NCBI GenBank assembly: GCA_965237525.1
Contig: CBDEFO010000008.1
Location: 1-64,000, forward strand
From: Candidatus Latescibacterota bacterium
GTDB taxonomy: Bacteria; Latescibacterota; CBDEFO01
Length of the DNA: 64,000 nt
Direction of reading: 5' to 3'
Program-made: the position numbers and the translations under genes
Part shown: positions 1-64,000 of the stretch, piece by piece
Numbering within the stretch: the stretch's first letter is position 1
Layout: every line of letters starts with the position of its first letter
Notes under the pieces: generated by a model
What the model was told of the DNA's origin: nothing
Databases searched by the model: none
The model's input: the letters and a program-made list of their open reading frames with translations, nothing else

Positions 1-2472
1 TGCTTGACCTGACGAGGCGAAAGGTCGAGCTGTTCCCGCTCGCCGAGTATCGATTCCCATGCCAAGTATAGCCGGACCGCCTCATCGAGATCCTGCAGCC
101 TCGTCTTGGTCCGCGGCCAGAAACACGAGTGTGTTGCGACAAATCCTCGGCGAGCTACCCCTCGATTCCAGGATGGCTTGCGCCGCGGTCTCTGCGGGAT
201 TTCCCTTCTCTTTGCTGTAGGGCGTGTCGGTTCCGAGCACCACGAGTCGTGCATCGAGCTCATCCGGAACATCCTGCCCGGACTGCGGGAGAGGATGAAC
301 TCGATTGAAGTCACCCGTGTTGCGGAGATCGGATCGGAGTCGCGAACCGATCTCCTGCACAACCTTGTCGGGGTCGCGCTTCAACTGCTCGGCGCGATCC
401 TCCGCCAGCTTCGTGACGGTTGGCTGCGTGGAGTACCAGTAACGAGGCCCATCCTGGTAGAGGTACGTTGCCGCACCGGCCAGACGTCGCAGCGCATCGC
501 CGAAAACCCGCCGGAGACTCCCCCGGCATGACACAGCCGAGTTTGACGCGACGGTCCTCGAGACCTCGATGCGCCGCATCGGCAGTGGGTGCGGATCCGA
601 GATAAATCGCTCGCGCAACGCGTCTGGAAGCGTGGAACTTTCCGAGGTTTCGGAACCGCGCCGTCAATCCGTAGCGGCAGCGAGCCGGGCCCGTCCACAT
701 CTTTCTCGATCACCGGCACCCAGTTGTCGGGGAGATACCGGGTCAAACTCGAACTGTACGCGTGGATCGTCGATCGCTATGTTCGCTGGTAGAATCAGCG
801 GATTCCTGTCGCCTTTCTCCCACAGGCTGTGAATCACGGCCGCCATCAACCGCAACACTCCACGCGTGCGCTGGAACTTCACCAGAGTCGACCAATCCGT
901 GTACAGCCGATCGAAGATCTCGGGGTGTATCGGATAGGCCGCCTTGATCCGCTTCTCATAGTCAGCGTCCCGGCACTCAGGCGGGAACTCTTGATGCTGT
1001 GTCCGATAGAGCTCGGCAAATGCGCGGGCGGCCACATCCCTGTCCTTGAATTGGACAGGATCTGTGAACGGCTCGAAAAGCCGCCGCCGCACAATCTCGA
1101 AGCTTTCCTCGGCACTGGCTGGCCGCCAGGACGATTCGATACGCCCGACGACGTTCCGCAGCCGATCGAGCGCCTCCCGACCGCGTTGCCCACCGACCTC
1201 GACAGCATCAGCCTGGGCGTGGGGGGAACCAGCCGTGTCCGAGGCCGGCAAGCTGATCACGAGTAGGCAGTTGTTGGCGAGTTTAGCCGATTCCGTGAGC
1301 ACCTGGGCAAAACTGAACTGGGTCTCGAAGCCTCCGGCGGGTAGGTCGCTCTGGTCATGCAGCTGGCGGGCGTAGGCAACCCACTCATCGATGAGAACCA
1401 GGCAGGGACCATATTCATTGAAGAGTTCCCGCAGTGCATCGCCTGGACTCGTCGCCTTTTCGTCGTCGGCCGCAACCCGCGCGAACGCCTTCTTGCCGCC
1501 CAGTTGCCATGCCAGCTCGCCCCAGAGTGTTCGGACGATCGTGCCATCCGGTTTGGTGACCGGGTTCCCCGGGGAGATCTTGTTTCCAACCAATACAACT
1601 CGGCGCACCGGCGCAAGCTCCGTTGCCTCCGCCTCCTGCAAAACGGAGTCGATCCCGTCCAGTTCCCCGGAGGCTGTCCCGGAGTACAGGTGATACAGGG
1701 CAAGCATGGAGTGGGTCTTGCCGCCGCCGAAGTTCGTCTGGAGCTGAACGACGGGATCACCTCCTTTGCCTTGGAGACGGTGGACGGCCCCAACCAACAG
1801 CCCCTTCAGGCTTTCCGTCAGATACGTTCGCCGAAAGAACTCGACGGGGTCTCGATACTCGTCTGCCCCTTCACCCAGGTGCACCTGCCAGAGATCGGCG
1901 GCGAACTCGGCTTGTTGGTATTGCCCGCTCGCGACGTCCCTGTGAGGGGTGACGATTTCCCGCCAGGGCTTCAGGCTGGCCGCGGCGGCACTTTCAATCG
2001 CCGTTCCCGCCTGCTTGCGCCGCTCCCCCCGCATCTCTTCGTCGTAGCGCACCCGCTGCAGCTCCCGCTTGCGCTTCTCGAGCTCTTCTGACTGCGGCGC
2101 GGATACCGCGGCAAGGAGCCGGCCCACCGAATCCAGGGCTCGATAGGCGTCATCGCTGGAGAAACTCTCCTGGTGCGCCCACTTGTTGCGGTAGTCGCGC
2201 AACTCGCTGACAAGACGCCGCTCCGCCGGTCCCAGAATCTCTCGAAAGACGTCGTGCCAGGTGTCCCCCATCAGCTTGAGCAGTCCGGCCACGTCCTGCT
2301 CGGGGACAGGCTTGTTCCCCAACACACGATCTTCCCCGTAGCCACGCAACTGATGGGCGTCCAATTTTCGCGACTCCAAGGCGCCCTTGATCTCGCGTTC
2401 GACAAACGGGGCCAGACCCGCTTTGAGCAGATCAAGTGCCTTGCCGACCCGTTCGTGATTCGTTATCGCCAT
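1..2472 (-). CDS. Swt1-like HEPN + DUF499 AAA+ ATPase, frameshifted, runs off the window start
   Basis: N-terminal RNKWAH (RxxxxH HEPN), Walker A QTNFGGGKTH, Walker B LVLIDEW, FQRTRGVLR. The protein continues through frames 381..746, 311..700 and 82..618 (LTRYLPDNW..., RRVARAIYLGSAP..., FGDALRRL...YWYSTQP). The first shift is an extra T in a TTT run near 747. Confidence 0.85.
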
Positions 2473-2475
2473 ACG

Positions 2476-4611
2476 CTACTCCTGAGTCTCGTGAGGGGCT
2501 TCAGGGTTTGGTATTGCAGCCTCTGGTTCAGGAGATGAACCCCAGAGCTTAGAAATCTTTGACCAGTCAATTCCGCATTCTTTGGTCCCAGTCCAGGCAT
2601 CCCAAAAAGCCGGATCTGGCGAATGCGGGCGGTGGGCATCCGGGAGCTCCTGCACCTCCACAAGAAGCGGTGCCGGCGCTCCCCAGCCGAGAAGAATAGC
2701 CCGTCTAGAAGGGAGACTAGGCAGTTCGCGAAGGAGATCACCCAATCCATCCGGCACGAGCCGTTTCACCAAGTCTTGGTCTCGATCGTTGACGATGCGG
2801 TGCAACAGGAACGTGTTGCATTGGGAGAGAACGGTCGGCGATATTTCTGACGGGCGTTGAGAAGCCAGCACCAATCCGAGCCCGAATTTCCTTCCCTCCC
2901 GCGCAATTCGCTCAAACATCCGACAGCATGTTCTCCCGGCAGCCGCGGCCGTCTCGGATGTAAGCTCCCGGTGCACAAATGTGTGGGCCTCATCAAGCAC
3001 CAACACTGTGGGAAGTTCCGAGCCCGTTAACCTTCTGTGGCGTTGAACTGCTTCGAAGACCATGCGCGCTAACACGGCCACTACGACATGTACGGCCTCG
3101 GACGGGACAAGCGAGAGGTCCAGCACAGCTAGCGGACCGTTCGCAGCCTGGTCGGCGCCGACGTGATCCTTGAGCCACTCCTCCAGCGACGACGACGCTG
3201 CGTGACCAGGATCTGCGATTGACGCGAGAGGACCAGCCGCAAATAGGCCTCGAATTCTGAGGTTCAACGAGTCAACAGATGGGGAGACATCGCGTCCTGT
3301 AGCATCCGCGGCGAGTGCCTCCACGAACCCAGGCAGTTCCTGGACAGGGAAGAACTTCGGGGTATCCTCTCCGGAAATGAAGTCCTCATCGGACAGTCCC
3401 GCTTGCTGCGCCACTGCTTCCAGAGCTTGCTGAACTTTCCCAAGACTTACTTCCGCAAAGTCGTTGTGCCAAAAGCCTCCGTCTTGCTTTTCCTTGCCTC
3501 TTGCAGCTTCTTCAAGATTGCGCGAACAGTCGACGACTGTCTGTAGTAGATTCATATATAACGGGTCCTCGGAATCCCCAGCAAGTTCTTCGAAATCGGA
3601 CGCCAGATTGATCAACAGCTGAGCAACACCCTCTCGTAGTCCAGGTTGCAGGTGGTCGCCACTCTTAATTCTTAGCGACAGCGCAGTGCGATATCGACTT
3701 ACTCGTCCGCGAACCCGCGTTGCAAAGGCATCCGGTTCACCAGCGCCAGACCTTAGTCTTCGGATCGCGTCAAACAGGATCGGTCGTTGCACCCCCGGCG
3801 CAGCGCCGGTAAACGCAGACCATTCCTCTCCATTCCAAAGCCAAGCCGGTACCTTGAGTGCGCTTGCGGAGCCACTGCCCTCCACCTGAAATACACGTGG
3901 ACTAAGATCGCTGAATGCCCGAGCATACTCACCATTGGGGTCCAGAATGATGAATCTGGCATTCGGATCGCCGTTCTTACGTGCCTCTCGTGCGGCTTTG
4001 AGCGACCATCGAACCAATCCTGCTACCGTACAGGATTTTCCCGCCCCGGTATTGCCTAGCACGGCTAGGTGCCGGCCGAACAGCTTGTCCGGATCGACGT
4101 GGACGGGCGCGCCTCCCGCTGTCGGGCATACTCCAATCTGGATACGTCCACCGACATCGCCGCTCTCACCCTCAACCAGTGCGCGTAGCTGGACATCTGT
4201 CGGAAGCAACACGGGGTCACCTACCGACGGAAAAACATCAACCCCCCTTCGCACTTTGAATCCCAGGTCGTACGGCTCGCCTCGACACGTTGAAGTGAGT
4301 GTGCCGAGCGGCGTCAGCGTCACCAGCCGTGCTGGGAACGGCAAATCGATGAGGCCGAAGTCCTGCATCCCCTTGCGTTTCGGATATGGCAGTCGCTCGA
4401 CGCGCACTGAGGTGATTACACCAACGGTCGCGCCCGATTCGTTGGGAACCAATAGGTATCCGTTGATTCTTGGAAAGCCCGTTGGTGTCCCGGTGTTCAA
4501 CGCAGTGGCTTGTGGCGCGGAAGGGTCTACGAGTACGCTAATGGCGTTCGCGTTAACGCTCTCCACGACGCCGATGGCACGATCTCCTAGAACCTCGACG
4601 AGTGATCTCAT
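2476..4611 (-). CDS. herA: HerA/DUF87 ATPase (Sir2-HerA anti-phage system)
   Basis: N-terminal HAS-barrel-like region, HLAVLGNTGAGKS, LVLDEAH, IAREGRKFG, ASQRPSE. ATGA overlap with the upstream Sir2 gene. Confidence 0.9.
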   Translation of the reverse strand: MRSLVEVLGDRAIGVVESVNANAISVLVDPSAPQATALNTGTPTGFPRINGYLLVPNESGATVGVITSVRVERLPYPKRKGMQDFGLIDLPFPARLVTLTPLGTLTSTCRGEPYDLGFKVRRGVDVFPSVGDPVLLPTDVQLRALVEGESGDVGGRIQIGVCPTAGGAPVHVDPDKLFGRHLAVLGNTGAGKSCTVAGLVRWSLKAAREARKNGDPNARFIILDPNGEYARAFSDLSPRVFQVEGSGSASALKVPAWLWNGEEWSAFTGAAPGVQRPILFDAIRRLRSGAGEPDAFATRVRGRVSRYRTALSLRIKSGDHLQPGLREGVAQLLINLASDFEELAGDSEDPLYMNLLQTVVDCSRNLEEAARGKEKQDGGFWHNDFAEVSLGKVQQALEAVAQQAGLSDEDFISGEDTPKFFPVQELPGFVEALAADATGRDVSPSVDSLNLRIRGLFAAGPLASIADPGHAASSSLEEWLKDHVGADQAANGPLAVLDLSLVPSEAVHVVVAVLARMVFEAVQRHRRLTGSELPTVLVLDEAHTFVHRELTSETAAAAGRTCCRMFERIAREGRKFGLGLVLASQRPSEISPTVLSQCNTFLLHRIVNDRDQDLVKRLVPDGLGDLLRELPSLPSRRAILLGWGAPAPLLVEVQELPDAHRPHSPDPAFWDAWTGTKECGIDWSKISKLWGSSPEPEAAIPNPEAPHETQE

Positions 4612-5984
4612 ATGAGTGCGTCCCCCGGTGTAGCAGGTTGTGCGTCATCCTTGCCGTCTGATGACACTCTCGGATTTCGCCTATTAAGTAGCTCCACCAT
4701 CTTCCAGGTCGTACGGTCAATCGCCGGTTTAGGCAGATAGCGATCGACAAGCGTCGTGAGGTCACCGAAGTGTGGGCCGATGAGAAGCGTGGTTTGTTCG
4801 TTGCGTCCAACGCGGTCGCAGAATCCGGGGATCCTTCCTCCTGCGTCGTCAAATGAAAGGATGGCCAGGTGTGTCGACGGGATCGTCAGCATATCCCGCA
4901 GGATCCGATTGATGTGATCGTCACCGAATCCATATCCGTATGTCACAAGAACCGCGTTCGGCTGGCAGACGGCCGCTGCGAAATCCCGGAACAATTCCGC
5001 ATAGGGGTATTCAAGTGTTTCGACATCTTTCGCCGGATTCGGGTAGATCATGAATCCGTCAGTTGCACCCTTGGGCACTTCCGAATGGTCTTGTGCAGCA
5101 CCAAACGGAAGCGCCTTACGCACTATTCGGTCGTTCTGTCCTGCTTCACCGACTTGGCACCAGTCGATAGACCCATGAAGCTTTGTCAGACGAACCACAC
5201 CCTCAAGGTATCTGGGCTCCCCGCGGATGCCAGGCGGGTTGTAGTGCATGTCTATCCCAAGACGGGAAGCGCGGAACACAGGCTCGAGTTCCCCGACGAA
5301 TCGATCGATTACCCTCAACCCAAGGAGATCTGATCCAAATTCGACTAGACGATCGTAGTTTGTAGTGAAGATATGTAGTCTCTCTCTCGTCGCAGTACGG
5401 CTGGCGAAGGTCAGTAGGAAAGATCCAAGGAGGCGTCGCGCCCCTTGCGCGGCCGCGGTGTTTCCCTCAACCATCGAGCGTATCCCGGCCTCGGTCTCCA
5501 ACACCTGGCCAAGGAACGACACGAGCTTCCTCTCCAACGCCTTGGCCCAGACTTCATGCAGGGACCTGGCCTTCTTGACAAAATCATCATCACCCTTCTC
5601 CTCAGTCGAAAACACCGCAAGACCTTGGATCAACTCACGCGCCGCACGAATTGCATCTTCGATGTTTGGTTTCTCGCGCCCGCTCACTTTCGCACTCTTG
5701 GCCGCTGCCGCCAGGACGGCTTCGCTATATTCACCCTCCAATCCGTCCACGGACATATCAATTGCGGGTACGCACGTGTGATGAGCAATTGCAGTTGTTA
5801 GGCCGCCCCCAACCAGGAGATTGAGATGCTCTGCCTGAAGCAGTGCCGCAAGCCACGGCTCAATACGCTCCCGGTGCTGATTGACCCCGTCTTCATCTAG
5901 CTCTCCGGATTTGTAGAACTCATAGGAGCCAGCTCTTACCTTGTGGCAACTCCATTGCGTGGCGGCAACTTCTTCGCATGTCAT
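4608..5984 (-). CDS. SIR2-like (SIR2_2) NADase partner of HerA
   Basis: LLVGGGLT, IFTTNYD, KLHGSIDW and GYGFGDDHIN motifs; directly upstream of herA. Confidence 0.88.
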   Translation of the reverse strand: MTCEEVAATQWSCHKVRAGSYEFYKSGELDEDGVNQHRERIEPWLAALLQAEHLNLLVGGGLTTAIAHHTCVPAIDMSVDGLEGEYSEAVLAAAAKSAKVSGREKPNIEDAIRAARELIQGLAVFSTEEKGDDDFVKKARSLHEVWAKALERKLVSFLGQVLETEAGIRSMVEGNTAAAQGARRLLGSFLLTFASRTATRERLHIFTTNYDRLVEFGSDLLGLRVIDRFVGELEPVFRASRLGIDMHYNPPGIRGEPRYLEGVVRLTKLHGSIDWCQVGEAGQNDRIVRKALPFGAAQDHSEVPKGATDGFMIYPNPAKDVETLEYPYAELFRDFAAAVCQPNAVLVTYGYGFGDDHINRILRDMLTIPSTHLAILSFDDAGGRIPGFCDRVGRNEQTTLLIGPHFGDLTTLVDRYLPKPAIDRTTWKMVELLNRRNPRVSSDGKDDAQPATPGDALI

Positions 5985-5986
5985 AT

Positions 5987-8900
5987 TCAGTTCTCCCCAG
6001 CCTCAAACAGGGTAGTCTGTTCAGCTTCGGCCTTCTGTTCTTCTCGCGCCAAGCGCATGATCTCGGGCCAGCTCTGCACCAGGCTGTTGTAGGAGAGCGC
6101 CGCCGCGGGGCGTTTTTTTCGCTCGCATAGTGTGTACAGGCGGTAGCACAACTCGCGAGCCGCCTCGGCCTTGGCGTTGAGTTGGGCAGCGATCTCGGCC
6201 GCGGCGTTCTCGCCGCCGGCCTCCAGCGCTCGTACGAAGTGATGCACCATCTCCCAGGCGGTCAGCCGCGGGTCGGTCTTTGGGTCCCAGTCTGGAGGCA
6301 GTTCCTCGGGCCGCAGCAGTCGGACCTTCCCCGCTCTTGAGGTCAAAATCCCCGCCTCCACCATGCCCGTAACGCTCGTGTTCTTGGCCTTGGAGAGTGT
6401 TTCGGCGATGCCGTATTCGCCTTCGTCGAAGCCGGACTGCTCGAACCAGGCGAGCGCCCAGCGGCTGTCGGCGTCGAAGTCCCCTTCCTGCTCAGCCAAC
6501 GCCTCATCAAGCGTCTGGTTGATGAGTGCTAATGCTTCGCGCACCGAGAGGGCGTTGCCTTCGGCGTCGAGGACTCTCCCGTAGCGGGTGTAGATCGCCA
6601 TGCCCGGGCCGATGGCCGCCTGCGCCAGGTCAACCGGCGCGATGTTGCCGCGCTGCAGGTGAGCCAGGGCCACCGGCAATTCAGATTTGAGGGCCGCAAC
6701 GAACTCGCGGCGGGTAGCCATCGGCGCGTCCGCAGGGCGCTGGCGGCAGACGAGGACGATACTGGAGGCGAGGGCGTTGGCCTTCTGATTGCGTTTTCGG
6801 TTTTCGCGCTCCGTGCGCACCGGCCAAGTGCCGGTAATCGAAAAGCCAGCATCAATCACGGCTTCGAGAAATGTTTCCCAGCCTGTACTAGATATGTCCG
6901 TGTCAGCTTTGTTCTCCGATTGCTTGAACGCGTAGTAGATGGTCACAGGCAAGAACGGATGTGCGCAATCGGCGAGTCGACGCATCGAGTGTGTCATCCC
7001 CGTGAGAAAGAACTGTTCGGCGGCCTCCTTGCCCCCGTGACGACTTGGCGTAGCTACGAGTTCCTCTACCTTTGGCACAGCGAGCGTCGCAAATAGTTCA
7101 GGAAAGACTTCCCGCAATGAAGGGCGCAACCAGACGTAGAAGAAGTCGGATAGATCACCATAGCCGATGTTGTCGTAGTACGGCGGGTCGGTAGAGACAA
7201 CTTTGTTCAAGCTGATCGACTGAACAGCGGCATCGGATTGACACACCTTTCCTATTGAATCGTGAATTGCTCCGTTCGAAAGTAGACCCGCCACGGTATT
7301 CTTGACCATGCTCTCAAAGGAACCACTCGGACCGCTCAACGTGTTCGCTTCTGCATAGTCCCATAACATCGGAAGCGCCTGTCGTCCGAATGTGTGTCCG
7401 GGGCATTCGACCGCAACCTGGAATGCACAGAGCGTACTTGCGCGGTTGGCCGACTTGCTTACTGCGAATCCCAGGTACAATGTCACCGCCTCGGCATACG
7501 CCGTGGCTCCGGTGCCCCCATCACGTAGCACCCGGCCATCGGCAGGCAACCCTGCGGCGATAGCGTCCTGCCGCACGCGGTGGCGCGCTTCGGTCACGAG
7601 ATCGGAGAAGGTCGTCAGCGCCACGAGCTGGCGAGGGGTGAACAGGTCGCCCCAGTTGCTCATGCCGTACTCCTGGATCCGGAATCCTAGCGCCTTGGCC
7701 GGTAATTTCGCTTCTGGTGTATCATGCGGCTTCGCGCTAAGCGCGACGGCTTCCATTTCCGGCGTCGGCGACAGATACACCCGGCCGCGATCACCCTCGG
7801 CAACAACCGCCATGAGCCGCGCGCCCATGCGCCCTGCTCGGCCCCTCAGCCTTAATGTAATCTCCAGTAACCGGCGTCTCCGACATCACACACTGGAAGT
7901 TCGCACCCCGAGAAAGCTTGGTGCCGGCCTGGGCCGCCGCCGCATCCGGTGGTGCGCCTATCTTCACCGTGAACCGGTAGCCGCCGTCCTCGATCACCGG
8001 CTCAACGTACGCTTCCTTGCCCTTTTTGGTCGAGAGCATGAAGGTGGCGGCGAGCGGCACCTCGACATCGGCAAACGCGGGGTTGGGGCTTTTCACCGTG
8101 CGCGCCCAGAGCCAGGCGATGACGGTGAGTTCGCGGTCCAGGTAGGGTTTCAGATCGGGCCGATTCTTCGCCATCTCGGCGGTGACTGTGACCTTTGGAT
8201 ACAGGTGCCCGATACGTTTCTCTGCCTGGTCGCGCATCCACTGCCCGTAGTAGCGCACGTCCTCGGCGAGCCCCTGTGCCCCCGTCCAGTCGCGCTCGAT
8301 CAGGCTCTTTTCCTGGCGGGTCGCCGGATTGACCGGCGCCTGCCCGGCAAACTTCGGCGGGATCTCGATCATGGCCTTGTTGATCAACACCGCCACCGGG
8401 TTCAGGTCGCTGGCATGGGCTTCCAGCCCCAGCCGCTGCGCCTCCAGCGGGAGCGCTCCTCCGCCCGCAAACGGATCGTGAAAGGCCGGGAGCTTGTGAC
8501 GATCGAAAATCTCCGTGGCTCTCGGATGTGCCGCATTCTCCGCGCACGCCCGCCGCCAACTCTGCCAGATCTCCCGCCGCGCCCGTTCGAGCACTTCTTC
8601 GTTCGTGGTGTTTTCCCAAAGAACCAATTCTTCCATAATTGCGAATAGCCGGTCGCGCTCCTGCTCGGCCACCACTTCCTCAAGCGTGAGCTCCGGCTCC
8701 GGAATGGCATCGTCATCCTCCAGGACCGGCTTCGCCGCATATCCCGCAACGCGCTTCTTGGGCTCTGACTCTGCAGCCCTCCTTTTCTTCGTGTCCGACA
8801 GCAGCTCGTCCACATACCCGGACGGATCATCCACCATCTGGGCGAAAATCACCGCCCGCGCCGCTGCCAGCGGTCGACGCGCCCACCAAAGGTGTAGCGT

Positions 8901-8999
8901 GCTGGGATGTCCGTGGCGAATGGACTTCTCCCTGGCTGAGGCCTTGTTGATGGCATCCAGCGGCAAGGCGACTTCAATGAGTTTCTTCATGTGGGTCAC
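5987..8999 (-). CDS. DUF1156 amino-DNA methyltransferase, split by one frameshift near 7845
   Basis: [10 protein letters not shown]...[10 protein letters not shown]-terminus, motif I DPFAGGG, motif [10 protein letters not shown]. ORFs 7791..9017 and 5987..7828 join if one G is removed from a GGGG run. A GTG start overlaps the upstream TGA. Confidence 0.88.
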
Positions 9000-10279
9000 G
9001 ATCTCGCTTCCTTCCACAGGCGTACCAGGAAACGATCATCCTCTTCGATGAGGTCCGGCTCGGTGCCGTTGTGCGCGCGCATCCCAGCAATGATTTTGCG
9101 CGGCACTCCGAGGCCGGTGGCTTCGATGTAGCGGTAGTCGCGCAGCACCTCCTTGATCAGCTCGTTGCGCGAGGCGCGGTATCCGGCCCGCATCTTGTCG
9201 ACGGTGACCGTGTTCGGGAGGCGCCCGGGAGAGATGATCTCGATCCGGTCCATGTAGATGGAAAGCTCGATGTCGGTCACGGTGATGGTGTAGTCGCGGT
9301 GCGCGACCGCGTTGACCAGCGCTTCGCGCACGGCTTCGAGCGGGTAGTCCCAGCGCTCCAGGCGCCGCCCACCGTTCTCGATCCAGGCGGTCACTTCGAT
9401 GTTGCGGCGCACGAAGTCGAGGGCTTGCTCGATGACGCCCGCTTCAACGGCGTTGCCAGCCTCCGAAAAAGTGCGTGGAAGGGAGTAAAGCGGTTGCCCG
9501 GGATCGTCCGACAGGGCTGGAAACAGGGACACTGCGGGACCTCGCAGCGTCGCCCGGGACTTCGCGTCATAGTCCTTCTTGGTGCCGGAGTAGGCCACTG
9601 TGCTGATTCCGGCCTGGGGGAGGAAGCGGTTTGGCTTCAGGCCGAAGAGCAGCAGCCCGCCCGCGCTCGGCATCGGTCGGGCCTCGGCCATCAACTCGGT
9701 GTTGACCAGCAGGTGCAGCCAGGACTCGAGGTCCGTGTCCTCTGGAGCCCCCTGCTGGCGCAAGTCACGGAAGTAGTTCACCAGGCGTCGCAAGTCGAGG
9801 TCGTCGAACGTCGCGCCGGAAACTGGCTTGCGGTCGTACCGTAGGTGCCCGGACTGCATGTAGAGACGCGCTTCCTCTGGGTCCGTCGCATCGCGGGTGG
9901 TCGTGCCCACCCGAACCTGCGTCACCCACGCCGATCCGCGCTTGGCCTTGTAGGGTTTGTCCGGCGCGTCGGCGGGGAGCGAGATGACTCCGACGACGTT
10001 TCCGTCGTCCAGCTCCAGGGTCTCCCAGAACGGAATGGCCGCGGGGCGAAGGTGCACACGCGCGACCTCCATGATCCATTCCTCGACTTGCTTCGGTGCG
10101 CGGGCCAAACCCGTAACGTTACCGTCGTCTTCAACGCCGAGGAGGAGATGCCCTCCCTCTAGGTTCAGCAGCGCCGCCAACTCCTTGGCGAGTCGCTCAG
10201 GGACGACATCGTCACGCTTGAACTCGACGCCCGAGTTCTCGCCGTTGCGGATCAGCTCTTCCAGGTCGGTTCGGTTCAT
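8996..10279 (-). CDS. Schlafen/AlbA_2 domain + HATPase_c_4 (RecG C-terminal-like) protein
   Basis: [56 protein letters not shown]. Confidence 0.85.
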
Positions 10280-10290
10280 CGCACTGCTCC

Positions 10291-13005
10291 TCAGAACCCG
10301 TACTTCCGGCGCCGGCGCTCGAAGGCTTCCTTGCCGCCTTCAAGGATCTCCTCGACCAGCTCGCGCACGGGCTTGGCGTCGATCGAGCCCATGTGCTCGG
10401 GGGCGATGCGCGCGCGGCCGTGCTCGGCCTCGCCAGTGGCGGAAAGGCCGACGATCAGCTCGGCATCGCCGAGGACCGGGATGTTGGCGTTGTGGGTGGA
10501 GAAAAGGAACTGCCGGCGCTGCTTCTCCTCGCGCATGCGCGGGACGACGCCCTCGGTGATGAAGCGGTTGTCGAGATCGTCCTCCGGTTGATCGACGATG
10601 AGCGGCGCTTCGGACTCGAGCAGCAGCAGGAGCAGGACCGCGGTGGCCTTCTGGCCGGTGGAGAGGTCCTCGAGCGCCTGCCACGCCGGGGGATCCCCGG
10701 CGGGAGCCGTATTGAGTTGGATCGCGGTCGTCGGGGGCAGGTCGAGTTCCTCGACGTGCATCAGCACCTCGGGCTCAGCCTTGGCGAGGCGCTCGCCTTG
10801 GGCTGGCGTGATGCCGAACGTCCTGTTCAGCGCCTCCGCTCCGGAACGGCAGGCCTCGACGAACTGAGTGAGGGAGAGGTCGCGAACGCCCCGGAGACTT
10901 TCGATCGCTTCGGACAGTCGCCCGCCAACCTTATCCCGGAGGAGGTTGAACAGCGGCTCGCGGTCTCCGGCCGCGGTCACCTTCACCTGCACCCGGCCGC
11001 GGAGCTTCTTGTTGACTCCATTTGCCGCGCCATCCAGGCGTCGGAACTCCTGCGCCTTGAAGTCCTCCCACTCCGCCAGCAGGCTGCGGCGGCGGTCGGC
11101 GTGCTCCTTCTCGGTGCGCCGGGCCGAGGCCTGCCGCTCGCGCAGAGGCCGCAGCTCCTCGATCTGCCGCCGCAGGCGGATGAACTCCTCGCCGTCCACG
11201 CGCAACTTCTGCAGCTCGCGGAGGGTCTTCTCATAGACCTCTTGGACATCTTTCTTGCGCGTCTCCCACTCGGTGCGCACCAGGGCGACACCCTCGTCGG
11301 CGCGTGCCAGCGCCTGTTCCAGGTCCTTCGCGATTCGCTGGAGCTTGATGTCGAGCGTTTTGAAGACGCCGTTCAAGCGCTGAAGGATCTCCTTTCCGGG
11401 CAGATCCTCGATCGCCTTGGCGGAGAGGAACACGCGGTCCATCGGGACCTCGCGCTTCAGGGTCTCGAGACATTCGCGGAATGACGCGAGGCGCTCCGGG
11501 ATGGAGGCAAGCAGGCGCTCCTCGCGCACGAGCAGGCTCTGCTCCTTGAGCCGATCCTCGAGCCCGGCTTCACGAAAGTGATCCAGCGTCTCTTCGAGGC
11601 CCGGAAGCGCTGCCAGGCGCTCCTCGATCTGCGCCAACTCGGCGCGCGTGTCGAGCAGGCTCTTGCGGCTCTTCTCCAGCGTGCGGCGCAGGTCGGCCTT
11701 CTTGCGCGGAAGGTCGTCATCACGATCGACGAAGCGGTCGAGCAGGCGGGTCAGCTTCTCGCGGCTCCTGGTCAGCTCCGAGATCTCGTGCTGGCCGAAG
11801 ACCTCGACACGCGGCAGCACGTCCTGGGGCGAGAGATTGGACACCTCGCCATGATCGTCCCGGACCAGCGGCGGGTTCGGGATCGTTCGCTCGATGCGGT
11901 ACTCGCGAACCGCTGGGCGATGGGCGCGGACCAGGACTGAGATCTTGGTCCCGTTCTTTAGGACGTGGCGGATGATGCCCTCGTGGGCCCTGCGCGCCTC
12001 GTCGCCGATGGCCTCGAGGCCCAGCACCGTGCGGATGCTCTCGATCACGGTCGACTTGCCGGTCCCGCGGCCTCCGACCAGGACGTTGAGGTTCGGATTG
12101 AAGTGGATAGCGGCGCCGTCGAGGAATCCCCCCTCCCAGGCGAGCGCGACGAGCTCGGCGTGCTCCTCTGGCTCCAGCTTGCCTTCCCTGGGATTGAGGC
12201 GGATGCGCGAGCCGGGGTCCAGAAAGGCCTGGCGCAGCCCTTCGGTCGTCACCTCTGACATCTTGATCCAGCAGGTGGCCGAGCCATCGTCGAGGTCTTC
12301 GGGCTTAGCGATGTCTTTCGCGTTGATGACCGCGATGGCGAGCCCATCCTCTGCGGCAGGGTCACGCCGGTAGTCGGGGTTCGTGTTCTTCACGATTTGC
12401 TTCGCGTCGTGGGGCAAGTCGGCAACGAGGCCGGGAATCTGGATCGCCAGCAGGTCCCCACTCCGCCACGCCTGGATGCGCGCCTGACCGGTGAGGACCT
12501 TGAGCAGCCCCTTATCGTTGGTCACGTGGGCAGCAATCGCGACACCGCCCTGCTCGCGTACCTTGGCGAGGATGTCCACAAAGGCCTTGTCAGCCAACTT
12601 GGCCGATGGATTCGTGTCGGTGATGCCGAACCCGCCGAGGTAGCGCGCGAGGAGGTCGTCCGCGGTATCGGGGGCATAGATGCACAGAACGTGAATACCT
12701 TCGCTCGACGACAACTCGAAGCCGGGAAAGATGTGGATGCCACGTCCTTTGGCGGCGGCGCGGAACGCGGAGACGCCGCCGCCGTGGTTGTGGTCGGTGA
12801 TGGCGAGCACGGTGACGCCGAGGTCCGACGCTTTCCCAACGATCGCCCCGGCGTGATCGACAGCGTTGCTGGACGGTGCGTTACCCCGGTACGTGGAATC
12901 GTAGTGGTGAGGGTTCACCTGAAGCGCGCAACGATGGAACACCGCGCCGCTCGGGAGTTCCCTTGCCTTGGTGATCACATCATCGGCAGCCATGGGGCAC
13001 CTCAT
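10291..13005 (-). CDS. PHP-domain + SMC/ABC-type ATPase (Ppl/TrlF-like defence protein)
   Basis: AITDHN, PGFEL, IHVL and AAHV PHP motifs; GGRGTGKST, long coiled coil, LSTGQK signature, IVDQPEDDLD, STHN. Confidence 0.85.
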   Translation of the reverse strand: MRCPMAADDVITKARELPSGAVFHRCALQVNPHHYDSTYRGNAPSSNAVDHAGAIVGKASDLGVTVLAITDHNHGGGVSAFRAAAKGRGIHIFPGFELSSSEGIHVLCIYAPDTADDLLARYLGGFGITDTNPSAKLADKAFVDILAKVREQGGVAIAAHVTNDKGLLKVLTGQARIQAWRSGDLLAIQIPGLVADLPHDAKQIVKNTNPDYRRDPAAEDGLAIAVINAKDIAKPEDLDDGSATCWIKMSEVTTEGLRQAFLDPGSRIRLNPREGKLEPEEHAELVALAWEGGFLDGAAIHFNPNLNVLVGGRGTGKSTVIESIRTVLGLEAIGDEARRAHEGIIRHVLKNGTKISVLVRAHRPAVREYRIERTIPNPPLVRDDHGEVSNLSPQDVLPRVEVFGQHEISELTRSREKLTRLLDRFVDRDDDLPRKKADLRRTLEKSRKSLLDTRAELAQIEERLAALPGLEETLDHFREAGLEDRLKEQSLLVREERLLASIPERLASFRECLETLKREVPMDRVFLSAKAIEDLPGKEILQRLNGVFKTLDIKLQRIAKDLEQALARADEGVALVRTEWETRKKDVQEVYEKTLRELQKLRVDGEEFIRLRRQIEELRPLRERQASARRTEKEHADRRRSLLAEWEDFKAQEFRRLDGAANGVNKKLRGRVQVKVTAAGDREPLFNLLRDKVGGRLSEAIESLRGVRDLSLTQFVEACRSGAEALNRTFGITPAQGERLAKAEPEVLMHVEELDLPPTTAIQLNTAPAGDPPAWQALEDLSTGQKATAVLLLLLLESEAPLIVDQPEDDLDNRFITEGVVPRMREEKQRRQFLFSTHNANIPVLGDAELIVGLSATGEAEHGRARIAPEHMGSIDAKPVRELVEEILEGGKEAFERRRRKYGF

Positions 13006-13152
13006 GTTGGTACAGGGCGCTCGCTCGAAGCCTGTCGAGCCAGGACCGGATCGATTGCTTCCGGACTGATTCCTTGTTCATGGCATCGAGCGGGTGAGCG
13101 ACTTCGACGAACTTGCAATGCGAGTTAGTAATGGATGTGTCGTTGAAAATTC

Positions 13153-13237
13153 GCAGCGCTGACCTTAGCCTTCGCTGCATAACCCCGCTGGCGATAATAT
13201 CGCCAGCCTGACGCCCCGAAAGGGGCGTTTCTTTGTT
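13153..13237 (+). terminator. Three consecutive hairpins, the last resembling a plus-strand intrinsic terminator
   Basis: GCAGCG..CGCTGC (13153-13178), GCTGGCGAT-AAT-ATCGCCAGC (13187-13207), ACGCCCC-GAAA-GGGGCGT followed by TTCTTTGTT (13211-13237). Confidence 0.55.
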
Positions 13238-13245
13238 CCTTCCTC

Positions 13246-16200
13246 TCATGACGGCTTCCCCGCTCGCGCAAGTAACTCCGCGAAGTCGTAGTTCACACTG
13301 GCCACACCGAAATCCGGTTCACGCTGGAAAGGCTGACGAACGTAGTGGACTCGGTGGTCTGTTCCGTCAACGAACTCCACGATCCCGAGGATGTAGTCCT
13401 CGGGCTTGTTCAGTGAGTACAGAATCTCATTGCGCGTGATGGTGATCGTTGACGCGCCGCTGGTCCGGCCCTTGACCTCGATGAATCGGAGCTTGCCCGT
13501 ATCCGGCACGCGGCTTTCGATGTCGTACCCCCGTTTCTCGAACTCCCGGTCAGTCGGGTCAAATCCCAGATTCCGCTCGACTTCCATGATGATGTTGCGC
13601 GCCCGGGCGGCCGATTCCTGCGTATCAACGGCCGTTCTTGTGCCCGCCGATTCACGCCCACTCATTTCATCGATGAGCCCCTTGGGCACGACCAGCAATC
13701 CTCCCAGCACCACCGGTGGCAGAGGCGAGATTTGCGCCTCGAGCTTGAGTTCCTCAAGCCGTTTCTGGAGACGTGTTTGCAGCGTGTCCGCGCGCTTGCG
13801 GGCCTCACCTGAATTGAGCCTCGCTCCGGTCTTGCCCGCCTGCTCCTGCAGTTTGAGTTGCTCGGCTCGATGATCCCAGTAGGAGATCTCCTTTGTGAGA
13901 CGGTCCCTTACGGCTCCTTCGGTCTTGCTGATCAACGCCAACTTCGCCTCGCGCACCTCCGTCAAATGCTCCGGGACCACGTTCGCAACAGCGTAGCCCT
14001 GCGCTTTCTTTTCCACATCCCGGTCGATCCATGCGCACTGCGGCCGCTCGAGGATTTGTTCCAGACCGGGATCGTCGTCAGCGAGCGGGCGATAGTCGAG
14101 ATAGGGCGCATAGTGCACATGGCGGGTTACGCCATCCGCATCAAGTTCCACGTACAGCATGCGCTTGGAGATGATCCGACGATCCCCCGAGCGCGTCAGG
14201 CTCGCATCTTGGATCGCGTGCTCAAGATAGAAAAGCACGCGCGGCTTGTTGCCCTCGTCACGCTCGTCGACCAACACAGCGCCCCGTTTCAAGAGATCCC
14301 GGTGTCGTTCCAGCGTCAGGTCGATGACCGCATCCAGCAATGGGTGCCCGGGACACACAAACGCCGCCAGCGGTTGCCCATGGGGCGCCACCAAAGATTT
14401 CTCAAAGGCAACGCGCTCGTACCGGGGAAGGACCGGTTGTCCAATACCAATCAATCGATCTCGATTCCGAACGGGTGCGGGAACGTGGGTGATCTCGTAG
14501 CGCCGATCCTCACGCTGCTTGGCTGAACCGCCCAGGCGTTGAAACGCCGCCTGAAAGAACGACTCGATGTAGTGAGGTTGTAGACGGCGGGCTTCGGCCC
14601 GCTCCATTTCCTCACGTACTCGGTACACTCTGCTCGCGTCCATGGCGTCGTGCGCGAGGGCGCGCTCTTCCAGCAGGTCCTGGAGCCTGACGCGGTCCAG
14701 GGCATGATCGACCGCCGTCGTGAGGCGCGCTCGAACCTCCGGTTGTTCCCCGTAGCGGATTGCCTCGATCAGGAGCTTGCGAAGGGGCCGCCCCTCGAAG
14801 TGGAGCTTGCCGAGCACATCGAACACCTGCCCGCCGAGGGTTTCCCGCGCCTGCTCCAGCTTGTCGAGGAGCTTGCGATAGACGTCGCCCTCTCTTGTTT
14901 CATCCGCGACGAGGTTCCAGAGGTGACACACTTCCGTCTGGCCGATGCGGTGAATCCGACCGAACCGCTGCTCCAATCGGTTGGGGTTCCATGGCAGATC
15001 GTAATTCACCATCAGGTGGGCGCGTTGGAGGTTGATGCCTTCGCCGGCCGCATCCGTGGCGAGCAGCACCTGCACGTGCGGGTCGTGGCGGAAGGCTTCC
15101 TGGGCCTTGAGTCGGTCCTCGCGGCCCATGCCGCCATGAATCAGAACAACCGACTCCTCACGTCCCAGCAAGGTCGTGATGCGCCCGTGCAGGTAACGCA
15201 GCGTATCCCGGTGCTCGGTGAAAATGACCAGTTTTTGCTTCGGAGACGAGGTCGGTCGGGGAATATCGCCGGCGCCGTAGGGAACGTCCGCGTCCCGGAC
15301 CTCTTCCACGATTTGCCCGGAAGTCCCTCCCGCCGTGAAGATTCCACCGAGCAGGCTTGCCAGCTCTCGCCATTTGGTGTCCGTGCCGCTCCGCCGCACT
15401 TCAAGCGCAAGACCTTCCAGATTCTTGAGCGTCTCAATCTCAGCCTTCAGCTCGGCGATGGATCGCGCCGCCGTCGCCCGGTCGAGAATTTCCTCCTCGG
15501 CCGCCTCGTCCAGGTCCTCGACATCTTCAGGGTCAAGATCCGGTCCCGCGGCGGGAAATGCGATGGCGGCCTGGCCACCACGCTGCAGCACCTCGAGCTC
15601 ACGCAACCGGCTCTCCAGCCGCTCACGGCGGCGGCGCAACGACTGATAGATGGCCTCAGGAGAAGAGGCGAGTCGGCGCTGCAGAATCGTCAGGGCGAAG
15701 CCGACGGTGCCCGCTCGCTGGTCGTTCTCGAGTGCCTCCGCACGGTTGAATTCCTCGCGCACGTAATCGGTGACGACCTTGTAAAGGTGGGCTTCCGCTT
15801 CTGAGAGCTTGTAGGGGACCGTGTGCGCAATGCGCTCCGGGAACAGCGGCGTGCCGTCGAACTTGAGCAGATTCTCTTTCACCATGCGGCGCATCAGGTC
15901 AGAGACATCGGCGACATGAACGCCATCGCGAAAGCGCCCCTCGAATCGATCCCCGTCGATGAGCGCCATGAAGAGCTGAAAGTCTTCCTCTTTCCCGTTG
16001 TGCGGAGTGGCCGTCATCAGCAGGAAATGGCGGGTGAGACTCGACAGCAGTTGCCCCAGCCGGTAGCGTTTCGTGTACTTGACCTCACCACCAAAGAACG
16101 TCGCCGACATCTTGTGGGCCTCGTCGCACACGACGAGATCCCAGCGGCAATCCGGAGCTTGCAGCTTCTGCTGAACGTCCTTGTTGCGGGAGAGCTTGTC

Positions 16201-16839
16201 CAGCCGGGCAATGACGAGACTGGCTTCCAGGAACCAGTTGCCTGTGCGGGCTGCTTCGAGCTTGTCGTTCGTCAGGATGTCGAAGGGCAACTGGAACCGA
16301 CGGTAGAGCTCATCCTGCCATTGCTCCGCGAGACTACCGGGACAGACGACCAGACACCGCTGCAGATCACCGCGAGCGATCAACTCCTTGATGAGCAACC
16401 CAGCCATGATGGTCTTGCCGGCGCCCGGGTCATCGGCGAGAAGAAACCGAAGGGGCTGACGGGGCAGCATGGATTCGTAGACCGCGGTGATCTGATGGGG
16501 CAACGGCTCGACGTCCGAGGTGTGTACGGCGAGCACCCGGTCAAAGAGATGCGCAAGACGGATCCGCTGCGCCTCGGAGACCAGGCGGAACAAATCGCCG
16601 TCTCCGTCGAAGCTCCATGGCCGGCCTACTTCGACGATCTCGAGCCGCGCTTCGTCGTCACGGTACAGAAGCTCATCGGCGACCTCTCCGGTCGGTGTCT
16701 TGTACGTCAACTCAAGCGCTTCGGAGCCGAACCACTGCACGCTGACAACCGTGACGAGGCCGTCGGACAGGATGCCGCGCACCGCAGTTTTAGTCTGGAG
16801 ATCTTCCAGCTTCATGCTCTTGTTCTGTTCCCTGTTCAT
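13246..16839 (-). CDS. SNF2-family helicase with C-terminal DUF3883 (PD-(D/E)xK-like) nuclease
   Basis: LLADDPGAGKT, CDEAH, TATPH, TDAAGEGINLQ, QRFGRIHRIGQ; C-terminal GYDIES...FIEVKG. The true start may be MKLEDL at 16815. Confidence 0.92.
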   Translation of the reverse strand: MNREQNKSMKLEDLQTKTAVRGILSDGLVTVVSVQWFGSEALELTYKTPTGEVADELLYRDDEARLEIVEVGRPWSFDGDGDLFRLVSEAQRIRLAHLFDRVLAVHTSDVEPLPHQITAVYESMLPRQPLRFLLADDPGAGKTIMAGLLIKELIARGDLQRCLVVCPGSLAEQWQDELYRRFQLPFDILTNDKLEAARTGNWFLEASLVIARLDKLSRNKDVQQKLQAPDCRWDLVVCDEAHKMSATFFGGEVKYTKRYRLGQLLSSLTRHFLLMTATPHNGKEEDFQLFMALIDGDRFEGRFRDGVHVADVSDLMRRMVKENLLKFDGTPLFPERIAHTVPYKLSEAEAHLYKVVTDYVREEFNRAEALENDQRAGTVGFALTILQRRLASSPEAIYQSLRRRRERLESRLRELEVLQRGGQAAIAFPAAGPDLDPEDVEDLDEAAEEEILDRATAARSIAELKAEIETLKNLEGLALEVRRSGTDTKWRELASLLGGIFTAGGTSGQIVEEVRDADVPYGAGDIPRPTSSPKQKLVIFTEHRDTLRYLHGRITTLLGREESVVLIHGGMGREDRLKAQEAFRHDPHVQVLLATDAAGEGINLQRAHLMVNYDLPWNPNRLEQRFGRIHRIGQTEVCHLWNLVADETREGDVYRKLLDKLEQARETLGGQVFDVLGKLHFEGRPLRKLLIEAIRYGEQPEVRARLTTAVDHALDRVRLQDLLEERALAHDAMDASRVYRVREEMERAEARRLQPHYIESFFQAAFQRLGGSAKQREDRRYEITHVPAPVRNRDRLIGIGQPVLPRYERVAFEKSLVAPHGQPLAAFVCPGHPLLDAVIDLTLERHRDLLKRGAVLVDERDEGNKPRVLFYLEHAIQDASLTRSGDRRIISKRMLYVELDADGVTRHVHYAPYLDYRPLADDDPGLEQILERPQCAWIDRDVEKKAQGYAVANVVPEHLTEVREAKLALISKTEGAVRDRLTKEISYWDHRAEQLKLQEQAGKTGARLNSGEARKRADTLQTRLQKRLEELKLEAQISPLPPVVLGGLLVVPKGLIDEMSGRESAGTRTAVDTQESAARARNIIMEVERNLGFDPTDREFEKRGYDIESRVPDTGKLRFIEVKGRTSGASTITITRNEILYSLNKPEDYILGIVEFVDGTDHRVHYVRQPFQREPDFGVASVNYDFAELLARAGKPS

Positions 16840-17033
16840 ATTCGTGAACCCGGTGTGCCCCTCGGAGGGGTCAACTCCGTAGCTGCAGGGGTGTGATCTT
16901 GACTTGTCACCATCTCAACAGCCGTGTTGCTTCAGTCAGGCTTTTTGGAATGGGGTGGTATTTTACAGGCATGTCGCCCCGTTGCCGCATAAGATCATGG
17001 GCATTGTGCCGGCTCTCTTCCGACACATCTCTA

Positions 17034-17378
17034 TCAGGTGGGGATGCCGTCATCTCGGTCGTCCGCCATCACCAGGCTCCCTGCGGCTGCTGGTTGTGGC
17101 TCGTAGCGCTCGACGTTGATCTCATCCTCGCGTGCTTGCGCCTGGGCTACGTCGTAGGCCGCTTGCAACCGGATCCAGGTCTCCGTCGTAGAACCGAAGG
17201 CCTTCGCAAGGCGGACTGCCATGTCGGCTGAAATACGGGTGTGGCAATTCACCAGGCTCGAGAGTGCCTGGCGACTGACGCCCAGGACTTTCGCCCCTTC
17301 GGTGACGTTGAGACCGAGCGGCTCCAGACAGGACACACGCACCACCTTGCCGGGGTGTGGCGGGTTCTTCATAGGCAT
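17034..17378 (-). CDS. higA: HigA-family antitoxin (XRE HTH)
   Basis: MKNPPHPG...LGVSRQALS.LVN...ISADMAVRLAKAFG...WIRLQAAYD. Confidence 0.9.
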   Translation of the reverse strand: MPMKNPPHPGKVVRVSCLEPLGLNVTEGAKVLGVSRQALSSLVNCHTRISADMAVRLAKAFGSTTETWIRLQAAYDVAQAQAREDEINVERYEPQPAAAGSLVMADDRDDGIPT

Positions 17379-17394
17379 AGCGTTCCCCCTTCAT

Positions 17395-17520
17395 TTAGTG
17401 GTAGTCGATCAGTTCGACGTCATAGACGTCCTCGCCTGCGAAGCGGGAAATGATGCGCCAGTTGGCTTTCACGGTCACTGCCCAATAACCTTTCAGCTTG
17501 CCTTTGAGGGGATGCCCCAG
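17395..17520 (-). pseudogene. higB: 3' half of a HigB/RelE toxin
   Basis: Manual translation: HPLKGKLKGYWAVTVKANWRIISRFAGEDVYDVELIDYH*. No 5' half is present. Confidence 0.85.
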
Positions 17521-17762
17521 TCATCGAGAGCCGCCGCTAACGCGGTGGAGCCAAGGATATCGGCGAGGTCCGCTCCCTTGTTACGAGCGATCACTTGGTC
17601 AAGGGTGGCTTGCCCATGCAGGATGTCCGCGATGTCCTCCTGGAACATGGCAACGTCCCAAGGCTGTACCAGATAAACCATTCGCCTCTTCGAGTTGACC
17701 TGCGACTTCTCGATTACACAATCCATTTCATGAAGGCGTTGCCGGATTTCTCCAATGTCCAT
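17493..17762 (-). CDS. Hypothetical protein (89 aa) abutting the higB remnant
   Basis: ATG-started ORF with plausible composition; no recognised motif. Confidence 0.4.
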   Translation of the reverse strand: MDIGEIRQRLHEMDCVIEKSQVNSKRRMVYLVQPWDVAMFQEDIADILHGQATLDQVIARNKGADLADILGSTALAAALDDWGIPSKAS

Positions 17763-17799
17763 CTACAAATACTACCGCAGGACAAGCCCGTGACCACAG

Positions 17800-18075
17800 T
17801 GAAAGTGAGAGAAAGTCAGGGTGACCAGACCGTTGTTGTTCAGGATCTTCATGGATCGTGATCGACGATATCCTTCGGCCCTCCAGGGCCAACATCGCCG
17901 CCAGCCAATTGCAGCCATAGGCTAGATTTTCCAGCACCAACTGCTGGATCTGCAACACCGTCTCGGGCGGGGTTGTCTGGGGATGGCTCTGGTGGGTTAG
18001 CGGCGGGTCCTTCAGACCCTCAAATCCATGGGTCTGAAAGCGCCGCTTCCACTCACAACAGCTGCTCCGATCCAA
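17800..18075 (-). pseudogene. IS481-like transposase N-terminal HTH remnant
   Basis: WKRRFQTHGFEGLKD.P....SHPQTTPPETV..I..L.LE...YGC..LAAMLALEGRRISSITI. Confidence 0.7.
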
Positions 18076-18155
18076 TCCTCACTAACGACATGCCTCGGCA
18101 ACGTTCCCAACTCGTGTACCAATTTGAGAACGGTCACCTATTGAAGGCTTTCACC

Positions 18156-18353
18156 TCAGGATTTCTTCTGGCCTTCCTCCCAGAGGCGCGCGGCTTCTTC
18201 CGTGGTTATGCGGCCGACTTGTTCGATGTGACCTGCGGGCCATTTCTGCTGATGTTCCTGTTCGCGACGATCGAGGTCGTTCGTGATCCCGCTATGAACG
18301 ATCCTGTTTCCGACCTTGAAATGATACTTTTTCGTGTCTCGCTTGGCTCCCAT
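18156..18353 (-). CDS. Minimal GIY-YIG-like protein (65 aa)
   Basis: KYHFK...VHSGITNDLDRREQEH...ARLWE fits Y..(Y)IG.T.DL.RR..EH...E. Starts 3 nt after the E1 stop. Confidence 0.7.
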   Translation of the reverse strand: MGAKRDTKKYHFKVGNRIVHSGITNDLDRREQEHQQKWPAGHIEQVGRITTEEAARLWEEGQKKS

Positions 18354-18356
18354 CTG

Positions 18357-19748
18357 TTACTCCTTTGGTTGTAGTGGTTGTAGGTATTCCGGTATCTGAG
18401 AAATAATATACCGTTCGATATCGGCTTCATCTCCTTTGTCAGCCACAACACACTGAATGCAGCCCTCTCTCTTGAGGACGCGTGTTGGCACGGTCCACTG
18501 CGCCGACATGCGACCGGTTCCCAGGGCATCCAGATCCGTCCGGTAATTCACGGGCCGGAGAGCTGACACATAGACAGCAAATTCCGTAACAGCGGCGTTA
18601 ACTGCCGTACCGTTGAGTGAGACCACCGAGGGAGTCGGTACATCTATCCCTTCGATGTATCCGCGACCTCGGCGAAATTCCTGTTCCTCGGGAGGTGCAA
18701 GAAAATAGCTTGCTTCATCACGGTCGATCAGGCCGATGCAGTTGAGGCACGGCCCGCCAGGAATCACAGCGGCTACTTGACTTCCGGCCTCCGAGACGGT
18801 GCCGTCCGACGCATTGATCCCGACTCCGATGTCGAAGTATGGAATCCGGTAGGCCAGCGCCAACTCATTCAGGATAAGGCGTGCTCCGTCGTTGTCGACG
18901 CACCCGAATATCACATCGACACCCTTCAGTTTGTCGAGTGCCTGTCGGCAGCGTAGATTCTCTTGAAGTGCATCGACATGCGAGGTTGGCGCGACGCTTT
19001 TGACAAGACGGCGTGCCAGGATAACCTTCGGGGTCCCAATGTCCGCTGCAGTGGCTGTCACGAGGCGATTCATATTGGTGCTGTCCGCGAGGTCGAAGTC
19101 GATCACCAGGAAGTTCCGCACACCCATGAATACAAGCGCCTGAACCGCCTGCGAGCCTGTTCCGCCAGCGCCGACTACAGCGACTCTTGTGCGTCCAAGC
19201 TGACGCTGACCAGCTTCGGTAAACCAAACAACTTGGCGGGAGAAAGACGGATCGATCGGATCCTCGTTATGGGACACAACCTGAGCAAGGCGATCACCTG
19301 CGGCGGTAATACTATCGATGGTTCCGGTTCTCCCAGCTTCGAAGAAAAATTCTCCGTAGACGGTGTCGTCGCCCCAGACAGTCACCCCGTAGGGTCGCCC
19401 AGGCAGCGAGTCCAGAACGTACGGTACAAAGTCCTGAAATCCTTTCCGATCGGTCCCGGAGAATCGGGGCATGCGCCCGCTATGATTGTGGGCCTCGATC
19501 AAGGTTGACCTTAACCGCACGGCCTTGTTCACAATGTTGATCAATGCGCTGGTCTCGACTTCCCATCCGCTAGGGGTGACTCTTACGTCTCTGTTTGCAA
19601 TCAGGGAGATGTCGGTCACTATGAAGACAGGCTGTCCGGATGAAAGCGCCCACCTAGCGTGCAGGAACGCGAAGTGTTCCCCTGGGGTCGAGTAAAGGTG
19701 GCCCAGGATAGCTCTCCACTGGACTTGGTTAAGGCGGATCGTGGCCAC
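18357..19748 (-). CDS. JAB/JAMM peptidase + ThiF/E1 adenylyltransferase fusion
   Basis: JAMM motif HNH-x7-SGTD; FSRQ arginine finger, VVGAGGTGS, DSTNMNRL, GCVDN, and two CxxC motifs (PCLNC, GCIQC). Confidence 0.9.
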   Translation of the reverse strand: MATIRLNQVQWRAILGHLYSTPGEHFAFLHARWALSSGQPVFIVTDISLIANRDVRVTPSGWEVETSALINIVNKAVRLRSTLIEAHNHSGRMPRFSGTDRKGFQDFVPYVLDSLPGRPYGVTVWGDDTVYGEFFFEAGRTGTIDSITAAGDRLAQVVSHNEDPIDPSFSRQVVWFTEAGQRQLGRTRVAVVGAGGTGSQAVQALVFMGVRNFLVIDFDLADSTNMNRLVTATAADIGTPKVILARRLVKSVAPTSHVDALQENLRCRQALDKLKGVDVIFGCVDNDGARLILNELALAYRIPYFDIGVGINASDGTVSEAGSQVAAVIPGGPCLNCIGLIDRDEASYFLAPPEEQEFRRGRGYIEGIDVPTPSVVSLNGTAVNAAVTEFAVYVSALRPVNYRTDLDALGTGRMSAQWTVPTRVLKREGCIQCVVADKGDEADIERYIISQIPEYLQPLQPKE

Positions 19749-20131
19749 TAGTTGACCTCCGAAAGGCGATGTCGGACACCCTCCAGGAAGGTGAGGAGGT
19801 TATGGCCCAGACGGTAATCACCGTGAGGCTGCCAGTCTTCGACGTGGTAGGAGAATTGGAGCCACTGGCGTCCGATCTGTTCGACAGGACCGCTGCTGGC
19901 TCCCGGCTACTGACCGTTCTTTAGTCGAAGCGCCGGGTCGACATAGAAATTGTCCGGCGGGATTGTTGGGTATCCGGACGGAATCAGGATGAGCGTATCC
20001 GTGGCGTCCAGGCTCCACCCTCGTGGCAGGACGAGCCTCGTCAGGGTAAACCAATCAAGATTCGATCCGACTTCAAGCTTGGGGTGAGCCGCCTTGACGA
20101 GCTGAATTTCCTTCTGTCGTCGTTCTCGCAT
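19748..20131 (-). pseudogene. Prokaryotic E2 (family E-like), 127 codons with an in-frame TAG at 19907-19909
   Basis: LPRGWS...LILIPSGYPTIPPDNFYVDPALRL; the same frame continues past TAG as PGASSGPVEQIGRQWLQFSYHVEDWQPHGDYRLGHNLLTFLEGVRHRLSEVN*. Its stop overlaps the E1 GTG start. Confidence 0.85.
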
Positions 20132-20134
20132 GGT

Positions 20135-20398
20135 TCAACCCCTCTTGAATCTCGGAGCTTTCTTGAAGTGCTCCTTCGACTTGAGTTCAACCACCTCGTC
20201 CGGCGATAGCTGCTTCTGGCTTCCGTCCTCAAAGATCTGGACCAGGCCCGTCTCACGAGGAATTCTGGCTAAGTCCATGATTTCTCCAGCCGTAATTTTT
20301 GGTTCGTCGACGTGGAATTCCTTGCCATCTACGAAGAACGTAAAGACAGGCCCATGCCCGCCGTTCGGTCGATCTGGTTTCTTTTCAGTCATTTCCAT
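20135..20398 (-). CDS. Ubiquitin-like (multi-ubiquitin family) beta-grasp protein
   Basis: FTFFVDGKEFHVDEPKITAGEIMDLARIP...LSPDEVVEL...EHF; ends in an exposed tail APRFKRG; first gene upstream of E2 and E1. Confidence 0.82.
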   Translation of the reverse strand: MEMTEKKPDRPNGGHGPVFTFFVDGKEFHVDEPKITAGEIMDLARIPRETGLVQIFEDGSQKQLSPDEVVELKSKEHFKKAPRFKRG

Positions 20399-20439
20399 TC
20401 GCTACTTCCTTTCTCGTTCAGCTGCAAGCTTGCCATTAA

Positions 20440-20497
20440 CAAGCAGAACGCTTTAAATAGTAAGCAAAATCGCTGGAATTGTCAAGCGTTCTGCTTG
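20440..20497 (-). promoter_or_regulatory. Sigma70 promoter of the Ubl operon flanked by a 14-bp inverted-repeat operator
   Basis: Minus strand TTGACA (20485-20480), 17 nt, TACTAT (20462-20457). CAAGCAGAACGCTT (20440-20453) and AAGCGTTCTGCTTG (20484-20497) are perfect reverse complements. Confidence 0.8.
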
Positions 20498-20531
20498 ATT
20501 TTTCTAAGAAACAATGAGAACCTACTGTTGA

Positions 20532-20879
20532 ATGAGTGATTTATCGCAAGAATTATCACGATTGTGCAAACTGAGAGGAACGACCCTTCGCGCAGTCGAG
20601 GAAGGGACCGGGGTCTCGAACGCGTATTTGTCGCAGCTCGAGAACGGGTCGGTCAAGAGACCGCGTCCCCACGTCCTGCACAAGCTTGCGGACTTTTACG
20701 ATGTCGCGTACGAAGACTTGATGACCGCAGCCGGCTATCTGTCTCGCAATGACGAAAACCGGCCTGTTGATCCAGAACTGGTTGAGATCCAGCTGATGAG
20801 CGCGGGTCTCAGCAATCGGCAGAAGAAGGAATTGAAAAGATTCATACGCTTCTTGCAGCAGTCGCAGGAGGAAGATTGA
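20532..20879 (+). CDS. XRE-family HTH repressor (CapH/ImmR-like)
   Basis: TLRAVEEGTGVSNAYLSQLENG...P....LHKLADFYDV. Confidence 0.9.
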   Translation: MSDLSQELSRLCKLRGTTLRAVEEGTGVSNAYLSQLENGSVKRPRPHVLHKLADFYDVAYEDLMTAAGYLSRNDENRPVDPELVEIQLMSAGLSNRQKKELKRFIRFLQQSQEED

Positions 20880-20931
20880 GCGTTTACACGAGCAGAAGTG
20901 TCATCCTCCCCGTCCGGAGAGCGCAGACGTA

Positions 20932-21795
20932 GTGTCAGATTACGCCAGGAGGGCGTTGCGGGCCGCGGATGCCATTGGCCAACTTCCTACGCCGATCGAC
21001 GATCTTCTGGCAGCCGCTGAGATTGGAAACCTGCAGATCGACGAAGAAGTCAAGCAGAGTTTTTCCGCTCGACTCATCGGTGCCGCAAGGCAAGAGTTCG
21101 ATTCGATGTGGCAGAAGATTCGCGGGATTGCTGATCTTCGAGAACGCGTAACCTACGTCGATGAGAACACCACCCAGCCCAGAATCCGATTTGCTAAGGG
21201 ACACGAACTTGGCCATGAAGTGCTGCCGTGTCACCATCTGGATCCGGGTTGCTTCGACGACGAGAAGAGCCTGACCTGGGAGGCCGAGGAAATTTTCGAC
21301 ATGGAGGCGAATTTTTTCTCGGCAGAAGTGATATTTCAGGGCAGCAATTTCACCCGAATTGTTCGAGACTACACCGTTAGTTTCGACTCCATCTTCCATC
21401 TTGCAGACATCCACGGGGCCTCTCGTCACGCTACTGCTTGGCGTTATGTCGAAGAACAGGACGAATCTGTTGCGCTCGTGATGTATTGGCCCAGCAAGTT
21501 CAATTCCGAAATTCTTCGCCGGGGTAAGGTTGTTGCATCGTCAAATTTCCTTCGCAAATTCAGCGAGATCGATCTGCCGCGCCAGCTGGATCCAGGCCAT
21601 GATTGGATGACTACCCATGCTTCCAACCTCATTTACGGCGATATGATTTCACTGACCTGCGGCAAAGTTACGTTCCGGTTCGAATGGGAAGCTTGGTGGA
21701 ACGGATACGGACTGTTGGTGATGCTGCGGCGCAAACCGAAGCTTCACTTTGTCCGGCATCTCGCGGACAAAGTCACAGTGGCTTCTAGCAGATAG
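20932..21795 (+). CDS. ImmA/IrrE-family Zn metallopeptidase (CapP-like)
   Basis: RFAKGHELGH (HExxH) and EANFFSAE. The true start may be TTG at 20876 with a C missing in a C-run near 20908. Confidence 0.88.
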   Translation: MSDYARRALRAADAIGQLPTPIDDLLAAAEIGNLQIDEEVKQSFSARLIGAARQEFDSMWQKIRGIADLRERVTYVDENTTQPRIRFAKGHELGHEVLPCHHLDPGCFDDEKSLTWEAEEIFDMEANFFSAEVIFQGSNFTRIVRDYTVSFDSIFHLADIHGASRHATAWRYVEEQDESVALVMYWPSKFNSEILRRGKVVASSNFLRKFSEIDLPRQLDPGHDWMTTHASNLIYGDMISLTCGKVTFRFEWEAWWNGYGLLVMLRRKPKLHFVRHLADKVTVASSR

Positions 21796-21931
21796 GCTGT
21801 CCAGTTCCGCTTCGCAGGTAAAGCCGATCTTGGTAACCGCGCCGCGCCGAGGATATCTGTTCCCGATAAGCCGCGTGAGAGGCCCACACGGCCGCACGAT
21901 AGAATGGGGCTAGGGGGGACCACATTCTGAC

Positions 21932-22756
21932 ATGGCAAGACGAATAACGCTGTCCCAATGGAAAAGCAAGGTGCGCCAAGCTCAGCAGAAGAAGCGCCAA
22001 GCGATTGACAAATACAATCGTGAGGTAAATGCCTACAACGCGCGTGTTCGAGCCGACAGACAGCGGCTCAGGAATGAACTCGCACGGCTCAGCCGTCAAG
22101 CGGCAACAGCACGCTTTGCTACCTTCAGGACATCGTTCAACGTAGTTCATACAGCGTACGAACGGCTCGAACAAGCAGCAATAGGACACCGTTTTGATGC
22201 GCGTCACAACGAGATCCTTGATCTCGCGGAGCGAGAGGCCGCCAACAACGCGGGTTTGATGAACGCGATCTTGGGCGATTTGGATGCGTCCAGCCAAACA
22301 CCGGCGAACCCGTCCGATAGCCCGCTGACTCCAATCCTTCACGCGATATCTGCCGATTTCAGCGACCGTTGGCGGCGCGCGCTCTTTTCTTTAAACCCGC
22401 TCAACCCCGATGCAGCGCGCCACTTTTGTTCTAGCACCCGAGAGATCATCGCAGGAATTCTGGATACTAAAGCACCTGACGCTACCGTTGCTGCCGCCAT
22501 GCCTGCCTGCGACCGTACACCTTTGGGGACACCGACGCGCCGCGCCAAGATTCGCTACTTTCTTCACAATAATGGGATGTGTCAGGACGAGCTTGAAGAT
22601 TTCGTCGAGGCCGACATGAACAACGTTGTTGAGCTGTTTGATGTGTTCAATAAGGGCACCCACGGTTCCGCCGGGAAATTCAACCTGTCTCAGCTTCAGG
22701 CGATTCGCAAGCGGGCCGAAGACGGCATCATGTTCCTTTCCAGCCTAGTGATCTAA
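21932..22756 (+). CDS. Coiled-coil + predicted pPIWI-associating nuclease (pP_pnuc_1-like) protein
   Basis: Basic coiled-coil N-terminus; ALFSLNPLNPDAARHFCSSTREII, PTRRAKIRY, FNKGTHG. Confidence 0.6.
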   Translation: MARRITLSQWKSKVRQAQQKKRQAIDKYNREVNAYNARVRADRQRLRNELARLSRQAATARFATFRTSFNVVHTAYERLEQAAIGHRFDARHNEILDLAEREAANNAGLMNAILGDLDASSQTPANPSDSPLTPILHAISADFSDRWRRALFSLNPLNPDAARHFCSSTREIIAGILDTKAPDATVAAAMPACDRTPLGTPTRRAKIRYFLHNNGMCQDELEDFVEADMNNVVELFDVFNKGTHGSAGKFNLSQLQAIRKRAEDGIMFLSSLVI

Positions 22757-22960
22757 AAAGCGGGCTGACGAAGGTAATCGCTTCGGGCCTACCATCGGAC
22801 TCCGGGTGGTCGAGTTCAACCGGGAACCCAATGTCCCATTTTTCCTCTCAGATTGAGATGCGCACGATGATATTGCGGATGACGGTCTTGTGCCGGCGGT
22901 CGTAGAGGCGAGTGGTGCGGGGGGCGACGTGGCCGGCGATAACGCCGGACGCGAAGGCGT

Positions 22961-23160
22961 TTCAGTTCATCCAGGACAGACGACCGTCGAGAACGGCGAC
23001 AGTTCGCTGATGGTGCGGTTCAAGGCAGGTGGAATCGAGGAAATGTGCTGGCACCTCGTGACCTGGGGAGGGAGCGTCACGGTCGAACGGCCGGCCGGAT
23101 TTCGCCGGCGACTGGCCGAAATGTACGCCGCGCTCGCGGTTAACCATCGCGCCGAGTGTT
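22961..23160 (+). pseudogene. C-terminal (WCX) fragment of a WYL-domain regulator
   Basis: HPGQTTVENGDSSLMVRFKAGGIEEMCWHLVTWGGSVTVERP; no HTH or WYL core upstream. Confidence 0.65.
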
Positions 23161-23299
23161 CCGATCAAGAAACCCGATCCTGATTACAAGCATCAGCGGC
23201 AGAGCGGCTCGACTGAAGGATATGCGACGACCGCAGGTGCCTCAACCGCCGGATCACGGCAGAGAATCTGCGATGTTTGCACGCGCATCGAGGATGCGG

Positions 23300-23716
23300 T
23301 GTGCATTGCCGCCGCTGTATGCGCCCCTCATTCGGCTATTGATGCGCTGGGACCGGGAAGGTGCCTTGCCGCCGGAGCCGCTCACCGAAATCATCGCGGT
23401 GAACCGCTGGGTTGCCCAACACTCCGGGGTGCTCGCCTTCTTCGGGGATGCGACCCGGGAGGATCGTAGGGTGGACATCGAAGACATTGTGACCGATCTG
23501 GTTGAGGAACTCGTCTCCGATGACCGCGCCCTCGGCTGCGAGGCGGAGACGCGTCGCGCCCTCGCTATCATCCGCGACGGAACCAGCACGGACCGGAAGG
23601 TCGATCTATTTCGCCTGCTCCGCCTAGAGGGGGACACAGAGGAAGCGGCGCTCCACAGAGTGTTCGATCTGCTACTCGCCGAGACCTGGGAGGACATCGG
23701 GGAAGCGTCTGGTTGA
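23300..23716 (+). pseudogene. C-terminal fragment of a YbdK/GCS2 carboxylate-amine ligase
   Basis: IIAVNRWVAQHSG...ALGCEAE...IIRDGTSTDR...ALHRVFDLLLAET. Confidence 0.65.
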
Positions 23717-23761
23717 TCCGCAGGAACTATTAGGGACCCAGGGCGTCCGAGGCGGATCCGG

Positions 23762-24920
23762 TCACGGGAGGATCGGCACGACCTTCGGTTCCCGATTCCC
23801 ACCAGCTAGGAACTTCGCCCACTGCTCCATCAAGACGCGCCGGCGCTCAAACAGGTCCGAGCGGGCATAGGCCGCTTCCACCTGGTTCCGGACCACATGC
23901 GACAACGCTGCCTCCATCACCGCATGGGGCGCGTCCGTGCATTCGGCCGCCCAGTCGCGAAAGGTCGAACGGAATCCGTGCGGCACGGCTGGGATGCCCA
24001 GTTCCCAAAGCAAGGTGTTGAAAACAGAGTCCGATAGGGCTCGTCCAGTGGGAGACGGAAACACCCATTCCGACAAGAGCGTGTTTTGTTTCGCCTCGAT
24101 CAGAATTTCCCGCGCCCGGGACGACAATGGCACCCGGTGCTCCCGTTTGTGCTTCATCCTCTCCGGGGGAATCCTCCACTCTCCGGCCTCCAGGTCGACC
24201 TCCTCCCAGCGGGCCCCGCGCACCTCCCCGGAACGGCACGCCGTCAGAACCAGAAACTCGAAGGCCAGCTTGACCGCAACCACCGTCTCGGATTGCCGCA
24301 CTGTCCGGATCGCACTAGCCACCTCTCCATAGGGCAGCGCCCGGTGGTGCCGTTGAATGCCGCCAGGTTTGGGCAACGCGGCCCCGATCGCCTCCCCGGC
24401 CGGATTGTCCAGCCGGTAGCCTTGGGCAATGGCCCACTTCATCACCGTGCCGTCTGGTGCTTGGAGTTCCAGATCGGGAGCAGGACGGCCATGACATCGG
24501 CCGAGCGGATCCAATCTACCCGCTTCTGGCCAATCTTCGGGTATACATAGTCCCGCAGGGTTCCTGTCCACTGGGCGGCGTGCCTGCCACTTTTCCAGTT
24601 CGGCCGGTGCATGGCGATCACCTTGGCGGCGGCCTGCTCGAACGTCGGCACGGATTGGCGCCTGGAGGCTATGGGATCGCCACCCGCCCGAGCCAGTCTG
24701 CGGTTGGCCACTGCAGTCTCCCGGGCTTGGGCCAGCGTCACCAGCCGGACCGGACCCAGGCCTAATTCCCGGCGCTTGCCATGTATGAAGAGCCGTTGGA
24801 TCCATTGCTTGTATCCGGACGGCTTGACGCGTAGTATCAGGCCGTGCTCGTCGCAAAAGATACCCGGCTTTGGACGGTGCGGACGAAGGCGGCGGTGAGT
24901 TTCTTACCATGTCGAGCCAT
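23762..24920 (-). pseudogene. P4-like tyrosine integrase with arm-binding domain, disrupted
   Basis: MARHGKKLTAAFVRTV, HGLILRVKPSG.KQW, RELGLG, VTLAQAR; catalytic TACRSGE, MK, HGFRSTF, LSH, AY. One frameshift near 24870 and a deletion near 24447. Confidence 0.9.
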
Positions 24921-25301
24921 TGGATCACCCTTTTATGATCACACTAGTGATCACCCTTTCAGTCCTGGAATACACCAGACTTACACAGGATGCCACTATA
25001 CCACAAGTAATTCACAAACAGACAGCTATACTATATTATTGCACATCATGGAATCTAGCAGGACTATGAATAAGCGGATTGCCTGGCCGCTCAATGGCTT
25101 GCTGCCTCTCCAGCAAACGGCCCATGCCTCCTCCCGACGACGATTTGCTTCTCTCACAATGGTGCTATCTTGCTTCGGACTTTAGTCTCTGCGAGAACAC
25201 CTCGCTCTTTACTGCCTCCACTCCTCAGCGAAGCGCCCACCGGCCCCGTCAGGAGTTGCGACTCCTAATGAGACGCGAAGGGGAACCAGAACCGATCTGA
25301 T

Positions 25302-26078
25302 CTATTTGAGCAGAAACTTGAAAGTTATGATCGCTCTTTGATCTACCTGTTCCTGACCCCTTGCCAAGGGCTTGAAGCGCCATCTTAGAAGAGCAGTCAT
25401 CGCGGCGTTTTCAAGTTGAATATTCAATCTGCTCACAACGCTCATGCTCGGTTTAACGTTGCCCTTGGGATCGACCCAGAACTCTATCTTGACGTTGCCC
25501 TCTTCCTGAACGCCGGGTGGATATGTGGGGCGCACAGAGCTTATTATGTCTCCGATCTTGCCCTCCCATTCGATCTCGAAGCTGACGACATCTTTGCCCA
25601 CCTTCTCTGATTCTATTCCGGCCCCCGGCTCTGTTCCGACTCCGACCCTTTCGTTTATGAACGTCTCTTTTTTCCTTGTCGTGCCTATACCGGTCTGGGA
25701 CTGATCGTAAGACGTTTGGCTTTTGGGAACAAATATCTCTTTTTTCTGTTCCTCTGAAATGTCCTGTGTGGAGATTAACTTCTGCTCTTTGGGGACGTAG
25801 ATAGCAGGCTCTTCGATCTCTAACATCTTGCGATCAGGAGCCTGCACCCTTTGAGTTGGATCCTTGTCCTCTTCCTGGTCACTTGAGAACTCCTCCATGG
25901 CGCGCTCGATGCTCGCCTTGGATATTTGTCCCAGGCTCATTTCTACAAAGACAGGGCGTTCTAATTCGACCCCTACTGTGATCTTGAATAGTATAAGGGC
26001 AAGCAGGACATGAAGGGCAACCGATATAAAAAAAGCTCCCAGCAGGTTTTCAGTGATTCTTCCCGGAATATCTTTCAG
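25302..26078 (-). CDS. tonB: Energy transducer TonB
   Basis: C-terminal PTYP...EGNVKIEFWVDPKGNV...WRFKP. The frame is open upstream of 25940 with TM anchor FFISVALHVLLALIL (SxxxH). Probable CTG start at 26078. Confidence 0.85.
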   Translation of the reverse strand: MKDIPGRITENLLGAFFISVALHVLLALILFKITVGVELERPVFVEMSLGQISKASIERAMEEFSSDQEEDKDPTQRVQAPDRKMLEIEEPAIYVPKEQKLISTQDISEEQKKEIFVPKSQTSYDQSQTGIGTTRKKETFINERVGVGTEPGAGIESEKVGKDVVSFEIEWEGKIGDIISSVRPTYPPGVQEEGNVKIEFWVDPKGNVKPSMSVVSRLNIQLENAAMTALLRWRFKPLARGQEQVDQRAIITFKFLLK

Positions 26079-26205
26079 TGGTACTCACCACCTTTAAATA
26101 GTGGACTGGGCAAAAGTTAAGGCTCTTCAACGGGCAGGGCATCCAGCCAGAAAGACATTACACTTAGTGCCTCTGTGTCTCCCTTCAGGCTAGGCTTCGG
26201 CTTCT

Positions 26206-26613
26206 TCACTCTTGGATTACCTGTGTAGCGATCAGGAAGTCCTCAGCGCCTGCCCTTTTGGATACGTCGATGACGTCCACCAGCTTTTCCACCGACACCC
26301 GCTTATCCGGCCTGATAACCACAGCCGGATTGCCCAGAGAGCTTGTGATCATCTGCCTGATTTGAGACGGGAGCACAGACCTGGACACCCTCTTATCGTT
26401 TAAATAGAGCGTCCCGTCCTGTGCTATCGTTACTACAATAGTCTTTTCAGCGCTGACTTCGGTACTTGCGGTTCTCGGAAGCTCAACCTTGATCCCCGGC
26501 TGAAGTATGTACGTGGAGGACAAAAGGAAAAACACAAGAAGGAGAAAGACTATATCTGTGAGGGATATAGTCGCAAAACTCGTGATCATCCGACTTTTCG
26601 GCCTTATGTTCAT
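26206..26613 (-). CDS. exbD: ExbD/TolR protein
   Basis: SLTDIVFLLLVFFLL, GIKVELP, IRPDKRV, AG. Confidence 0.95.
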   Translation of the reverse strand: MNIRPKSRMITSFATISLTDIVFLLLVFFLLSSTYILQPGIKVELPRTASTEVSAEKTIVVTIAQDGTLYLNDKRVSRSVLPSQIRQMITSSLGNPAVVIRPDKRVSVEKLVDVIDVSKRAGAEDFLIATQVIQE

Positions 26614-27239
26614 TTTTCATCCTCTCTAAAAAGCAGGTTCAGAAGTTCCGCAGAACTCGTCTCTATCTCGAATGCGTGCCTTTGTATTCTGCTTATAAAG
26701 TAGTTGTAAAAGATTAAGGCCGGAATTCCCACAGTCAATCCCTCAGCTGTCGTGACCATAGCCTCCCAGATGCCTCCCGCCAGAACTTGAGTGTTCACGT
26801 TCCCGCCCAGGTCCTCAATTTTCATGAATGCCTTTATCATCCCCGTTACCGTTCCCAAGAAGCCTATCAGCGGAGCCACTCCTGCTACAGTTCCCAGGAT
26901 GCCAACGCGTCTTTCAAGCTGAAACACCTCGGCGTTTCCGGCGTTTTCTATAGCTTCCTTCACCTCCTCTTTTGTCTGGTCGTGCATCCCAAGCGCAGAT
27001 TCGAACACCGATCCGACAGGCCCGCCGACCTCCCTGGACGACATAATAGCTCCGTCTATATCGCTTCGGGACAGAGCTCCTCTTATCTTGAGCATCAAGC
27101 TCCCTGTATTGGTGCTCGCCTTTCTCAGAGCCAAGAAACGTTCGACCACCACAGCGATCATAATCATCGAGCATAAGACCAGTGGAATCGTAAGCCATCC
27201 GCCTTTGGCGGCAATTGCCAATAAGTTCAGTTCCTCCAT
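26610..27239 (-). CDS. exbB: ExbB/TolQ/MotA proton channel
   Basis: APLIGFLGTVTGMI, AGGIWEAMVTTA.GL.VGIPA. Confidence 0.95.
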   Translation of the reverse strand: MEELNLLAIAAKGGWLTIPLVLCSMIMIAVVVERFLALRKASTNTGSLMLKIRGALSRSDIDGAIMSSREVGGPVGSVFESALGMHDQTKEEVKEAIENAGNAEVFQLERRVGILGTVAGVAPLIGFLGTVTGMIKAFMKIEDLGGNVNTQVLAGGIWEAMVTTAEGLTVGIPALIFYNYFISRIQRHAFEIETSSAELLNLLFREDEK

Positions 27240-27351
27240 TTATTTCCTCCAGGTTTTTCTCACTTAGAAGGCTAATACGCTAATAATGAATGGTGAGGGT
27301 TAGGAAGTACGTAGGGATGTGGGGATGCCCTGTTTACTGTCTACTATTTTA

Positions 27352-28989
27352 CTACCAATTTCCCCTTACTCCTCCATAGATCGCCAAGTCAGGCATATCA
27401 TATCCTTCCCATACTTCATAAGCCTCATCTAAAAGATTTTCGCCCCTAAATAAGACGGTAATATAAGAGCCGATAGTCTTGGATCCCTCAAATTCCAGCA
27501 GGACATATGAGTCCAAGGTGTTCTTTGTTGAAATTGATGTGAACCTCTCATCTATCCAGCGCGCGCTGACGCCGAAGTTGAAGCCTGAAAAAGGACCTAT
27601 CTTGATCTTGCCGGCAATTTCTTTATCAGGAACGCAAGGAACATTTCCGACTATACCAGATGTGAACTGGATGTCCCTCAAGAGCACATCCGAAGACACT
27701 GTAACTCCCTCTATTATATGGAGATCTAACCGAGCGGACGCAATTTTAGTCTCGACTGTACCGTCCTGATTCGTCTCCCATAGACTATCTTTATCTACAT
27801 CCTCCCAGACCATAAAACGCTCTTCCTCCTGAAATCCAACAGAAGCATTGAGATTCAGCCTATCCCCGACTGTCACCTCCAATCCCGCCTCGCCGTTTAT
27901 CTCCCTGTCCGAGGGGATAGGAGCAGCCAAAGGATCTATAAACTGATTGAGCGAATATGCCCCGAAGAAATGCCCCCGTTTAACTTCAGGAGCGTAGCGG
28001 CCATAGACTCTGAACTCCTTTGTGGGTTCGTAGTCGAACTGTGCGAACGGATATACCTTATTTTCTGACTCTCCTAGATAGGCATCGGACACAAAGAGAG
28101 CAGCTCCTCCTTTTACACCCACTCCTACCTTCGAACTGTAACCTGCTGTGGCCTGAAACCTGAAAAACTGATTATCCCCATCTTTCGCATCCGGAACTCC
28201 TGTCCTGTCCAGAAAATCTCCGGCGTATTCTAAATCCACATCAATTCTAAATCCTCCGCTAAGCTTATTAAAACCCAAAGACGCTTCGAGCGCATTTTCG
28301 TCCACGTTAATATCGCCTACGTCATCAGAGAGACGATTCACCGTTAGAAAGATCTCCGCCTCCAGATCTGCCGCTTTGTGAAGCTTCGGCTCTATCCCTA
28401 TTTTGAATCTCCTTACGTCCCTTTCTATGACTGGCGACGTCGCCCAGAGTTCGCTTGAGCTATCGTAGAAGTCGACTTCGACCAAAACTTCAGAAAGGCG
28501 AGATGGAGAAAATAGAAGCTCCAAAGAGGCATTGTCCCTCCTGTAAGATGAACTGTCAACGTGCCCCCCGCTCAACACGTTATCAAAGTTGAAAAGGAGT
28601 GCCGCTTTCTCGAAGGTGTTTGCGTATGCCAGTCCCGCCGCAAACGATGAAAAGGACCCGCCCTCGCCGTAGCCCCGGCCGGTCTCCTTCCTTCTAGTCG
28701 GGAGTTCCTGTGTCAAGGACATTTTGGCCAAAAACTCCCTGTTTTCGATTCCTCCTTTTTCCCTGAACCTGTCTTCGAGACGACTGGGGAAACTGAACCC
28801 GCCCGACAGCTCTCTCTTATCACCCGTTATTACGAAATCTATGCGCTCCACTCCATAGACCTCCATGCTCGGGAGTTCCAAGGACGGCAGGTCTTCTTTC
28901 TGCTCTGCCGCTCTGGATAGGGGCACCAAAATTGTCAAGATCAACGCCGCAACGAAAATAACCCCCGTGAACCTGCAGTTTCCTATCAC
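27352..28989 (-). CDS. TonB-dependent-receptor-like outer-membrane beta-barrel
   Basis: Signal peptide, LPSMEVYG TonB-box-like segment, amphipathic strands, ENLLDEAY, terminal W. Confidence 0.75.
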   Translation of the reverse strand: MIGNCRFTGVIFVAALILTILVPLSRAAEQKEDLPSLELPSMEVYGVERIDFVITGDKRELSGGFSFPSRLEDRFREKGGIENREFLAKMSLTQELPTRRKETGRGYGEGGSFSSFAAGLAYANTFEKAALLFNFDNVLSGGHVDSSSYRRDNASLELLFSPSRLSEVLVEVDFYDSSSELWATSPVIERDVRRFKIGIEPKLHKAADLEAEIFLTVNRLSDDVGDINVDENALEASLGFNKLSGGFRIDVDLEYAGDFLDRTGVPDAKDGDNQFFRFQATAGYSSKVGVGVKGGAALFVSDAYLGESENKVYPFAQFDYEPTKEFRVYGRYAPEVKRGHFFGAYSLNQFIDPLAAPIPSDREINGEAGLEVTVGDRLNLNASVGFQEEERFMVWEDVDKDSLWETNQDGTVETKIASARLDLHIIEGVTVSSDVLLRDIQFTSGIVGNVPCVPDKEIAGKIKIGPFSGFNFGVSARWIDERFTSISTKNTLDSYVLLEFEGSKTIGSYITVLFRGENLLDEAYEVWEGYDMPDLAIYGGVRGNW

Positions 28990-31900
28990 TGTCCCTTTTC
29001 CAAGCTTTTCAGTTTAGTTTCCGCTTCCTTGCCGAATTTATCTCCCTCATGTCTTTTGAGAACATCCTTATATTGCTTATTTGCGTCCTGGGGTCTGTTC
29101 AGATTTTCGTAACATTCGCCTGTTTTAAGCTGTCCCTTTACGACCCATTCCTCATACGCAGGATATACATATTTTACCCTAAGGTAGTTCTCCAATGCCA
29201 TTTTATATTTCCCCTTCATAAACTCAATGTCTCCAAGGAGATACTGGGCCTGGGCCGCCAAATCGTCCGATCTTCTCTTTATCACCTGTGCTGCAAAGTC
29301 GGCAGCTTTATCGAATTCTCTTTTGTCAATATAAAGTCTTGCAAGCTCCAATCTGGACCTATCGGCTGTTATGTGATTCGCGTTTCTGTCTATAGCTTCT
29401 AAAAACGCTGTCGCAGCCTCTAAAGGTCTGTTCAAACGGGTGTACGCATCCCCCAGGCTGTAGCCGGCATCGAGTGCAGACTCTCTTTTCGGGTATTTCC
29501 TGACTGTAAGCTCGAAGATCCTTATCGCACGGCTGTAATTTCCTTTGTTAAAGTATATCTCCCCCATTTCGTAGAGAGATCGCGGGGCAAGATCGTGATC
29601 GGGATGTTCATCTGTTATCACATCGAGCGAACCGATCGCCTTATTAGGTTGATCCAACTGAACGTAAGACCTCGCTATCCAGTATAAAGCATCCGGCACA
29701 AGTTCGCTTTCGGGATATTTGGATACGATTGTTTGATATTGATCTATCGCCTCCCCAAATTTATTTACGCTGTAGTAGTAATCTGCCTTTGTCAGGTACA
29801 GATTCTCTGCGATCTTTTCCTCGGGATGCTCCAGGATAAACTTGTCCACAAAGTTTAGGGCGTTGCCCACTTCTCCCCCGCTGAAGTAGCTGTGCCATAT
29901 TCCCATCACAGCGTCCCCGAGGTGATCGCTCTGGGGATAGTCCGAGGCGAGCCTCTGATATGCCGCTATCGCCTCATCTAACTTTCCCTGGTTGTAGAGC
30001 GAATTTCCTATTTCGTACTGCGCCCTGTGGGCTAGTTCGCCGGGAGGAGAAAACTGGATGACCTTTTCAAACTCCAATATAGCCCCGTCGAAGTCCTCTT
30101 GTCTGAAGTATGCCCGACCTATCATATACTGCGCGTCGTCTATTAACTTCGATTTGGGAAACTGAGTTATGAGCCTCCTGTAAACCGATATGCTCTCTTT
30201 TTAGCCTATCCAGACGAAAATTGCACTGACCTATTTGAAACACAGTTTGCTGGATGAAATCCTTGTCTCCTGACACCACTACTTTGCTGTACGCCTCTAT
30301 TGCGGTCTCAAAATCCCCGGTGCTGAAATATGAATCGCCAATTCGGAACAAAGCGTCCTTAGATAGTTCCCCCCTAGGCGACATTTGAACCACCTTCTTG
30401 AAGCTATCTATGGCATCTCTGGGCCTCCCTGCCTTGAAATGAGACCAGGCAAGACCATACAGCGCTTCAATCGCCTTAGGGCTTTCGGGATGTTTCTGCA
30501 AGAGCGCGATGTAACCCTGGGCAGATCTCTCAAAGTCTTCCAGGTAATACATAGATTCCCCGATTAAGAATTGAGCATCCTGTGCCAGCTTATGATCGGG
30601 ATACTCAGAAAGCAACATTCTGTGCAGGGTTACACTGTCCCTGTACCTCTGCAACGTATAAAGGCACCATCCCGCTTGAAAGAGGGCGACCGGGCGTCTG
30701 TCCGACTCGGGAAACTTATCTATAACCGTTCTGTACGGCCCCAGAGCTTTCTCAAATTCTCCCGCGGCTACGTAGCTTTCACCGATCATCGAATATGCCT
30801 GTGGGAGGAGTTCGCTCTGGGAGAATTGGTGGAGCATCTTTGAAAAGTGCACTATAGATCGCACATACTGCTTTGCATCGAATTCCATTAAGCCCATCTC
30901 ATAGATCGCATCGTCAGCCAAATCGCTTTGAGGATAGTCCACTACGACCTTTTCCAGGGCCGTGAAAGACGCCTTTGTGTCACCGTCTAGTTTGAAGGCT
31001 GTCCCCATGTGGAAATATGCCCTGTCCAGAAGATCGGAGCTTGAGAACCTTGAGACCAGTCTTCCGAAGGATTCTGCCGCCATCCGATAGTTTTTCTCCT
31101 CAAAGTAGGACCAGCCAGTAGCATACAGGGAGCGAGGAGCGGGCAGAGAATCAGGAAACTCGTCATAGAGGACTTTGTAGTAGCTCCTTGCACGGGGGTA
31201 TTCCCCAAGCTGATAGGAGGATTCTCCCATTATGTAGTATCCCTCTGCGACTATATTCTCCTCAGATATGATATTTATTACCCCTTCAATAGCCTCGATC
31301 GAACCTTTGTAATCCCCCATTTCAAAGAGGGATTCTCCCATTTTGAATCTACACATGGATACCGGTTCGCTGGTGGGTAACTTTTCCACAACTTCTAAAT
31401 AAGCTCTCACAGCCTCTTCGTACTGTCCCAATTCCTGATAGGTCCATCCCAGCGAATAGAGGGCGTAAGGAGCGACAGCGCTGTCCAGATTGCTATCCGC
31501 TACAATCTTATAGTATTGAGCAGCCGATTCCAAGTCGTTCAGATTATAGGAAGACTCCCCGATCCAGTAGTTGGCATCTGCCGTAAATTCACTTTGAGGG
31601 AATTGAGCGATTAAATTTCTGAAGGTCTTTATAGAGTTGTCATAATCGCTCATCCTGAAAAAGCACTGTCCTATCCTGTAGAAGGTGTCGTCCGAGAGCT
31701 TGTCCTTTTTGAAATCTAAATTGAACTTTTGATATTCATGCAGCGCTCGTTTGTAATTTCCCAAGTTGAAATAGCATTCTCCTATCAAGAACCTGGCACT
31801 GGCAAGCTTATCGCTCTTAGAATAGTTTCGGACAAACTCCCTGAGCTTTTCGATAGATAACTTATAGTTCCTGTCCTCATAGAGACCGTAAGCAAACTTG

Positions 31901-32031
31901 TAGTCGTTGTCTTCTCCAGCGCTGAATTGAGATGCAGCCTCTGAAGAGGTGAACAATAGAGTCAAAACTGTAAATATGAGTACCATACAATCTTTCATAG
32001 AGACCTTGCAGACATATAGGGGCACACTCAT
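28986..32031 (-). CDS. Large exported TPR-repeat protein (~1000 aa), one frameshift near 30200
   Basis: Continuous YbgF/BamD-like TPR repeats. ORFs 30067..32031 and 28986..30125 join if one A is removed from an A5 run. Confidence 0.85.
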
Positions 32032-32256
32032 GTATCTGCCCTCTCAATACGGATAACTCAGGCGAACCACTTCGTGGCTTGTTGCCGGCTCTTCGTCTGC
32101 CCTGCCCGCTTTGTGGGTTGCTGCCACATCTCCTGCCCACTGCTACAGGGGTTCACCCCTACACAGAAATGAAAAAAAGCAAGGAAAAAACTCTTGCCGC
32201 TTGATCCTAAAGATAACGGCTTTGCCATCTCCCTGCTTATTCTGTTATCAGTTTAA

Positions 32257-33775
32257 AAGCCTTGTGAAAAACCCTTAGATTCAGAAAATAGTATAAAACA
32301 AGCATTGATAAAGCAGCTCCGATGTATTATATTATGTTATTGATAATATTATACATGGAGGAAACAATGACCCCACAAAAGCAGGAACAGACAAATCCGA
32401 TGTTTCACTATTTTCAGATGGAGGATTTAGTTCCCGAGGATCATATCCTTCGTCAGATTGATGAGGCAGTTGATTTTTCATTTGTACGAGACGTTGTATC
32501 AGATTGTTATTGCCCTGACAATGGCAGACCCGGTATTGATCCTGAATTAGTTGTTCGAATGATCCTTATTGGCTATCTGTATAATTTGAGTGAGAATCGG
32601 CTCTGTCAGGAAGTGGGGATGCATGCGGCATATCGGTTGTTTTGTCATCAGACATTTGATGATGCGGTTCCGGATAGGAGCACGATCAACAAGCTTCGCA
32701 ATCACAAGTGGGCATCCAGTGGGTTGTTTGAACGGATAATGCGTCAGGTAGTCCAGTGTTGCATAGATGTCGGTCTTGTGAGCGGTAAACACCTTAGTGT
32801 CGACGGCACTCAGATACAAGCTGATGCTTCAGTGAAAAGTATTGAGCCGATAGAACCCCCTGTTTCTCTTGATGATTATCTCAAGGGAATCGGTTTTGAA
32901 GGTGATAAGACAAAGGGTAGGTCCGGGCATCCTCAGGATAAAGACTTTCATGGTGAAAAGTGGACGAACCAAACACACCGTTCGACTACAGACCCCGACG
33001 CGCGCTTATACAGCAAATCGAAGGGCAAAGGGGCTTTTCTCTCGTTTATGGGCCATGATCTGATCGACACAAAAAGCAGAGTAATCCTTGAGACTCAGGG
33101 CACGCAGGCGACAGGGACAGCAGAGCCCGAAAGTGCCCTTAAGATGGTAGATGACCTTGAAACATACACCATGCCCAAAGACATTCAGACACTTAGTGCC
33201 GATACCGGTTACGGTTCTGGTAATTTTATCGCTGATGTACTTGACCGGGGAATCATACCCCATATTCCTCTGCGAGCCGATGAGAAGATTGAACCGATTC
33301 CTACATGGAAAAACAAGACAAATTCAGCACATATTCAGGCCGAACGGGATAGAAAAGTGCGAGAGGCGAAAGCCAGAAATCATGCACGGTCTATCTCATT
33401 AACAGCTGACTACAAACTCTCCCGGAGACTCCGTAAACGCAGTGAACATATCTTTGCTGAAGCCAGGCAACAACACGGTATGGGACGAGCCCGTTATAGA
33501 GGACCAGCCTCACTGAATGAACAGTTGAATCTTGTTGCAACAGTACAGAATCTCAAGAGGCTTGTATCTTTCATAAGAAGGGGGAAAGCGTCTATGTGTG
33601 CCCTGCCTGTCAAAGACAGTGCATCCTGTTCTTCAAACAGCTCCTGTTCCTTGCTGACCAGAACTCTGATAAGACTATTTTGCTTATTCCACAGCAAAAC
33701 GATACGATATGCTACTCTTTGACCCATAATCGGCGCTTCAGACGCTGCCTGGGACATAACTATTTCACAAGGCTT
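32257..33775 (+). mobile_element. IS1182-family insertion sequence
   Basis: IRs AAGCCTTGTGAAA / TTTCACAAGGCTT; TTAA direct repeat at 32253-32256 and 33776-33779. Confidence 0.9.
32367..33722 (+). CDS. IS1182-family DDE transposase
   Basis: LVPEDHILRQID, GRPGIDP, VDGTQIQADAS, STTDPDARL, ADTGY, R.RSEHIFAE; GGAGG RBS before ATG 32367. Confidence 0.92.
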   Translation: MTPQKQEQTNPMFHYFQMEDLVPEDHILRQIDEAVDFSFVRDVVSDCYCPDNGRPGIDPELVVRMILIGYLYNLSENRLCQEVGMHAAYRLFCHQTFDDAVPDRSTINKLRNHKWASSGLFERIMRQVVQCCIDVGLVSGKHLSVDGTQIQADASVKSIEPIEPPVSLDDYLKGIGFEGDKTKGRSGHPQDKDFHGEKWTNQTHRSTTDPDARLYSKSKGKGAFLSFMGHDLIDTKSRVILETQGTQATGTAEPESALKMVDDLETYTMPKDIQTLSADTGYGSGNFIADVLDRGIIPHIPLRADEKIEPIPTWKNKTNSAHIQAERDRKVREAKARNHARSISLTADYKLSRRLRKRSEHIFAEARQQHGMGRARYRGPASLNEQLNLVATVQNLKRLVSFIRRGKASMCALPVKDSASCSSNSSCSLLTRTLIRLFCLFHSKTIRYATL

Positions 33776-33874
33776 TTAAGGACAACCGCTTTGTCCTTAT
33801 GAGGATAAAGGGCAATCGAAGTCAATTCCCCTCGGAATAGATAGCAGCCCTATGCCTATCCTGCGGTGAACACT

Positions 33875-34210
33875 TTAAGAATCTGAACCCAACACAGATT
33901 CAACTTTATCCACCAGCTGCTTCTTCGGAACAGCGCCTATTATCTGATCTGCTACTTTGCCGTCTTTGAAAAAGAGCAGTGTCGGTATGCTTCGAATATT
34001 GTACTTCATCGCTGTGCTCTGCTCCGAGTCCACATCTATCTTACCGACTTTCAGCCTGCCACTGTACTCTTGCGCTAATTCTCCAACAATAGGAGACACC
34101 ATGCGGCAGGGACCGCACCACTCAGCCCAGAAGTCTATCAACACCGGATGTGAGGACTTCAAAACTTCCTCCTCAAAATTGTCATCGGTCAAGACTATAG
34201 GTTCTCCCAA
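33875..34210 (-). CDS. trxA: Thioredoxin
   Basis: DFWAEWCGPC, IRSIPTL. TTG start preferred given the promoter position. Confidence 0.95.
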   Translation of the reverse strand: MGEPIVLTDDNFEEEVLKSSHPVLIDFWAEWCGPCRMVSPIVGELAQEYSGRLKVGKIDVDSEQSTAMKYNIRSIPTLLFFKDGKVADQIIGAVPKKQLVDKVESVLGSDS

Positions 34211-34272
34211 CTTTTTCACCGCCTTTCCATAAACTTTGTCTGTCTGAACAAGCTCGATATACACTCATATTT

Positions 34273-34379
34273 AGTATACAAGGTTTTCATCCTGATGTCA
34301 AGATCAAAACCTCTGTACTCATAGAATCTACTCGATAATACAAAAATCGTTTGCCTTAGTCAAAGCGGTTTTATATATT
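34273..34379. promoter_or_regulatory. Divergent sigma70 promoters for trxA and the VOC gene
   Basis: Minus: TTGACA (34301-34296)-17-TATACT. Plus: TTGCCT (34351)-17-TATATT (34374). Confidence 0.7.
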
Positions 34380-34427
34380 ACAGTTGCGAAAGCGGAACAA
34401 TTTGGATAATACAGCACGGAGGGATCA

Positions 34428-34901
34428 ATGACAGATACTGAAACGATGGTAGGTGTTCATCACGTGAGCTTCACTGTGAGCAATCTGGAGCGTTCAGTTG
34501 CCTTTTATCGGGACATCCTGGGGATGGAAATGATACTCCAGCAGGACGCCAGCAGTGAATATGTAAAGAAGGTTGTCGCTTTTCCCAACGCCTATTTGAG
34601 GCAGGCTTTTCTAAAATTGCCCGGCCAGTCTGAGATATGTTTAGAGTTGATAGAATACGAAGAGCCGAAGGGAACTCCTGTGGACATGAAAACGTGCAAT
34701 CCCGGAAGCGCTCATCTGTGCTTCATTGTGGACGATCTGTTAAAGGTTTACGACGATCTGAAGAGCAAAAAAGTTCGTTTTAAGTCGGAGCCTGTCGCTA
34801 TCGATGCGGGCACAAATAGGGGAGCACATGCTGTCTATTTCCTGGATCCTGACGATATTACCCTGGAGTTACTTCAGCCTCCCAAAATAAGTGGACAGTA
34901 G
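34428..34901 (+). CDS. VOC/glyoxalase family protein
   Basis: HHVSFTVSNLERSVAFY, LELIEY, HLCF.VDD, YFLDPDDITLEL. Confidence 0.92.
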   Translation: MTDTETMVGVHHVSFTVSNLERSVAFYRDILGMEMILQQDASSEYVKKVVAFPNAYLRQAFLKLPGQSEICLELIEYEEPKGTPVDMKTCNPGSAHLCFIVDDLLKVYDDLKSKKVRFKSEPVAIDAGTNRGAHAVYFLDPDDITLELLQPPKISGQ

Positions 34902-34902
34902 T

Positions 34903-35354
34903 GGTTATTAGTCATATGAAATCGGAACGCTTCCCTTTGGGCATTTGTATTGAGCTTGAATTATAGCGCTGTGCTGATCTCAGGCTCTTGGTGCTTTTCA
35001 AGATGGATGTATAACCCTTGTTCTTTTGGATTCCGTTCACCCACGAAAAAGCATTTGATGTAAGAGGAGTTAGGAAACACTTTCTCATCTAACACATCCC
35101 CGATAGAATCAATCGGGGATAAATGCTTTGTCTGTCTGTACCGTATCCTGTTGAACCTATATTTCAACATAGACTTGGAAAAAAATCTTGCTTCGTTTGG
35201 ATCCTTCTACTTGGGGGAGGGTAACCGTTGTATCGTTGGGATGCAGTTTAGACCATTGAAATCTCTGATACACTTCTTGTAGGCTTTCAAACCCGGTTCT
35301 GTTCCAGAATCTTCCAGAAAACTTAGAACTGCTGCCTTTACTATATGAACCCAT
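34903..35354 (-). mobile_element. Decayed 3' portion and right IR of a relative of the IS at 44991-46292
   Basis: FWNRTGFESLQEV, QDTVQTDKAFI, DVLDEKV and LYIHLEK align with the 45093..46283 protein. GGTTATTAGTCATATGAAATCGG matches its IR. Confidence 0.85.
35099..35117. repeat. 19-bp palindromic insertion CCCGATAGAATCAATCGGG
   Basis: Absent from the intact IS homologue (ATCGAT at 46095-46100). Related copies near 55992-56010 and 57920-57950. Confidence 0.85.
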
Positions 35355-35433
35355 GTCCAGCGTTCTGATTTCATCTGATATTTAACCGTTACACAGCGGT
35401 ATTCAGTGGAAGGAACTTCCCCGATGTTGAGGC

Positions 35434-35643
35434 ATGTTCGTATTCCCGCAGGATTGCCCCGGAGGATTGTTCGTGGAACACACGCACAATTGGATCAAGC
35501 GCTTCCGACGTGTGCTAATTCGATGGGGAAAGAAGGTGGCGAACTATCCAGCTTTTTTCCATTTGGCGTTTGCCTACGTCTCCATGCGTGCTGCACAAGC
35601 TCCGGACGAAGGCCAATCCTTACTAAGGTTTTCGGATAGGCTC
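35434..35643 (+). pseudogene. IS5-family transposase C-terminal remnant with IR-like end
   Basis: VEHTHNWIKRFRRVLIRWGKKVANY.AFFHLA followed by TTTTCGGATAGGCTC. Confidence 0.75.
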
Positions 35644-36163
35644 ATGGACAGCTTGGGCAAGAATTGAATCTATCACAAGCCAGGTTGTCGTTTTCGGATT
35701 AGCACGCCCTACCTTTAACACATTTTCTCCTTCCGGTCATCAGAAATTCTGACTTTTCTTTGATTTTTCTCGCCTTTTGGAAAATTTCTCCCTTTACCCC
35801 TTCCTTGGCGGCACAAGCGGCAGGCGCAACTATAGCCAGAAGCCACGTGAGAGGAACAGCAGCACTGATTTGTTCTCTACAACACGAGGTGGATGACATG
35901 CACTGCCACCAACCCTCCGAGAGCGTCTTGCTATCGTAAGGGTTCTTGGCCTTGGACGTATGCAAAGAGGAGGGTCATGAGCGGAATATTAGAGATCACA
36001 ACTGCGCCGAGACCATCCGATACGCGGAGAAGAACCCGGTATTTGAATGCACGGTATGCCGCCAAGTTATGAGCCCCCAAGAGCGCCGCTCCCAGGAGAG
36101 CTTTGCCGCGAGACAGTGTAAGCTCCCGCGCTAGAACCATAAGCGTCCTTAGTGCTATTCTCT

Positions 36164-38149
36164 TCAGAAGACCCCGAGCGGATTGCCCCTCATCCCTGTG
36201 AAGTAATCTATCGTGAGCCACGTCGCTGCCACGACCATCTGCCCTAAGATCAGACCCAAAAAGAAAGGTCGAGTCTTTCTGAATACTGCAGCGCCGCCGT
36301 ACTTGATTATGATCACCTTGAAGAACCACGCCAAAAAGACATTAAGCCACATCTGATTTATTAAGTAAACGGGGCTGATTACGTAGCCGATGGGATGGAT
36401 AGGCCACCATATAAAGCGGTATCGGATAAAGCTCAAAAGGCCCATAACAGATGCCCCTATGCCGGTGGCTACCCATCCTCCGATGTTGGGAGTAAGGGCC
36501 CCTGCTACCCTTGAGGTTATGTAATCGAAGGGTTCTCGCGGAGCCCCGCCAAAAAACCAGGCGTAGAGGTTGATTCCGCCTTCCTGGTATGCCATGTTTA
36601 AGACCATCCACATCGATCCTGCCAGGCTCACAACGATGGAAAGCATCATCGCCCAGAAGAGCGGCCTTCTATTACCTACCACCACATTGATCAACTTGAG
36701 CCCGTTGGCGCACGAAGCCATAACAAACGTCCTCAACTCACCGTGCCAGGCGTGTGTGTACGCCAGCGCGACTAATCCTTTAGGTCCTAAAACTGTGGTC
36801 CCAAGCCCGGATACCACGAAGTCCGAACCCAGTATAGGCGGCCGCATATCAGGCATCCCTCCCTCTGATACTACACGGGTCATCCCTATAAAGATAACAA
36901 AGGCAACAAACACGAATATGGGGACGATCCAGAGGGGCATTCCGGTAGTCCACAGCCAAAAGCCTATAAAAAGGAGCCCTAAAACCATGCCAAAGAAAGC
37001 GGTCCGGTAAGATAGAATCTCGTCCGAGTCGTCCACGTTTGGGTCGTTCTTGAATGCCTTCCTGAGGACGCCCTTTAGGTGCTCCCGACCTGTCCACAGT
37101 CCTAACATGACAAAGACTATCATAGCTCCCATGCCCTGATGGAGCAGGTATGGTGACGAGGCCCAGGTGTAAGCATAGAGGCTCATTATCTGTGGGCTGT
37201 GGAAACCTATCATATTGAAAATGCCGTGCTCCACGTTGGACAGCAGGGAAAAGGACCAAATCGCAAGGGCGATGTCGCGGGGTATAAGATAGACGAATCC
37301 TATAATATGAAAACGGAGATCGAAATGAATGTTGATTGCGTTGCGAAACATGGACATATTGGCGAAAAGGTCTATATCTGGAACGAACGGATAGTACCCA
37401 TGGAGGGCATCTACACTGTCTATGACAAAAGGAATGGCAAATCCGAGCCACATAACGGGGCTTTTGAAAAATGGCGCAAGATAACCGCCTTTATCGTCCC
37501 TTATCATTTCCATAGGTGTCTGAATCAGCGGATAGATCACCCTCTCCCTCTCTACCCACTGCCTCCTTAAGATCACCATTATGCATATCATCACAAAATA
37601 AAGGACAATGGCAAAGGAAGACCAGTACAAAAGGGGCCTAATCCACATCCCCCAGGGTATCGTCTCTCCCTCAGGCAGACCTTCGTAGAAATACTTAATA
37701 TACTCTGGATCTCGAGGGGATATCCAGTCGGGGATATATGGATGGATCAGATTTACCCAGTCGTTCTCAGGGGTAGCAAAGTAGTATACACCCACGATTG
37801 CCGGAAGTAGGTGTTCGGTGAGACCTACAGCCACTATAGACGAAGCTACGATCATCATAATGTAGATCGTAACTAATTCGGTGGATTCAAACTCGATTCC
37901 CCTTTTGGTCAGCTTCAAAAGGGTGTTTACTATCCCTACGAAGATAAATAGAAGGAAGAGAGCTCCACCGGTGCTGAACGTACCAGCCATCCAGGAACCC
38001 ATGATCAGGGAATCGCTGTATGGGGCGGCTATGGATATAAAAAAGGAGAGCGCCGCTCCCACAACAAAAGATCTGACGGTAAAACGTCGAGGCGGTCTGT
38101 CCTGGCTAACGGTACGATCAGTCTTGAAATCCTCAGTCCTTGTCTCCAT
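36164..38149 (-). CDS. Polytopic membrane protein, DUF6785/DUF6784 (OPT-like putative transporter), copy 1
   Basis: Many TM segments; RRQWVERERVIYP and WWPIHPIGY motifs. Confidence 0.8.
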   Translation of the reverse strand: METRTEDFKTDRTVSQDRPPRRFTVRSFVVGAALSFFISIAAPYSDSLIMGSWMAGTFSTGGALFLLFIFVGIVNTLLKLTKRGIEFESTELVTIYIMMIVASSIVAVGLTEHLLPAIVGVYYFATPENDWVNLIHPYIPDWISPRDPEYIKYFYEGLPEGETIPWGMWIRPLLYWSSFAIVLYFVMICIMVILRRQWVERERVIYPLIQTPMEMIRDDKGGYLAPFFKSPVMWLGFAIPFVIDSVDALHGYYPFVPDIDLFANMSMFRNAINIHFDLRFHIIGFVYLIPRDIALAIWSFSLLSNVEHGIFNMIGFHSPQIMSLYAYTWASSPYLLHQGMGAMIVFVMLGLWTGREHLKGVLRKAFKNDPNVDDSDEILSYRTAFFGMVLGLLFIGFWLWTTGMPLWIVPIFVFVAFVIFIGMTRVVSEGGMPDMRPPILGSDFVVSGLGTTVLGPKGLVALAYTHAWHGELRTFVMASCANGLKLINVVVGNRRPLFWAMMLSIVVSLAGSMWMVLNMAYQEGGINLYAWFFGGAPREPFDYITSRVAGALTPNIGGWVATGIGASVMGLLSFIRYRFIWWPIHPIGYVISPVYLINQMWLNVFLAWFFKVIIIKYGGAAVFRKTRPFFLGLILGQMVVAATWLTIDYFTGMRGNPLGVF

Positions 38150-38248
38150 AAATTGAAAAGGGTCCTTACACTCTTCTGATGTGGTATATCAGATATTTAT
38201 CAAATGCACCAGTTGCTTGTATTTGCAGGTGTCTTGGCGCCATTTTCT

Positions 38249-40234
38249 TCAAAATTGCCCGAACGAATTGCCCCTCATCCCTGTGAAGTAATCTATCGTG
38301 AGCCACGTCGCTGCCACGACCATCTGTCCTAAGATCAGACCCAAAAAGAAGGGTCGAGTCTTTCTGAATACTCCAGCGCCGCCGTATTTGAGTATGACTA
38401 CCTTGAAGAACCACGCCAAAAATACGCTAAGCCACACCTGATTTATTAAGAACACGGGGCTGATTACATAGCCGATGGGATGGATAGGCCACCATATAAA
38501 GCGGTATCGGATAAAGATCAAAAGGCCCATAACAGATGCCCCTATGCCGGTGGCTATCCATCCTCCGATGTTGGGAGTAAGGGCCCCTGCTACCCTTGAG
38601 GTTATGTAATCGAAGGGTTCTCGCGGAGCCCCGCCAAAAAACCAGGCGTAGAGGTTGATTCCGCCTTCCTGGTATGCCATGTTTAAGACCATCCACATCG
38701 ATCCTGCCAGGCTCACGACGATGGAAAGCATCATCGCCCAGAAGAGCGGTCTTCTATTACCTACCACCACATTGATCAACTTGAGCCCGTTGGCGCACGA
38801 AGCCATAACAAACGTCCTCAACTCACCGTGCCATACGTGTGTGTACGCCAGCGCGACTAATCCTTTAGGTCCTAAAACTGTGGTCCCAAGCCCGGATACC
38901 ACGAAGTCCGAACCCAGTATAGGCGGCCGCATATCAGGCATCCCTCCCTCTGATACTACACGGGTCATCCCTATAAAGATAACAAAGGCAACAAACACGA
39001 ATATGGGGACGATCCAGAGGGGCATTCCGGTAGTCCACAGCCAAAAGCCTATAAAAAGGAGCCCTAAAACCATGCCAAAGAAAGCGGTCCGGTAAGATAG
39101 AATCTCGTCCGAGTCGTCCACGTTTGGGTCGTTCTTGAATGCCTTCCTCAGAACGCCCTTTAGGTGCTCCCGACCTGTCCACAGTCCTAACATGACAAAG
39201 ACTATTATAGCTCCCATGCCCTGATGGAGCAGGTACGGTGACGAGGCCCAGGTGTAAGCATAGAGGCTCATTATCTGTGAGCTGTGGAAACCTATCATAT
39301 TGAAAATTCCGTGCTCCACGTTGGCCAGTAGAGAGAAGGACCAAATCGCAAGGGCGATGTCGCGGGGTATAAGATAGACGAATCCAACAACATAAAAGCG
39401 GAGATCGAAGATAATCCGAGTTGTGTTGTGAAGTATGAACATGCTAGTGGAAAGGTCAATATCCGGAACGAACGGGTAGTAGCGATGGAAAGCCTTTGCG
39501 CTGTCTATGAAAAAAGGGATGGCAAATCCAAGCCACATAACTGGATTTTTGAAAAATGGCGCAAGGTAACCACTCTTATCGTCCCTTATCATTTCCATAG
39601 GCGTCTGAATCATCGGATAGATCACCCTCTCCCTCTCTACCCACTGCCTCCTTAAAATCACCATCATGCATATCATCACAAAATAAAGGACAATCGCAAA
39701 CGAAGACCAGTACAAAAGTGGCCCCATCCACATCCCCCAGGGTATCGTCTCTCCCTCAGGCAGACCTTCGTAGAAATATCTAATGTACTCTGGATCTCGA
39801 GGGGATATCCACTCGGGGATATATGGATGGATCAGATTTACCCAGTCGTTCTCAGGGGTAGCGTAGTAGAATACACCGGCGCTGGCAGGAAGGAGGTGTT
39901 CGGTGAGACCTACGGCCACTATGGACGAAGCTACGATCATCATAATGTAGATCATAACTAATTCGGTGACTTCAAACTCGATTCCCCTTCTGATCAGCTT
40001 CAAAGGGGGGTTTACTATCGCTACGAGAATAAATAAAAGGAAGATTGCTCCACCGGTGCTGAAGGCGCCAGCCATCCAGGAGCTCATGATAACGGAATCG
40101 CCGTATGGTGCGGCTATGGATATGAAAAAGGAGAGCGCTGCTCCTACAACAAAAGATCTGACGGTAAATCGTCGTGGTGGTCTCTCCTTCTTAACGGCAT
40201 AATCGGTATTGAAATCCGTAGCTCTTATCTCCAT
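38249..40234 (-). CDS. Polytopic membrane protein, DUF6785/DUF6784, copy 2
   Basis: Same 661-aa length and mostly identical to copy 1. Confidence 0.8.
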   Translation of the reverse strand: MEIRATDFNTDYAVKKERPPRRFTVRSFVVGAALSFFISIAAPYGDSVIMSSWMAGAFSTGGAIFLLFILVAIVNPPLKLIRRGIEFEVTELVMIYIMMIVASSIVAVGLTEHLLPASAGVFYYATPENDWVNLIHPYIPEWISPRDPEYIRYFYEGLPEGETIPWGMWMGPLLYWSSFAIVLYFVMICMMVILRRQWVERERVIYPMIQTPMEMIRDDKSGYLAPFFKNPVMWLGFAIPFFIDSAKAFHRYYPFVPDIDLSTSMFILHNTTRIIFDLRFYVVGFVYLIPRDIALAIWSFSLLANVEHGIFNMIGFHSSQIMSLYAYTWASSPYLLHQGMGAIIVFVMLGLWTGREHLKGVLRKAFKNDPNVDDSDEILSYRTAFFGMVLGLLFIGFWLWTTGMPLWIVPIFVFVAFVIFIGMTRVVSEGGMPDMRPPILGSDFVVSGLGTTVLGPKGLVALAYTHVWHGELRTFVMASCANGLKLINVVVGNRRPLFWAMMLSIVVSLAGSMWMVLNMAYQEGGINLYAWFFGGAPREPFDYITSRVAGALTPNIGGWIATGIGASVMGLLIFIRYRFIWWPIHPIGYVISPVFLINQVWLSVFLAWFFKVVILKYGGAGVFRKTRPFFLGLILGQMVVAATWLTIDYFTGMRGNSFGQF

Positions 40235-40573
40235 CTACAGGTCTTACTGAGGCAAAAAAAGATTGAACAGCCACGACCTTCCAAAAAAACTGCTGTCCAT
40301 TCAATGGCGGGCGTTTGGGAGGGCTTTATTATTGTCCAGAGTTTTTTAATACACCCATACAGACGACATAACCACGCATCACAGCGATATCGCTAGAATA
40401 ACTTATCTACGAGGATCCAGTTCTTATACTTTCGACACCACAAGATATTGGGGTGACCCACCCGGTTACCCGGGAAACCATAAAAAATCGCGCTCTATGC
40501 CCGGAGCAGTGACCATAAGTACTGGAACTTAGAACGCCAGGGTCACGTGGATATCGAACTGTCGGGGAGCAGA

Positions 40574-41419
40574 TCAGACCACCGTATTTTCCACTTCGTA
40601 GTATCGGTTGACTCCCGGGACCTCGCTCATGCCGTGCCATACGCCCCTGAAGAGGGTCTGTCTCTTTGCTGGCATGGCCTGAATCACTTCGAGCGGCGGG
40701 CGCCCCTTGCCCCATTTGGAGTTGACCGTGTCGTAGCAGGTAAACAAACACAGCCGGTCCCGCTCCTTGTTGTTCCAAAGCGTTCCAGAATGACACAACG
40801 ACTCCGTAAAGATCACGGCCGACCCAGCCGGGCAGGTGTAGGTCTCCCACAGCTCGCTGTCGCGGTCGCTGACTTCCTCAGGCCGTGAAAAGGCCGCCTT
40901 GTGGCTGCCCGATAGAAAGAGGGTACCGCCGTCATCCGGAGCCACCTCGTTTAGTTCCCAAACTACCCGCGTCAGACCCGAGTGCACCTTTCCCGGTAGC
41001 ATCTGGTATATGTGAGAGTTGCCGCGGAAATTAAAGTAACCGCCACCGCCGTGGGGTGCATAGTTGTCGTTCCCGGCCTGGCGGTGGCTCGTATAGGTAT
41101 GGTCGTAGCGGAAGCCGTAACACTCTTCGGTAGCCAGGGCTTGGCAGGAGAGAACTTCGTTGAGTACGCCCACCACAGCGGGGTGATCTAGCAACACCTG
41201 TGACGGTCCACCGTGGTTGTCCCTCTCGTGTGGTGGCAGCTCATCTCGCTGCTTCAGGAATTTCATCTGATGTTCGCGAATGAGTTGGAGTTGCTCCTCG
41301 TCGAGCAAGCCGGGCAGGGCTATCCAGCCTTTGATATCGAACGTGTACCTCTGCCCATCTGTCATCGGAATGACCGGCAGACCGTCAGCGTTAGTAGTGG
41401 GAAGCAGCAATTCGGACAT
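40574..41419 (-). CDS. Phytanoyl-CoA dioxygenase (PhyH) family protein
   Basis: YTFDIKGW, HGG, DGGTLFLSGSHK, GSAVIFTESLCH; GGAG RBS before MSELL. Confidence 0.88.
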   Translation of the reverse strand: MSELLLPTTNADGLPVIPMTDGQRYTFDIKGWIALPGLLDEEQLQLIREHQMKFLKQRDELPPHERDNHGGPSQVLLDHPAVVGVLNEVLSCQALATEECYGFRYDHTYTSHRQAGNDNYAPHGGGGYFNFRGNSHIYQMLPGKVHSGLTRVVWELNEVAPDDGGTLFLSGSHKAAFSRPEEVSDRDSELWETYTCPAGSAVIFTESLCHSGTLWNNKERDRLCLFTCYDTVNSKWGKGRPPLEVIQAMPAKRQTLFRGVWHGMSEVPGVNRYYEVENTVV

Positions 41420-41703
41420 GGTTATCTCCAGTAGTTTGTAAGTCACACTGTGGTAGGTGCCAATTCTTATTGGTGGTTCCGGGAACTACCATCGCCTTTG
41501 TCCTTCCTTTTTCTTGTCTTAGCCATCACTTGCTCCTTTTTTGACAGTTCCTTCAAGATGTTCTTCTCCTGTCCCTACTCTGCCTGCGCTCATCCAAACG
41601 TGAGCTCTGAAACCTTGAACTTGATGAACTGGCTTCCCGGAATCTTGTGTTCTGACCCGTTAAAGTGGTTGGAGAGCCCTGCAGTTCGAATTGAGAACAC
41701 TCC

Positions 41704-43017
41704 TCAGCCATTTAGCCCGTCGTAGAACCAAGAGATGGGCAAGCCCACACAGATACCTGTTCTCATACCTCGCCACTTTGCGGCGGGCAGGTCATAACCC
41801 ATCTTGCCATCCTCTTCAATGATATAATAGGCTCGCTCTATGCACAGGTAGCGGATGATGACTACATCCTTGCAGAATGACACTAACGGATATCTTCCTT
41901 CGAGGTTGTTCAGAGATATTCTGGGTGAGTGTTCCATAGCTCTATAGTACCGGATGGGTGGAGGTTCGACGCGGGTGATGTCGCTTTCTTTCAGGCAGAC
42001 GATGTTCCTTCCACGGTTCCATGTGGCCCCGCCGTCTTTGCTGATGGCACAGGATAAGCGGTGACGCTGCAGTCCCATCTCAATCTCATCTGCAGATGCC
42101 TGGTTCCAAATGACCAACAGATCATCGGTTCCGGGGATCCTGACCAGCTCCGCTGGCGCCCTTGAGGAAGCCAACGTTGTGGGCTCTGGCTGTGACCAAC
42201 TTGTGCCGTTGTCTTGAGACCAGGACTGATATAGACGTCCGAGAGGTGTCCTCAGAATCATCATGAGATGTTCTGGACTGACCTCAGCTACCACAGGCTC
42301 CTCGCAGGAATAGTGTCCGCCGGCACTATAAGCCAGGGTTACAAAGAGTTCTCCACCACCCGCCCGAATCCCCATTCCCTCGTTTGTCTGCCAGGTCTCA
42401 CCCTCGTCATCGGAATAGTAGACCCAGCAATAACACATATGATTTTCGAAACCGTGGTAACCTACCAGAACGCTGTCGTCGCCAAATAGAGCCCGACCTT
42501 TCTGCCGAAGAAGCTTGCCGATGTGAGTGTAGACAGAGGCGACTATACGGCCCGTGCTGGTGACAGTGGCGCCGTACATCGCTGCTTTGTCAGATGGCTG
42601 TGAGACCCTTATGGGCTTGGACCAAGTCTTTCCCTCGTCATCGGACCGGAAAAACCAGTTACCTACTCCAAATTCTTGATCGGATCGCCCCGCAAAGAAT
42701 CCACCGATGCCACCCGACTTCAACCGTACAAGACTCTCAGCATACCCCTCCATCGACTGCCCCTCTGCATCGAGCATGGGTTCAGGTTCGCTCCAGGTCT
42801 TTCCGCCATCAGACGAAGTGGCCCGACCCAATAGAGAGTTGGTGGCTACAATGTAGGTTCCACCGCTTTGGGCCGAAACATTCAGCAGGCTCCCGTCCTT
42901 CAGTTCGATCATGCCTCCTTCGTGTGGGATATGACCGATATGGAGGAACAGGCTCTCTTTGGGTACACATGAACGAACTTTGCTTACGAAGTCCGGATCT
43001 ATATTTGCATTCTGCAT
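41704..43017 (-). CDS. BNR/Asp-box sialidase-family beta-propeller
   Basis: Asp boxes SSDGGKTW, SDDEGKTW, SDDEGETW, SQDNGTSW, SKDGGATW. Confidence 0.88.
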   Translation of the reverse strand: MQNANIDPDFVSKVRSCVPKESLFLHIGHIPHEGGMIELKDGSLLNVSAQSGGTYIVATNSLLGRATSSDGGKTWSEPEPMLDAEGQSMEGYAESLVRLKSGGIGGFFAGRSDQEFGVGNWFFRSDDEGKTWSKPIRVSQPSDKAAMYGATVTSTGRIVASVYTHIGKLLRQKGRALFGDDSVLVGYHGFENHMCYCWVYYSDDEGETWQTNEGMGIRAGGGELFVTLAYSAGGHYSCEEPVVAEVSPEHLMMILRTPLGRLYQSWSQDNGTSWSQPEPTTLASSRAPAELVRIPGTDDLLVIWNQASADEIEMGLQRHRLSCAISKDGGATWNRGRNIVCLKESDITRVEPPPIRYYRAMEHSPRISLNNLEGRYPLVSFCKDVVIIRYLCIERAYYIIEEDGKMGYDLPAAKWRGMRTGICVGLPISWFYDGLNG

Positions 43018-43380
43018 ACTTACTGTCTCCTCTTTATATTTACTGTCTGCTCGTTGTCCTTTTAAGCAAACTTTCTGGACCACTTTACTTTATTGGATCA
43101 TCAACCCCGCTTGGCCATCACCTGATTCGCCGTCAGCCCGCAGATGTGGCCACTGCGGCGCGTCGTAACTACGTCACGCCCGTCACGAAGCGGCCAATGT
43201 TCTGCGGTTGCGCCATTGCGTAAAAGGCCGTTATCCTTTCCACGTTCTTGTGATCAGATCGTCGGAAGTTCCGTCCTGATTCTATCACATTCCTAAAGAG
43301 CCTCAAGGAACTGCTCTTCAGTCACCGGTGCCATCTATATATATTCCTTTTAAAAGAATAATCCGCGTGTATTCTTACGT

Positions 43381-44166
43381 TTATCGGATGTGCGGAGGCT
43401 CCATCACTGCACGCTGCTGCTCTGTCATGTCCAGAATATAGTCGGGGAATGAAATTTCGTGGGCGTACTTGCCGTAAGCCTGAAACCCCGGACTGAACTT
43501 GTAAAGCAGCGCGCGGCGCTGGTGCTTGCCCTTCCACGGCAGCGCGCCGTGCGTCAGGGCCTCCGTAAAGATCACCGCGTCGCCCGCTTTAACGTTGGCC
43601 TCCATCACATACTGCTGATACTTCTCATAAAACTTCAAGCTCTGCGGGCAGGGGAGGTTCGCCTTGTGGCTGCCCGGAATGAACGCCAGTCCGCCATCTC
43701 CCGGCCCTTCGTCTGCCAGCATAAACTCCACAACTGTTAGCCCGCAGTAGATGGCCCCGTTCTTGAAGGAGTAAGCCCGCGAAAAGTTGGAGCACTCTTC
43801 ACCACCGCCGTGCAGGCGGTGGCCCTCGGTGCCCTCGTCCATCGCAATTACGCCTGGCCCATGATCCAGCCGATAGCCCTCTCCCAGGATGACATTGAAG
43901 TAGGGCACGATGCCCGGGTGCACCAGAATGTCCCGGAACAGTTCACACCATGGACGCTCCCATGCCAGCATTCCACCAATATCCTTCCGGTGTGAAGTAC
44001 CTCCCAATGTCTTAGACTCAAACGCCAGCGATCTTGGGTACTCCGTAAGTTGGTCAATGTGGTGGTCGATGGCGGCGTTGCAGGACTCCACCTCCTCGGG
44101 CGTCAGCACCTCTGGGATGATAAGATAGCCCGTCAGGTCGAACAAATACTTTTCGTCGTCGGTCAT
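43381..44166 (-). CDS. PhyH family protein
   Basis: YLFDLTGYL, LHGG, DGGLAFIPGSHK, GDAVIFTEALTHG; AAGGAGG RBS. Confidence 0.9.
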   Translation of the reverse strand: MTDDEKYLFDLTGYLIIPEVLTPEEVESCNAAIDHHIDQLTEYPRSLAFESKTLGGTSHRKDIGGMLAWERPWCELFRDILVHPGIVPYFNVILGEGYRLDHGPGVIAMDEGTEGHRLHGGGEECSNFSRAYSFKNGAIYCGLTVVEFMLADEGPGDGGLAFIPGSHKANLPCPQSLKFYEKYQQYVMEANVKAGDAVIFTEALTHGALPWKGKHQRRALLYKFSPGFQAYGKYAHEISFPDYILDMTEQQRAVMEPPHIR

Positions 44167-44329
44167 GACACTCCACCTCCTTATCGGCTTCAAGATATGT
44201 GTGTTATCCCTCACTGTCTAAACTTCTGCTGGCACAGCACTACTCATGCTGAATTCGCCCCGGGCAAGCACCTACCGGACCAAAAGACTCTAGCTGTTGT
44301 TCAGTGCTACTCTTTGCCGTTGATAATCA

Positions 44330-44510
44330 TCAGTCTTGCTCTGCAAGCTTCACATACTTTCCGTCGTAGAAGATAAGCAGTTGGCCGTCGCTCACATCGC
44401 CCGTTATGATCTTTCCAATTATGAAGTCATGGTCGCCGCCCGACAAAACTTCAACCACCTGACAATCCACGAACGCCAGTTCCTCTTAGATGATCGGGTA
44501 GATCGGAAGC
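44330..44510 (-). pseudogene. Flavin reductase C-terminal remnant
   Basis: Manual translation: LAFVDCQVVEVLSGGDHDFIIGKI...LLIFYDGKY. Confidence 0.7.
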
Positions 44511-44990
44511 GTGACCAGGATTCTGGTCTTCGTGACCTCGAGCATGACTGAACCGATCCGCAATGTTGTTTGAACTTGTGGGAAATCTCCTTTCCAGGGG
44601 AAACCAGCCGCGGCATGGCGTGTGTCCCATACACTGCCCCTCCCCCTTTAGAGACGGCGGAGATTACTATGCTCTGGGTAATAAAGTACGGAACTTTCAG
44701 GATTTGTCAAGAGAAAAGGAAGTATCATACACAGGAGGTTTATGCGAACGATGAGTTTATAGCGTGGGGCCCTTTGGTTGGATAGTTCGGTATACCGATG
44801 AAAGCGAGGCAACTGGAATTTGAACAATCGAGCCAGTTTCTTAAACCGGATCTCGGGTTTCTCACCAGGATATTGAAAAGCTCTCCGCCGATCTGATAAA
44901 ACTACAGTTTTTTCAAACCGGAGTCATCTCTCAAGCTCGTTACCGTATACAATTACACCAATCTGGTTGATACCCTAATTACGACTTAAC

Positions 44991-46292
44991 GGTTGAATAT
45001 CAAATGAAATCGGTGCACCTAATTTGATCTTTGTTTAGAGTATTAGTAGATTAAGTTGAGTTGATTGTCTTAACTTTAATCTACGGAGTCCTATGGACAA
45101 AGAGAGATTGGCCGTATTAAGACAAGAAGTCAACGAGATGTATTTTAAGAAAGAAATGTCAAAGCGAGAAGTTATCAAACAAGCGAGAGTTTCCAATGAT
45201 TTCGTTACAGCTTGGACTAAATCTCCGGATCAGGATTTTGCCATAGATAATCGGGGTTGGCCAAAAGGAAAAAGGCGAAAATTGGCTAAAGTTGACGAAC
45301 AGAGAATCAAAGAGATTTACCATAGCTTAGAGGACGATCCTTATCAGTTCTATTCAGGAGCCACTGTTATTGAACAAGAATGGAGGAATCGATATTCTAG
45401 CACCCCTCCTCCGTCGTTGCCGACTATCGGCAGAATGCTTTCAGATTTAGGACTTTCCCAGAGAAGGAAGAAAGGTAAAAACAAGGGTGCATCTCGTTAT
45501 CTTTGTTATCCAGAGTATACCATTTACTATCTTTCAGGAGGCAGAGTCCTAGAATCAGACTTTATTGGTAAAAAGTATCTTACCGGCAGAACTGAGCCGG
45601 TCAACTTCGTTGGATTTTCCTTTAAGAAAGAGCCTAAGTTAAGGTATTTTCGGCGGGTTGACGGTCAAACAGCAACTAACTTTATCGAGAAGTGTCAGTC
45701 TTTCTTTGACAGGTTTGAAAAACCAGATTTCGTTAAGGTGGACAATTGCTCGGCGACTATTGGCAGTGTTTCAGGTAAAAGGAATGTCAGCAAAGCAATG
45801 CAGTTTCTCTTGAAAAATCAAGTGATTCCGATATTTGCCGTTCCCAGAAGGCCCTTTTCTCAAGCATCTATAGAAGGCAACAATTCTGTATTTTCAAGGA
45901 AGTTCTGGAACAGAATTCAGTTCAAAAGCTTACAAGAAGTTGATCAGAAGTTAGAATGGTTTAATCTTTCATCACAGAGATACACCGGCTACCGTCCACC
46001 TAAGCAAGAGAAGTCAAACGAGAAAGATTTCATTCCCAAGACCTATTTTATCAGACAAGTCAAACAGGACACAGAACAGACAGATAAAGCCTTTATCGAT
46101 GTCCTAAATGAGAAAGTATCTCTTCCCTCCTCTTACACCAACTACTTTGTCCTGGCTGAATGGAACCTAAAAGAAGAACAATTATACATCCATTTTGAAA
46201 AAGAACAGAAACCAAAGATTGTCGAAAACCTATCATTCAAGATCAATCAAAGATCGAAAGAGAAGTGCACCGATTTCATTTGATAAATAACC
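44991..46292 (+). mobile_element. Insertion sequence with 28-bp IRs and 6-bp target duplication (IS481/ISNCY-like, family uncertain)
   Basis: GGTTGAATATCAAATGAAATCGGTGCAC vs GGTTATTTATCAAATGAAATCGGTGCAC (3 mismatches); CTTAAC at 44985-44990 and 46293-46298. Confidence 0.88.
45093..46283 (+). CDS. Integrase-core (rve-like) DDE transposase
   Basis: HTH region (PPSLPTIGRML), ESDF, VKVDN, P..QASIEGNN; stop codon lies inside the right IR. Confidence 0.8.
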   Translation: MDKERLAVLRQEVNEMYFKKEMSKREVIKQARVSNDFVTAWTKSPDQDFAIDNRGWPKGKRRKLAKVDEQRIKEIYHSLEDDPYQFYSGATVIEQEWRNRYSSTPPPSLPTIGRMLSDLGLSQRRKKGKNKGASRYLCYPEYTIYYLSGGRVLESDFIGKKYLTGRTEPVNFVGFSFKKEPKLRYFRRVDGQTATNFIEKCQSFFDRFEKPDFVKVDNCSATIGSVSGKRNVSKAMQFLLKNQVIPIFAVPRRPFSQASIEGNNSVFSRKFWNRIQFKSLQEVDQKLEWFNLSSQRYTGYRPPKQEKSNEKDFIPKTYFIRQVKQDTEQTDKAFIDVLNEKVSLPSSYTNYFVLAEWNLKEEQLYIHFEKEQKPKIVENLSFKINQRSKEKCTDFI

Positions 46293-46580
46293 CTTAACCT
46301 TTGGTACTCTATGTAGGGATACTCTATGAGGGATTCCATGTAAAGCTGTTTCCGGCTCCCAAGATGTCAGCTGAGAGATGCTCGGCTAACAGGCTATCCA
46401 CAGCATCTTTGTGGGCTGCAGGAATAGGCCAAGTGACGGAGACAGATCGAAAGAAGGTAAATGCTCTCTGGCGCTGACTGCGAGAATGTGGCCGTTCTTT
46501 TCCTCCCATTCGTAGGATCGGTTGCCACTTTATAAAACGAATGAAATGTAAGACTTCTCTTTCCCTGATCTCCAGAACGC

Positions 46581-47441
46581 TTAATCCCCCGGAGGAGAAA
46601 CGTCCACGGGTACCCAGATATTCGGGTCAAAAGGAGCCAGGTAGTAATCGACGAAAAAGTCCGCGTTGCGGTTCAACTCTGTCTGGCCGCTGTTCGCCCA
46701 GAAAGTGTAGTCAGTTGGGAGGTTATCGCTGTCAATAACGGCAAAGCCTATTCCGATTATGGCGCCCTCTTCATAGGTATGTACTACGCTGTCATCAACA
46801 CTCCTAAAATCTATATCGTCAAATCCCATGAAGTATGTCTCCACATTCAGCGTTCCTGGTCCGCCTGCTTCGCCTTGAAAGGTCCAGCGCAGGTCGGCAT
46901 AAGGAGGCAAGCCGGCCCACGAGGCCGTCCCCCAAAACCAGATCGGATGCTCTCTTTTCAGAAAATAGTGATAGTTCTGAGCTTGAGCTGAGTTGTACCT
47001 GTCCGGGTCCAGATCAAGCTTATCCATAACTTGGTACTGGCCACCGCTGTGGTCAGCATCTATGACCCACTCGAGCATCTCGTAAATGTCTTCTGATGCT
47101 TGGTAAAGAGAGACATCGTCGTACCTATCTTCCATCGTATATATCAGGTTGGTCACCGGACTCCATCCTACGATTATCCTTTCAGCAAGGCTACAGGAGT
47201 CCGGATCTCCCAGGCCCCTGACAGTCTCTACCAGATCGTTGTGCGTCACCCAGAGCGAATCAGGAACGTTAGCCCACTCGCTGAGGTCACCGTCTACCTT
47301 AATGTTCTGGTACTTATCGGTGCCAATAGGCACCTGGACAGCAACGAAGGTCCTATCTGACCGCAGATGAGCAGAACCCGTGCTGATCGTAAAAAGCACA
47401 GATACTAACATCGTGAATATTGCAATGATTTTGTCTGTCAT
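46581..47441 (-). CDS. Exported CBM9/DOMON-like sugar-binding protein
   Basis: Signal peptide, IKVDGDLSEW, IDADHSGG, IGIGFAVIDSD. Confidence 0.65.
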   Translation of the reverse strand: MTDKIIAIFTMLVSVLFTISTGSAHLRSDRTFVAVQVPIGTDKYQNIKVDGDLSEWANVPDSLWVTHNDLVETVRGLGDPDSCSLAERIIVGWSPVTNLIYTMEDRYDDVSLYQASEDIYEMLEWVIDADHSGGQYQVMDKLDLDPDRYNSAQAQNYHYFLKREHPIWFWGTASWAGLPPYADLRWTFQGEAGGPGTLNVETYFMGFDDIDFRSVDDSVVHTYEEGAIIGIGFAVIDSDNLPTDYTFWANSGQTELNRNADFFVDYYLAPFDPNIWVPVDVSPPGD

Positions 47442-47992
47442 GATATCCTTTCATTAGAGAATGATTCACCAACAAAAAGGTGCACGATTCCCTTATAATA
47501 TCCTTCGGCGATCCACCTGGCCCCTGCCTCCGGCCCTGAGGCAGTCGTTCCGAACGGCGCCCCCTGGTTCGGGCACAGATCTAGGATCCCACCCATCGCC
47601 TTTTCGAGATACGGGTGATCGTATTCACCGGGATAGCCATCCATATAGAAGAGTGATAGGGTCCCACACACGCAATGTCCAGGTAGTGATGCAGGCATCG
47701 CCTGACCATTAGCCGAGCAGGCAGTCGCCGGATTTGAGTCTACGCTTGAAGGATCGTCCGAGGGAGTAGGCTCGTGTGTGCAGGTGCTCTAGCCGTTACT
47801 TTCCAGACCGTTTATGCGTCCATTGAAAAGCTGGTTCAGCTGGACAGAGAAAACCGTCAGTACGTCATGCTGAGTCCTGCCCTGAGCAAAGTCGAACGGA
47901 CAGCGAGGTATCTAACTCATCAAGGTCGAGATAATTGGCTCTACTCAGGATGTCAAGCGCCGAGGCGCTTGCTCCCAGCTCCATTAGATCCA

Positions 47993-49045
47993 TCATTCAT
48001 AGAGCCACCGCGTCGGATGCGTCAGCCATATTGGCTCCAGGGTACCCGCAGGTGAACTGACGCGAATGAAAATGTAAAGATTCTCACCGTCGTCGCTGAA
48101 ATACACCTCATGATAGTGAAGATGCATAAAGTCATGGGGCAGTTCGCCCAGAATCTCATCAGGACCGCTACCCCCACGGACCATTGTCGTGAGGGGCGGA
48201 GGCTCAACACGCGTGACCGACTCCACACCGGGACTCTGGACAAGGGTCTTGAAATTGTCCCAGGTCTGGCCGTCGTCCCTCGAGATGGCTACGGAGAGCC
48301 TTCCACGACGATACCCGGCTTTGATCTCATCAACCGACATCTGGTTCCACACGAGCACCAGATCCCCTGTGTTGGGAATGCGGTTCAGGCGGCATGGGGA
48401 GTTGGACATCGCAAGGTCGGTCGTCTCCACCTTCGTCCACGCTTTGCCGCCGTCAGCGCTGTAACTCTTCAAAATCCGGCCGCAAGTCGACCGCATGAAG
48501 CACAGCAGACGTCCGCCTTTCAGTTCAGAAACGACTGGCTCCTCACAGCTCCAGTGCCCGAGGTGACCGTCTTGAAGGTAGCCCATCAGGAAGCCCTTGG
48601 AATGCTGCCAGGTCTGGCCATCATCGTCTGAGAAATTCATATAGCTTCCAGCCATCTCCGGGACATGAGTGTGTGTCTCCAGCGGGATCTTCTGACCTTT
48701 CCAGATGGCATAACCGCCACGCTGTTCGCGAGTATAGTCGGGGTGCTCGCCCTTCATTTCGAGGTAGAAGGGGATCACGATCCGGCCCCGGTAGTCTCCC
48801 TGCTCTATCTGGATGGCGGCGTTCCCGAGTGAGGTGGGTTCGACCGTGCCAACGTCAGAGCTGAACTGATCTCCTTTGATCCAACTCGCGCCACCGTCGG
48901 CTGACGTGTACGAGCGCCACTGATCGTACTTGAAGAGCTTGCCGGAGTTCAACTTCAAGAACGTACCCTGTTCCTTAAGCTCTTGTGGGCGCTCGGTTCC
49001 TGGCCTCTCCCCGGAAGGTAGTTGCATAGAGGTCTGGCTGCTCAA
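47993..49045 (-). CDS. BNR/Asp-box sialidase-family protein
   Basis: SADGGASW, SDDDGQTW, SADGGKAW, SRDDGQTW; AAAGGAG RBS before TTG 49045. Confidence 0.85.
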   Translation of the reverse strand: MSSQTSMQLPSGERPGTERPQELKEQGTFLKLNSGKLFKYDQWRSYTSADGGASWIKGDQFSSDVGTVEPTSLGNAAIQIEQGDYRGRIVIPFYLEMKGEHPDYTREQRGGYAIWKGQKIPLETHTHVPEMAGSYMNFSDDDGQTWQHSKGFLMGYLQDGHLGHWSCEEPVVSELKGGRLLCFMRSTCGRILKSYSADGGKAWTKVETTDLAMSNSPCRLNRIPNTGDLVLVWNQMSVDEIKAGYRRGRLSVAISRDDGQTWDNFKTLVQSPGVESVTRVEPPPLTTMVRGGSGPDEILGELPHDFMHLHYHEVYFSDDGENLYIFIRVSSPAGTLEPIWLTHPTRWLYE

Positions 49046-49248
49046 TGTGCTCTCCTTTCCGTGTCGCAAACCATGACCACCCAGAAAATGACAGCGACGT
49101 GATGAATGTCCGGCACACAATATCCAGATGGCTATGACTTATGCCGTGCCCTTGGTCATTGGAAGTTAGCCGTTGGATATTCGACCACACACGGCAATAG
49201 CTGGGATTTAGTGGCTTCCTCCGAAATACAAATGTTAACGATCTTAAC

Positions 49249-49581
49249 TTAAGACATTTTGGACAACCCGATGATCTCCCGCGCCTCCTCGGGTGAGGCT
49301 ATCTCTCGTCCCACCTCACGTGCGATGCGCACCGCCTTTTCCACCAGTAAGGCGTTGGTTGTGGCCAATGTGCCCTCTTCAGCGACGATGCCGGCTGGCT
49401 CATGGCCCATAATAAACGGCAACTCCGGTACGTAGCCAAAGCCGTCCATTAACTTCAGGTCTGTCCCATCAGTGCCACAAGCCATGACTTGCACGAGTAC
49501 CTCGTCGGGGCCGGGTCGTGGCGTTTCCACCTCCTCCAGTTGCAGGGGCTTGCCAAATTCTCTCAAGACTGCTGCTTTCAT
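49249..49581 (-). pseudogene. Chimera of a Zn-alcohol dehydrogenase N-terminus and a BKACE/DUF849 C-terminus
   Basis: MKAAVLREFGKPL...ACG..GTD...GHEPAGIVAE fused to EGTLATTNALLVEKAVRIAREVGREIASPEEAREIIGL. Confidence 0.8.
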
Positions 49582-49594
49582 AGTACGTTTCTCC

Positions 49595-50447
49595 TTACAT
49601 GGAAGAGATCCTTGAGTCGAGAAACGCCTTGCTCTCAGTGAGAACCTGCCTGGGGTCTCTTTCATAGCCCCAAGCGAAGGCTTCATACTCGACCGAAATG
49701 TAGCCCGCGCAGTCCACAGCCACTATGGCACCCAGCAGGGCATCGAAATCTATATCACCCATTCCCAGCGGAGGGAACTCAAAGTCCTCCACGTCGCCCC
49801 TGGCATCCTTGATATGTACATGTGCCACGCGCTCGCTCAACGCCCTGTATGCGCCAACTTCATCAGCCCCTCTGATATGGTAGTGGCTCGGGTCAAAGAG
49901 GACCCCCAATTCCTCCAGCCCATCGTAGCTCAGTAGCTCCTGCATCCGGCTCAGGTTATGTACCAAGACCCTAGGCAGCCCCGCTGCTTCGAAAGCCAGC
50001 GTTACGCCCAGAGGAGCTGCAATGGTCATCAGTTCCCGAAGGGCAGCGATCAACCACTCCCACTATTGGCTTTCCCGGCCATAGAAGTCCTTCCGCCCGG
50101 AGCCTACAACGACATATTTCGTTTCGAGATCCGAAGCGAGTTCCACTGCCCCTTTGACAAACTGAAAGTTCATCTGTCTCGTTTCGGGCACGGTGTGGAT
50201 CAAGTTGGTGTGCGCGTTCAAAGCAGCGATGGTTACGCCGGACTGCTCTGCGGCCCTACGGACCAGCCTTCTGGCCTTTGAGTCTGCCTGAGGACTCATG
50301 TGCGGCTCAGGAATCGGCAAGAAGGGGGGGTTGGGCGACCTCCAGACTGATGTCGATGGCCTGGTACCCGACTTCTGCCAACACGTTGATTGCCTCTTCT
50401 ACGCTGTACATACACAAGAGCCCCGAATTGCAGCTTAGACCTTGCAT
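49595..50447 (-). pseudogene. Sugar-phosphate isomerase/epimerase (AP_endonuc_2 TIM barrel), disrupted
   Basis: LAFE, FDPSH, HVHIKD, PLGMGDIDF, ISVEYE. Frameshift in a G-run near 50325 and an in-frame TAG at 50063. Confidence 0.82.
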
Positions 50448-50542
50448 TTGAATATTCCTTCTTCCTATGTTGAATGTTGCTGCAATAAGATCGAATAGTT
50501 TAATAAGTAAGGCACGGTCATTGCTCTATCGGTTGGGTCCAC

Positions 50543-50579
50543 TGTTTACGATTTTAACACATTTTCTCCTTAATGGCAA
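50543..50579 (-). promoter_or_regulatory. Sigma70 promoter with overlapping palindromic operator
   Basis: TTGCCA-17-TAAAAT; TGTTTACGATTTTAACA, shared with sites at 60546 and 49233. Confidence 0.7.
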
Positions 50580-50709
50580 AAGAATTGTAGTGCCCCCCTG
50601 TAAGGATGATCGTTATTCTGTAGATGCGCTGCGTTCGAAGGGAAAAAGGTAAGCCTTCTATTTTTCATCAGTATTTAGATGTTATCGCAGCCACAAGCTG
50701 AGCCAGTGA

Positions 50710-50843
50710 GCATGACGTTTTGGTCATAAGCCGCGTGCGGCCGCGGCAATCAGATCGATTGAATTATTATAGCGTTTTGCAGCGGAGGACGACACCACAA
50801 AGCTATAATAATTTAGCCCGTCGGCTTGATGATCGTGTTAGCC
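50710..50843 (-). other. Integron attC-like recombination site
   Basis: R'' GGCTAAC, 5-nt spacer, L'' CATCAAGC, central hairpin AATTATTATAGC/GCTATAATAATT, L' GCTTATG, degenerate R' GTCATGC. Confidence 0.72.
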
Positions 50844-51335
50844 CGCACCGTCTCCACCAGGGACGACCATGTTGACCGCTTCTGACGGAAATGTATGCTC
50901 GATATACCAATTCTCCGCAGCCGCCCAGCGTTGAATCCCGTCCTCTTTTTCGTTGCGATCTCTCATTCTCTGGACGCACACCTTATGTGGAGTGTCAACG
51001 TAAAGAGAGAAATCGTAAAACGGTTGGAGTTAAGGTCGAAAAGAATAGACCCTTCAACAGTGATGAGACCCTTCGGCTCAACTTGCACCGCTGGCCCAAG
51101 CCGCTGAAGATCCCAATCGTACTGTTCGTATCTGGCAGCCTTCCCCTTTCGTAACGGCTCAAGTTCCTGGGTGCGCAAACGTGGCCAATCGAAGTACCGC
51201 ATGTAAGCTTCTTCAGGTTGAAGCGCGCCTCGTTGTGTTTCGCTCATCACACGATAGAAGTCATCGCCTTCTATGACCTGCGCCTCGATCATGTCACGCA
51301 ACTCCTTGGCGAGCGTCGACTTGCCTGCTCCAACT
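50838..51335 (-). pseudogene. Uridine-kinase-like P-loop gene cassette, decayed
   Basis: GAGKSTLA, EGDDFY, FDWPRL...LEPL, VEG. The shifted frame ends ...VVPGGDGAG with its TAA inside the attC R''. Confidence 0.72.
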
Positions 51336-51546
51336 GCTTGCCGGACTGATCACTTATCTACTTTTGGTACTCTATTTCCAGCAACAACACCAACAACAAC
51401 CTTCTATCCAACGCTTACGCGAGTTGCGTTGGAAGATCTGTCAGGAAGTAAAATCCACAATATATATGCCTATCTACATTATAATACCAACAAATATGAA
51501 ATCACTAATGCTACTCTTATGGTCTAAAATGCATGCAATTTTCTAA

Positions 51547-52431
51547 TCAGAAATTACTGGGTTTGGAGTAGCTAAGATTAGGACGAGGGAAGAAAAATTG
51601 TTCATCGGCTGTTTCGTAAAGAGTTATGCTATCATATTTCAGGTGATGTAGCTGAGGCCAGTGGTCCGGCTCATTACCCATTACCATGCGGTGTTCAAAA
51701 GAAAGCAAAAGGCCATCAATATTGCGGTAGTCCATGTAACTGATTGTTGCGACAACAAAGCTGCCTTGGTCTCTCACCGAAAACGTCATATAATCCAATC
51801 GTTCTGTTTCACGGGAAATCCACAATACATACTGGTCAATAGTCTTCTTGGGCTCAAAACCATCCCAGGTTGCCATCACAAGATCATAAATCTTTCCTTC
51901 CCATTCTCTCTCACCAATTAATGCAACTGTATTGGCCTCCTGAATGCGGAATGGTAATAACAAAAAGTAGGGCCCGGTGGCCACATAAAAAAACACACCG
52001 AAATCTTGCTCAAATACAGGCTCTTCCCCAGGTTCTATCTTATAACATGCCCAGTTCTGTAGTCCCCACTGCTTGCCCTGCCGAGGGCCATCCAGGAACT
52101 CCCACCGACCATTATCCGTCCCAAGCAAAGTTGTCATCTTTATTCGCTGTGGGTAGTGCGAATAATAGCCAAACATCCAGCGATAGGGTGCAAATGTGAT
52201 GTTGTGTGTTACCACTGCCTCACTTGTCTTGTATTTTTCCCAATGCGATTTCCCCCCATGTGTAAGAAGCATTTTGTTAAGAATGTCCCGTCCCTTTTTC
52301 TCTTCAGCGGTAGTGGGATCATGCATTTGTATGCTTTCCGGCAAAGGGATGGAAACCTTCCGCATTATCATTCCAAAAATCAATGCCATGAGTGCTATGG
52401 ATGCCAGGCCAATAATGATTTTTTTTCTCAT
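51547..52431 (-). CDS. Hypothetical exported or membrane-anchored protein
   Basis: 294-aa ORF with N-terminal TM/signal and AAGGA RBS; lower GC than neighbours. Confidence 0.7.
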   Translation of the reverse strand: MRKKIIIGLASIALMALIFGMIMRKVSIPLPESIQMHDPTTAEEKKGRDILNKMLLTHGGKSHWEKYKTSEAVVTHNITFAPYRWMFGYYSHYPQRIKMTTLLGTDNGRWEFLDGPRQGKQWGLQNWACYKIEPGEEPVFEQDFGVFFYVATGPYFLLLPFRIQEANTVALIGEREWEGKIYDLVMATWDGFEPKKTIDQYVLWISRETERLDYMTFSVRDQGSFVVATISYMDYRNIDGLLLSFEHRMVMGNEPDHWPQLHHLKYDSITLYETADEQFFFPRPNLSYSKPSNF

Positions 52432-52450
52432 CTTATATTCCTTTAATCAT

Positions 52451-53336
52451 TTAACCTCTGAACTCGGCAATATGTGCTCGAACGAACTCCTCCAACGCCT
52501 GCGGCGACTGGCCACCGATTTTTTCCACCACGTCAGTTTCAGCACTGAAGACACCATCTTGATGGTCTTGAGCCACCGCCGCCAGATGGGTCGCCAGGAA
52601 CTCGGGGAAGCCGACCTTTTCCACTAGCACCCGACGCCACTCAGCAATCGGCAGGTTCACGTACTCGACGGGTCTGTCGAGTTCCTTCGCAAGCACCTCG
52701 GCTATTTCCGCGATCGTCATGTCCCGGGGGCCGGTGAGGATGTAATGCTGACCGACGTGGGGTTCTGGATCCGCCAGAATCCCGACGACGACCCGCGCGA
52801 TGTCCTCGGCCGTTACCGGTGCATGCTTCCCATCACCAAACGGAAGAACTAACTTGCCCGCTTCAGCAATGCTTGGGCCGCTGAACAGATAAAGGTCTTC
52901 CGCAAAGAAGGTCGGGTGAATGTGTGAGGCGCCGATTTTGGCCCAGTCCAGTACCTGTTCCGACAACCAATGGTGGCGGGCCAGGGGGCTCGCGGCTTTC
53001 TCCCGCGCAGAGAGACATATTGACGAGCGCCTCCACGCCCGCATCGCGGGCCGCTACGGCCACGTTGGTGGCGGCTTCGAGCAACCGATCACCCTGAGGT
53101 GGGTAACAGAAGTAGATTCGCTTGACGCCCTGCATGGCAGATCGGACTGACTGGAGGTCCAAAAAGTCGCCCTGGAGTATCTCGGCCCCGAGCGCTTCCA
53201 GTCGCTCCGACCGTTCATCAATCCGGTGCACGAACGCCCGCACAGGCAATTCAAGCGCCAAGAGCTGCTCGACTACAGGGTTACCTGTTTTTCCAGTGGC
53301 TCCGGTAACCAGGATTATTGGCTTAGACATGATCAT
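52451..53336 (-). pseudogene. NmrA-family NAD(P)-binding protein, frameshift near 53010
   Basis: ILVTGATGKTG; second frame HWLSEQVLDW...PTFFAE...APVTAEDIARV. Confidence 0.85.
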
Positions 53337-53592
53337 TCCTCCTTATTAAATTAGTTAGCATAATGTCATGTCGATTAAGGCATTCGTTTCAAAATTTAAT
53401 TTTTTTATCTCTTCGCATCCACGGCAAGGCCGCTGTACCATTTGGCAAGTTCCGAACCAATAAGATGCGTCTTTCGATGTCGATCGGCGCCATCGTTTGG
53501 CTCGGTACTCCGATCGTCTCTGCAGGAATTAGTGGATGGGCCTGATTCAGAAATTCCCTGGCGGCACATAGGGTCTAAATTGTGAGTGTCGC

Positions 53593-54711
53593 CTACCTAA
53601 ACCAGTCGTAATTGAGCCTCAGTGAGCGGTCTTCAAGCGGCAGGTCGACTCGCACGCCCCCCTGGACTGCAGACTGCTTCAGGGCGATCTCTACCTCAAG
53701 AGCCACGGCGACCCTTCTGCCGGAGTTCTTGGGCTCATCAAGCTTGCCTTCCAGACAGGCTAAGACATCCGCAACCCCGTAAACAGCACCAAATGGCCCT
53801 TTCATCTGAGATACCATCTGGGGCTCCGGCCACGGTATCTCCACCCGGTGTCTGCCAGCGGGGGTATCTATGTCCTGCCACAGTCTCCATATCCCGCTGT
53901 GGACAAGCTCTCCGGAAGATCCGGACACGCGGACAGAAGGGGCCCCCTTTCGGAAGTGAACGACGAGGCCGTCTACGGTTCCCATCATCCCTTCACCCCT
54001 GAACTCATCGCTGCCCGATTCGGTTCGCTCCTGGTCCCCGACGCCGAAGGCCCAGGCAGGAGCGCTTTCCACAAAGTACGACCACTGCTGATTCTGGGAA
54101 ATTGGAACACCTGGCGCCTCGATGGAGATGACATCGCCTATGGCCCCACTTGTAACCAGTTCCTTTGCCCTGCCAAAAGAGGGATGATTGGTGATGAGAG
54201 AACCACAGCAGAGAGGCACACCGGCATCCACGCACGTCTTGACCATCCGGTCGGCCTCCTCAAGAGTGTGCGCCATGGGCTTTTCCGTCATGATCCCCTT
54301 GGCGCCGCACTGGACGGCCAGGCAGGTCAGGTCAGCGCGGAACTTGGTGTTCGTGGAGATGATTAAGATATCCAGCTTTTCCTCCTTAAGCATCTGCTCA
54401 GCGTCTGTGTAGAGAGCCTCAACGCCGTAGCGCTCCTCAAAGGCCTTTAACCGCTTTCGGTCGCGGTCTGCACCGGCCACCAGATCGACATCCGGACGAT
54501 CCCACAGCGCCTCAGCGTAGGTGCTGGGTACACGTTCTTGTCCAGGGTGATCGTGGTAGTGGAATTTCCGGTGGATGTCAAGTTCAGGCGTTGGACGATC
54601 AACATTGTCGATGTCGAAGCGGTCGGAGATGCGATCAGCCATGTCGTAGAGCATTCCCATCCATCCCAACCCGATAATTCCCGCGCTATAGTTTGCCATG
54701 GTAACCCTCAT
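53593..54711 (-). CDS. Gfo/Idh/MocA oxidoreductase, copy 1
   Basis: GIIGLGWMG, EKPMA, GAIGDV. Confidence 0.9.
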   Translation of the reverse strand: MRVTMANYSAGIIGLGWMGMLYDMADRISDRFDIDNVDRPTPELDIHRKFHYHDHPGQERVPSTYAEALWDRPDVDLVAGADRDRKRLKAFEERYGVEALYTDAEQMLKEEKLDILIISTNTKFRADLTCLAVQCGAKGIMTEKPMAHTLEEADRMVKTCVDAGVPLCCGSLITNHPSFGRAKELVTSGAIGDVISIEAPGVPISQNQQWSYFVESAPAWAFGVGDQERTESGSDEFRGEGMMGTVDGLVVHFRKGAPSVRVSGSSGELVHSGIWRLWQDIDTPAGRHRVEIPWPEPQMVSQMKGPFGAVYGVADVLACLEGKLDEPKNSGRRVAVALEVEIALKQSAVQGGVRVDLPLEDRSLRLNYDWFR

Positions 54712-54805
54712 TCTCTTCTTCGTAAGACTATTACTATGATTTCGTGGGTGAGGCTTGATTCAGAAATTCCCTGGCGGCGCATAGGGTCTAAATTGTGTGT
54801 GTCGC

Positions 54806-55924
54806 CTACCTAAACCAGTCGTAATTGAGCCTCAGTGAGCGGTCTTCAAGCGGCAGGTCGACTCGCACGCCCCCCTGGACTGCAGACTGCTTCAGGGCGA
54901 TCTCTACCTCAAGAGCCACGGCGACCCTTCTGCCGGAGTTCTTGGGTTCATCAAGCTTGCCTTCCACGCAGTCTAAGATATCCGCAACCCCGTAAACAGC
55001 ACCAAGTGGCCCTTTGATCTGAGATACCATCTGAGGCTCCGGCCAGGGTATCTCCACCCGCTGTCTGCCAGCGGGGGTATCTATGTTCTGCCACAGGCTC
55101 CATATCCCGCTGTGGACAAGCTGTCCGGAAGAGCCGGAGACCCGGACAGAAGGTGCCCCCTTTCGGAAGTGAACGACGAGGCCGTCTGCGGTTCCCATCA
55201 TCCCTTCACCTTTGAACTCATCGCTGCCCGATTCGGCTCGCTCCTGCTTCCCGACGCCGATGACCCAGGCAGGAGCGCTGTCCACAAAGTAGGACCACTG
55301 CTGATTCTGGGAAATTGTAACAGGGTGGGCTTCGATCGAGATGACATCTCCTATGGCGCCGCTCACCACCAGTTCCTTTGCCCTGCCAAAAGAGGGATGA
55401 TTGGTGACGATACCACCGCAGCAGAGAGGCACACCGGCATCAGCGCACGTCTTGACCATCCGGTCGGCCTCCTCAAGAGTGTGGGCCATGGGCTTTTCCG
55501 TAATGATCCCCTTAGCGCCGCACTCAACGGCCAGGCAGGTCAGGTAAGCGCGGACGTTGGTGTTGGTGGAGACAATTAAGATGTCCAGCTTTTCCTTCTG
55601 GAGCATCTCCTCCGCGTCTGTGTAGAGAGCCTCAACGCCGTAGCACTCCTCGAAGGCCATTAACCGCTTCCGGTCGCGGTCTGCACCAGCCACCAGATCG
55701 ACATCCGACCGATCCCACAGCGCCTCAGCGTAGGTGCTGGGTACACGCTCCTTTCCAGGGTGATCGTGGTAGTGGAATTTCCGGTGGATGTCAAGTTCAG
55801 GCGTTGGACGATCAACATCGTCGATGTCGAAGCGGTCGGAGATGCGATCGGCCATGTCGTAGAGCATTCCCATCCATCCCAACCCGATAATTCCCGCGCG
55901 ATAGTTTGCCATGGTAACCCTCAT
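54806..55924 (-). CDS. Gfo/Idh/MocA oxidoreductase, copy 2
   Basis: Tandem paralogue offset by 1213 bp; same length from MRVTMANY. Confidence 0.9.
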   Translation of the reverse strand: MRVTMANYRAGIIGLGWMGMLYDMADRISDRFDIDDVDRPTPELDIHRKFHYHDHPGKERVPSTYAEALWDRSDVDLVAGADRDRKRLMAFEECYGVEALYTDAEEMLQKEKLDILIVSTNTNVRAYLTCLAVECGAKGIITEKPMAHTLEEADRMVKTCADAGVPLCCGGIVTNHPSFGRAKELVVSGAIGDVISIEAHPVTISQNQQWSYFVDSAPAWVIGVGKQERAESGSDEFKGEGMMGTADGLVVHFRKGAPSVRVSGSSGQLVHSGIWSLWQNIDTPAGRQRVEIPWPEPQMVSQIKGPLGAVYGVADILDCVEGKLDEPKNSGRRVAVALEVEIALKQSAVQGGVRVDLPLEDRSLRLNYDWFR

Positions 55925-56223
55925 TTTCTCCTGCGTAAGACAACTGTTATTGTGGGATACTATACTCTGATTTCTTCCCAGAAAGTTGTTCCGCGATAGA
56001 ATCAATCGGGGATGCCAAGCTTCGCCTGCGACGGGCAGTCAACGCTCGACCTTAATGGGGACCAATTTTGCGGTGCTTTCTCCTACACAAGCCGTCAGTA
56101 GTCAGGGCACAAGCGGCGGCAGTTAAGTTTCTGTCAAGCAGTTGTTGCAAGTTAAGCGTCATCGTTAGCTATCTTCTGTAGAGCGTCCAAATAGGTTTAC
56201 GCCCGATTAGATCTGTCCGGGGT

Positions 56224-57726
56224 CTACGATTCCGGTGGGTAGTTCAAGGTCGACGCATACGGACCGTGTTCCACGGCGATTTCCACATCTTCAATTATCA
56301 CTCCACCTTCGAACCCGTCAGGTCTCTTCTCCAGCGACACCTCTAACAGGTTCTGGCCTTTCTGCGGGCGTTCCCCTTCCAGGCGAAATTCCAACCACTG
56401 ACCGGGGTACGGAACATTACTATCTGTGATCTTATGTGTTCCACCAAAGGTGCGCGTGCAAGTCTCATGAGATAGAGACCTCCCGTTCAGCAGGATCGCA
56501 AGGTTGTCCGCCGTCACCAGATTACTCACGTTGATCTTAAGTCGTACTTCACGCACGCGTTCAGAAGATCCTTGCATATCATCTGATATATAGAACGGGA
56601 TCTTATAGCTTATGTTCGGGTCAGCAGACGGGATTTGGATCGGCAGTGCCGCATCGTAGACAAGCCCGGAACCTGCCGCATTTTCGCAGCGCCTCGGCAG
56701 GACATAGTGCTTTCCCCCTTCTTTTGATAGTTCAGGATTGCCTATCTCCGTGAGAATTCTGCGTTCTGAATCTCCTAATGGCCACTTCAAGAACCAGGTG
56801 TAGAGACCATCGGCGCCTCGATCCCAGAAGTTTCCCGCAGCAGCCCGCATCATCTCAGGCGTGGCGTACTTTCTGAGGTGAGATCCTACGCTCTCGTCTT
56901 CTGACCAGGGTTGAAGCACTGGGTAGACAGATGCGCTGTCGTTTTGATGAGCCGATTGAATGAGCCAATCGATGGGCATGTCAGGTTCGAGTATAAAGTA
57001 GCCGTACAAAAACGGCACCACAAAGTCAACGATTCCCTCCTCAAACCACGTGCGCACATCCAATCCCGCCTCAAGACACATCTTTTCGGTGGGGAATACT
57101 CGAGCACCGATCTGACCGGGCTTGCCGGGCCTGTTCCGGACCATGTGAGAAATCTTACCGATGTACTCTGTCATCAGCGGTGTGTGCTTTTCCGCTTCAT
57201 CGGGCTTGAAGAAGAACGGGGGAGCGCAAAAGTCCAGCTCGACTCCCTCTACAGAATAGTCTGTGGCGAGTTCCTCAAGGACTGCGAACTGATGATCGCG
57301 CGCCTCTGGATGAGCAAAGTTCAGACAGCCCTCCATCGGTCCGGGAACGCCGATCTGATAGCTTGGGTCGCTGCCACTGAAGGCTCCCATGCGCAGGCTT
57401 GCGAAAAAGTCTATACCTGCCTCATGCGCCCTGTCGATGAGCACAGTTAGTGGGTCGAGGCCCCTGTCAATAAGGCTCTGCATATTCTCCGATGCACGCC
57501 ACGCATACGCATCTTTGAATGGGCGCTGCTTTGCGTCCCATCTTAGTCCAACCTTGGATGGGTAGAAGAGTCCGCCGCTTGAGACGCCGTAGCTGAATGT
57601 GTCAACGGCAGTGCCTGCCACTTCGTCTATCGGTCTCCAGGCGTCCTCCAACTGCATGGGCGGCTCAAAGGCGTACAGGTAGTAATGCCGCGCATCATTA
57701 AAGTAGATCGTTCGACGTCGTCTCAT
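56224..57726 (-). CDS. Glycosyl-hydrolase-like 10 (DUF187-type) TIM-barrel protein
   Basis: IYFND, FFASLRM, NFAHPEAR, GVELDF, GADGLY. Confidence 0.65.
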   Translation of the reverse strand: MRRRRTIYFNDARHYYLYAFEPPMQLEDAWRPIDEVAGTAVDTFSYGVSSGGLFYPSKVGLRWDAKQRPFKDAYAWRASENMQSLIDRGLDPLTVLIDRAHEAGIDFFASLRMGAFSGSDPSYQIGVPGPMEGCLNFAHPEARDHQFAVLEELATDYSVEGVELDFCAPPFFFKPDEAEKHTPLMTEYIGKISHMVRNRPGKPGQIGARVFPTEKMCLEAGLDVRTWFEEGIVDFVVPFLYGYFILEPDMPIDWLIQSAHQNDSASVYPVLQPWSEDESVGSHLRKYATPEMMRAAAGNFWDRGADGLYTWFLKWPLGDSERRILTEIGNPELSKEGGKHYVLPRRCENAAGSGLVYDAALPIQIPSADPNISYKIPFYISDDMQGSSERVREVRLKINVSNLVTADNLAILLNGRSLSHETCTRTFGGTHKITDSNVPYPGQWLEFRLEGERPQKGQNLLEVSLEKRPDGFEGGVIIEDVEIAVEHGPYASTLNYPPES

Positions 57727-58087
57727 AGGTGATCTCCTCTCTTTGTCGATTCCCCACCAGCCTATGACTTAATTCAGTATTGTGATTCCTCGCCATAACC
57801 TGAGAAAACTGGACTCCCATTGTGGCATCCTCTGCTGTGTTACCCTCACTTTCTCGTTCCTTATACGATGTATTATGCTACAGACTATTGCCCCCAGATT
57901 CCTTCCCAAGAAGCTCTTCGCCGATAGAATCAATGATAGAATCAATCGGGGATGGCGAGCGTCGCCTGCGACACCGAGTTGATATTCGACCTTTTTGGGG
58001 GCCGTCTGCCGTTTCTGTCTCTGACAGACGCGGAGTGCACACTTCGCCGCCTCCTTACAGTCAAAGAGGCAACCAGCCGGCGTCTTT

Positions 58088-60463
58088 CTATGCGTCCTCG
58101 GGCCGCGTCGCAGCGAAGATATCTTCACCTTCGGTATCCTCTCCAGCCGCGAAGGTCATTGAAATCCCCACGCTGGAATCTCTGCCCGCTTCTATTACTC
58201 TACCGACAAACCCATCCGGGCCACAGAGCGCGCTTAAGTCCTGCCCGGCCAGCGCTGCCGGCATCGCCCACAAGAGCATATTTTGATTGTAATCGGTTCC
58301 GAACGTCCATTCGCCCGTGTCACAGCGAATAAGGTTAGGTAGATCCCAGGGATGGGGATGTCTTATCACGTTGTTGTAGAGGCACTTACGTACGATCTCG
58401 AGCCCGGTTTCGCGATCCCCCTTGTAGATGTAGGTCATCCCCACAAGGTAGGTTTGCGGGGGAAAGATTCCGTAGCTGGTCAACTGGGGTGTCCCATCTG
58501 CGTCAGCAAAACCGACGGCGCCGCCAATCTCGACCAGACAGGTTCGCTTGATGGTTGTCAGCCCCTGTTCCACCCGCTCGGCACGAAATACGCCAGGCAG
58601 ACCGTGGAGGTGGTTCGCCCACTCGCCGTCAAATTGGCTTGCCATAATCTCGTCAGAGATCTTTCCCCGCTCCGGATCGCTATAGCGAAGATAGGACAGG
58701 GTCTTATCATTCCACAGATTCTCTTCCAGCGCCCTGCTCCCCTGATCAAACCACTGTTGGCACTGATCGGCAAACTGCCTGTCTTTCATCTTCTCCGCCA
58801 TGCGCTGAGCTATCTTCAGATTCGACAGACGCAGGCCGGCCACGTGAGCGCACATGCCGTACCAGTCCATATGCTCGTACCAGTGCTTTGGGGTTCCGCT
58901 GAACTTTCCGCCGGCCGGATCGAACGTGACGCTGATGACGCCCTCCGGCCCGGGAACCTGGTTCATCGTCCAGGTGGTGCTCTTTTTCACGGCAGGGTAG
59001 AACTCGGAAACAACGGTGTCATCCGCCGTGCATTGCCAGAGGCGATCCACCATATCCACAAAACAGACGCCGTTGAGCGGGGCCTGGTACTCATAGAGAG
59101 AAAATCGAGGTATCAGCTCCATTTCACTGCCAAGTGTGAACGGAGGAGCCCCGTCCTCCCGCATAAACTCTGTAAAGCCCTTTAGGGTTGACCTGGCCAG
59201 TTCGGGGAAGAAGTAATTGAGGGGCAAGTTGCCATACCAACTGCAGGGAATACACTCGATGTTGGCACACGAACGAGGGCTCTCGTATTGTCCATAGACA
59301 CCGCCTGGGAATCTTGAGTCGCCCAGGGGAGGCTGGGGCAGGGCCCAGATACTGGTCTCGGTCATCAGGCAGAGGTGGTTGATCAGGGAGTCGCTCAGCC
59401 AGCCGGGAATCTCCCGCTCGCCGTAGATCGCGCCTTGCCAGGCAAGGATCCGCTTGAGAAGCGAAGCATGGTCCGCTGCCAGGCGGCGGGCAACGTCCAG
59501 GCTGTTACGATACCGAATAGTGTACATTTGTCTGTAACAGTTGCCCTTTTCGCCCTGCCATTGGGGAGCATACCAGGCCAGCACAACGCGCGCTGTTCTT
59601 GCTTCATCCGGTTGCAGATCGAAGTCAATCGCAAGAGATGCTCCCGGATCGTCGGCTGACGCCGCGGGCTGTTGGGACGAAATCTTAGTCCAGGCAGCCC
59701 CGTCCGCGCCGAGACTCCCTCCCAGACGCGGGGCCTCCTCTCCGATCACACCCAGCACGTAACCTACATCGCCCTCACCGGTCACCTGCACTCCACGGAC
59801 TCCTTCCGCCACATCTTCCCGCCGAAACCGCTTTGTGCCCGCCTCCTCTTCGGTTGGTCCAGAGAAGTCGAAGGCAACCGCCCCCTGACAGCGCGTGCCC
59901 GACGTGTTGCGCAAGTGAATCTCGAAGATGGCGCCGGGTATACTGGAGGCGGCCAGATCACCCGGGATAAAAGGCGCCCACGCGCGTAGCCCCACACTCA
60001 CCGGAGCATCCGTCTCGTATTCCAGATCGGCCACCGGATAGTGACCCCAGTAATGGATCTCTCGGGCGCACTTTACGCCTTCTATCGGAGATGTCTGCAC
60101 TGTCCAGTCTTCATCAACCACCTTGTTGGCAGCGCGCGGTCGCGTACACGCCTGCAAGGCGCCACCCCTTATTACCTTCTCCGTCGCAAGGACCCAGACC
60201 TCCTCACCCACGGACAGACCCAACAGGGGCGAAAAGCGGGGTTTCTGACGCGGGACAAACGAGTTGAATATCGTGTTAAACCCTATGACACCTGATCCGT
60301 CAATGTCGAGACACCCCGTACCTATTCCACCCACCGGTACCCCGCAACAGGGTGGCCGCTGGTTTCGATAGATCACTCCGCACACCGGCTCGGAGAACCC
60401 CAGAGCGGAGAATTCCGTCCACTCCAGTTCGGTAAGATCAGTGGGGAACAATTTCTGGAACAT
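58088..60463 (-). CDS. GH116 family glycosidase
   Basis: GVPVGGIGTG, YWGHYPVADL, WAPFIPGD, YES, LWN, SQFDGEW. Confidence 0.85.
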   Translation of the reverse strand: MFQKLFPTDLTELEWTEFSALGFSEPVCGVIYRNQRPPCCGVPVGGIGTGCLDIDGSGVIGFNTIFNSFVPRQKPRFSPLLGLSVGEEVWVLATEKVIRGGALQACTRPRAANKVVDEDWTVQTSPIEGVKCAREIHYWGHYPVADLEYETDAPVSVGLRAWAPFIPGDLAASSIPGAIFEIHLRNTSGTRCQGAVAFDFSGPTEEEAGTKRFRREDVAEGVRGVQVTGEGDVGYVLGVIGEEAPRLGGSLGADGAAWTKISSQQPAASADDPGASLAIDFDLQPDEARTARVVLAWYAPQWQGEKGNCYRQMYTIRYRNSLDVARRLAADHASLLKRILAWQGAIYGEREIPGWLSDSLINHLCLMTETSIWALPQPPLGDSRFPGGVYGQYESPRSCANIECIPCSWYGNLPLNYFFPELARSTLKGFTEFMREDGAPPFTLGSEMELIPRFSLYEYQAPLNGVCFVDMVDRLWQCTADDTVVSEFYPAVKKSTTWTMNQVPGPEGVISVTFDPAGGKFSGTPKHWYEHMDWYGMCAHVAGLRLSNLKIAQRMAEKMKDRQFADQCQQWFDQGSRALEENLWNDKTLSYLRYSDPERGKISDEIMASQFDGEWANHLHGLPGVFRAERVEQGLTTIKRTCLVEIGGAVGFADADGTPQLTSYGIFPPQTYLVGMTYIYKGDRETGLEIVRKCLYNNVIRHPHPWDLPNLIRCDTGEWTFGTDYNQNMLLWAMPAALAGQDLSALCGPDGFVGRVIEAGRDSSVGISMTFAAGEDTEGEDIFAATRPEDA

Positions 60464-60545
60464 CCTGAACTCCCTTCGGTATCTTAAATCAGAGACAGCA
60501 ATAATTAAAGTTTGGCAGCTTGTGCTACCAACACCGAAAAAGAAC

Positions 60546-60582
60546 TGTTAACGATTTTAACACATTTTCGCCTTCATGTCAA
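60546..60582 (-). promoter_or_regulatory. Sigma70 promoter/operator of the GH116 gene
   Basis: TTGACA-17-TAAAAT overlapping TGTTAACGATTTTAACA. Confidence 0.75.
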
Positions 60583-60846
60583 AGCGATATTCTCCAAGTT
60601 CTCTTTTTTTGATCTTTCGGAAATCTGGGCAAATCCCACCGTACACCTCATGTGTTATTCTTAAACTAATCATCCTCGGCTAAATTTGATCGCTTGAATT
60701 TTACCTTACATCTTATTTCTTCATTTTGAATCAACCAGTTTCTTCGTTTCTGATTCTAAACCGCATATGTCCCCGTCACATTGGCGGAAGTATGCTTCTT
60801 CTCGTTGAAACCACAAACAACAGTCGCTTTTAGTATATTCTCAAAA

Positions 60847-62994
60847 TCAGTTCTTCAACTCCGCTAACTTCGCTTTCAGGGGACGATAGACATATTCGCT
60901 CATCACCGCAATCGCGCCGCGGTCCGACTGGTCGCGGGCTACGCGGGCGTACGATTCTAAGGAGCGACGCGCAGTCGCCAGCGCGGTCTCAGCTAGCATC
61001 AAGGCCTCGGAGAGCTTCTCATCATCTTCGGCGGCCGCAGCACGACGGACGGCCTCAATCGTGTCCAGATACCCGATGCCGAACTCCAACCGCCCAACCC
61101 AGTAGTCCACGTAGCTGGAGGATGACGCCACCTCGCTGCTGCTGTGTGGTTGAATATGAACCTTTGCCTGCGCCCGCCGCGCCGCTGCCAATGCGCGTTC
61201 ATAGCTGCGTCGGTCTTCGATGAGTTCGGCTGGCATCGAGCTTGGCGTCCAGTGTTTCATCATCATTCCTGGCACGGGAAAAGTCAACCCCAGCCCGTGC
61301 CACTCTAACCCAACTGTCGTCGCCTCTGCCTTGCGGAGCACCGTTAGCATGTCCCCCACGCACGCCGCCCCGCACACCACGCGAATCTGGTCGCGGTAAA
61401 CGGCTTCGGGCCTTGCGTTGGCGTCCCACGCAGCTTTTGACAGATACGCCACGCATGGGTCATGGTCGCCAATAAGCCAGTAGCGTGTTGAAAACCCCGC
61501 CCAACCGTAACGACGTAGGTCTTTGGTCAACTCGTGCAGCGACCCGGTCGTCAGCTGCGGAAGCACACCCAGGTTGTCGTCGTGCAGTGTATAAATCAGC
61601 GTGCACGGTACATCACGGCTGGGGATGTGCTTGAGCACCTCCCTGCGCCGCAGGATTCGCGACGCAGTGTAATCCACGAAATTCATCGTCTCGGAACCCG
61701 GCGGGAGGATGCGCGATAGCACCGGAAAGAGCTCTTCTGCAATACCGTCGAAGACAAACTTCATATTTGGTCGAAGAGAGCCCTGCAGCGCGTTCCGTTC
61801 GGTGAGCAGGTGGTCGTAGAAACACAGAGCGACGATGTCTCCCTTTACTTCCTGCACAGCGCGCTCCGAACCTCCGGGGTAGTCGGTACGCTTGCCCGCC
61901 GCAGCGAGTATCTCAGCCAGCGGTTCAATCTTGCTGAGACCATACTTGGCGTCCAACGCACTCCAGGCGCATTCGTATTGTCCCACCCACTGTCTCCACT
62001 CCGGCATGCCCAAGGACACATAGTCGACCTCGGGATAGGTGTTGACCGTGCACTGGAGGACGGCGGTGGACATCTTCGCAAGGGCCGCGTCAGTGACGTC
62101 CGTGTCGGGGCCGGGTACGACGCTCATCTGGCCAAGTTGGTGAACCTTCTGCGCGTCTTTAAGCAGGGATGCGAATTCGGGCGGAAACTCGGTCAGCGTG
62201 GCGACAAGGCCGCATTCCATGCCGCGGCGGTGGGCGTAGTCCATCAGATTGTGGACTAACTTCTCCCCGGCCGCTGCAAACTCCTCGTAGGGAGCACAAA
62301 GGGGGAGATCAGGGTTCCAGAACTCCACGGTGTCCCCAAACAGATGCCGTCCGGGCATGTCGTCGGTAATCGGGTAGTGGTAGTCGAACCACAGTGCCCC
62401 CGACTGCCGCTTGATACCCGAGACCTCAAGGGGCAAAAACGGTTGAAAGGTCCAGGTGCTCACTAAGATGCGGTTGAACTTGAGCTTGGCCAACTGGTCC
62501 AGCACTCCCCGATAGTCCTCCATGCCCCACGATTCGGGCCCGCAAGCAAAGTCGTTGATGACGCGCCACTCGCGGACTGGCAGCGTCGGCTCCATGACGA
62601 CGGTTACATCGGGCAGATGGAACTTACTTCCATTCTCAGGCAGCACGTCGCTGTGCAACAAGTAACGCACGCCCCAGCGTTCGACCAGTTCATAGACAGC
62701 CCAGAGTGTTGCCTTCGGGCTACCCCCGACTATGACCATCGTGGGCTTGTCCATGAAAGTTATTTTTCGCAAAAGAAAACCCTGTTCGCTCAATTGCGGG
62801 AAATTCTCTTCGCCCAAAGCTTGGACGACAACAGGATTGCTCTTCAGATTGCCCAGAATAACCAAGAATTCCGCCGTTTTACCTGGTGAATTGGCAATAG
62901 TGGCGGATAGACCGAACAAACGCTTCAGATAGCCCTGCAGTTCAGATGCCGCAAACCGTTCTACTTCATGTGCCTCTTCTGAAATAATCAACAT
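60847..62994 (-). CDS. Putative glycoside hydrolase (GH20/GH67-like N-domain + TIM barrel)
   Basis: ERFAASELQGYL, EQGFLL, GGSPKATLWAVYELVE.WGVR, LDQLAKLKFN. Confidence 0.65.
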   Translation of the reverse strand: MLIISEEAHEVERFAASELQGYLKRLFGLSATIANSPGKTAEFLVILGNLKSNPVVVQALGEENFPQLSEQGFLLRKITFMDKPTMVIVGGSPKATLWAVYELVERWGVRYLLHSDVLPENGSKFHLPDVTVVMEPTLPVREWRVINDFACGPESWGMEDYRGVLDQLAKLKFNRILVSTWTFQPFLPLEVSGIKRQSGALWFDYHYPITDDMPGRHLFGDTVEFWNPDLPLCAPYEEFAAAGEKLVHNLMDYAHRRGMECGLVATLTEFPPEFASLLKDAQKVHQLGQMSVVPGPDTDVTDAALAKMSTAVLQCTVNTYPEVDYVSLGMPEWRQWVGQYECAWSALDAKYGLSKIEPLAEILAAAGKRTDYPGGSERAVQEVKGDIVALCFYDHLLTERNALQGSLRPNMKFVFDGIAEELFPVLSRILPPGSETMNFVDYTASRILRRREVLKHIPSRDVPCTLIYTLHDDNLGVLPQLTTGSLHELTKDLRRYGWAGFSTRYWLIGDHDPCVAYLSKAAWDANARPEAVYRDQIRVVCGAACVGDMLTVLRKAEATTVGLEWHGLGLTFPVPGMMMKHWTPSSMPAELIEDRRSYERALAAARRAQAKVHIQPHSSSEVASSSSYVDYWVGRLEFGIGYLDTIEAVRRAAAAEDDEKLSEALMLAETALATARRSLESYARVARDQSDRGAIAVMSEYVYRPLKAKLAELKN

Positions 62995-63607
62995 AATCTC
63001 TCCCGGAAACCTTAGGGATATTCCTGATTTTGGGTGAACAGTTTTTTGCTTTCATTATCAAAATTGGACCATCTTGGCATGAGGTGCTTTCACAAAGAGG
63101 CTCATATCTCCTCGCTTACACTAAACACACTGTGCGTCAGGAGGCTTCTAACTCAAGACAGAGTGGAAGCCTCTTTGATGCCACATTTTCGTAAGTCAAG
63201 CAGTGGGCGGTTTCCATCGCTTCAACGCAACAGAGTCCTTCAAGCCAGGTTAGTCACGGCTTCTTTTTTCCGTGACCCCGCGTACGAAATCTCCTTCCCT
63301 TTACGGTAGGCGTAGTCGAAACCCAAGTCGTCAACCCGTTGGAAGTGCGGGTACGGTTCGTCGTTGTGTTGGCAGTAAAAACTACATGTTCGACAAAGGG
63401 GACAGGCCGCAATTTTCTTGTCAATTCGTCGAGGGGTGTGCACAATTAAAACTTGAGAAGCTAAATAGGATAGTGTTCTCTCCTTTGAGGGCATGAAGCA
63501 CTACTTACAAAAGGGGTACACTATGTCACAATCGGCTCTTATCGACTATATTTACAGCTTTTGCTGTCATTGAAATCTATCGTGTTTTCGCTATCTTTTG
63601 GGCAGAT

Positions 63608-63697
63608 AAAATAAGCTCCTGTACGTGAAAAGTCAAGTCAAAATTTGACGCCACATCTTCGTTTTTCCTTGACAGTATAAAGTATCCAGACTATTAT
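63608..63697. promoter_or_regulatory. Divergent sigma70 promoters
   Basis: Plus: TTGACA (63669)-17-TATTAT (63692). Minus: TTGACT-17-TATTTT (63636-63608). Confidence 0.65.
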
Positions 63698-63792
63698 TAG
63701 TCGAGATTTGGTTCTGCGAATTCTATAGAGTTGCTTCCCGCTTGTATGGTAACTGAACCCGTAAGAGTCCATGCTCCATTGGAGATAGGTTG

Positions 63793-64000
63793 ATGTTGAC
63801 GCACCCAGCAAATGTCTGGAAGGCGCAAAATATGCCCCTCTGCCTTCTTGGAGCTATCTTAATAGTGTGTTGCTCTGGGGAAGTTTACGGGCAGAAACTA
63901 AGTAAAGAGGACTCCCTGAGGAGCCAAGAGCATTATAAACTCGGCCGGTACTTTTCGAAAAGTGGGTACTATGAAGACGCAGAAAGAGAGTATAAAAAAG
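63793..64000 (+). CDS. Exported TPR protein, 5' end only
   Basis: GGAG RBS; MLTHPA...LLGAILIVCC...HYKLGRYFSKSGYYEDAEREYKK, open to the window end. Confidence 0.65.
   Translation, partial: MLTHPANVWKAQNMPLCLLGAILIVCCSGEVYGQKLSKEDSLRSQEHYKLGRYFSKSGYYEDAEREYKK

What the first reader, a model, noticed from the sequence alone, without database searches (positions are those of the whole stretch)
1..16839. Nested defence super-operon: Sir2-HerA, PHP-ATPase and a Schlafen protein inserted inside a helicase/DUF1156/DUF499 restriction-like system
Seen: the order is SNF2-DUF3883, PHP-ATPase, AlbA_2, DUF1156, Sir2, HerA, HEPN-DUF499, with overlaps or gaps of at most 11 nt from PHP onward. Known: DUF499/DUF1156/helicase restriction-like modules, Sir2-HerA and Ppl are separately described defence types. 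Inference: the core has two cargo slots holding abortive backups that may guard it, as PrrC guards type I R-M.
Basis: partly seen in the sequence, partly recalled or inferred. Interest (0 to 1): 0.7.

Follow-up and report, generated by a model that had tools for sequence, protein, structure and literature searches.

The report
Hma defence operon with swappable cassettes
This is a known three-gene anti-virus operon (Hma) holding two known gene pairs between its core genes; such nesting is already published, and the pairs likely act as interchangeable, self-contained backups rather than as guards wired to the core.

Summary
The gene order and tight spacing are real. The core is Hma (Type-1 BREX-related: hmaA helicase-nickase, hmaB methylase, HEPN-hmaC ATPase). 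Genes embedded in Hma, and the PrrC analogy, are already in print (Payne 2024; Liu 2024). The cargo is two cassettes, not three items: the PHP-ATPase and Schlafen genes form the named trlF-trlG pair (adjacent in 66 of 66 and 27 of 27 assessable loci; the scan met this pair before on other DNA), and sir2-herA. Both slots vary in relatives (36 of 54 and 38 of 70 filled), and both cassettes also occur away from Hma. The same assembly holds a second version of this ~26-kb island without trlF-trlG, and a same-genus genome has the empty site. A decayed copy of the hmaB start lies before trlF; 11 of 85 filled slots hold such copies of the adjoining core-gene end, matching known insertion with long target duplication. 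Five frameshifts in hmaB/hmaC are likely assembly errors. A dedicated guard link is untested and not favoured. Verdict: new member of a known kind.

The parts
13246..16839 (-). hmaA: SNF2 helicase with C-terminal NOV_C (DUF3883) PD-(D/E)xK nuclease, 1197 aa, intact
   Evidence: PADLOC HmaA 1687.6 bits over 9-1196; PF00176, PF00271, PF13020; Walker A, DEAH and nuclease motifs present
13006..13245 (-). 240-nt spacer with a hairpin (13210-13229), a near-perfect 17-19-nt palindrome (13189-13205) and the hmaB stub
   Evidence: nearly identical spacer in L002
13043..13114 (-). Decayed copy of the first ~24 codons of hmaB; likely scar of insertion with target duplication
   Evidence: HMM 20.8 bits vs reversed-sequence null maximum 12.2; 15 of 23 aa identical to HmaB, E 2e-7 pairwise; 59 nt at 74.6%
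10291..13005 (-). trlF: PHP domain plus SMC-like ABC ATPase, 904 aa; PHP lacks the first HxH metal motif and the last His
   Evidence: NCBIfam TrlF 518 bits (cut-off 350), Ppl 205 (cut-off 1000); alignments; model matches SMC/Rad50/JetC/Lamassu ATPases and PHP folds
8996..10279 (-). trlG-type Schlafen (AlbA_2) nuclease fused to HATPase_c_4, 427 aa, Ex4ExK motif intact
   Evidence: PF04326 at 14-129, PF13749 at 336-421; same architecture as Photorhabdus TrlG; motif census 70 of 70
5987..8999 (-). hmaB: DUF1156 N6-adenine methyltransferase, split by one frameshift near 7842 (likely assembly error)
   Evidence: PADLOC HmaB 623 + 879 bits; both methylase motifs present; 73 of 74 relatives in one frame
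4608..5984 (-). sir2 (SIR2_2 NADase family), 458 aa
   Evidence: PADLOC SIR2 PDLC04079 556 bits; matches solved Sir2-HerA chains, best E 6e-19
2476..4611 (-). herA ATPase, 711 aa
   Evidence: PADLOC HerA PDLC04098 837 bits; Walker A/B and arginine finger present
1..2472 (-). hmaC: HEPN_Swt1 plus DUF499 ATPase; four frameshifts in the last 750 nt, cut by the contig end; intact 1115-aa version on contig C4
   Evidence: PADLOC HmaC 636 + 55 + 143 bits; PF18731, PF04465
23762..24928 (-). Tyrosine integrase of the island that carries the operon
   Evidence: PF00589
25076..25088 (.). 13-nt attachment core at the island edge; second copy at C4:16809-16821; single copy at the empty site in G009

Best explanation
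This is an Hma (Type-1 BREX-related) defence operon on an integrated ~26-kb island, carrying two separately acquired two-gene cassettes, trlF-trlG and sir2-herA, that likely act as self-contained abortive backups sharing the operon's position rather than as parts wired to the core. Core (inferred from family knowledge; nicking shown only for a Halomonas HmaA): HmaB marks host DNA, HmaC scans, HmaA nicks invading DNA, and the HEPN on HmaC is a predicted last-resort RNase. Slot 1 (inferred): TrlF, an SMC-like ABC ATPase whose PHP domain has lost several metal ligands, likely senses infection and gates TrlG, a predicted tRNA-cutting Schlafen, in the manner of PARIS. Slot 2 (inferred from E. coli systems): Sir2-HerA would drain NAD+ once ATP falls. 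Traffic: cassettes likely first enter by insertion with a long duplication of the adjoining core-gene end (the hmaB stub is the scar) and then likely spread by homologous exchange through the conserved core genes.
For: Core identity. Slot variation in 78 relatives plus the two own versions: A-B slot over 600 nt in 36 of 54, B-C in 38 of 70, both in 20 of 51; 223 cargo ORFs in 146 clusters; 38 of 91 scanned representatives hit PADLOC models, among them HEC-01/03/06/09, Ppl and Menshen. trlF followed directly by trlG in 66 of 66 metagenome loci with room (14 of 80 set aside), 27 of 27 close phylum hits, 7 of 7 among the hma relatives. The pair sits in either slot, in an hsdS-hsdR slot, and with no hma-like gene in 38 of 80 fetched loci. 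Sir2 homologues: 4 in 167 other phylum genomes, none near an hmaC hit; 5 of 5 viral-collection loci have herA and no hma hit. GC3: core 0.71-0.77, trlFG 0.82-0.85, sir2-herA 0.57-0.59. The C4 version lacks trlFG; L002, from another phylum, shares hmaA-spacer-trlFG at about 90-95% DNA identity but has a different B-C cargo. Scars: 7 of 41 A-B and 4 of 44 B-C slots; mechanism described for R-M genes.
Against: No expression, methylation or phage data. trlFG does favour these operons: 42 of 80 metagenome loci have an hma-like gene and 18 lie between consecutive core genes, which also fits a functional link. The sensor role of TrlF is inferred: in Photorhabdus the growth-arrest suppressors mapped to trlG and none to trlF. 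In the bacterial Schlafen study HisKinase fusions were among four architectures tested, and the two proteins that defended were DUF262 and Ig-like fusions. Distant TrlF proteins (27-35%) had no TrlG partner in 5 of 6 plasmids viewed, three of them with the same altered PHP motif. Partner identity tracks TrlF only weakly (rho 0.34). Most filled slots (74 of 85) show no scar.
Confidence: 0.62

Rival explanations
1. Dedicated guard: TrlF-TrlG and/or Sir2-HerA monitor the Hma complex and fire when a phage inhibits it, as PrrC does with EcoprrI.
For: ABC ATPase plus predicted tRNase is the PrrC/PARIS logic. A trlFG pair sits in the hsdS-hsdR slot of a Citrobacter plasmid. 18 of 80 trlFG loci lie between consecutive hma-like genes. 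E. coli type III Sir2-HerA is activated by T7 Gp2.5/Gp5.9 and by DNA ends (abstract and introduction), which HmaA nicking could supply.
Against: The cassettes change slot and host and occur alone; only 2 of 27 phylum trlFG pairs lie next to an hmaC hit, and both are downstream of it; sir2-herA is cargo in 1 of 78 relatives, and there internally deleted; the sister version lacks trlFG.
Confidence: 0.2
2. Genomic sink or addiction: the slots are simply tolerant insertion sites and the cassettes persist as selfish toxin-bearing passengers with little defence benefit.
For: Proposed as a possibility in Payne 2024. TrlG is needed for a growth arrest in Photorhabdus with no phage role reported in the passages read. 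146 cargo clusters, most seen once.
Against: Seven of nine tested Hma-embedded candidates defended against phage; catalytic motifs are intact in all cargo genes except the PHP.
Confidence: 0.11
3. The core is dead: hmaB and hmaC are true pseudogenes and only hmaA and the cassettes still work.
For: Five frameshifts in the assembly; no near-identical public contig spans the hmaB break.
Against: All five are single extra bases in short runs near a contig end; related contigs lack the hmaC ones in 3-4 of 4 runs, including a ~98%-identical contig lacking three; one ~88% contig lacks the hmaB one; the C4 version has its own, different single-base slips in hmaA and hmaB; no in-frame stops.
Confidence: 0.07

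Closest known systems
Hma system with embedded defence genes (Payne 2024, bioRxiv 10.1101/2024.01.29.577857; Liu 2024, PMC11232893) = Type-1 DUF499-centred BREX-related system (PMC12839542)
   Same: hmaA-hmaB-hmaC order, NOV_C nuclease, DUF1156 methylase, HEPN-fused DUF499 ATPase; co-oriented cargo between core genes (62.7% of 1,485 systems; about 66.5% in Liu); Ppl and Schlafen-kinase-wHTH genes reported as cargo or close neighbours; backup/PrrC idea discussed.
   Different: The combination trlFG plus sir2-herA occurs in none of 78 relatives; Sir2 and HerA are not named in the main text of Payne 2024 or (Sir2) PMC12839542 (figures and supplements not seen); core-gene-end scars not mentioned in what I read.
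trlF-trlG of the Photorhabdus temperature restriction locus (bioRxiv 10.1101/2020.06.02.129163; NCBIfam NF045780)
   Same: PHP-ATPase followed by AlbA_2/HATPase_c_4 gene; TrlF cut-off met; conserved adjacency.
   Different: No trlR-like regulator detected upstream; embedded in Hma; PHP metal motif altered; sequence identity to the Photorhabdus proteins not measured.
Ppl (single-gene PHP-NTPase 3'-5' exonuclease; review PMC12904381)
   Same: PHP plus ABC ATPase architecture; distant homology (PADLOC 152 bits).
   Different: Below the NCBIfam cut-off (205 vs 1000); paired with a Schlafen; PHP HxH replaced in 74 of 74 close homologues.
Sir2-HerA / Nezha (PMC13434337)
   Same: Overlapping sir2-herA pair, motifs intact, strong PADLOC matches, homology to solved complexes.
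   Different: Below the NCBIfam E. coli equivalog cut-offs (115 vs 500; 199 vs 850); subtype not assigned.
PrrC in EcoprrI; PARIS (as described)
   Same: ABC ATPase with a predicted tRNase placed inside a methylation-based system.
   Different: PrrC is one protein held inactive by its R-M host; here a mobile two-gene cassette found in several hosts, no coupling shown.
Insertion with long target duplication of R-M genes (PMC2853133)
   Same: Inserted genes flanked by direct repeats of tens to hundreds of bases, no dedicated mobile gene in the insert.
   Different: Here the duplicated target is the end of a core defence gene, and repeated events stack several cassettes in one slot.

Membership tests
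Hma / Type-1 BR | SNF2 helicase with C-terminal PD-(D/E)xK (NOV_C) nuclease | tested here: met
Hma / Type-1 BR | DUF1156 N6-adenine methyltransferase | tested here: met
   split by one probable assembly frameshift
Hma / Type-1 BR | DUF499 ATPase, often with N-terminal HEPN | tested here: met
   full 1115-aa version on C4
Hma / Type-1 BR | Three genes co-oriented in one locus | tested here: met
Hma / Type-1 BR | Host DNA methylation and phage defence | not testable with these tools
   needs methylome and phage assays
TrlF-TrlG | TrlF above NF045780 cut-off | tested here: met
   518 vs 350 bits
TrlF-TrlG | Downstream AlbA_2 + HATPase_c_4 gene | tested here: met
TRL operon (three genes) | Small upstream regulator trlR | tested here: not met
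   the only ORF in the spacer has no Pfam hit and contains the hmaB stub
Ppl | Score above NF042955 cut-off | tested here: not met
   205 vs 1000 bits
Ppl | Single-gene system with canonical PHP metal motifs | tested here: not met
   paired in 66 of 66; HxH replaced
Prokaryotic Schlafen | Ex4(E/D)xK catalytic motif | tested here: met
Prokaryotic Schlafen | Phage-triggered tRNA cleavage | not testable with these tools
   needs experiment
Sir2-HerA | Adjacent sir2 and herA matching system models | tested here: met
   PADLOC 556 and 837 bits; below NCBIfam E. coli equivalog cut-offs
Sir2-HerA | NADase and ATPase activity, complex formation | not testable with these tools
   motifs only
PrrC-type guard | Activity held in check by the host restriction complex | not testable with these tools
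   only indirect co-occurrence data, which do not favour it
PrrC-type guard | Fixed linkage to one host system | tested here: not met

The most novel reading that the evidence does not exclude
Hma slots are integrase-free cassette arrays: each new defence cassette enters by duplicating the end of the adjoining core gene, leaving gene-end stubs as separators that also allow stacking and loop-out, and strains of one population swap cassettes and methylase specificity regions at a single island. Within this, the close TrlF clade is a nuclease-dead SMC-like sensor that gates a Schlafen tRNase as a PARIS-like anti-anti-restriction trap for methylation-based systems.
Probability: 0.3. Interest if true: 0.55.

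Novelty: new member of a known kind. Interest (0 to 1): 0.27.

Why it matters
As found, it is one more Hma locus with embedded cargo, a pattern published in 2024. Two things keep some value. The natural pair of island versions, with and without trlF-trlG at one chromosomal site, plus the gene-end scars in relatives, point to how defence operons gain and swap cargo, a question Payne 2024 leaves open. And the locus gives a clean test set for the untested TrlF-TrlG pair, whose altered PHP domain suggests a division of labour different from Ppl.

Tried and rejected
Three separate cargo items: rejected, PHP-ATPase and Schlafen are one cassette. Ppl membership: rejected. trlF-trlG as an undescribed pair: rejected. 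Altered PHP implies a Schlafen partner: rejected, three stand-alone plasmid TrlFs share the altered motif and two paired ones (L038, L069) have canonical motifs. C4 version as a simple loop-out of the window version: rejected, its 41-nt hmaA-hmaB junction differs from the window spacer. Spacer palindrome as a conserved operator: found at 0 mismatches only in L002 and the own locus, and at 2 mismatches in two more of 196 loci. Promoter/terminator scan: no more than shuffles. Solved-structure searches gave no close TrlF or TrlG structure. Neighbour scan of trlFG loci without hma genes: mixed, a few defence-type domains (65 of 80 extracted ORFs, duplicates dropped). Krishnan 2020 (ABC ATPase classification) is not held and may describe the pair. 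No tRNA gene in the window.
Full report
Observation. The window is the first 64 kb of contig C8. Seven minus-strand genes stand in the order given, with junctions of 11, -4, 2, -4 and 3 nt from the PHP gene on, and a 240-nt gap before it. hmaB is split once and hmaC four times, and hmaC runs off the contig.

Core. PADLOC gives HmaA 1687.6 bits, HmaB 623 + 879 bits on the two halves and HmaC 636 bits; Pfam adds NOV_C, DUF1156, HEPN_Swt1 and DUF499. This is the Hma system, also classed as Type-1 BREX-related (PMC12839542; passages and sections 29 and 35 part 1 read). Payne 2024 (abstract, Results parts 1-2 of 3, Discussion and passages read) found embedded genes in 931 of 1,485 Hma systems, validated seven of nine candidates, and discussed PrrC as a model for backup. 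Liu 2024 (abstract, section 18, section 17 part 1) reports about 66.5% insertions, including Septu, PARIS and Ppl, and shows that HmaA alone defends and nicks supercoiled DNA. So the nesting and its reading are in print. I did not see these papers' figures or supplements, which may list sir2-herA or trlFG as cargo.

Slots in relatives. Counting these plus the two own versions, the A-B slot exceeds 600 nt in 36 of 54 measurable cases, B-C in 38 of 70, and both in 20 of 51 (13 A-B only, 7 B-C only, 11 neither); 223 cargo ORFs fall in 146 clusters. Of 91 representatives scanned, 38 hit PADLOC at 1e-20, including HEC-01, -03, -06, -09, Ppl and Menshen.

Cassette 1. The PHP-ATPase meets NCBIfam TrlF (518 vs 350) and not Ppl (205 vs 1000). 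Of 80 metagenome loci kept from 551 relatives, 66 had room downstream and all 66 carry the AlbA_2-HATPase gene next. In 168 phylum genomes all 27 close non-own hits (54% or more, reaching the C-terminus) lie within 25 nt of such a gene, by comparing printed coordinates; conversely 28 of 85 non-own Schlafen places have a close TrlF upstream. An earlier scan note gave the name TrlG; the Photorhabdus preprint (passages) confirms trlF-trlG, the same TrlG architecture, and that TrlG is needed for a heat-induced growth arrest. One search shows the scan met this pair in other genomes. The Schlafen motif is intact in 70 of 70 partners; the PHP HxH motif is replaced in 74 of 74 close TrlFs, and the last PHP histidine is replaced in the aligned ones, whereas Ppl's PHP is an exonuclease (review passage). 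The model (pLDDT 81.9, pTM 0.65) matches SMC/Rad50/JetC/Lamassu ATPases and PHP folds only at low TM-scores. Against a strict partnership: 5 of 6 distant plasmid TrlFs viewed (of 201 records) have no TrlG, and partner identity follows TrlF weakly (rho 0.34, permutation p 0.0005, kin not corrected). The pair sits A-B, B-C, downstream of hmaC, in an hsdS-hsdR slot, or with no hma-like gene (38 of 80).

Cassette 2. sir2-herA matches PADLOC models at 556 and 837 bits with motifs intact. It is cargo in 1 of 78 relatives, internally deleted (L010). Four other phylum genomes have the Sir2, none near an hmaC hit; five viral-collection loci have sir2-herA without hma. Known systems abort infection by NAD+ depletion under an ATP checkpoint (abstract and introduction). 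GC3 separates core (0.71-0.77), trlFG (0.82-0.85) and sir2-herA (0.57-0.59).

Two versions of one island. Contig C4 begins with a collinear copy of window 1-20,557 at 81-98% identity per block: hmaA, a 41-nt gap, hmaB, sir2, herA, an intact 1115-aa hmaC, then host genes. It lacks trlFG; hmaB and herA differ in internal stretches (blocks down to 28% and 23% amino-acid identity). The same-genus genome G009 joins the C8 host flank directly to the C4 host flank, with one copy of a 13-nt core found at window 25076-25088 and C4:16809-16821. The operon is therefore on an integrase-bearing island of about 26 kb at one site. I infer two strain versions at an assembly break (about 80%); a tandem pair is not excluded. 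Public contigs also show empty A-B and B-C junctions (joints 8988-13246 and 2495-6014).

Frameshifts. All five are one extra base in a short run. Related contigs lack the four hmaC bases in 3-4 of 4 runs, one ~98%-identical contig lacking three; one ~88% contig lacks the hmaB base, and no near-identical contig spans it; 73 of 74 relatives keep hmaB in one frame, and the C4 version has different slips. Likely errors, not proven.

Scar. The spacer holds a decayed copy of the hmaB start (13043-13114): 20.8 bits against a null maximum of 12.2, 15 of 23 residues, DNA score 90 against a maximum of 86 in 1,000 shuffles. In 85 slots over 200 nt (own versions included, rearranged L054 dropped), 7 of 41 A-B and 4 of 44 B-C slots contain a copy of the adjoining core-gene end; one (L008 A-B) is weak; other repeats mapped farther off and were not examined. 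Among the trlF loci, 6 of 80 have an hmaB-start stub just upstream, and L104, L135 and L150 show hmaC-start/hmaB-end chimeras between stacked cassettes. This fits insertion with long target duplication, described for R-M genes (PMC2853133, passages; lead from e1-2842032). I found no mention of such scars in Hma slots in searches or in word look-ups of two papers; this is a limited search.

Verdict. Shown: anatomy, family assignments, pairing, slot variation, island bounds, scars. Inferred: activities, abortive roles, independence from the core, entry route. A known system with known cargo: new member of a known kind, interest 0.27.

Noticed in passing
window 18357-20398 (-): Multi-ubiquitin (PF14452), Prok-E2_E gene interrupted by one in-frame TGA (19748-20134), and a 463-aa ThiF/E1 protein: a bacterial ubiquitination-like operon on the same island.
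   Followed up: partly
window 20532-22756 (+): Divergent Xre HTH (weak capH match), IrrE/CapP-like peptidase (72 bits) and a pPIWI-associated nuclease (PF18165); a WCX fragment follows at 22857-23183.
   Followed up: no
window 17034-17520 (-): HigA antitoxin (TIGR02607) with a HigB-like reading just upstream; window 17396-18141, which holds an IS-type HTH fragment, is absent from the C4 version.
   Followed up: no
window 13189-13229: Hairpin and a near-perfect palindrome in the hmaA-trlF spacer; palindrome shared with L002; possible operator or internal control site.
   Followed up: partly
window 3335-3766 vs L079 (C4): herA of the two island versions differs sharply in residues ~280-480 while sir2 is 96% identical, suggesting exchange of an internal HerA segment.
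   Followed up: partly
L014, L018, L019, L023, L044: Latescibacterota loci with the order hmaB-cargo-hmaC-hmaA, a permutation of the usual order.
   Followed up: no
L013, L025, L053: Two hmaB genes in one locus (tandem or inverted), possible specificity switching.
   Followed up: no
L003:4948-9094: Two 95-96% identical hmaB-start stubs and an hmaA-end stub separate several Schlafen-type cassettes: the clearest stacked array seen.
   Followed up: partly
L123-L127, L138: trlF-trlG followed by a conserved ~782-aa nSTAND3 NTPase gene.
   Followed up: no
G000, all contigs: At least two insertion-sequence-like repeats in dozens to over a hundred near-identical copies, present at several contig ends.
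   Followed up: no

Follow-up and report, generated by a model that had tools for sequence, protein, structure and literature searches.

Among the bacterial ubiquitin-like conjugation operons, the Bub chemistry, which proceeds through Tyr and Ser oxyesters, has been characterised in Citrobacter, in the Type I system BubAB-BubCD-BubE (10.1101/2024.11.21.623953). In published work bubE (6E.1/DUF6527), the serine protease gene shared by the Type I and the Type II systems, has been described for all Bub operons; the catalogue in print was assembled starting from DUF6527, and operons without bubE could therefore not be listed in it. Of 544 Bub operons, 168 are on record as associated with the regulators CapH and CapP, found also in CBASS, and protection against phage has so far been demonstrated for no Bub operon. 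In Type II Bub (BubA, BubBD, BubE), a standalone Ubl and the same Tyr and Ser chemistry are combined with an E2-E1 fusion, the lack of a JAB domain and the presence of bubE, whereas the Bil systems (BilABCD, Types I and II) use Cys thioesters and an E1 of IAD-AAD-CYS architecture.

The locus considered here lies in a window of 64,000 nt, the first 64,000 positions of contig CBDEFO010000008.1 (assembly GCA_965237525.1, Candidatus Latescibacterota bacterium). What is new is the existence of Bub operons without bubE, forming a separate branch on a tree: the Bub-like core, its catalytic residues and the CapH/CapP-type regulators are kinds of feature already published. The reading that we hold with good, though not full, confidence is that of a Type I Bub-like operon of a bubE-less lineage, likely to be induced by DNA damage through a CapH/CapP-like pair, with a stop codon in E2 that is likely inactivating and two neighbours, a minimal GIY-YIG protein (mini-GIY) and pP_pnuc_1, that are likely passengers. 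The layout is as an earlier note on this DNA had described it (Table 1): the Ubl, E2, JAB-E1 and 65-aa genes follow each other with 3 nt, a 1-nt overlap and 3 nt, and the XRE, peptidase and nuclease genes form a divergent plus-strand arm, all of it inside a defence island where Hma (hmaA/B/C), SIR2-HerA and a Ppl-like gene are found. A purine-rich stretch resembling a ribosome site lies upstream of all four minus-strand genes.

Table 1. Features of the Bub-like locus and its divergent arm (positions in the window)
Feature	Position	Strand	Assignment and evidence
Ubl gene	20135..20398	-	BubA-like, 87 aa, one beta-grasp domain; Multi_ubiq PF14452, E 8.7e-9
E2 gene	19748..20131	-	BubB-like, D60/S94/H96, no Cys; Prok-E2_E, E 1.4e-15
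JAB-E1 fusion gene	18357..19748	-	BubCD-like, 463 aa; ThiF, E 4e-37
65-aa ORF (mini-GIY)	18156..18353	-	minimal protein of predicted GIY-YIG fold, likely passenger
XRE gene	20532..20879	+	CapH-like repressor; HTH_3, E 9e-11; PADLOC capH, E 5e-8
M78 peptidase gene	20932..21795	+	CapP-like; PADLOC capP, E 1.2e-20; Pfam M78 weak, E 0.004
pP_pnuc_1 gene	21932..22756	+	predicted nuclease, PF18165, E 1.3e-41; neighbour outside the conserved unit
TAG nonsense codon in E2 gene	19907..19909	-	in frame, codon 75
Sigma-70-like promoter match	20457..20485	-	10/12, directed into the Ubl gene
Perfect 14-nt inverted repeat	20440..20497		arms flank the promoter match; candidate repressor sites

Sequence and structure model give a core of Type I Bub-like character. 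The Multi_ubiq, Prok-E2_E and ThiF profiles named in the earlier note all matched, and its choice of Bub over Bil is borne out by the solved structures, the best matches being Citrobacter BubCD for JAB-E1 (E 7.6e-24) and BubB for E2. The JAB-E1 model (pLDDT 90.9) matches BubCD in Foldseek with TM 0.71 and E 2.6e-34, thus presenting the Type I fusion of JAB to E1, with the JAB site residues E24/H87/H89/S97/D100. In the E1 part, the GxGxxG motif at 193, R228 and the crossover-loop Y364 fall in invariant columns; Y364 aligns with Y370 of BubCD, and the loop has no catalytic Cys. The crossover-loop Tyr is present in 44 of the 45 bubE-less E1s, the remaining one being unparsed. As in Citrobacter, the E2 carries the Ser-x-His and Asp, which align with those of BubB although the gene is broken before S94, the Ubl is of the Multi_ubiq family, and CapH and CapP lie upstream in a defence-island setting. 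The C-terminal Gly of the Ubl, already noticed in the earlier reading, immediately precedes the stop codon, and close relatives end alike.

Several differences from the described systems are also found. The Ubl gene is separate from E2, whereas in Type I Bub it is usually fused to it, although the split layout has been catalogued as well. Since the Ubl ends at Gly, the JAB domain has no precursor to cut, unlike in Citrobacter. Moreover, the E1 keeps two Zn-type CxxC pairs, C334/C337 and C430/C433, the first of which is replaced in Citrobacter BubCD; the clade of the latter has no CxxC pairs, whereas other bubE-bearing lineages keep them. With Bil the locus shares the order Ubl, E2, JAB, E1 without DUF6527 and a four-cysteine Zn site in E1 (PMC10557695). 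Membership in Bil was nevertheless rejected: the E1 has JAB as its N-terminus and only one adenylation domain, whose loop has Tyr and no Cys, the E2 contains no Cys, and BilB and BilD are absent from the PDB matches of E2 and E1. From Type II Bub the locus differs in its unfused E2, its JAB domain and its lack of bubE.

This lack of bubE, the main point of difference, was missed in the earlier note, which had otherwise recognised a Bub-like operon. PF20137 is absent from the window's own genome (96.6% complete) at E 0.1, with a positive control that worked, and a BubE profile built in this analysis had no match in the locus. Among the 24 genomes of the closest loci PF20137 was found in one, 1.3 Mb from the operon. 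Another 50 genomes include 17 in which bubE adjoins E1, which shows that the search does detect bubE when it is present. The 81 non-redundant E1 rows comprise 23 with bubE, 45 with E2 and without bubE (the window included) and 13 with neither; because the search profile was derived from bubE-less relatives these counts are no frequencies, and kin among them are not independent. Most of the genomes compared are incomplete MAGs, and in four bubE-less loci the contig extends less than 1.2 kb after E1. In a 54-row tree there are two changes of bubE state, and the window falls in a bubE-less clade of eight rows (starred; support 98/92); the wider bubE-less group has moderate support, 94/91 with 30 rows and 87/89 with 33. 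The two groups of operons differ further in the Ubl, which ends in Gly-stop in 19 of 22 separate Ubls from bubE-less operons (18 of these 19 with an intact JAB motif) and in 2 of 14 from bubE-bearing ones. Some relatives have the four-gene layout of Ubl, E2, JAB and E1 that is known from Bil.

An ordinary Type I operon that lost bubE recently during decay, with mini-GIY in its place and with the bubE-less relatives being remnants or assembly gaps, would also account for a damaged copy such as this one: E2 carries the TAG, other alleles have a +1 insertion close to codon 363 of E1, and the copies differ at many amino acids. It would fit, too, with the split Ubl, E2 and JAB-E1 layout occurring together with bubE in 31 of the 139 Type I operons catalogued in part 1 of the 7 parts of the published table. 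This account is unlikely in view of the 44 other E2-bearing operons without bubE, from bacteria and archaea, which cluster on the tree, show for the most part uninterrupted frames with the catalytic residues conserved, and include those of the complete genomes of Nitrospira moscoviensis and Methanocella MCL-LM. A bubE-less lineage is thus preferred, and that a bubE-less Bub subtype exists, taken by itself, seems somewhat more plausible than otherwise. A search of largely open-access text, in which Ye et al. was covered by its preprint, returned no report of a bubE-less Bub.

As to the state of this copy, the E2 stop codon is real, as it is found in contigs from two studies, and the window's copy is for this reason likely dead. 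The sense codon at position 75 in the second genome copy (C4) and in run X5, together with other frameshifts in the assembly, known from contigs alone, could be taken to mean that the locus is active, the TAG being read through or an assembly error. Such an explanation is disfavoured, and highly improbable, since the TAG recurs in the contigs of runs X1, X2 and X3 (two samples, two studies), the genome uses TAG as a regular stop, with 664 of 2023 long ORFs ending in it, and the ARAGORN list for the genome contains no tRNA with a CUA anticodon.

The divergent arm begins with an XRE gene and an M78 peptidase with HELGH at 91, placed next to the putative operon promoter in the manner of CapH and CapP, although here the pair is followed by pP_pnuc_1. 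The PADLOC capH and capP matches agree with the regulation proposed in the earlier note, while the Peptidase_M78 profile suggested there gave a weak positive. Induction of the operon by DNA damage through this pair is likely by analogy; given the published proportion of Bub operons with CapH and CapP, the regulator link is not new. The sigma-70-like pattern has 2 sites against 2.5 expected and is suggestive by position only. The inverted-repeat pattern, which was drawn from the site itself, has 3 matches against 0.61 expected, a number reached by 6 of 100 shuffles; none was found in the other fetched loci, L015 showing only loose look-alikes.

The 65-aa protein has a predicted GIY-YIG fold, its model (pLDDT 83.5) matching UvrC, I-TevI, PD-T4-3 and Slx1. 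UvrC proteins occupy Foldseek ranks 1-6, none below E 0.001, and VIA-align gave modest scores (Z 5.4 with PD-T4-3; Z 5.2 with I-TevI, rmsd 2.6, 60 aligned); Atlas neighbours support the GIY-YIG label (0.98). The family, with 136 homologues, conserves Y10, G22, R29, H34 and E59 in the alignment, the Tyr, Gly, Arg, His and Glu shared with GIY-YIG nucleases (UvrC N-domain, I-TevI, Slx1, PD-T4-3), and has His where the GIY-YIG motif has its second Tyr. Unlike those nucleases, it has only 65 aa and no targeting domain, and it matches no Pfam, PADLOC or NCBIfam model (PF01541 none at E 0.1); a nuclease role is putative. The GIY-YIG label of the earlier note therefore stands for the predicted fold and not for the PF01541 profile.

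That note had further seen mini-GIY as a dedicated gene, and both it and pP_pnuc as possible substrate or effector of the operon; in such a model Ubl conjugation would activate or silence the nuclease following DNA damage. In favour of this model are the 3-nt coupling and own ribosome site, kept in both genome copies, the fold with its conserved catalytic-type residues, and the slot behind E1, which takes accessory genes such as a kinase in other lineages and which in the close relative L002 is occupied by a different, 116-aa GIY-YIG-like gene without Pfam hit, overlapping the E1 stop. Profile comparison of the latter with the mini-GIY family gave no alignment, so kinship is not established. 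The synteny survey of E1 homologues, set beforehand as the refuting test, placed the family beside no other Bub operon: it is at the operon in 0 of 70 E1-bearing genomes and elsewhere, away from the operon, in 5 of 71, and Ubl, Bub E2 and JAB profiles match at 0 of its own 80 loci (66 different contexts; upstream sequence of 300 nt or more in 71), which lie next to CBASS, Shedu, PD-T7-1, methylases, toxin-antitoxin genes and LexA. Moreover, comparison of the two genome copies of mini-GIY shows 8 amino-acid changes and 0 silent ones. Likewise, pP_pnuc is unlinked: its one occurrence among 71 genomes is on a different contig, and it was found at 0 of 25 loci and beside no other operon (0/71 genomes). 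Both were thus rejected as conserved partners, and a substrate or effector role is very unlikely; the two genes are likely passengers. In G025, a genome of the same genus, E1, mini-GIY and pP_pnuc all lack a match, and a literature search of largely open-access text found nothing on this mini-GIY family. Very doubtful as well, as a whole, is the broader picture of a third, BubE-less Bub subtype in bacteria and archaea, with JAB as sole deconjugase, Tyr E1 with Cys E2 in some branches, such as the Methanocella pair, and a plug-in effector position behind E1 where small GIY-YIG nucleases, captured twice (window, L002), would come under the control of Ubl conjugation upon DNA damage.

In an intact copy, by analogy with Citrobacter Bub and the CapH/CapP of CBASS, ssDNA would activate the M78 peptidase, which would cleave the XRE repressor and thereby free the promoter that lies between the two. 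After adenylating the ready C-terminal Gly of the Ubl, the E1 would carry the Ubl as a Tyr364 oxyester and pass it on to the E2 at Ser94; the E2 would then join it to lysines of the targets, most likely phage or stress proteins, with no E3 taking part. Since the Ubl is ready-ended, leaving no precursor to process, and there is no BubE, we infer that the intact JAB domain likely removes the tag. The finding of Ye et al. that the JAB of Citrobacter BubCD does not halt conjugate accumulation speaks against efficient deconjugation by JAB; the part could instead be played by a host protease or by a BubE too diverged for the Pfam model to detect.

The broken copy and the incidental-looking nuclease neighbours limit the interest of the window's own locus. 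The three-gene, BubE-less version is nonetheless the smallest test system: with the brake of BubE gone, conjugates should accumulate and targets may be easier to capture, and such a system is a direct test of whether JAB can deconjugate. Finally, the published DUF6527-based catalogue misses a branch of these operons that reaches the archaea.

The positions and the spacing (3 nt, a 1-nt overlap, 3 nt) proposed in the earlier note for the seven genes were confirmed, with Pfam matches to Multi_ubiq, Prok-E2_E, ThiF, HTH_3, M78 (weak) and pP_pnuc_1. Its view of the core as Bub-like also stands: among solved proteins, Citrobacter BubCD matches JAB-E1 best, both by sequence (E 7.6e-24) and by predicted fold (pLDDT 90.9, TM 0.71), with Y364 aligned to the catalytic Tyr and a complete JAB site, and E2 is best matched by BubB, whose Ser-x-His and Asp it aligns with. 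These features are common to the operon and Type I Bub, where the corresponding Tyr and Ser residues carry the ubiquitin-like protein (Ubl) as oxyesters, according to the accessible part of Ye et al. (10.1101/2024.11.21.623953). Membership of Bil was rejected, since Bil, in the accessible parts of its descriptions (PMC10557695; 10.1101/2022.05.11.491447), requires catalytic cysteines, which the window operon lacks; the JAB-E1 loop contains no Cys. Some relatives (L010, L013, L018, L167 and L169-L172, from Methanocella and its phylum, and also L107, L121, L138, L143, L144 and L147) keep the E1 loop Tyr and have Cys in place of the E2 catalytic Ser, and could possibly use a mixed oxyester-thioester relay, archaea included.

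The absence of bubE, the DUF6527 (PF20137) protease gene, is the point where the window operon departs from published Bub operons. As far as the accessible parts of the sources go, BubE is common to all 544 Bub operons (10.1101/2024.11.21.623953), the published table is defined as listing DUF6527-containing operons (PMC11601596 Table S1), the 6e class of Iyer et al. likewise has the metal-binding gene (PMC1779556), only Types I and II are named (10.1101/2024.11.21.623966; PMC13373217), and a separate Ubl and E2 already occur in 31 of 139 Type I rows (PMC11601596 Table S1, part 1 of 7). No bubE-less type was found in literature searches that covered the preprint of Ye et al.

The window's own genome (96.6% complete) gave no DUF6527 match. 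Relatives came from 25 loci found by pattern scan, from an E1-profile search of 1,516 genomes and from 7 of 16 plasmid hits. Among the 24 genomes that carry the closest loci, one had PF20137, at 1.3 Mb from the operon, and in 17 of 50 further genomes PF20137 adjoined E1. Once 13 duplicate or fragmentary rows had been dropped, 81 E1 rows were left (23 with bubE, 45 with E2 and no bubE, 13 with neither), counts that speak of existence and not of frequency, because the profile derives from bubE-less relatives, the genomes are mostly MAGs and four loci end at most 1.2 kb from E1. A careful tree of 54 rows, excluding 27 long-branch, E2-less or near-duplicate ones, needs two changes of bubE state: rows with bubE form a canonical clade (99/97) and a kinase-plus-bubE clade (99/99), and the remaining rows lack the gene. 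The window falls within a starred 8-row clade (98/92) nested in a 30-row bubE-less group (94/91); a quick tree built from the full 81 rows gives the same picture. The kinase-plus-bubE clade is a Type I variant with a kinase-like gene (TCAD9/APH, ~480 aa) between JAB-E1 and bubE, carried by L129-L131 and L134 (plasmids of Deinococcus, Rhizobium, Bradyrhizobium and Mesorhizobium) and L137.

The 65-aa protein encoded after JAB-E1 is a GIY-YIG protein at fold level, as claimed, from modest scores of its predicted model against GIY-YIG nucleases and from Atlas neighbours so labelled. It belongs to a real family (136 homologues, 64-113 aa, with conserved Tyr, Gly, Arg, His and Glu in the alignment) that lacks a Pfam model. 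A tie between a GIY-YIG gene and the Bub operon, as the earlier note had it, finds an echo in the close relative L002, where a different 116-aa GIY-YIG-like gene overlaps the JAB-E1 stop, with no Pfam match and no alignment found to the mini-GIY family. However, the mini-GIY gene itself was absent from all 25 E1 loci and was found in 5 of 71 genomes, at the operon in none. Out of 306 metagenome loci, the best 80 (66 contexts) gave no match to Ubl, E2, JAB or BubE profiles; a weak E1 match appeared in two, in one case from an E2-E1 fusion with a JAB-like gene, together of another kind and lying 447 nt downstream. Its neighbours, from a scan of 93 out of 129 candidates, include CBASS, Shedu, PD-T7-1, methylase, toxin-antitoxin, XRE/M78 and LexA genes, and it frequently lies immediately ahead of CBASS, Shedu or PD-T7-1 genes or has XRE/M78 or LexA regulators next to it, which would suit a roaming defence-island gene. 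The partnership proposed for pP_pnuc fared no better (0 of 25 loci; 1 of 71 genomes, on a different contig from the operon), and further genes downstream of E1 vary without pattern. Both nuclease genes are likely passengers.

Features of the window operon, its island and relatives (C4, another contig of the same genome; L, relative loci; X, public sequencing runs)
Feature	Location	Strand	Remark
mini-GIY	18156-18353	minus	65 aa
JAB-E1	18357-19748	minus
E2	19748-20131	minus
Ubl	20135-20398	minus
XRE/capH	20532-20879	plus
M78 peptidase/capP	20932-21795	plus
pP_pnuc_1	21932-22756	plus
Hma island with SIR2-HerA	1-25300; C4:1-16500		present twice
AlbA-like and Ppl-like genes	~8996-13247		window copy only
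HigA-like antitoxin gene	17034-17378		no visible toxin gene alongside; in C4 directly after mini-GIY
Transposase-like remnant	17397-18140		not in C4
capH/capP relatives, ~90% identical	region 20500-21900		X1, X2, X4; deeper-covered, different flanks
WCX fragment of WYL-type regulator	22890-23183		lone
GIY-YIG-like gene	L002:7379-7726
HATPase gene pair	L006:3235-4740		upstream; may be CapK/CapS-like
Proteasome-subunit-like gene	L006:6884-7708		after E1; by eye, no Pfam match
TIR protein	L023:5847-6668		after E1
DUF2188	L153:2395-2631		after E1
mini-GIY family loci	L026-L105		e.g. L040, L068, L076, L089, L092

The window copy of the operon is likely dead. Its E2 gene is interrupted at codon 75 by an in-frame TAG, a triplet that serves as a normal stop in this genome, and a CUA tRNA is absent from the genome's tRNA listing. 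C4 begins with a second copy, 98.5% identical across the operon, that has a sense codon there and several indels; since the two overlap and each sits at the end of a contig, they appear to be two alleles of one island. Among public contigs, at a depth under 5, the TAG recurs in X1 (possibly the source), X2 and X3, which span two samples and two studies, and X5 has a sense codon. A +1 insertion close to E1 codon 363, immediately ahead of the Tyr, is present in X2, X3 and X5, and the public contigs do not phase it with the TAG. Between the two copies, mini-GIY shows 8 amino-acid changes and no silent ones, and part of E1 shows 8 amino-acid and 5 silent changes, a pattern to be expected of relaxed selection, though the numbers are small. 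By PADLOC the island is of the Hma type and also encloses SIR2-HerA and a Ppl-like gene. The hmaB and hmaC genes are open in C4, whereas those of the window are split.

PADLOC also bore out the CapH/CapP-type regulators (capH, E 5e-8; capP, E 1.2e-20), whose link to Bub is already known, CapH and CapP occurring in 168 of 544 operons in the accessible part of Ye et al. (10.1101/2024.11.21.623953). The capH/capP relatives with other flanks suggest a regulator module exchanging cargo. Neither a sigma-70-like match (10/12 positions) directed into the Ubl gene nor the perfect 14-nt inverted repeat whose arms flank this match is clearly above chance. At least 8 of the first 25 loci, counted among the genes picked for scanning, have XRE and/or M78 genes adjoining the operon, which would be compatible with induction of the operon by DNA damage, the response reported for CapH/CapP in the accessible part of 10.1101/2022.04.27.489752.

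Finally, separate Ubls stop exactly at Gly in 19 of 22 cases in bubE-less operons and in 2 of 14 in bubE-bearing ones, and the JAB motif is kept in 18 of the 19 bubE-less operons with such a Ubl; these counts cover detected Ubls (several loci had none) and kin that are not independent. As a Ubl ending at Gly leaves no precursor to process and BubE is gone, the JAB domain would remove the Ubl tag from targets. In the accessible part of Ye et al. (10.1101/2024.11.21.623953), conjugates are removed by BubE and JAB chiefly cuts the BubAB precursor, none of the Bub operons gave phage protection, and the Citrobacter JAB did not prevent conjugates, which counts against JAB as tag remover. The window operon would work like Type I Bub but has no bubE, and is therefore filed as a putative new variant.

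Follow-up and report, generated by a model that had tools for sequence, protein, structure and literature searches.

The stretch of DNA analyzed here (the window) comprises the initial 64 kb of contig C8 in a genome of Candidatus Latescibacterota (G000; 4.58 Mb, 96.6% complete), which we compared with a sister genome of the same genus that is ~95% alike (G001; a single contig of 4.54 Mb). At 35 kb the window holds a short hairpin located inside the relic of an insertion sequence (IS), an intact relative of this IS lies farther along, and two decayed copies of the hairpin follow (Table 1). Positions 1-35 kb contain no copy of the element; they include an island-like block (10291-25000) with genes for an SNF2 helicase, an AAA/PHP protein and a ThiF protein together with an integrase remnant, as well as a DUF772/DDE transposase gene (32322-33722) whose family has ~140 copies in G000 and reflects heavy recent IS expansion. 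A tandem pair of 661-aa DUF6785/DUF6784 paralogues occupies 36164-40234. A search of Rfam with window positions 34-60 kb matched no family.

Table 1. Positions of the hairpin copies and associated insertion sequences in the window
Feature	Position	Strand	Remarks
23-bp hairpin element, T..A type	35097..35119		8-bp arms, 7-nt loop; 19-bp core 35099-35117
Host IS relic, internally deleted	34903..35387	-	derived from IS 44991-46292; also in G001
Intact IS	44991..46292	+	transposase ORF 45093-46283; empty site ATC^GAT within 46089-46103
Decayed element copy	55990..56012		core 55992-56010; inside short host repeat; also in G001
Decayed element copy	57918..57952		12-bp internal tandem duplication (57920-57950); also in G001

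The intact IS has ~50 near-identical copies in G000, whereas G001 contains only relics and one empty site. Its 396-aa protein, for which we found 865 homologues and no matching Pfam family, belongs to a 51-member protein family in G000. Several copies of the IS are bordered by a 6-bp duplication with a central TA, and others have non-matching flanks.

The 485-bp relic keeps both ends of this IS but has lost most of the transposase gene. When relic and intact IS were aligned with BLAST, a single clean gap of 19 bases appeared at the empty site, and the reading frame of the relic shifts at this point, as a preliminary description of the window had stated. The 19 additional bases are real: the same site is empty in 52 copies of the IS across G000, and extra residues are absent there from all 120 transposase homologues, the distance between anchors being 11 residues (as in the query) in 115 homologues, 12 in 3 and 10 in 2. 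Because the IS copies are empty and the homologues lack extra residues, the filled state is derived at 35 kb. The inserted hairpin folds with an 8-bp stem at -7.5 kcal/mol, a stability equaled in 1 of 200 shuffles. Two further relics carry the insertion at the identical place and agree with the window relic in its orientation and loop variant; these relics are 91.5% alike, and each is 75-78% alike to the window relic. On the simplest reading of these alignments, the three filled relics would go back to one ancestral event.

The two decayed copies were also correctly described beforehand, including the tandem duplication in the second. Both occupy one common host repeat, and their shared TTC^GAT context is therefore probably the product of one event. 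As all three window copies are present in G001 as well, they are old. From the window alone, one exact match would not have been beyond chance (13 of 100 shuffles).

Copy number, distribution and filled and empty sites

Across G000 we counted 306 cores with a 7-nt loop, against 0.76 expected, and 21 further cores with a 3-nt loop; at up to 4 substitutions from the 21-mer the number rises to 603, and a reversed control gave 0. The motif is thus not limited to the three copies in the window. Copies are mostly singlets, with only 49 of 543 gaps between neighbors shorter than 200 bp, and they are depleted in the cores of long ORFs, which served as a proxy for genes (52 of 551 copies versus 326 expected), though in-frame copies are tolerated. 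Other repeats are preferred hosts: 36 of 125 copies lie in them, compared with 4.8% of random non-ORF positions, and in 64 of 189 contexts the element is nested in the element itself. In a nested 42-bp compound, a G that is otherwise rare occupies the center in 8 of 18 contexts, which are unrelated, versus 4 of 125 simple copies (p=5e-6), and since this private base recurs in unrelated contexts, compounds appear to be copied whole. In a raw count, eight of the 52 tRNA/tmRNA genes in G000 have an element copy within 300 bp, three of them within 41 bp.

Within the phylum, only G000 (306 copies) and G001 (278) among 168 Latescibacterota genomes are rich in the element, no other genome exceeding 8 loose matches. 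A scan of public genomes returned at least 56 stretches with the element; among the matches listed, one Candidatus Latescibacterota record accounts for 44 and metagenome-assembled genomes (MAGs) of Deltaproteobacteria for 10, and there was one each in a Thermodesulfobacteriota MAG and on a short contig binned with Nanoarchaeia. The same 21-mer is found in a Deltaproteobacteria clade, where 9 of 61 carrier and surrounding genomes hold 1-18 copies each. Metagenomes contributed 30 stretches (many redundant; GC 38-61%), and no copy was found in the viral contigs searched. This patchy distribution suggests that the element may have spread horizontally. In metagenome stretches L261 and L264 (~60% GC), two tandem copies with a 27-bp period lie inside a long ORF, one of them flanked by a 4-bp direct repeat.

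At corresponding sites, one sister genome may have the element and the other not. In the 2.8 of 4.54 Mb of G001 covered by the allele comparison, 143 of 327 G000 copies had orthologous flanks, with 85 sites shared, 50 empty and 8 other, some G000 rows being paralogues that fall on one G001 site. In the reverse direction, 117 of 164 G001 copies had orthologous flanks in G000 (90 shared, 23 empty, 4 other). At two polymorphic sites we found both states in other public assemblies, the filled state in X2 and X8 at one and in X2 and X6 at the other, and the empty state in X4 and X7, respectively; X4 and X7 stem from one sample, are identical to G001 there and may be its source. Copies inside genes point the same way: in 13 of 15 comparisons with paralogous proteins, a peptide of 6-11 residues (of the types SPIDSIG, PDRFNRG and PRLNLSG) is missing from the paralogue. 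One block, found on contig C2 and at C4:546-555 kb, has duplicated genes, among them a FabF-like ORF with two in-frame element copies, and is either a real duplication or a strain-level assembly overlap.

We consider it very likely that these polymorphisms arose by insertion and not by deletion. Hairpins between short direct repeats are readily deleted, and at least one polymorphic row (C1:13238) resembles such a deletion; moreover, the intergenic polymorphisms come from a comparison of just the two sister genomes, and the in-gene polymorphic events were filtered for multiples of three. However, the transposase homologues show that the 35-kb site was ancestrally empty, paralogues lack the peptide in nearly all in-gene comparisons, and the empty alleles do not have the YC/GR ends that precise deletion would leave. 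Deletion of old static repeats would also leave 300-600 dispersed copies unexplained, and the occurrence of both states in other assemblies speaks against errors of assembly. That the empty alleles are deletions or assembly errors is therefore, in our judgment, quite improbable.

The preliminary description had further suggested that the element may inactivate mobile genes, which raises the possibility of a host defense against insertion sequences. Older IS relics do hold more copies than expected (10 versus 2.6). Young IS DNA, in contrast, contains 5 copies versus 35.4 expected, which already contradicts such a defense, and all 5 are in one IS3 context that accounts for 9 of the 15 IS-associated copies and kept spreading. 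In addition, 52 copies of the window's own IS are empty, the agreement of the three filled relics in site, orientation and loop variant speaks for a single event, and the 35-kb relic is an already deleted derivative in which stop codons flank the insertion on each side. We regard defense as having hardly any probability; the 35-kb copy probably represents an old insertion carried as a passenger by an IS relic, and the host site itself is ordinary.

The mobile unit and its junctions

We compared 125 independent non-nested copies at the positions 2 outside the core. These form T..A pairs in 64 copies, C..G pairs in 35 and mixed pairs in 9 (p=1e-18), the reverse-oriented pairs A..T and G..C being rare (3 of 125), and the Deltaproteobacteria lineage follows the same end rule. 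Filled and empty alleles mismatch in 31 of 58 cases at the first outer position and in as many at the second, compared with a background of 4.9% farther out. As the empty alleles differ there from the filled ones, the element brings these outermost 2 bp along at both of its ends, and the end pairs do not stem from the target. Consistent with this, in 24 replacement events the filled alleles have YC in 22 and GR in 21, and the empty alleles have each in 10. The mobile unit is thus most likely 23 bp long with paired ends (T..A or C..G). The 19-bp unit and C^G target proposed earlier are a special case, since the TCGA target at 35 kb masks the overwriting of bases and makes the event look like a precise 19-bp insertion; precise insertion without duplication holds for that site but does not describe the family, in which bases are lost or duplicated.

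To classify these outcomes we reduced 85 polymorphic rows to 58 anchored, 47 unique, 40 collapsed and finally 29 simple events, 11 complex ones being excluded from the class counts. Among the simple events, 4 target bases were lost in 13, 5 in 6, 3 in 4 and 2 in 1, and 4 bases were gained in the remaining 5. The net length added falls mostly at 23 minus 2-5 or 23 plus 3-4; in none of the 47 unique events is it exactly 23. A perfect 4-bp duplication is present in only 1 of the 5 +27 events, and one +26 event has a perfect 3-bp duplication. Perfect direct repeats at the edges of the 23-mer are nevertheless in excess among the 125 copies, both of 4 bp (6 versus 1.0 in shuffled sequence) and of 3 bp (12 versus 3.7), with 0 of 300 shuffles as high in either case, and this excess is independent of event polarity. 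The short variant with a 3-nt loop obeys the same rule in 3 of 4 events.

Filled and empty pairs, found in both directions between the sister genomes, also allowed us to derive a target bias. On the 5' side of the junction, read on either strand, a purine is the last base in 159 of 188 half-sites; 116 have YNR (local background 22%) and 72 have YYNR (background 11%), the bias being the same at both junctions. The junction bases pre-exist in the empty allele, with R at -3 in 24 of 29 events and Y at +3 in 21 of 29. The target is identical to the terminal 2 nt of the element at 54 of 116 positions, against 25% expected, and mismatch exceeds background also at positions 3-4 (11 and 13 of 58) and at 6, a tail that a clean 23-bp join does not predict.

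Three other accounts of the ends were rejected. A TCGA/CCGG target of restriction or methylase type fails, as the empty alleles often have neither tetramer, and neither is unusual in G000 (0.94 and 0.90 of expected). Insertion at the centers of palindromes was discarded because the flanks, beyond position 2, pair no more often than in shuffled sequence. Later extension of the stem templated by the target is at odds with the scarcity of A..T and G..C ends and with events that retain neither target base. As a separate observation on tetramers, CTAG is strongly depleted in G000 (0.27 of expected).

The loop varies at its central base in 38% of copies and at its other positions in 2-12%. The central base is not hypermutable in 45 shared orthologous pairs, which suggests that selection for mobility may act on all but this base.

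Candidate mechanisms and the search for an enzyme

We lean, with slightly more than even confidence, toward a gene-less 23-bp hairpin inserted by a dedicated enzyme that nicks both strands after 5'-YYNR, the hairpin being joined between the nicks. In such a process, two nicks would fall on opposite target strands, each after 5'-YYNR, and a 23-bp copy of an existing element would be joined between them; a stagger in one direction would give a 3-4 bp duplication and in the other a loss of ~4 bp, and 2-bp microhomology to the element ends would help the joining. That stagger direction sets the choice between duplication and ~4-bp loss, aided by the end microhomology, is a proposition to which we give an even chance. 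The donors are likely existing genomic copies and not one master. As for the agent, the balance tips a little toward a trans-acting nuclease or strand-transferase and away from replication slippage.

A different account of the same junctions needs no dedicated enzyme: the hairpin would be copied in the course of host replication or repair, through microhomology-mediated template switching or end joining. The microhomology at the terminal 2 nt and the mismatch tail over positions 3-6 are better explained in this way than by two nicks, and the variable net lengths, the frequent nesting (64 of 189), the preference for other hairpin repeats and the lack of a dedicated gene among the families searched also accord with it. 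On the other hand, the junction bias is one of purine/pyrimidine class with a free position, which is more like recognition by a protein; the end pairs are almost exclusively T..A or C..G; the loop is conserved except at its center, with no central hot spot in shared copies; and, general as the host machinery is, the family is restricted to one genus among the 168 phylum genomes. Taken together, we rate template switching as rather unlikely.

The search for an enzyme followed a list of candidate families and was not a proteome-wide profile. The Y1 transposase family (PF01797) had no match in G000 or G001, and when 19 ORFs from RAYT loci were used as tblastn queries, no match in G000 reached RAYT level. 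Reverse transcriptases number 2 in G001 and none in G000, and so are not common to both; small GIY-YIG and IS110 genes occur in G000 only, as do weak DUF559 matches, and a four-helix bundle gene is represented by a single broken gene in G001 only. Neither genome yielded Ku, Cas1, LAGLIDADG or GxxExxY genes. A Y2 search showed no gene shared by the two genomes, but it lacked a working positive control and is uninformative. Both genomes have HNH and integrase genes, yet in G000 they are no nearer the element than random positions. Among the matches listed, no neighboring gene recurs across lineages, and most ORFs bracketed by whole element copies belong to ordinary genes. G000 also contains numerous short fragments from the C-terminal part of tyrosine integrases, dispersed over the genome.

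These results bear on the earlier suggestion that the element is a REP mobilized in trans by a RAYT/Y1 HUH transposase, which in this case would have been lost or would visit on a mobile element. The imperfect hairpin is of REP size, RAYTs are present in all 4 Deltaproteobacteria-clade carriers searched, and G000 retains GTAG-type REP motifs although it has no RAYT, so that loss of the enzyme is possible. But with no Y1 in either sister genome, both nonetheless have lineage-specific copies; the element lies in 0 of 20 RAYT loci of other carriers; copies are mostly singlets; and a GTAG-like tag is adjacent to only 19 of 306. Insertion by Y1 enzymes is single-stranded, which does not fit a two-sided target bias with variable loss and gain. 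We therefore hold mobilization by a RAYT to be improbable.

A further step beyond the two-nick reading is a tentative and on the whole doubtful possibility, namely an undescribed mode of mobility in which an enzyme outside the known transposase classes pastes the 23-bp hairpin, nearly identical in different bacterial phyla, between independent YYNR nicks, one reaction giving either a 4-bp duplication or a 4-bp overwrite. If this were true, such machinery could also account for the spread of REP-like repeats without a transposase. Whatever the agent, the sister genomes supply dozens of before-and-after sites for a transposase-less repeat, and the 23-bp unit, its paired ends, the target bias and the two junction outcomes are constraints on any candidate enzyme. 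At least two distant lineages carry the element, which also inserts peptides into proteins.

Relation to known small repeats

Literature searches with the exact core sequence and the peptides, which largely did not extend to subscription journals and supplements, found no relevant paper. Among known classes, MITEs mobilized by DDE transposases differ from the element, which has no fixed-length target duplication: most events lose bases, and 3-4 bp duplications are a minority. The Rickettsia palindromic elements and the GC clusters of yeast mitochondria are selfish palindromes that proteins tolerate as in-frame inserts; the element is like them in its in-frame peptides, while its size, hosts and junctions probably differ from theirs.

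The GTAG REPs and REPINs associated with RAYTs are described as short imperfect hairpins, non-autonomous and present in hundreds of mainly extragenic copies (PMC3116915, PMC3733652). The element shares all of these features, including non-autonomous mobility, but its GTAG tag is confined to 19 of 306 copies, it forms no doublet unit, and no RAYT was found in G000 or G001. The CGTC-tagged REPs, including dRS3/NTS of Neisseria, are presented in PMC3733652 as having an 8-9 bp stem, a 4-5 nt loop, intragenic copies and no dedicated transposase, and their spread is stated there to be an open question. The 8-bp stem of the element agrees with theirs, whereas its loop has 7 nt, a CGTC/TGTC tag occurs in 1 of 306 copies and a CCA-like tail in 4 of 306. 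Tagged hairpins with the same stem do occur in other carriers (L215, L267, L272), and shared ancestry with the CGTC REPs is for this reason plausible. Ssn GIY-YIG nucleases are associated with NTS (PMC11893778). In G000, a small GIY-YIG (Ssn-like) gene at C4:479829-480150 lies between inverted NTS-like repeats; these differ from the element, and the gene is missing at the orthologous place in G001, so that the unit of gene and repeats may itself be mobile.

The closest comparison is with the SDRs of cyanobacteria of the Nostocaceae, which we compared by description only. Elhai et al., writing in Genome Res in 2008 (volume 18, page 1484), reportedly found SDRs of 21-27 nt in other repeats and in genes. 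To our knowledge, no enzyme is known for them. Two later papers describe SDRs as very small, palindromic and gene-less repeats that enter at defined spots (PMC4390886, PMC5861425), SDR5 entering HIP1 exactly between its bases 3 and 4 (PMC4390886). The element resembles them in its length of 23 bp, its 306-603 dispersed copies and its filled and empty sites, including those in genes and other repeats. It differs in belonging to another phylum and in its loose, two-sided YYNR bias with bases overwritten or duplicated, where SDR5 inserts precisely into HIP1. The preliminary description had proposed a minimal mobile palindrome resembling a REP, and the hundreds of copies with filled and empty alleles bear this out; on the present analysis, we would place the element as a variant among SDR-like very small mobile repeats.
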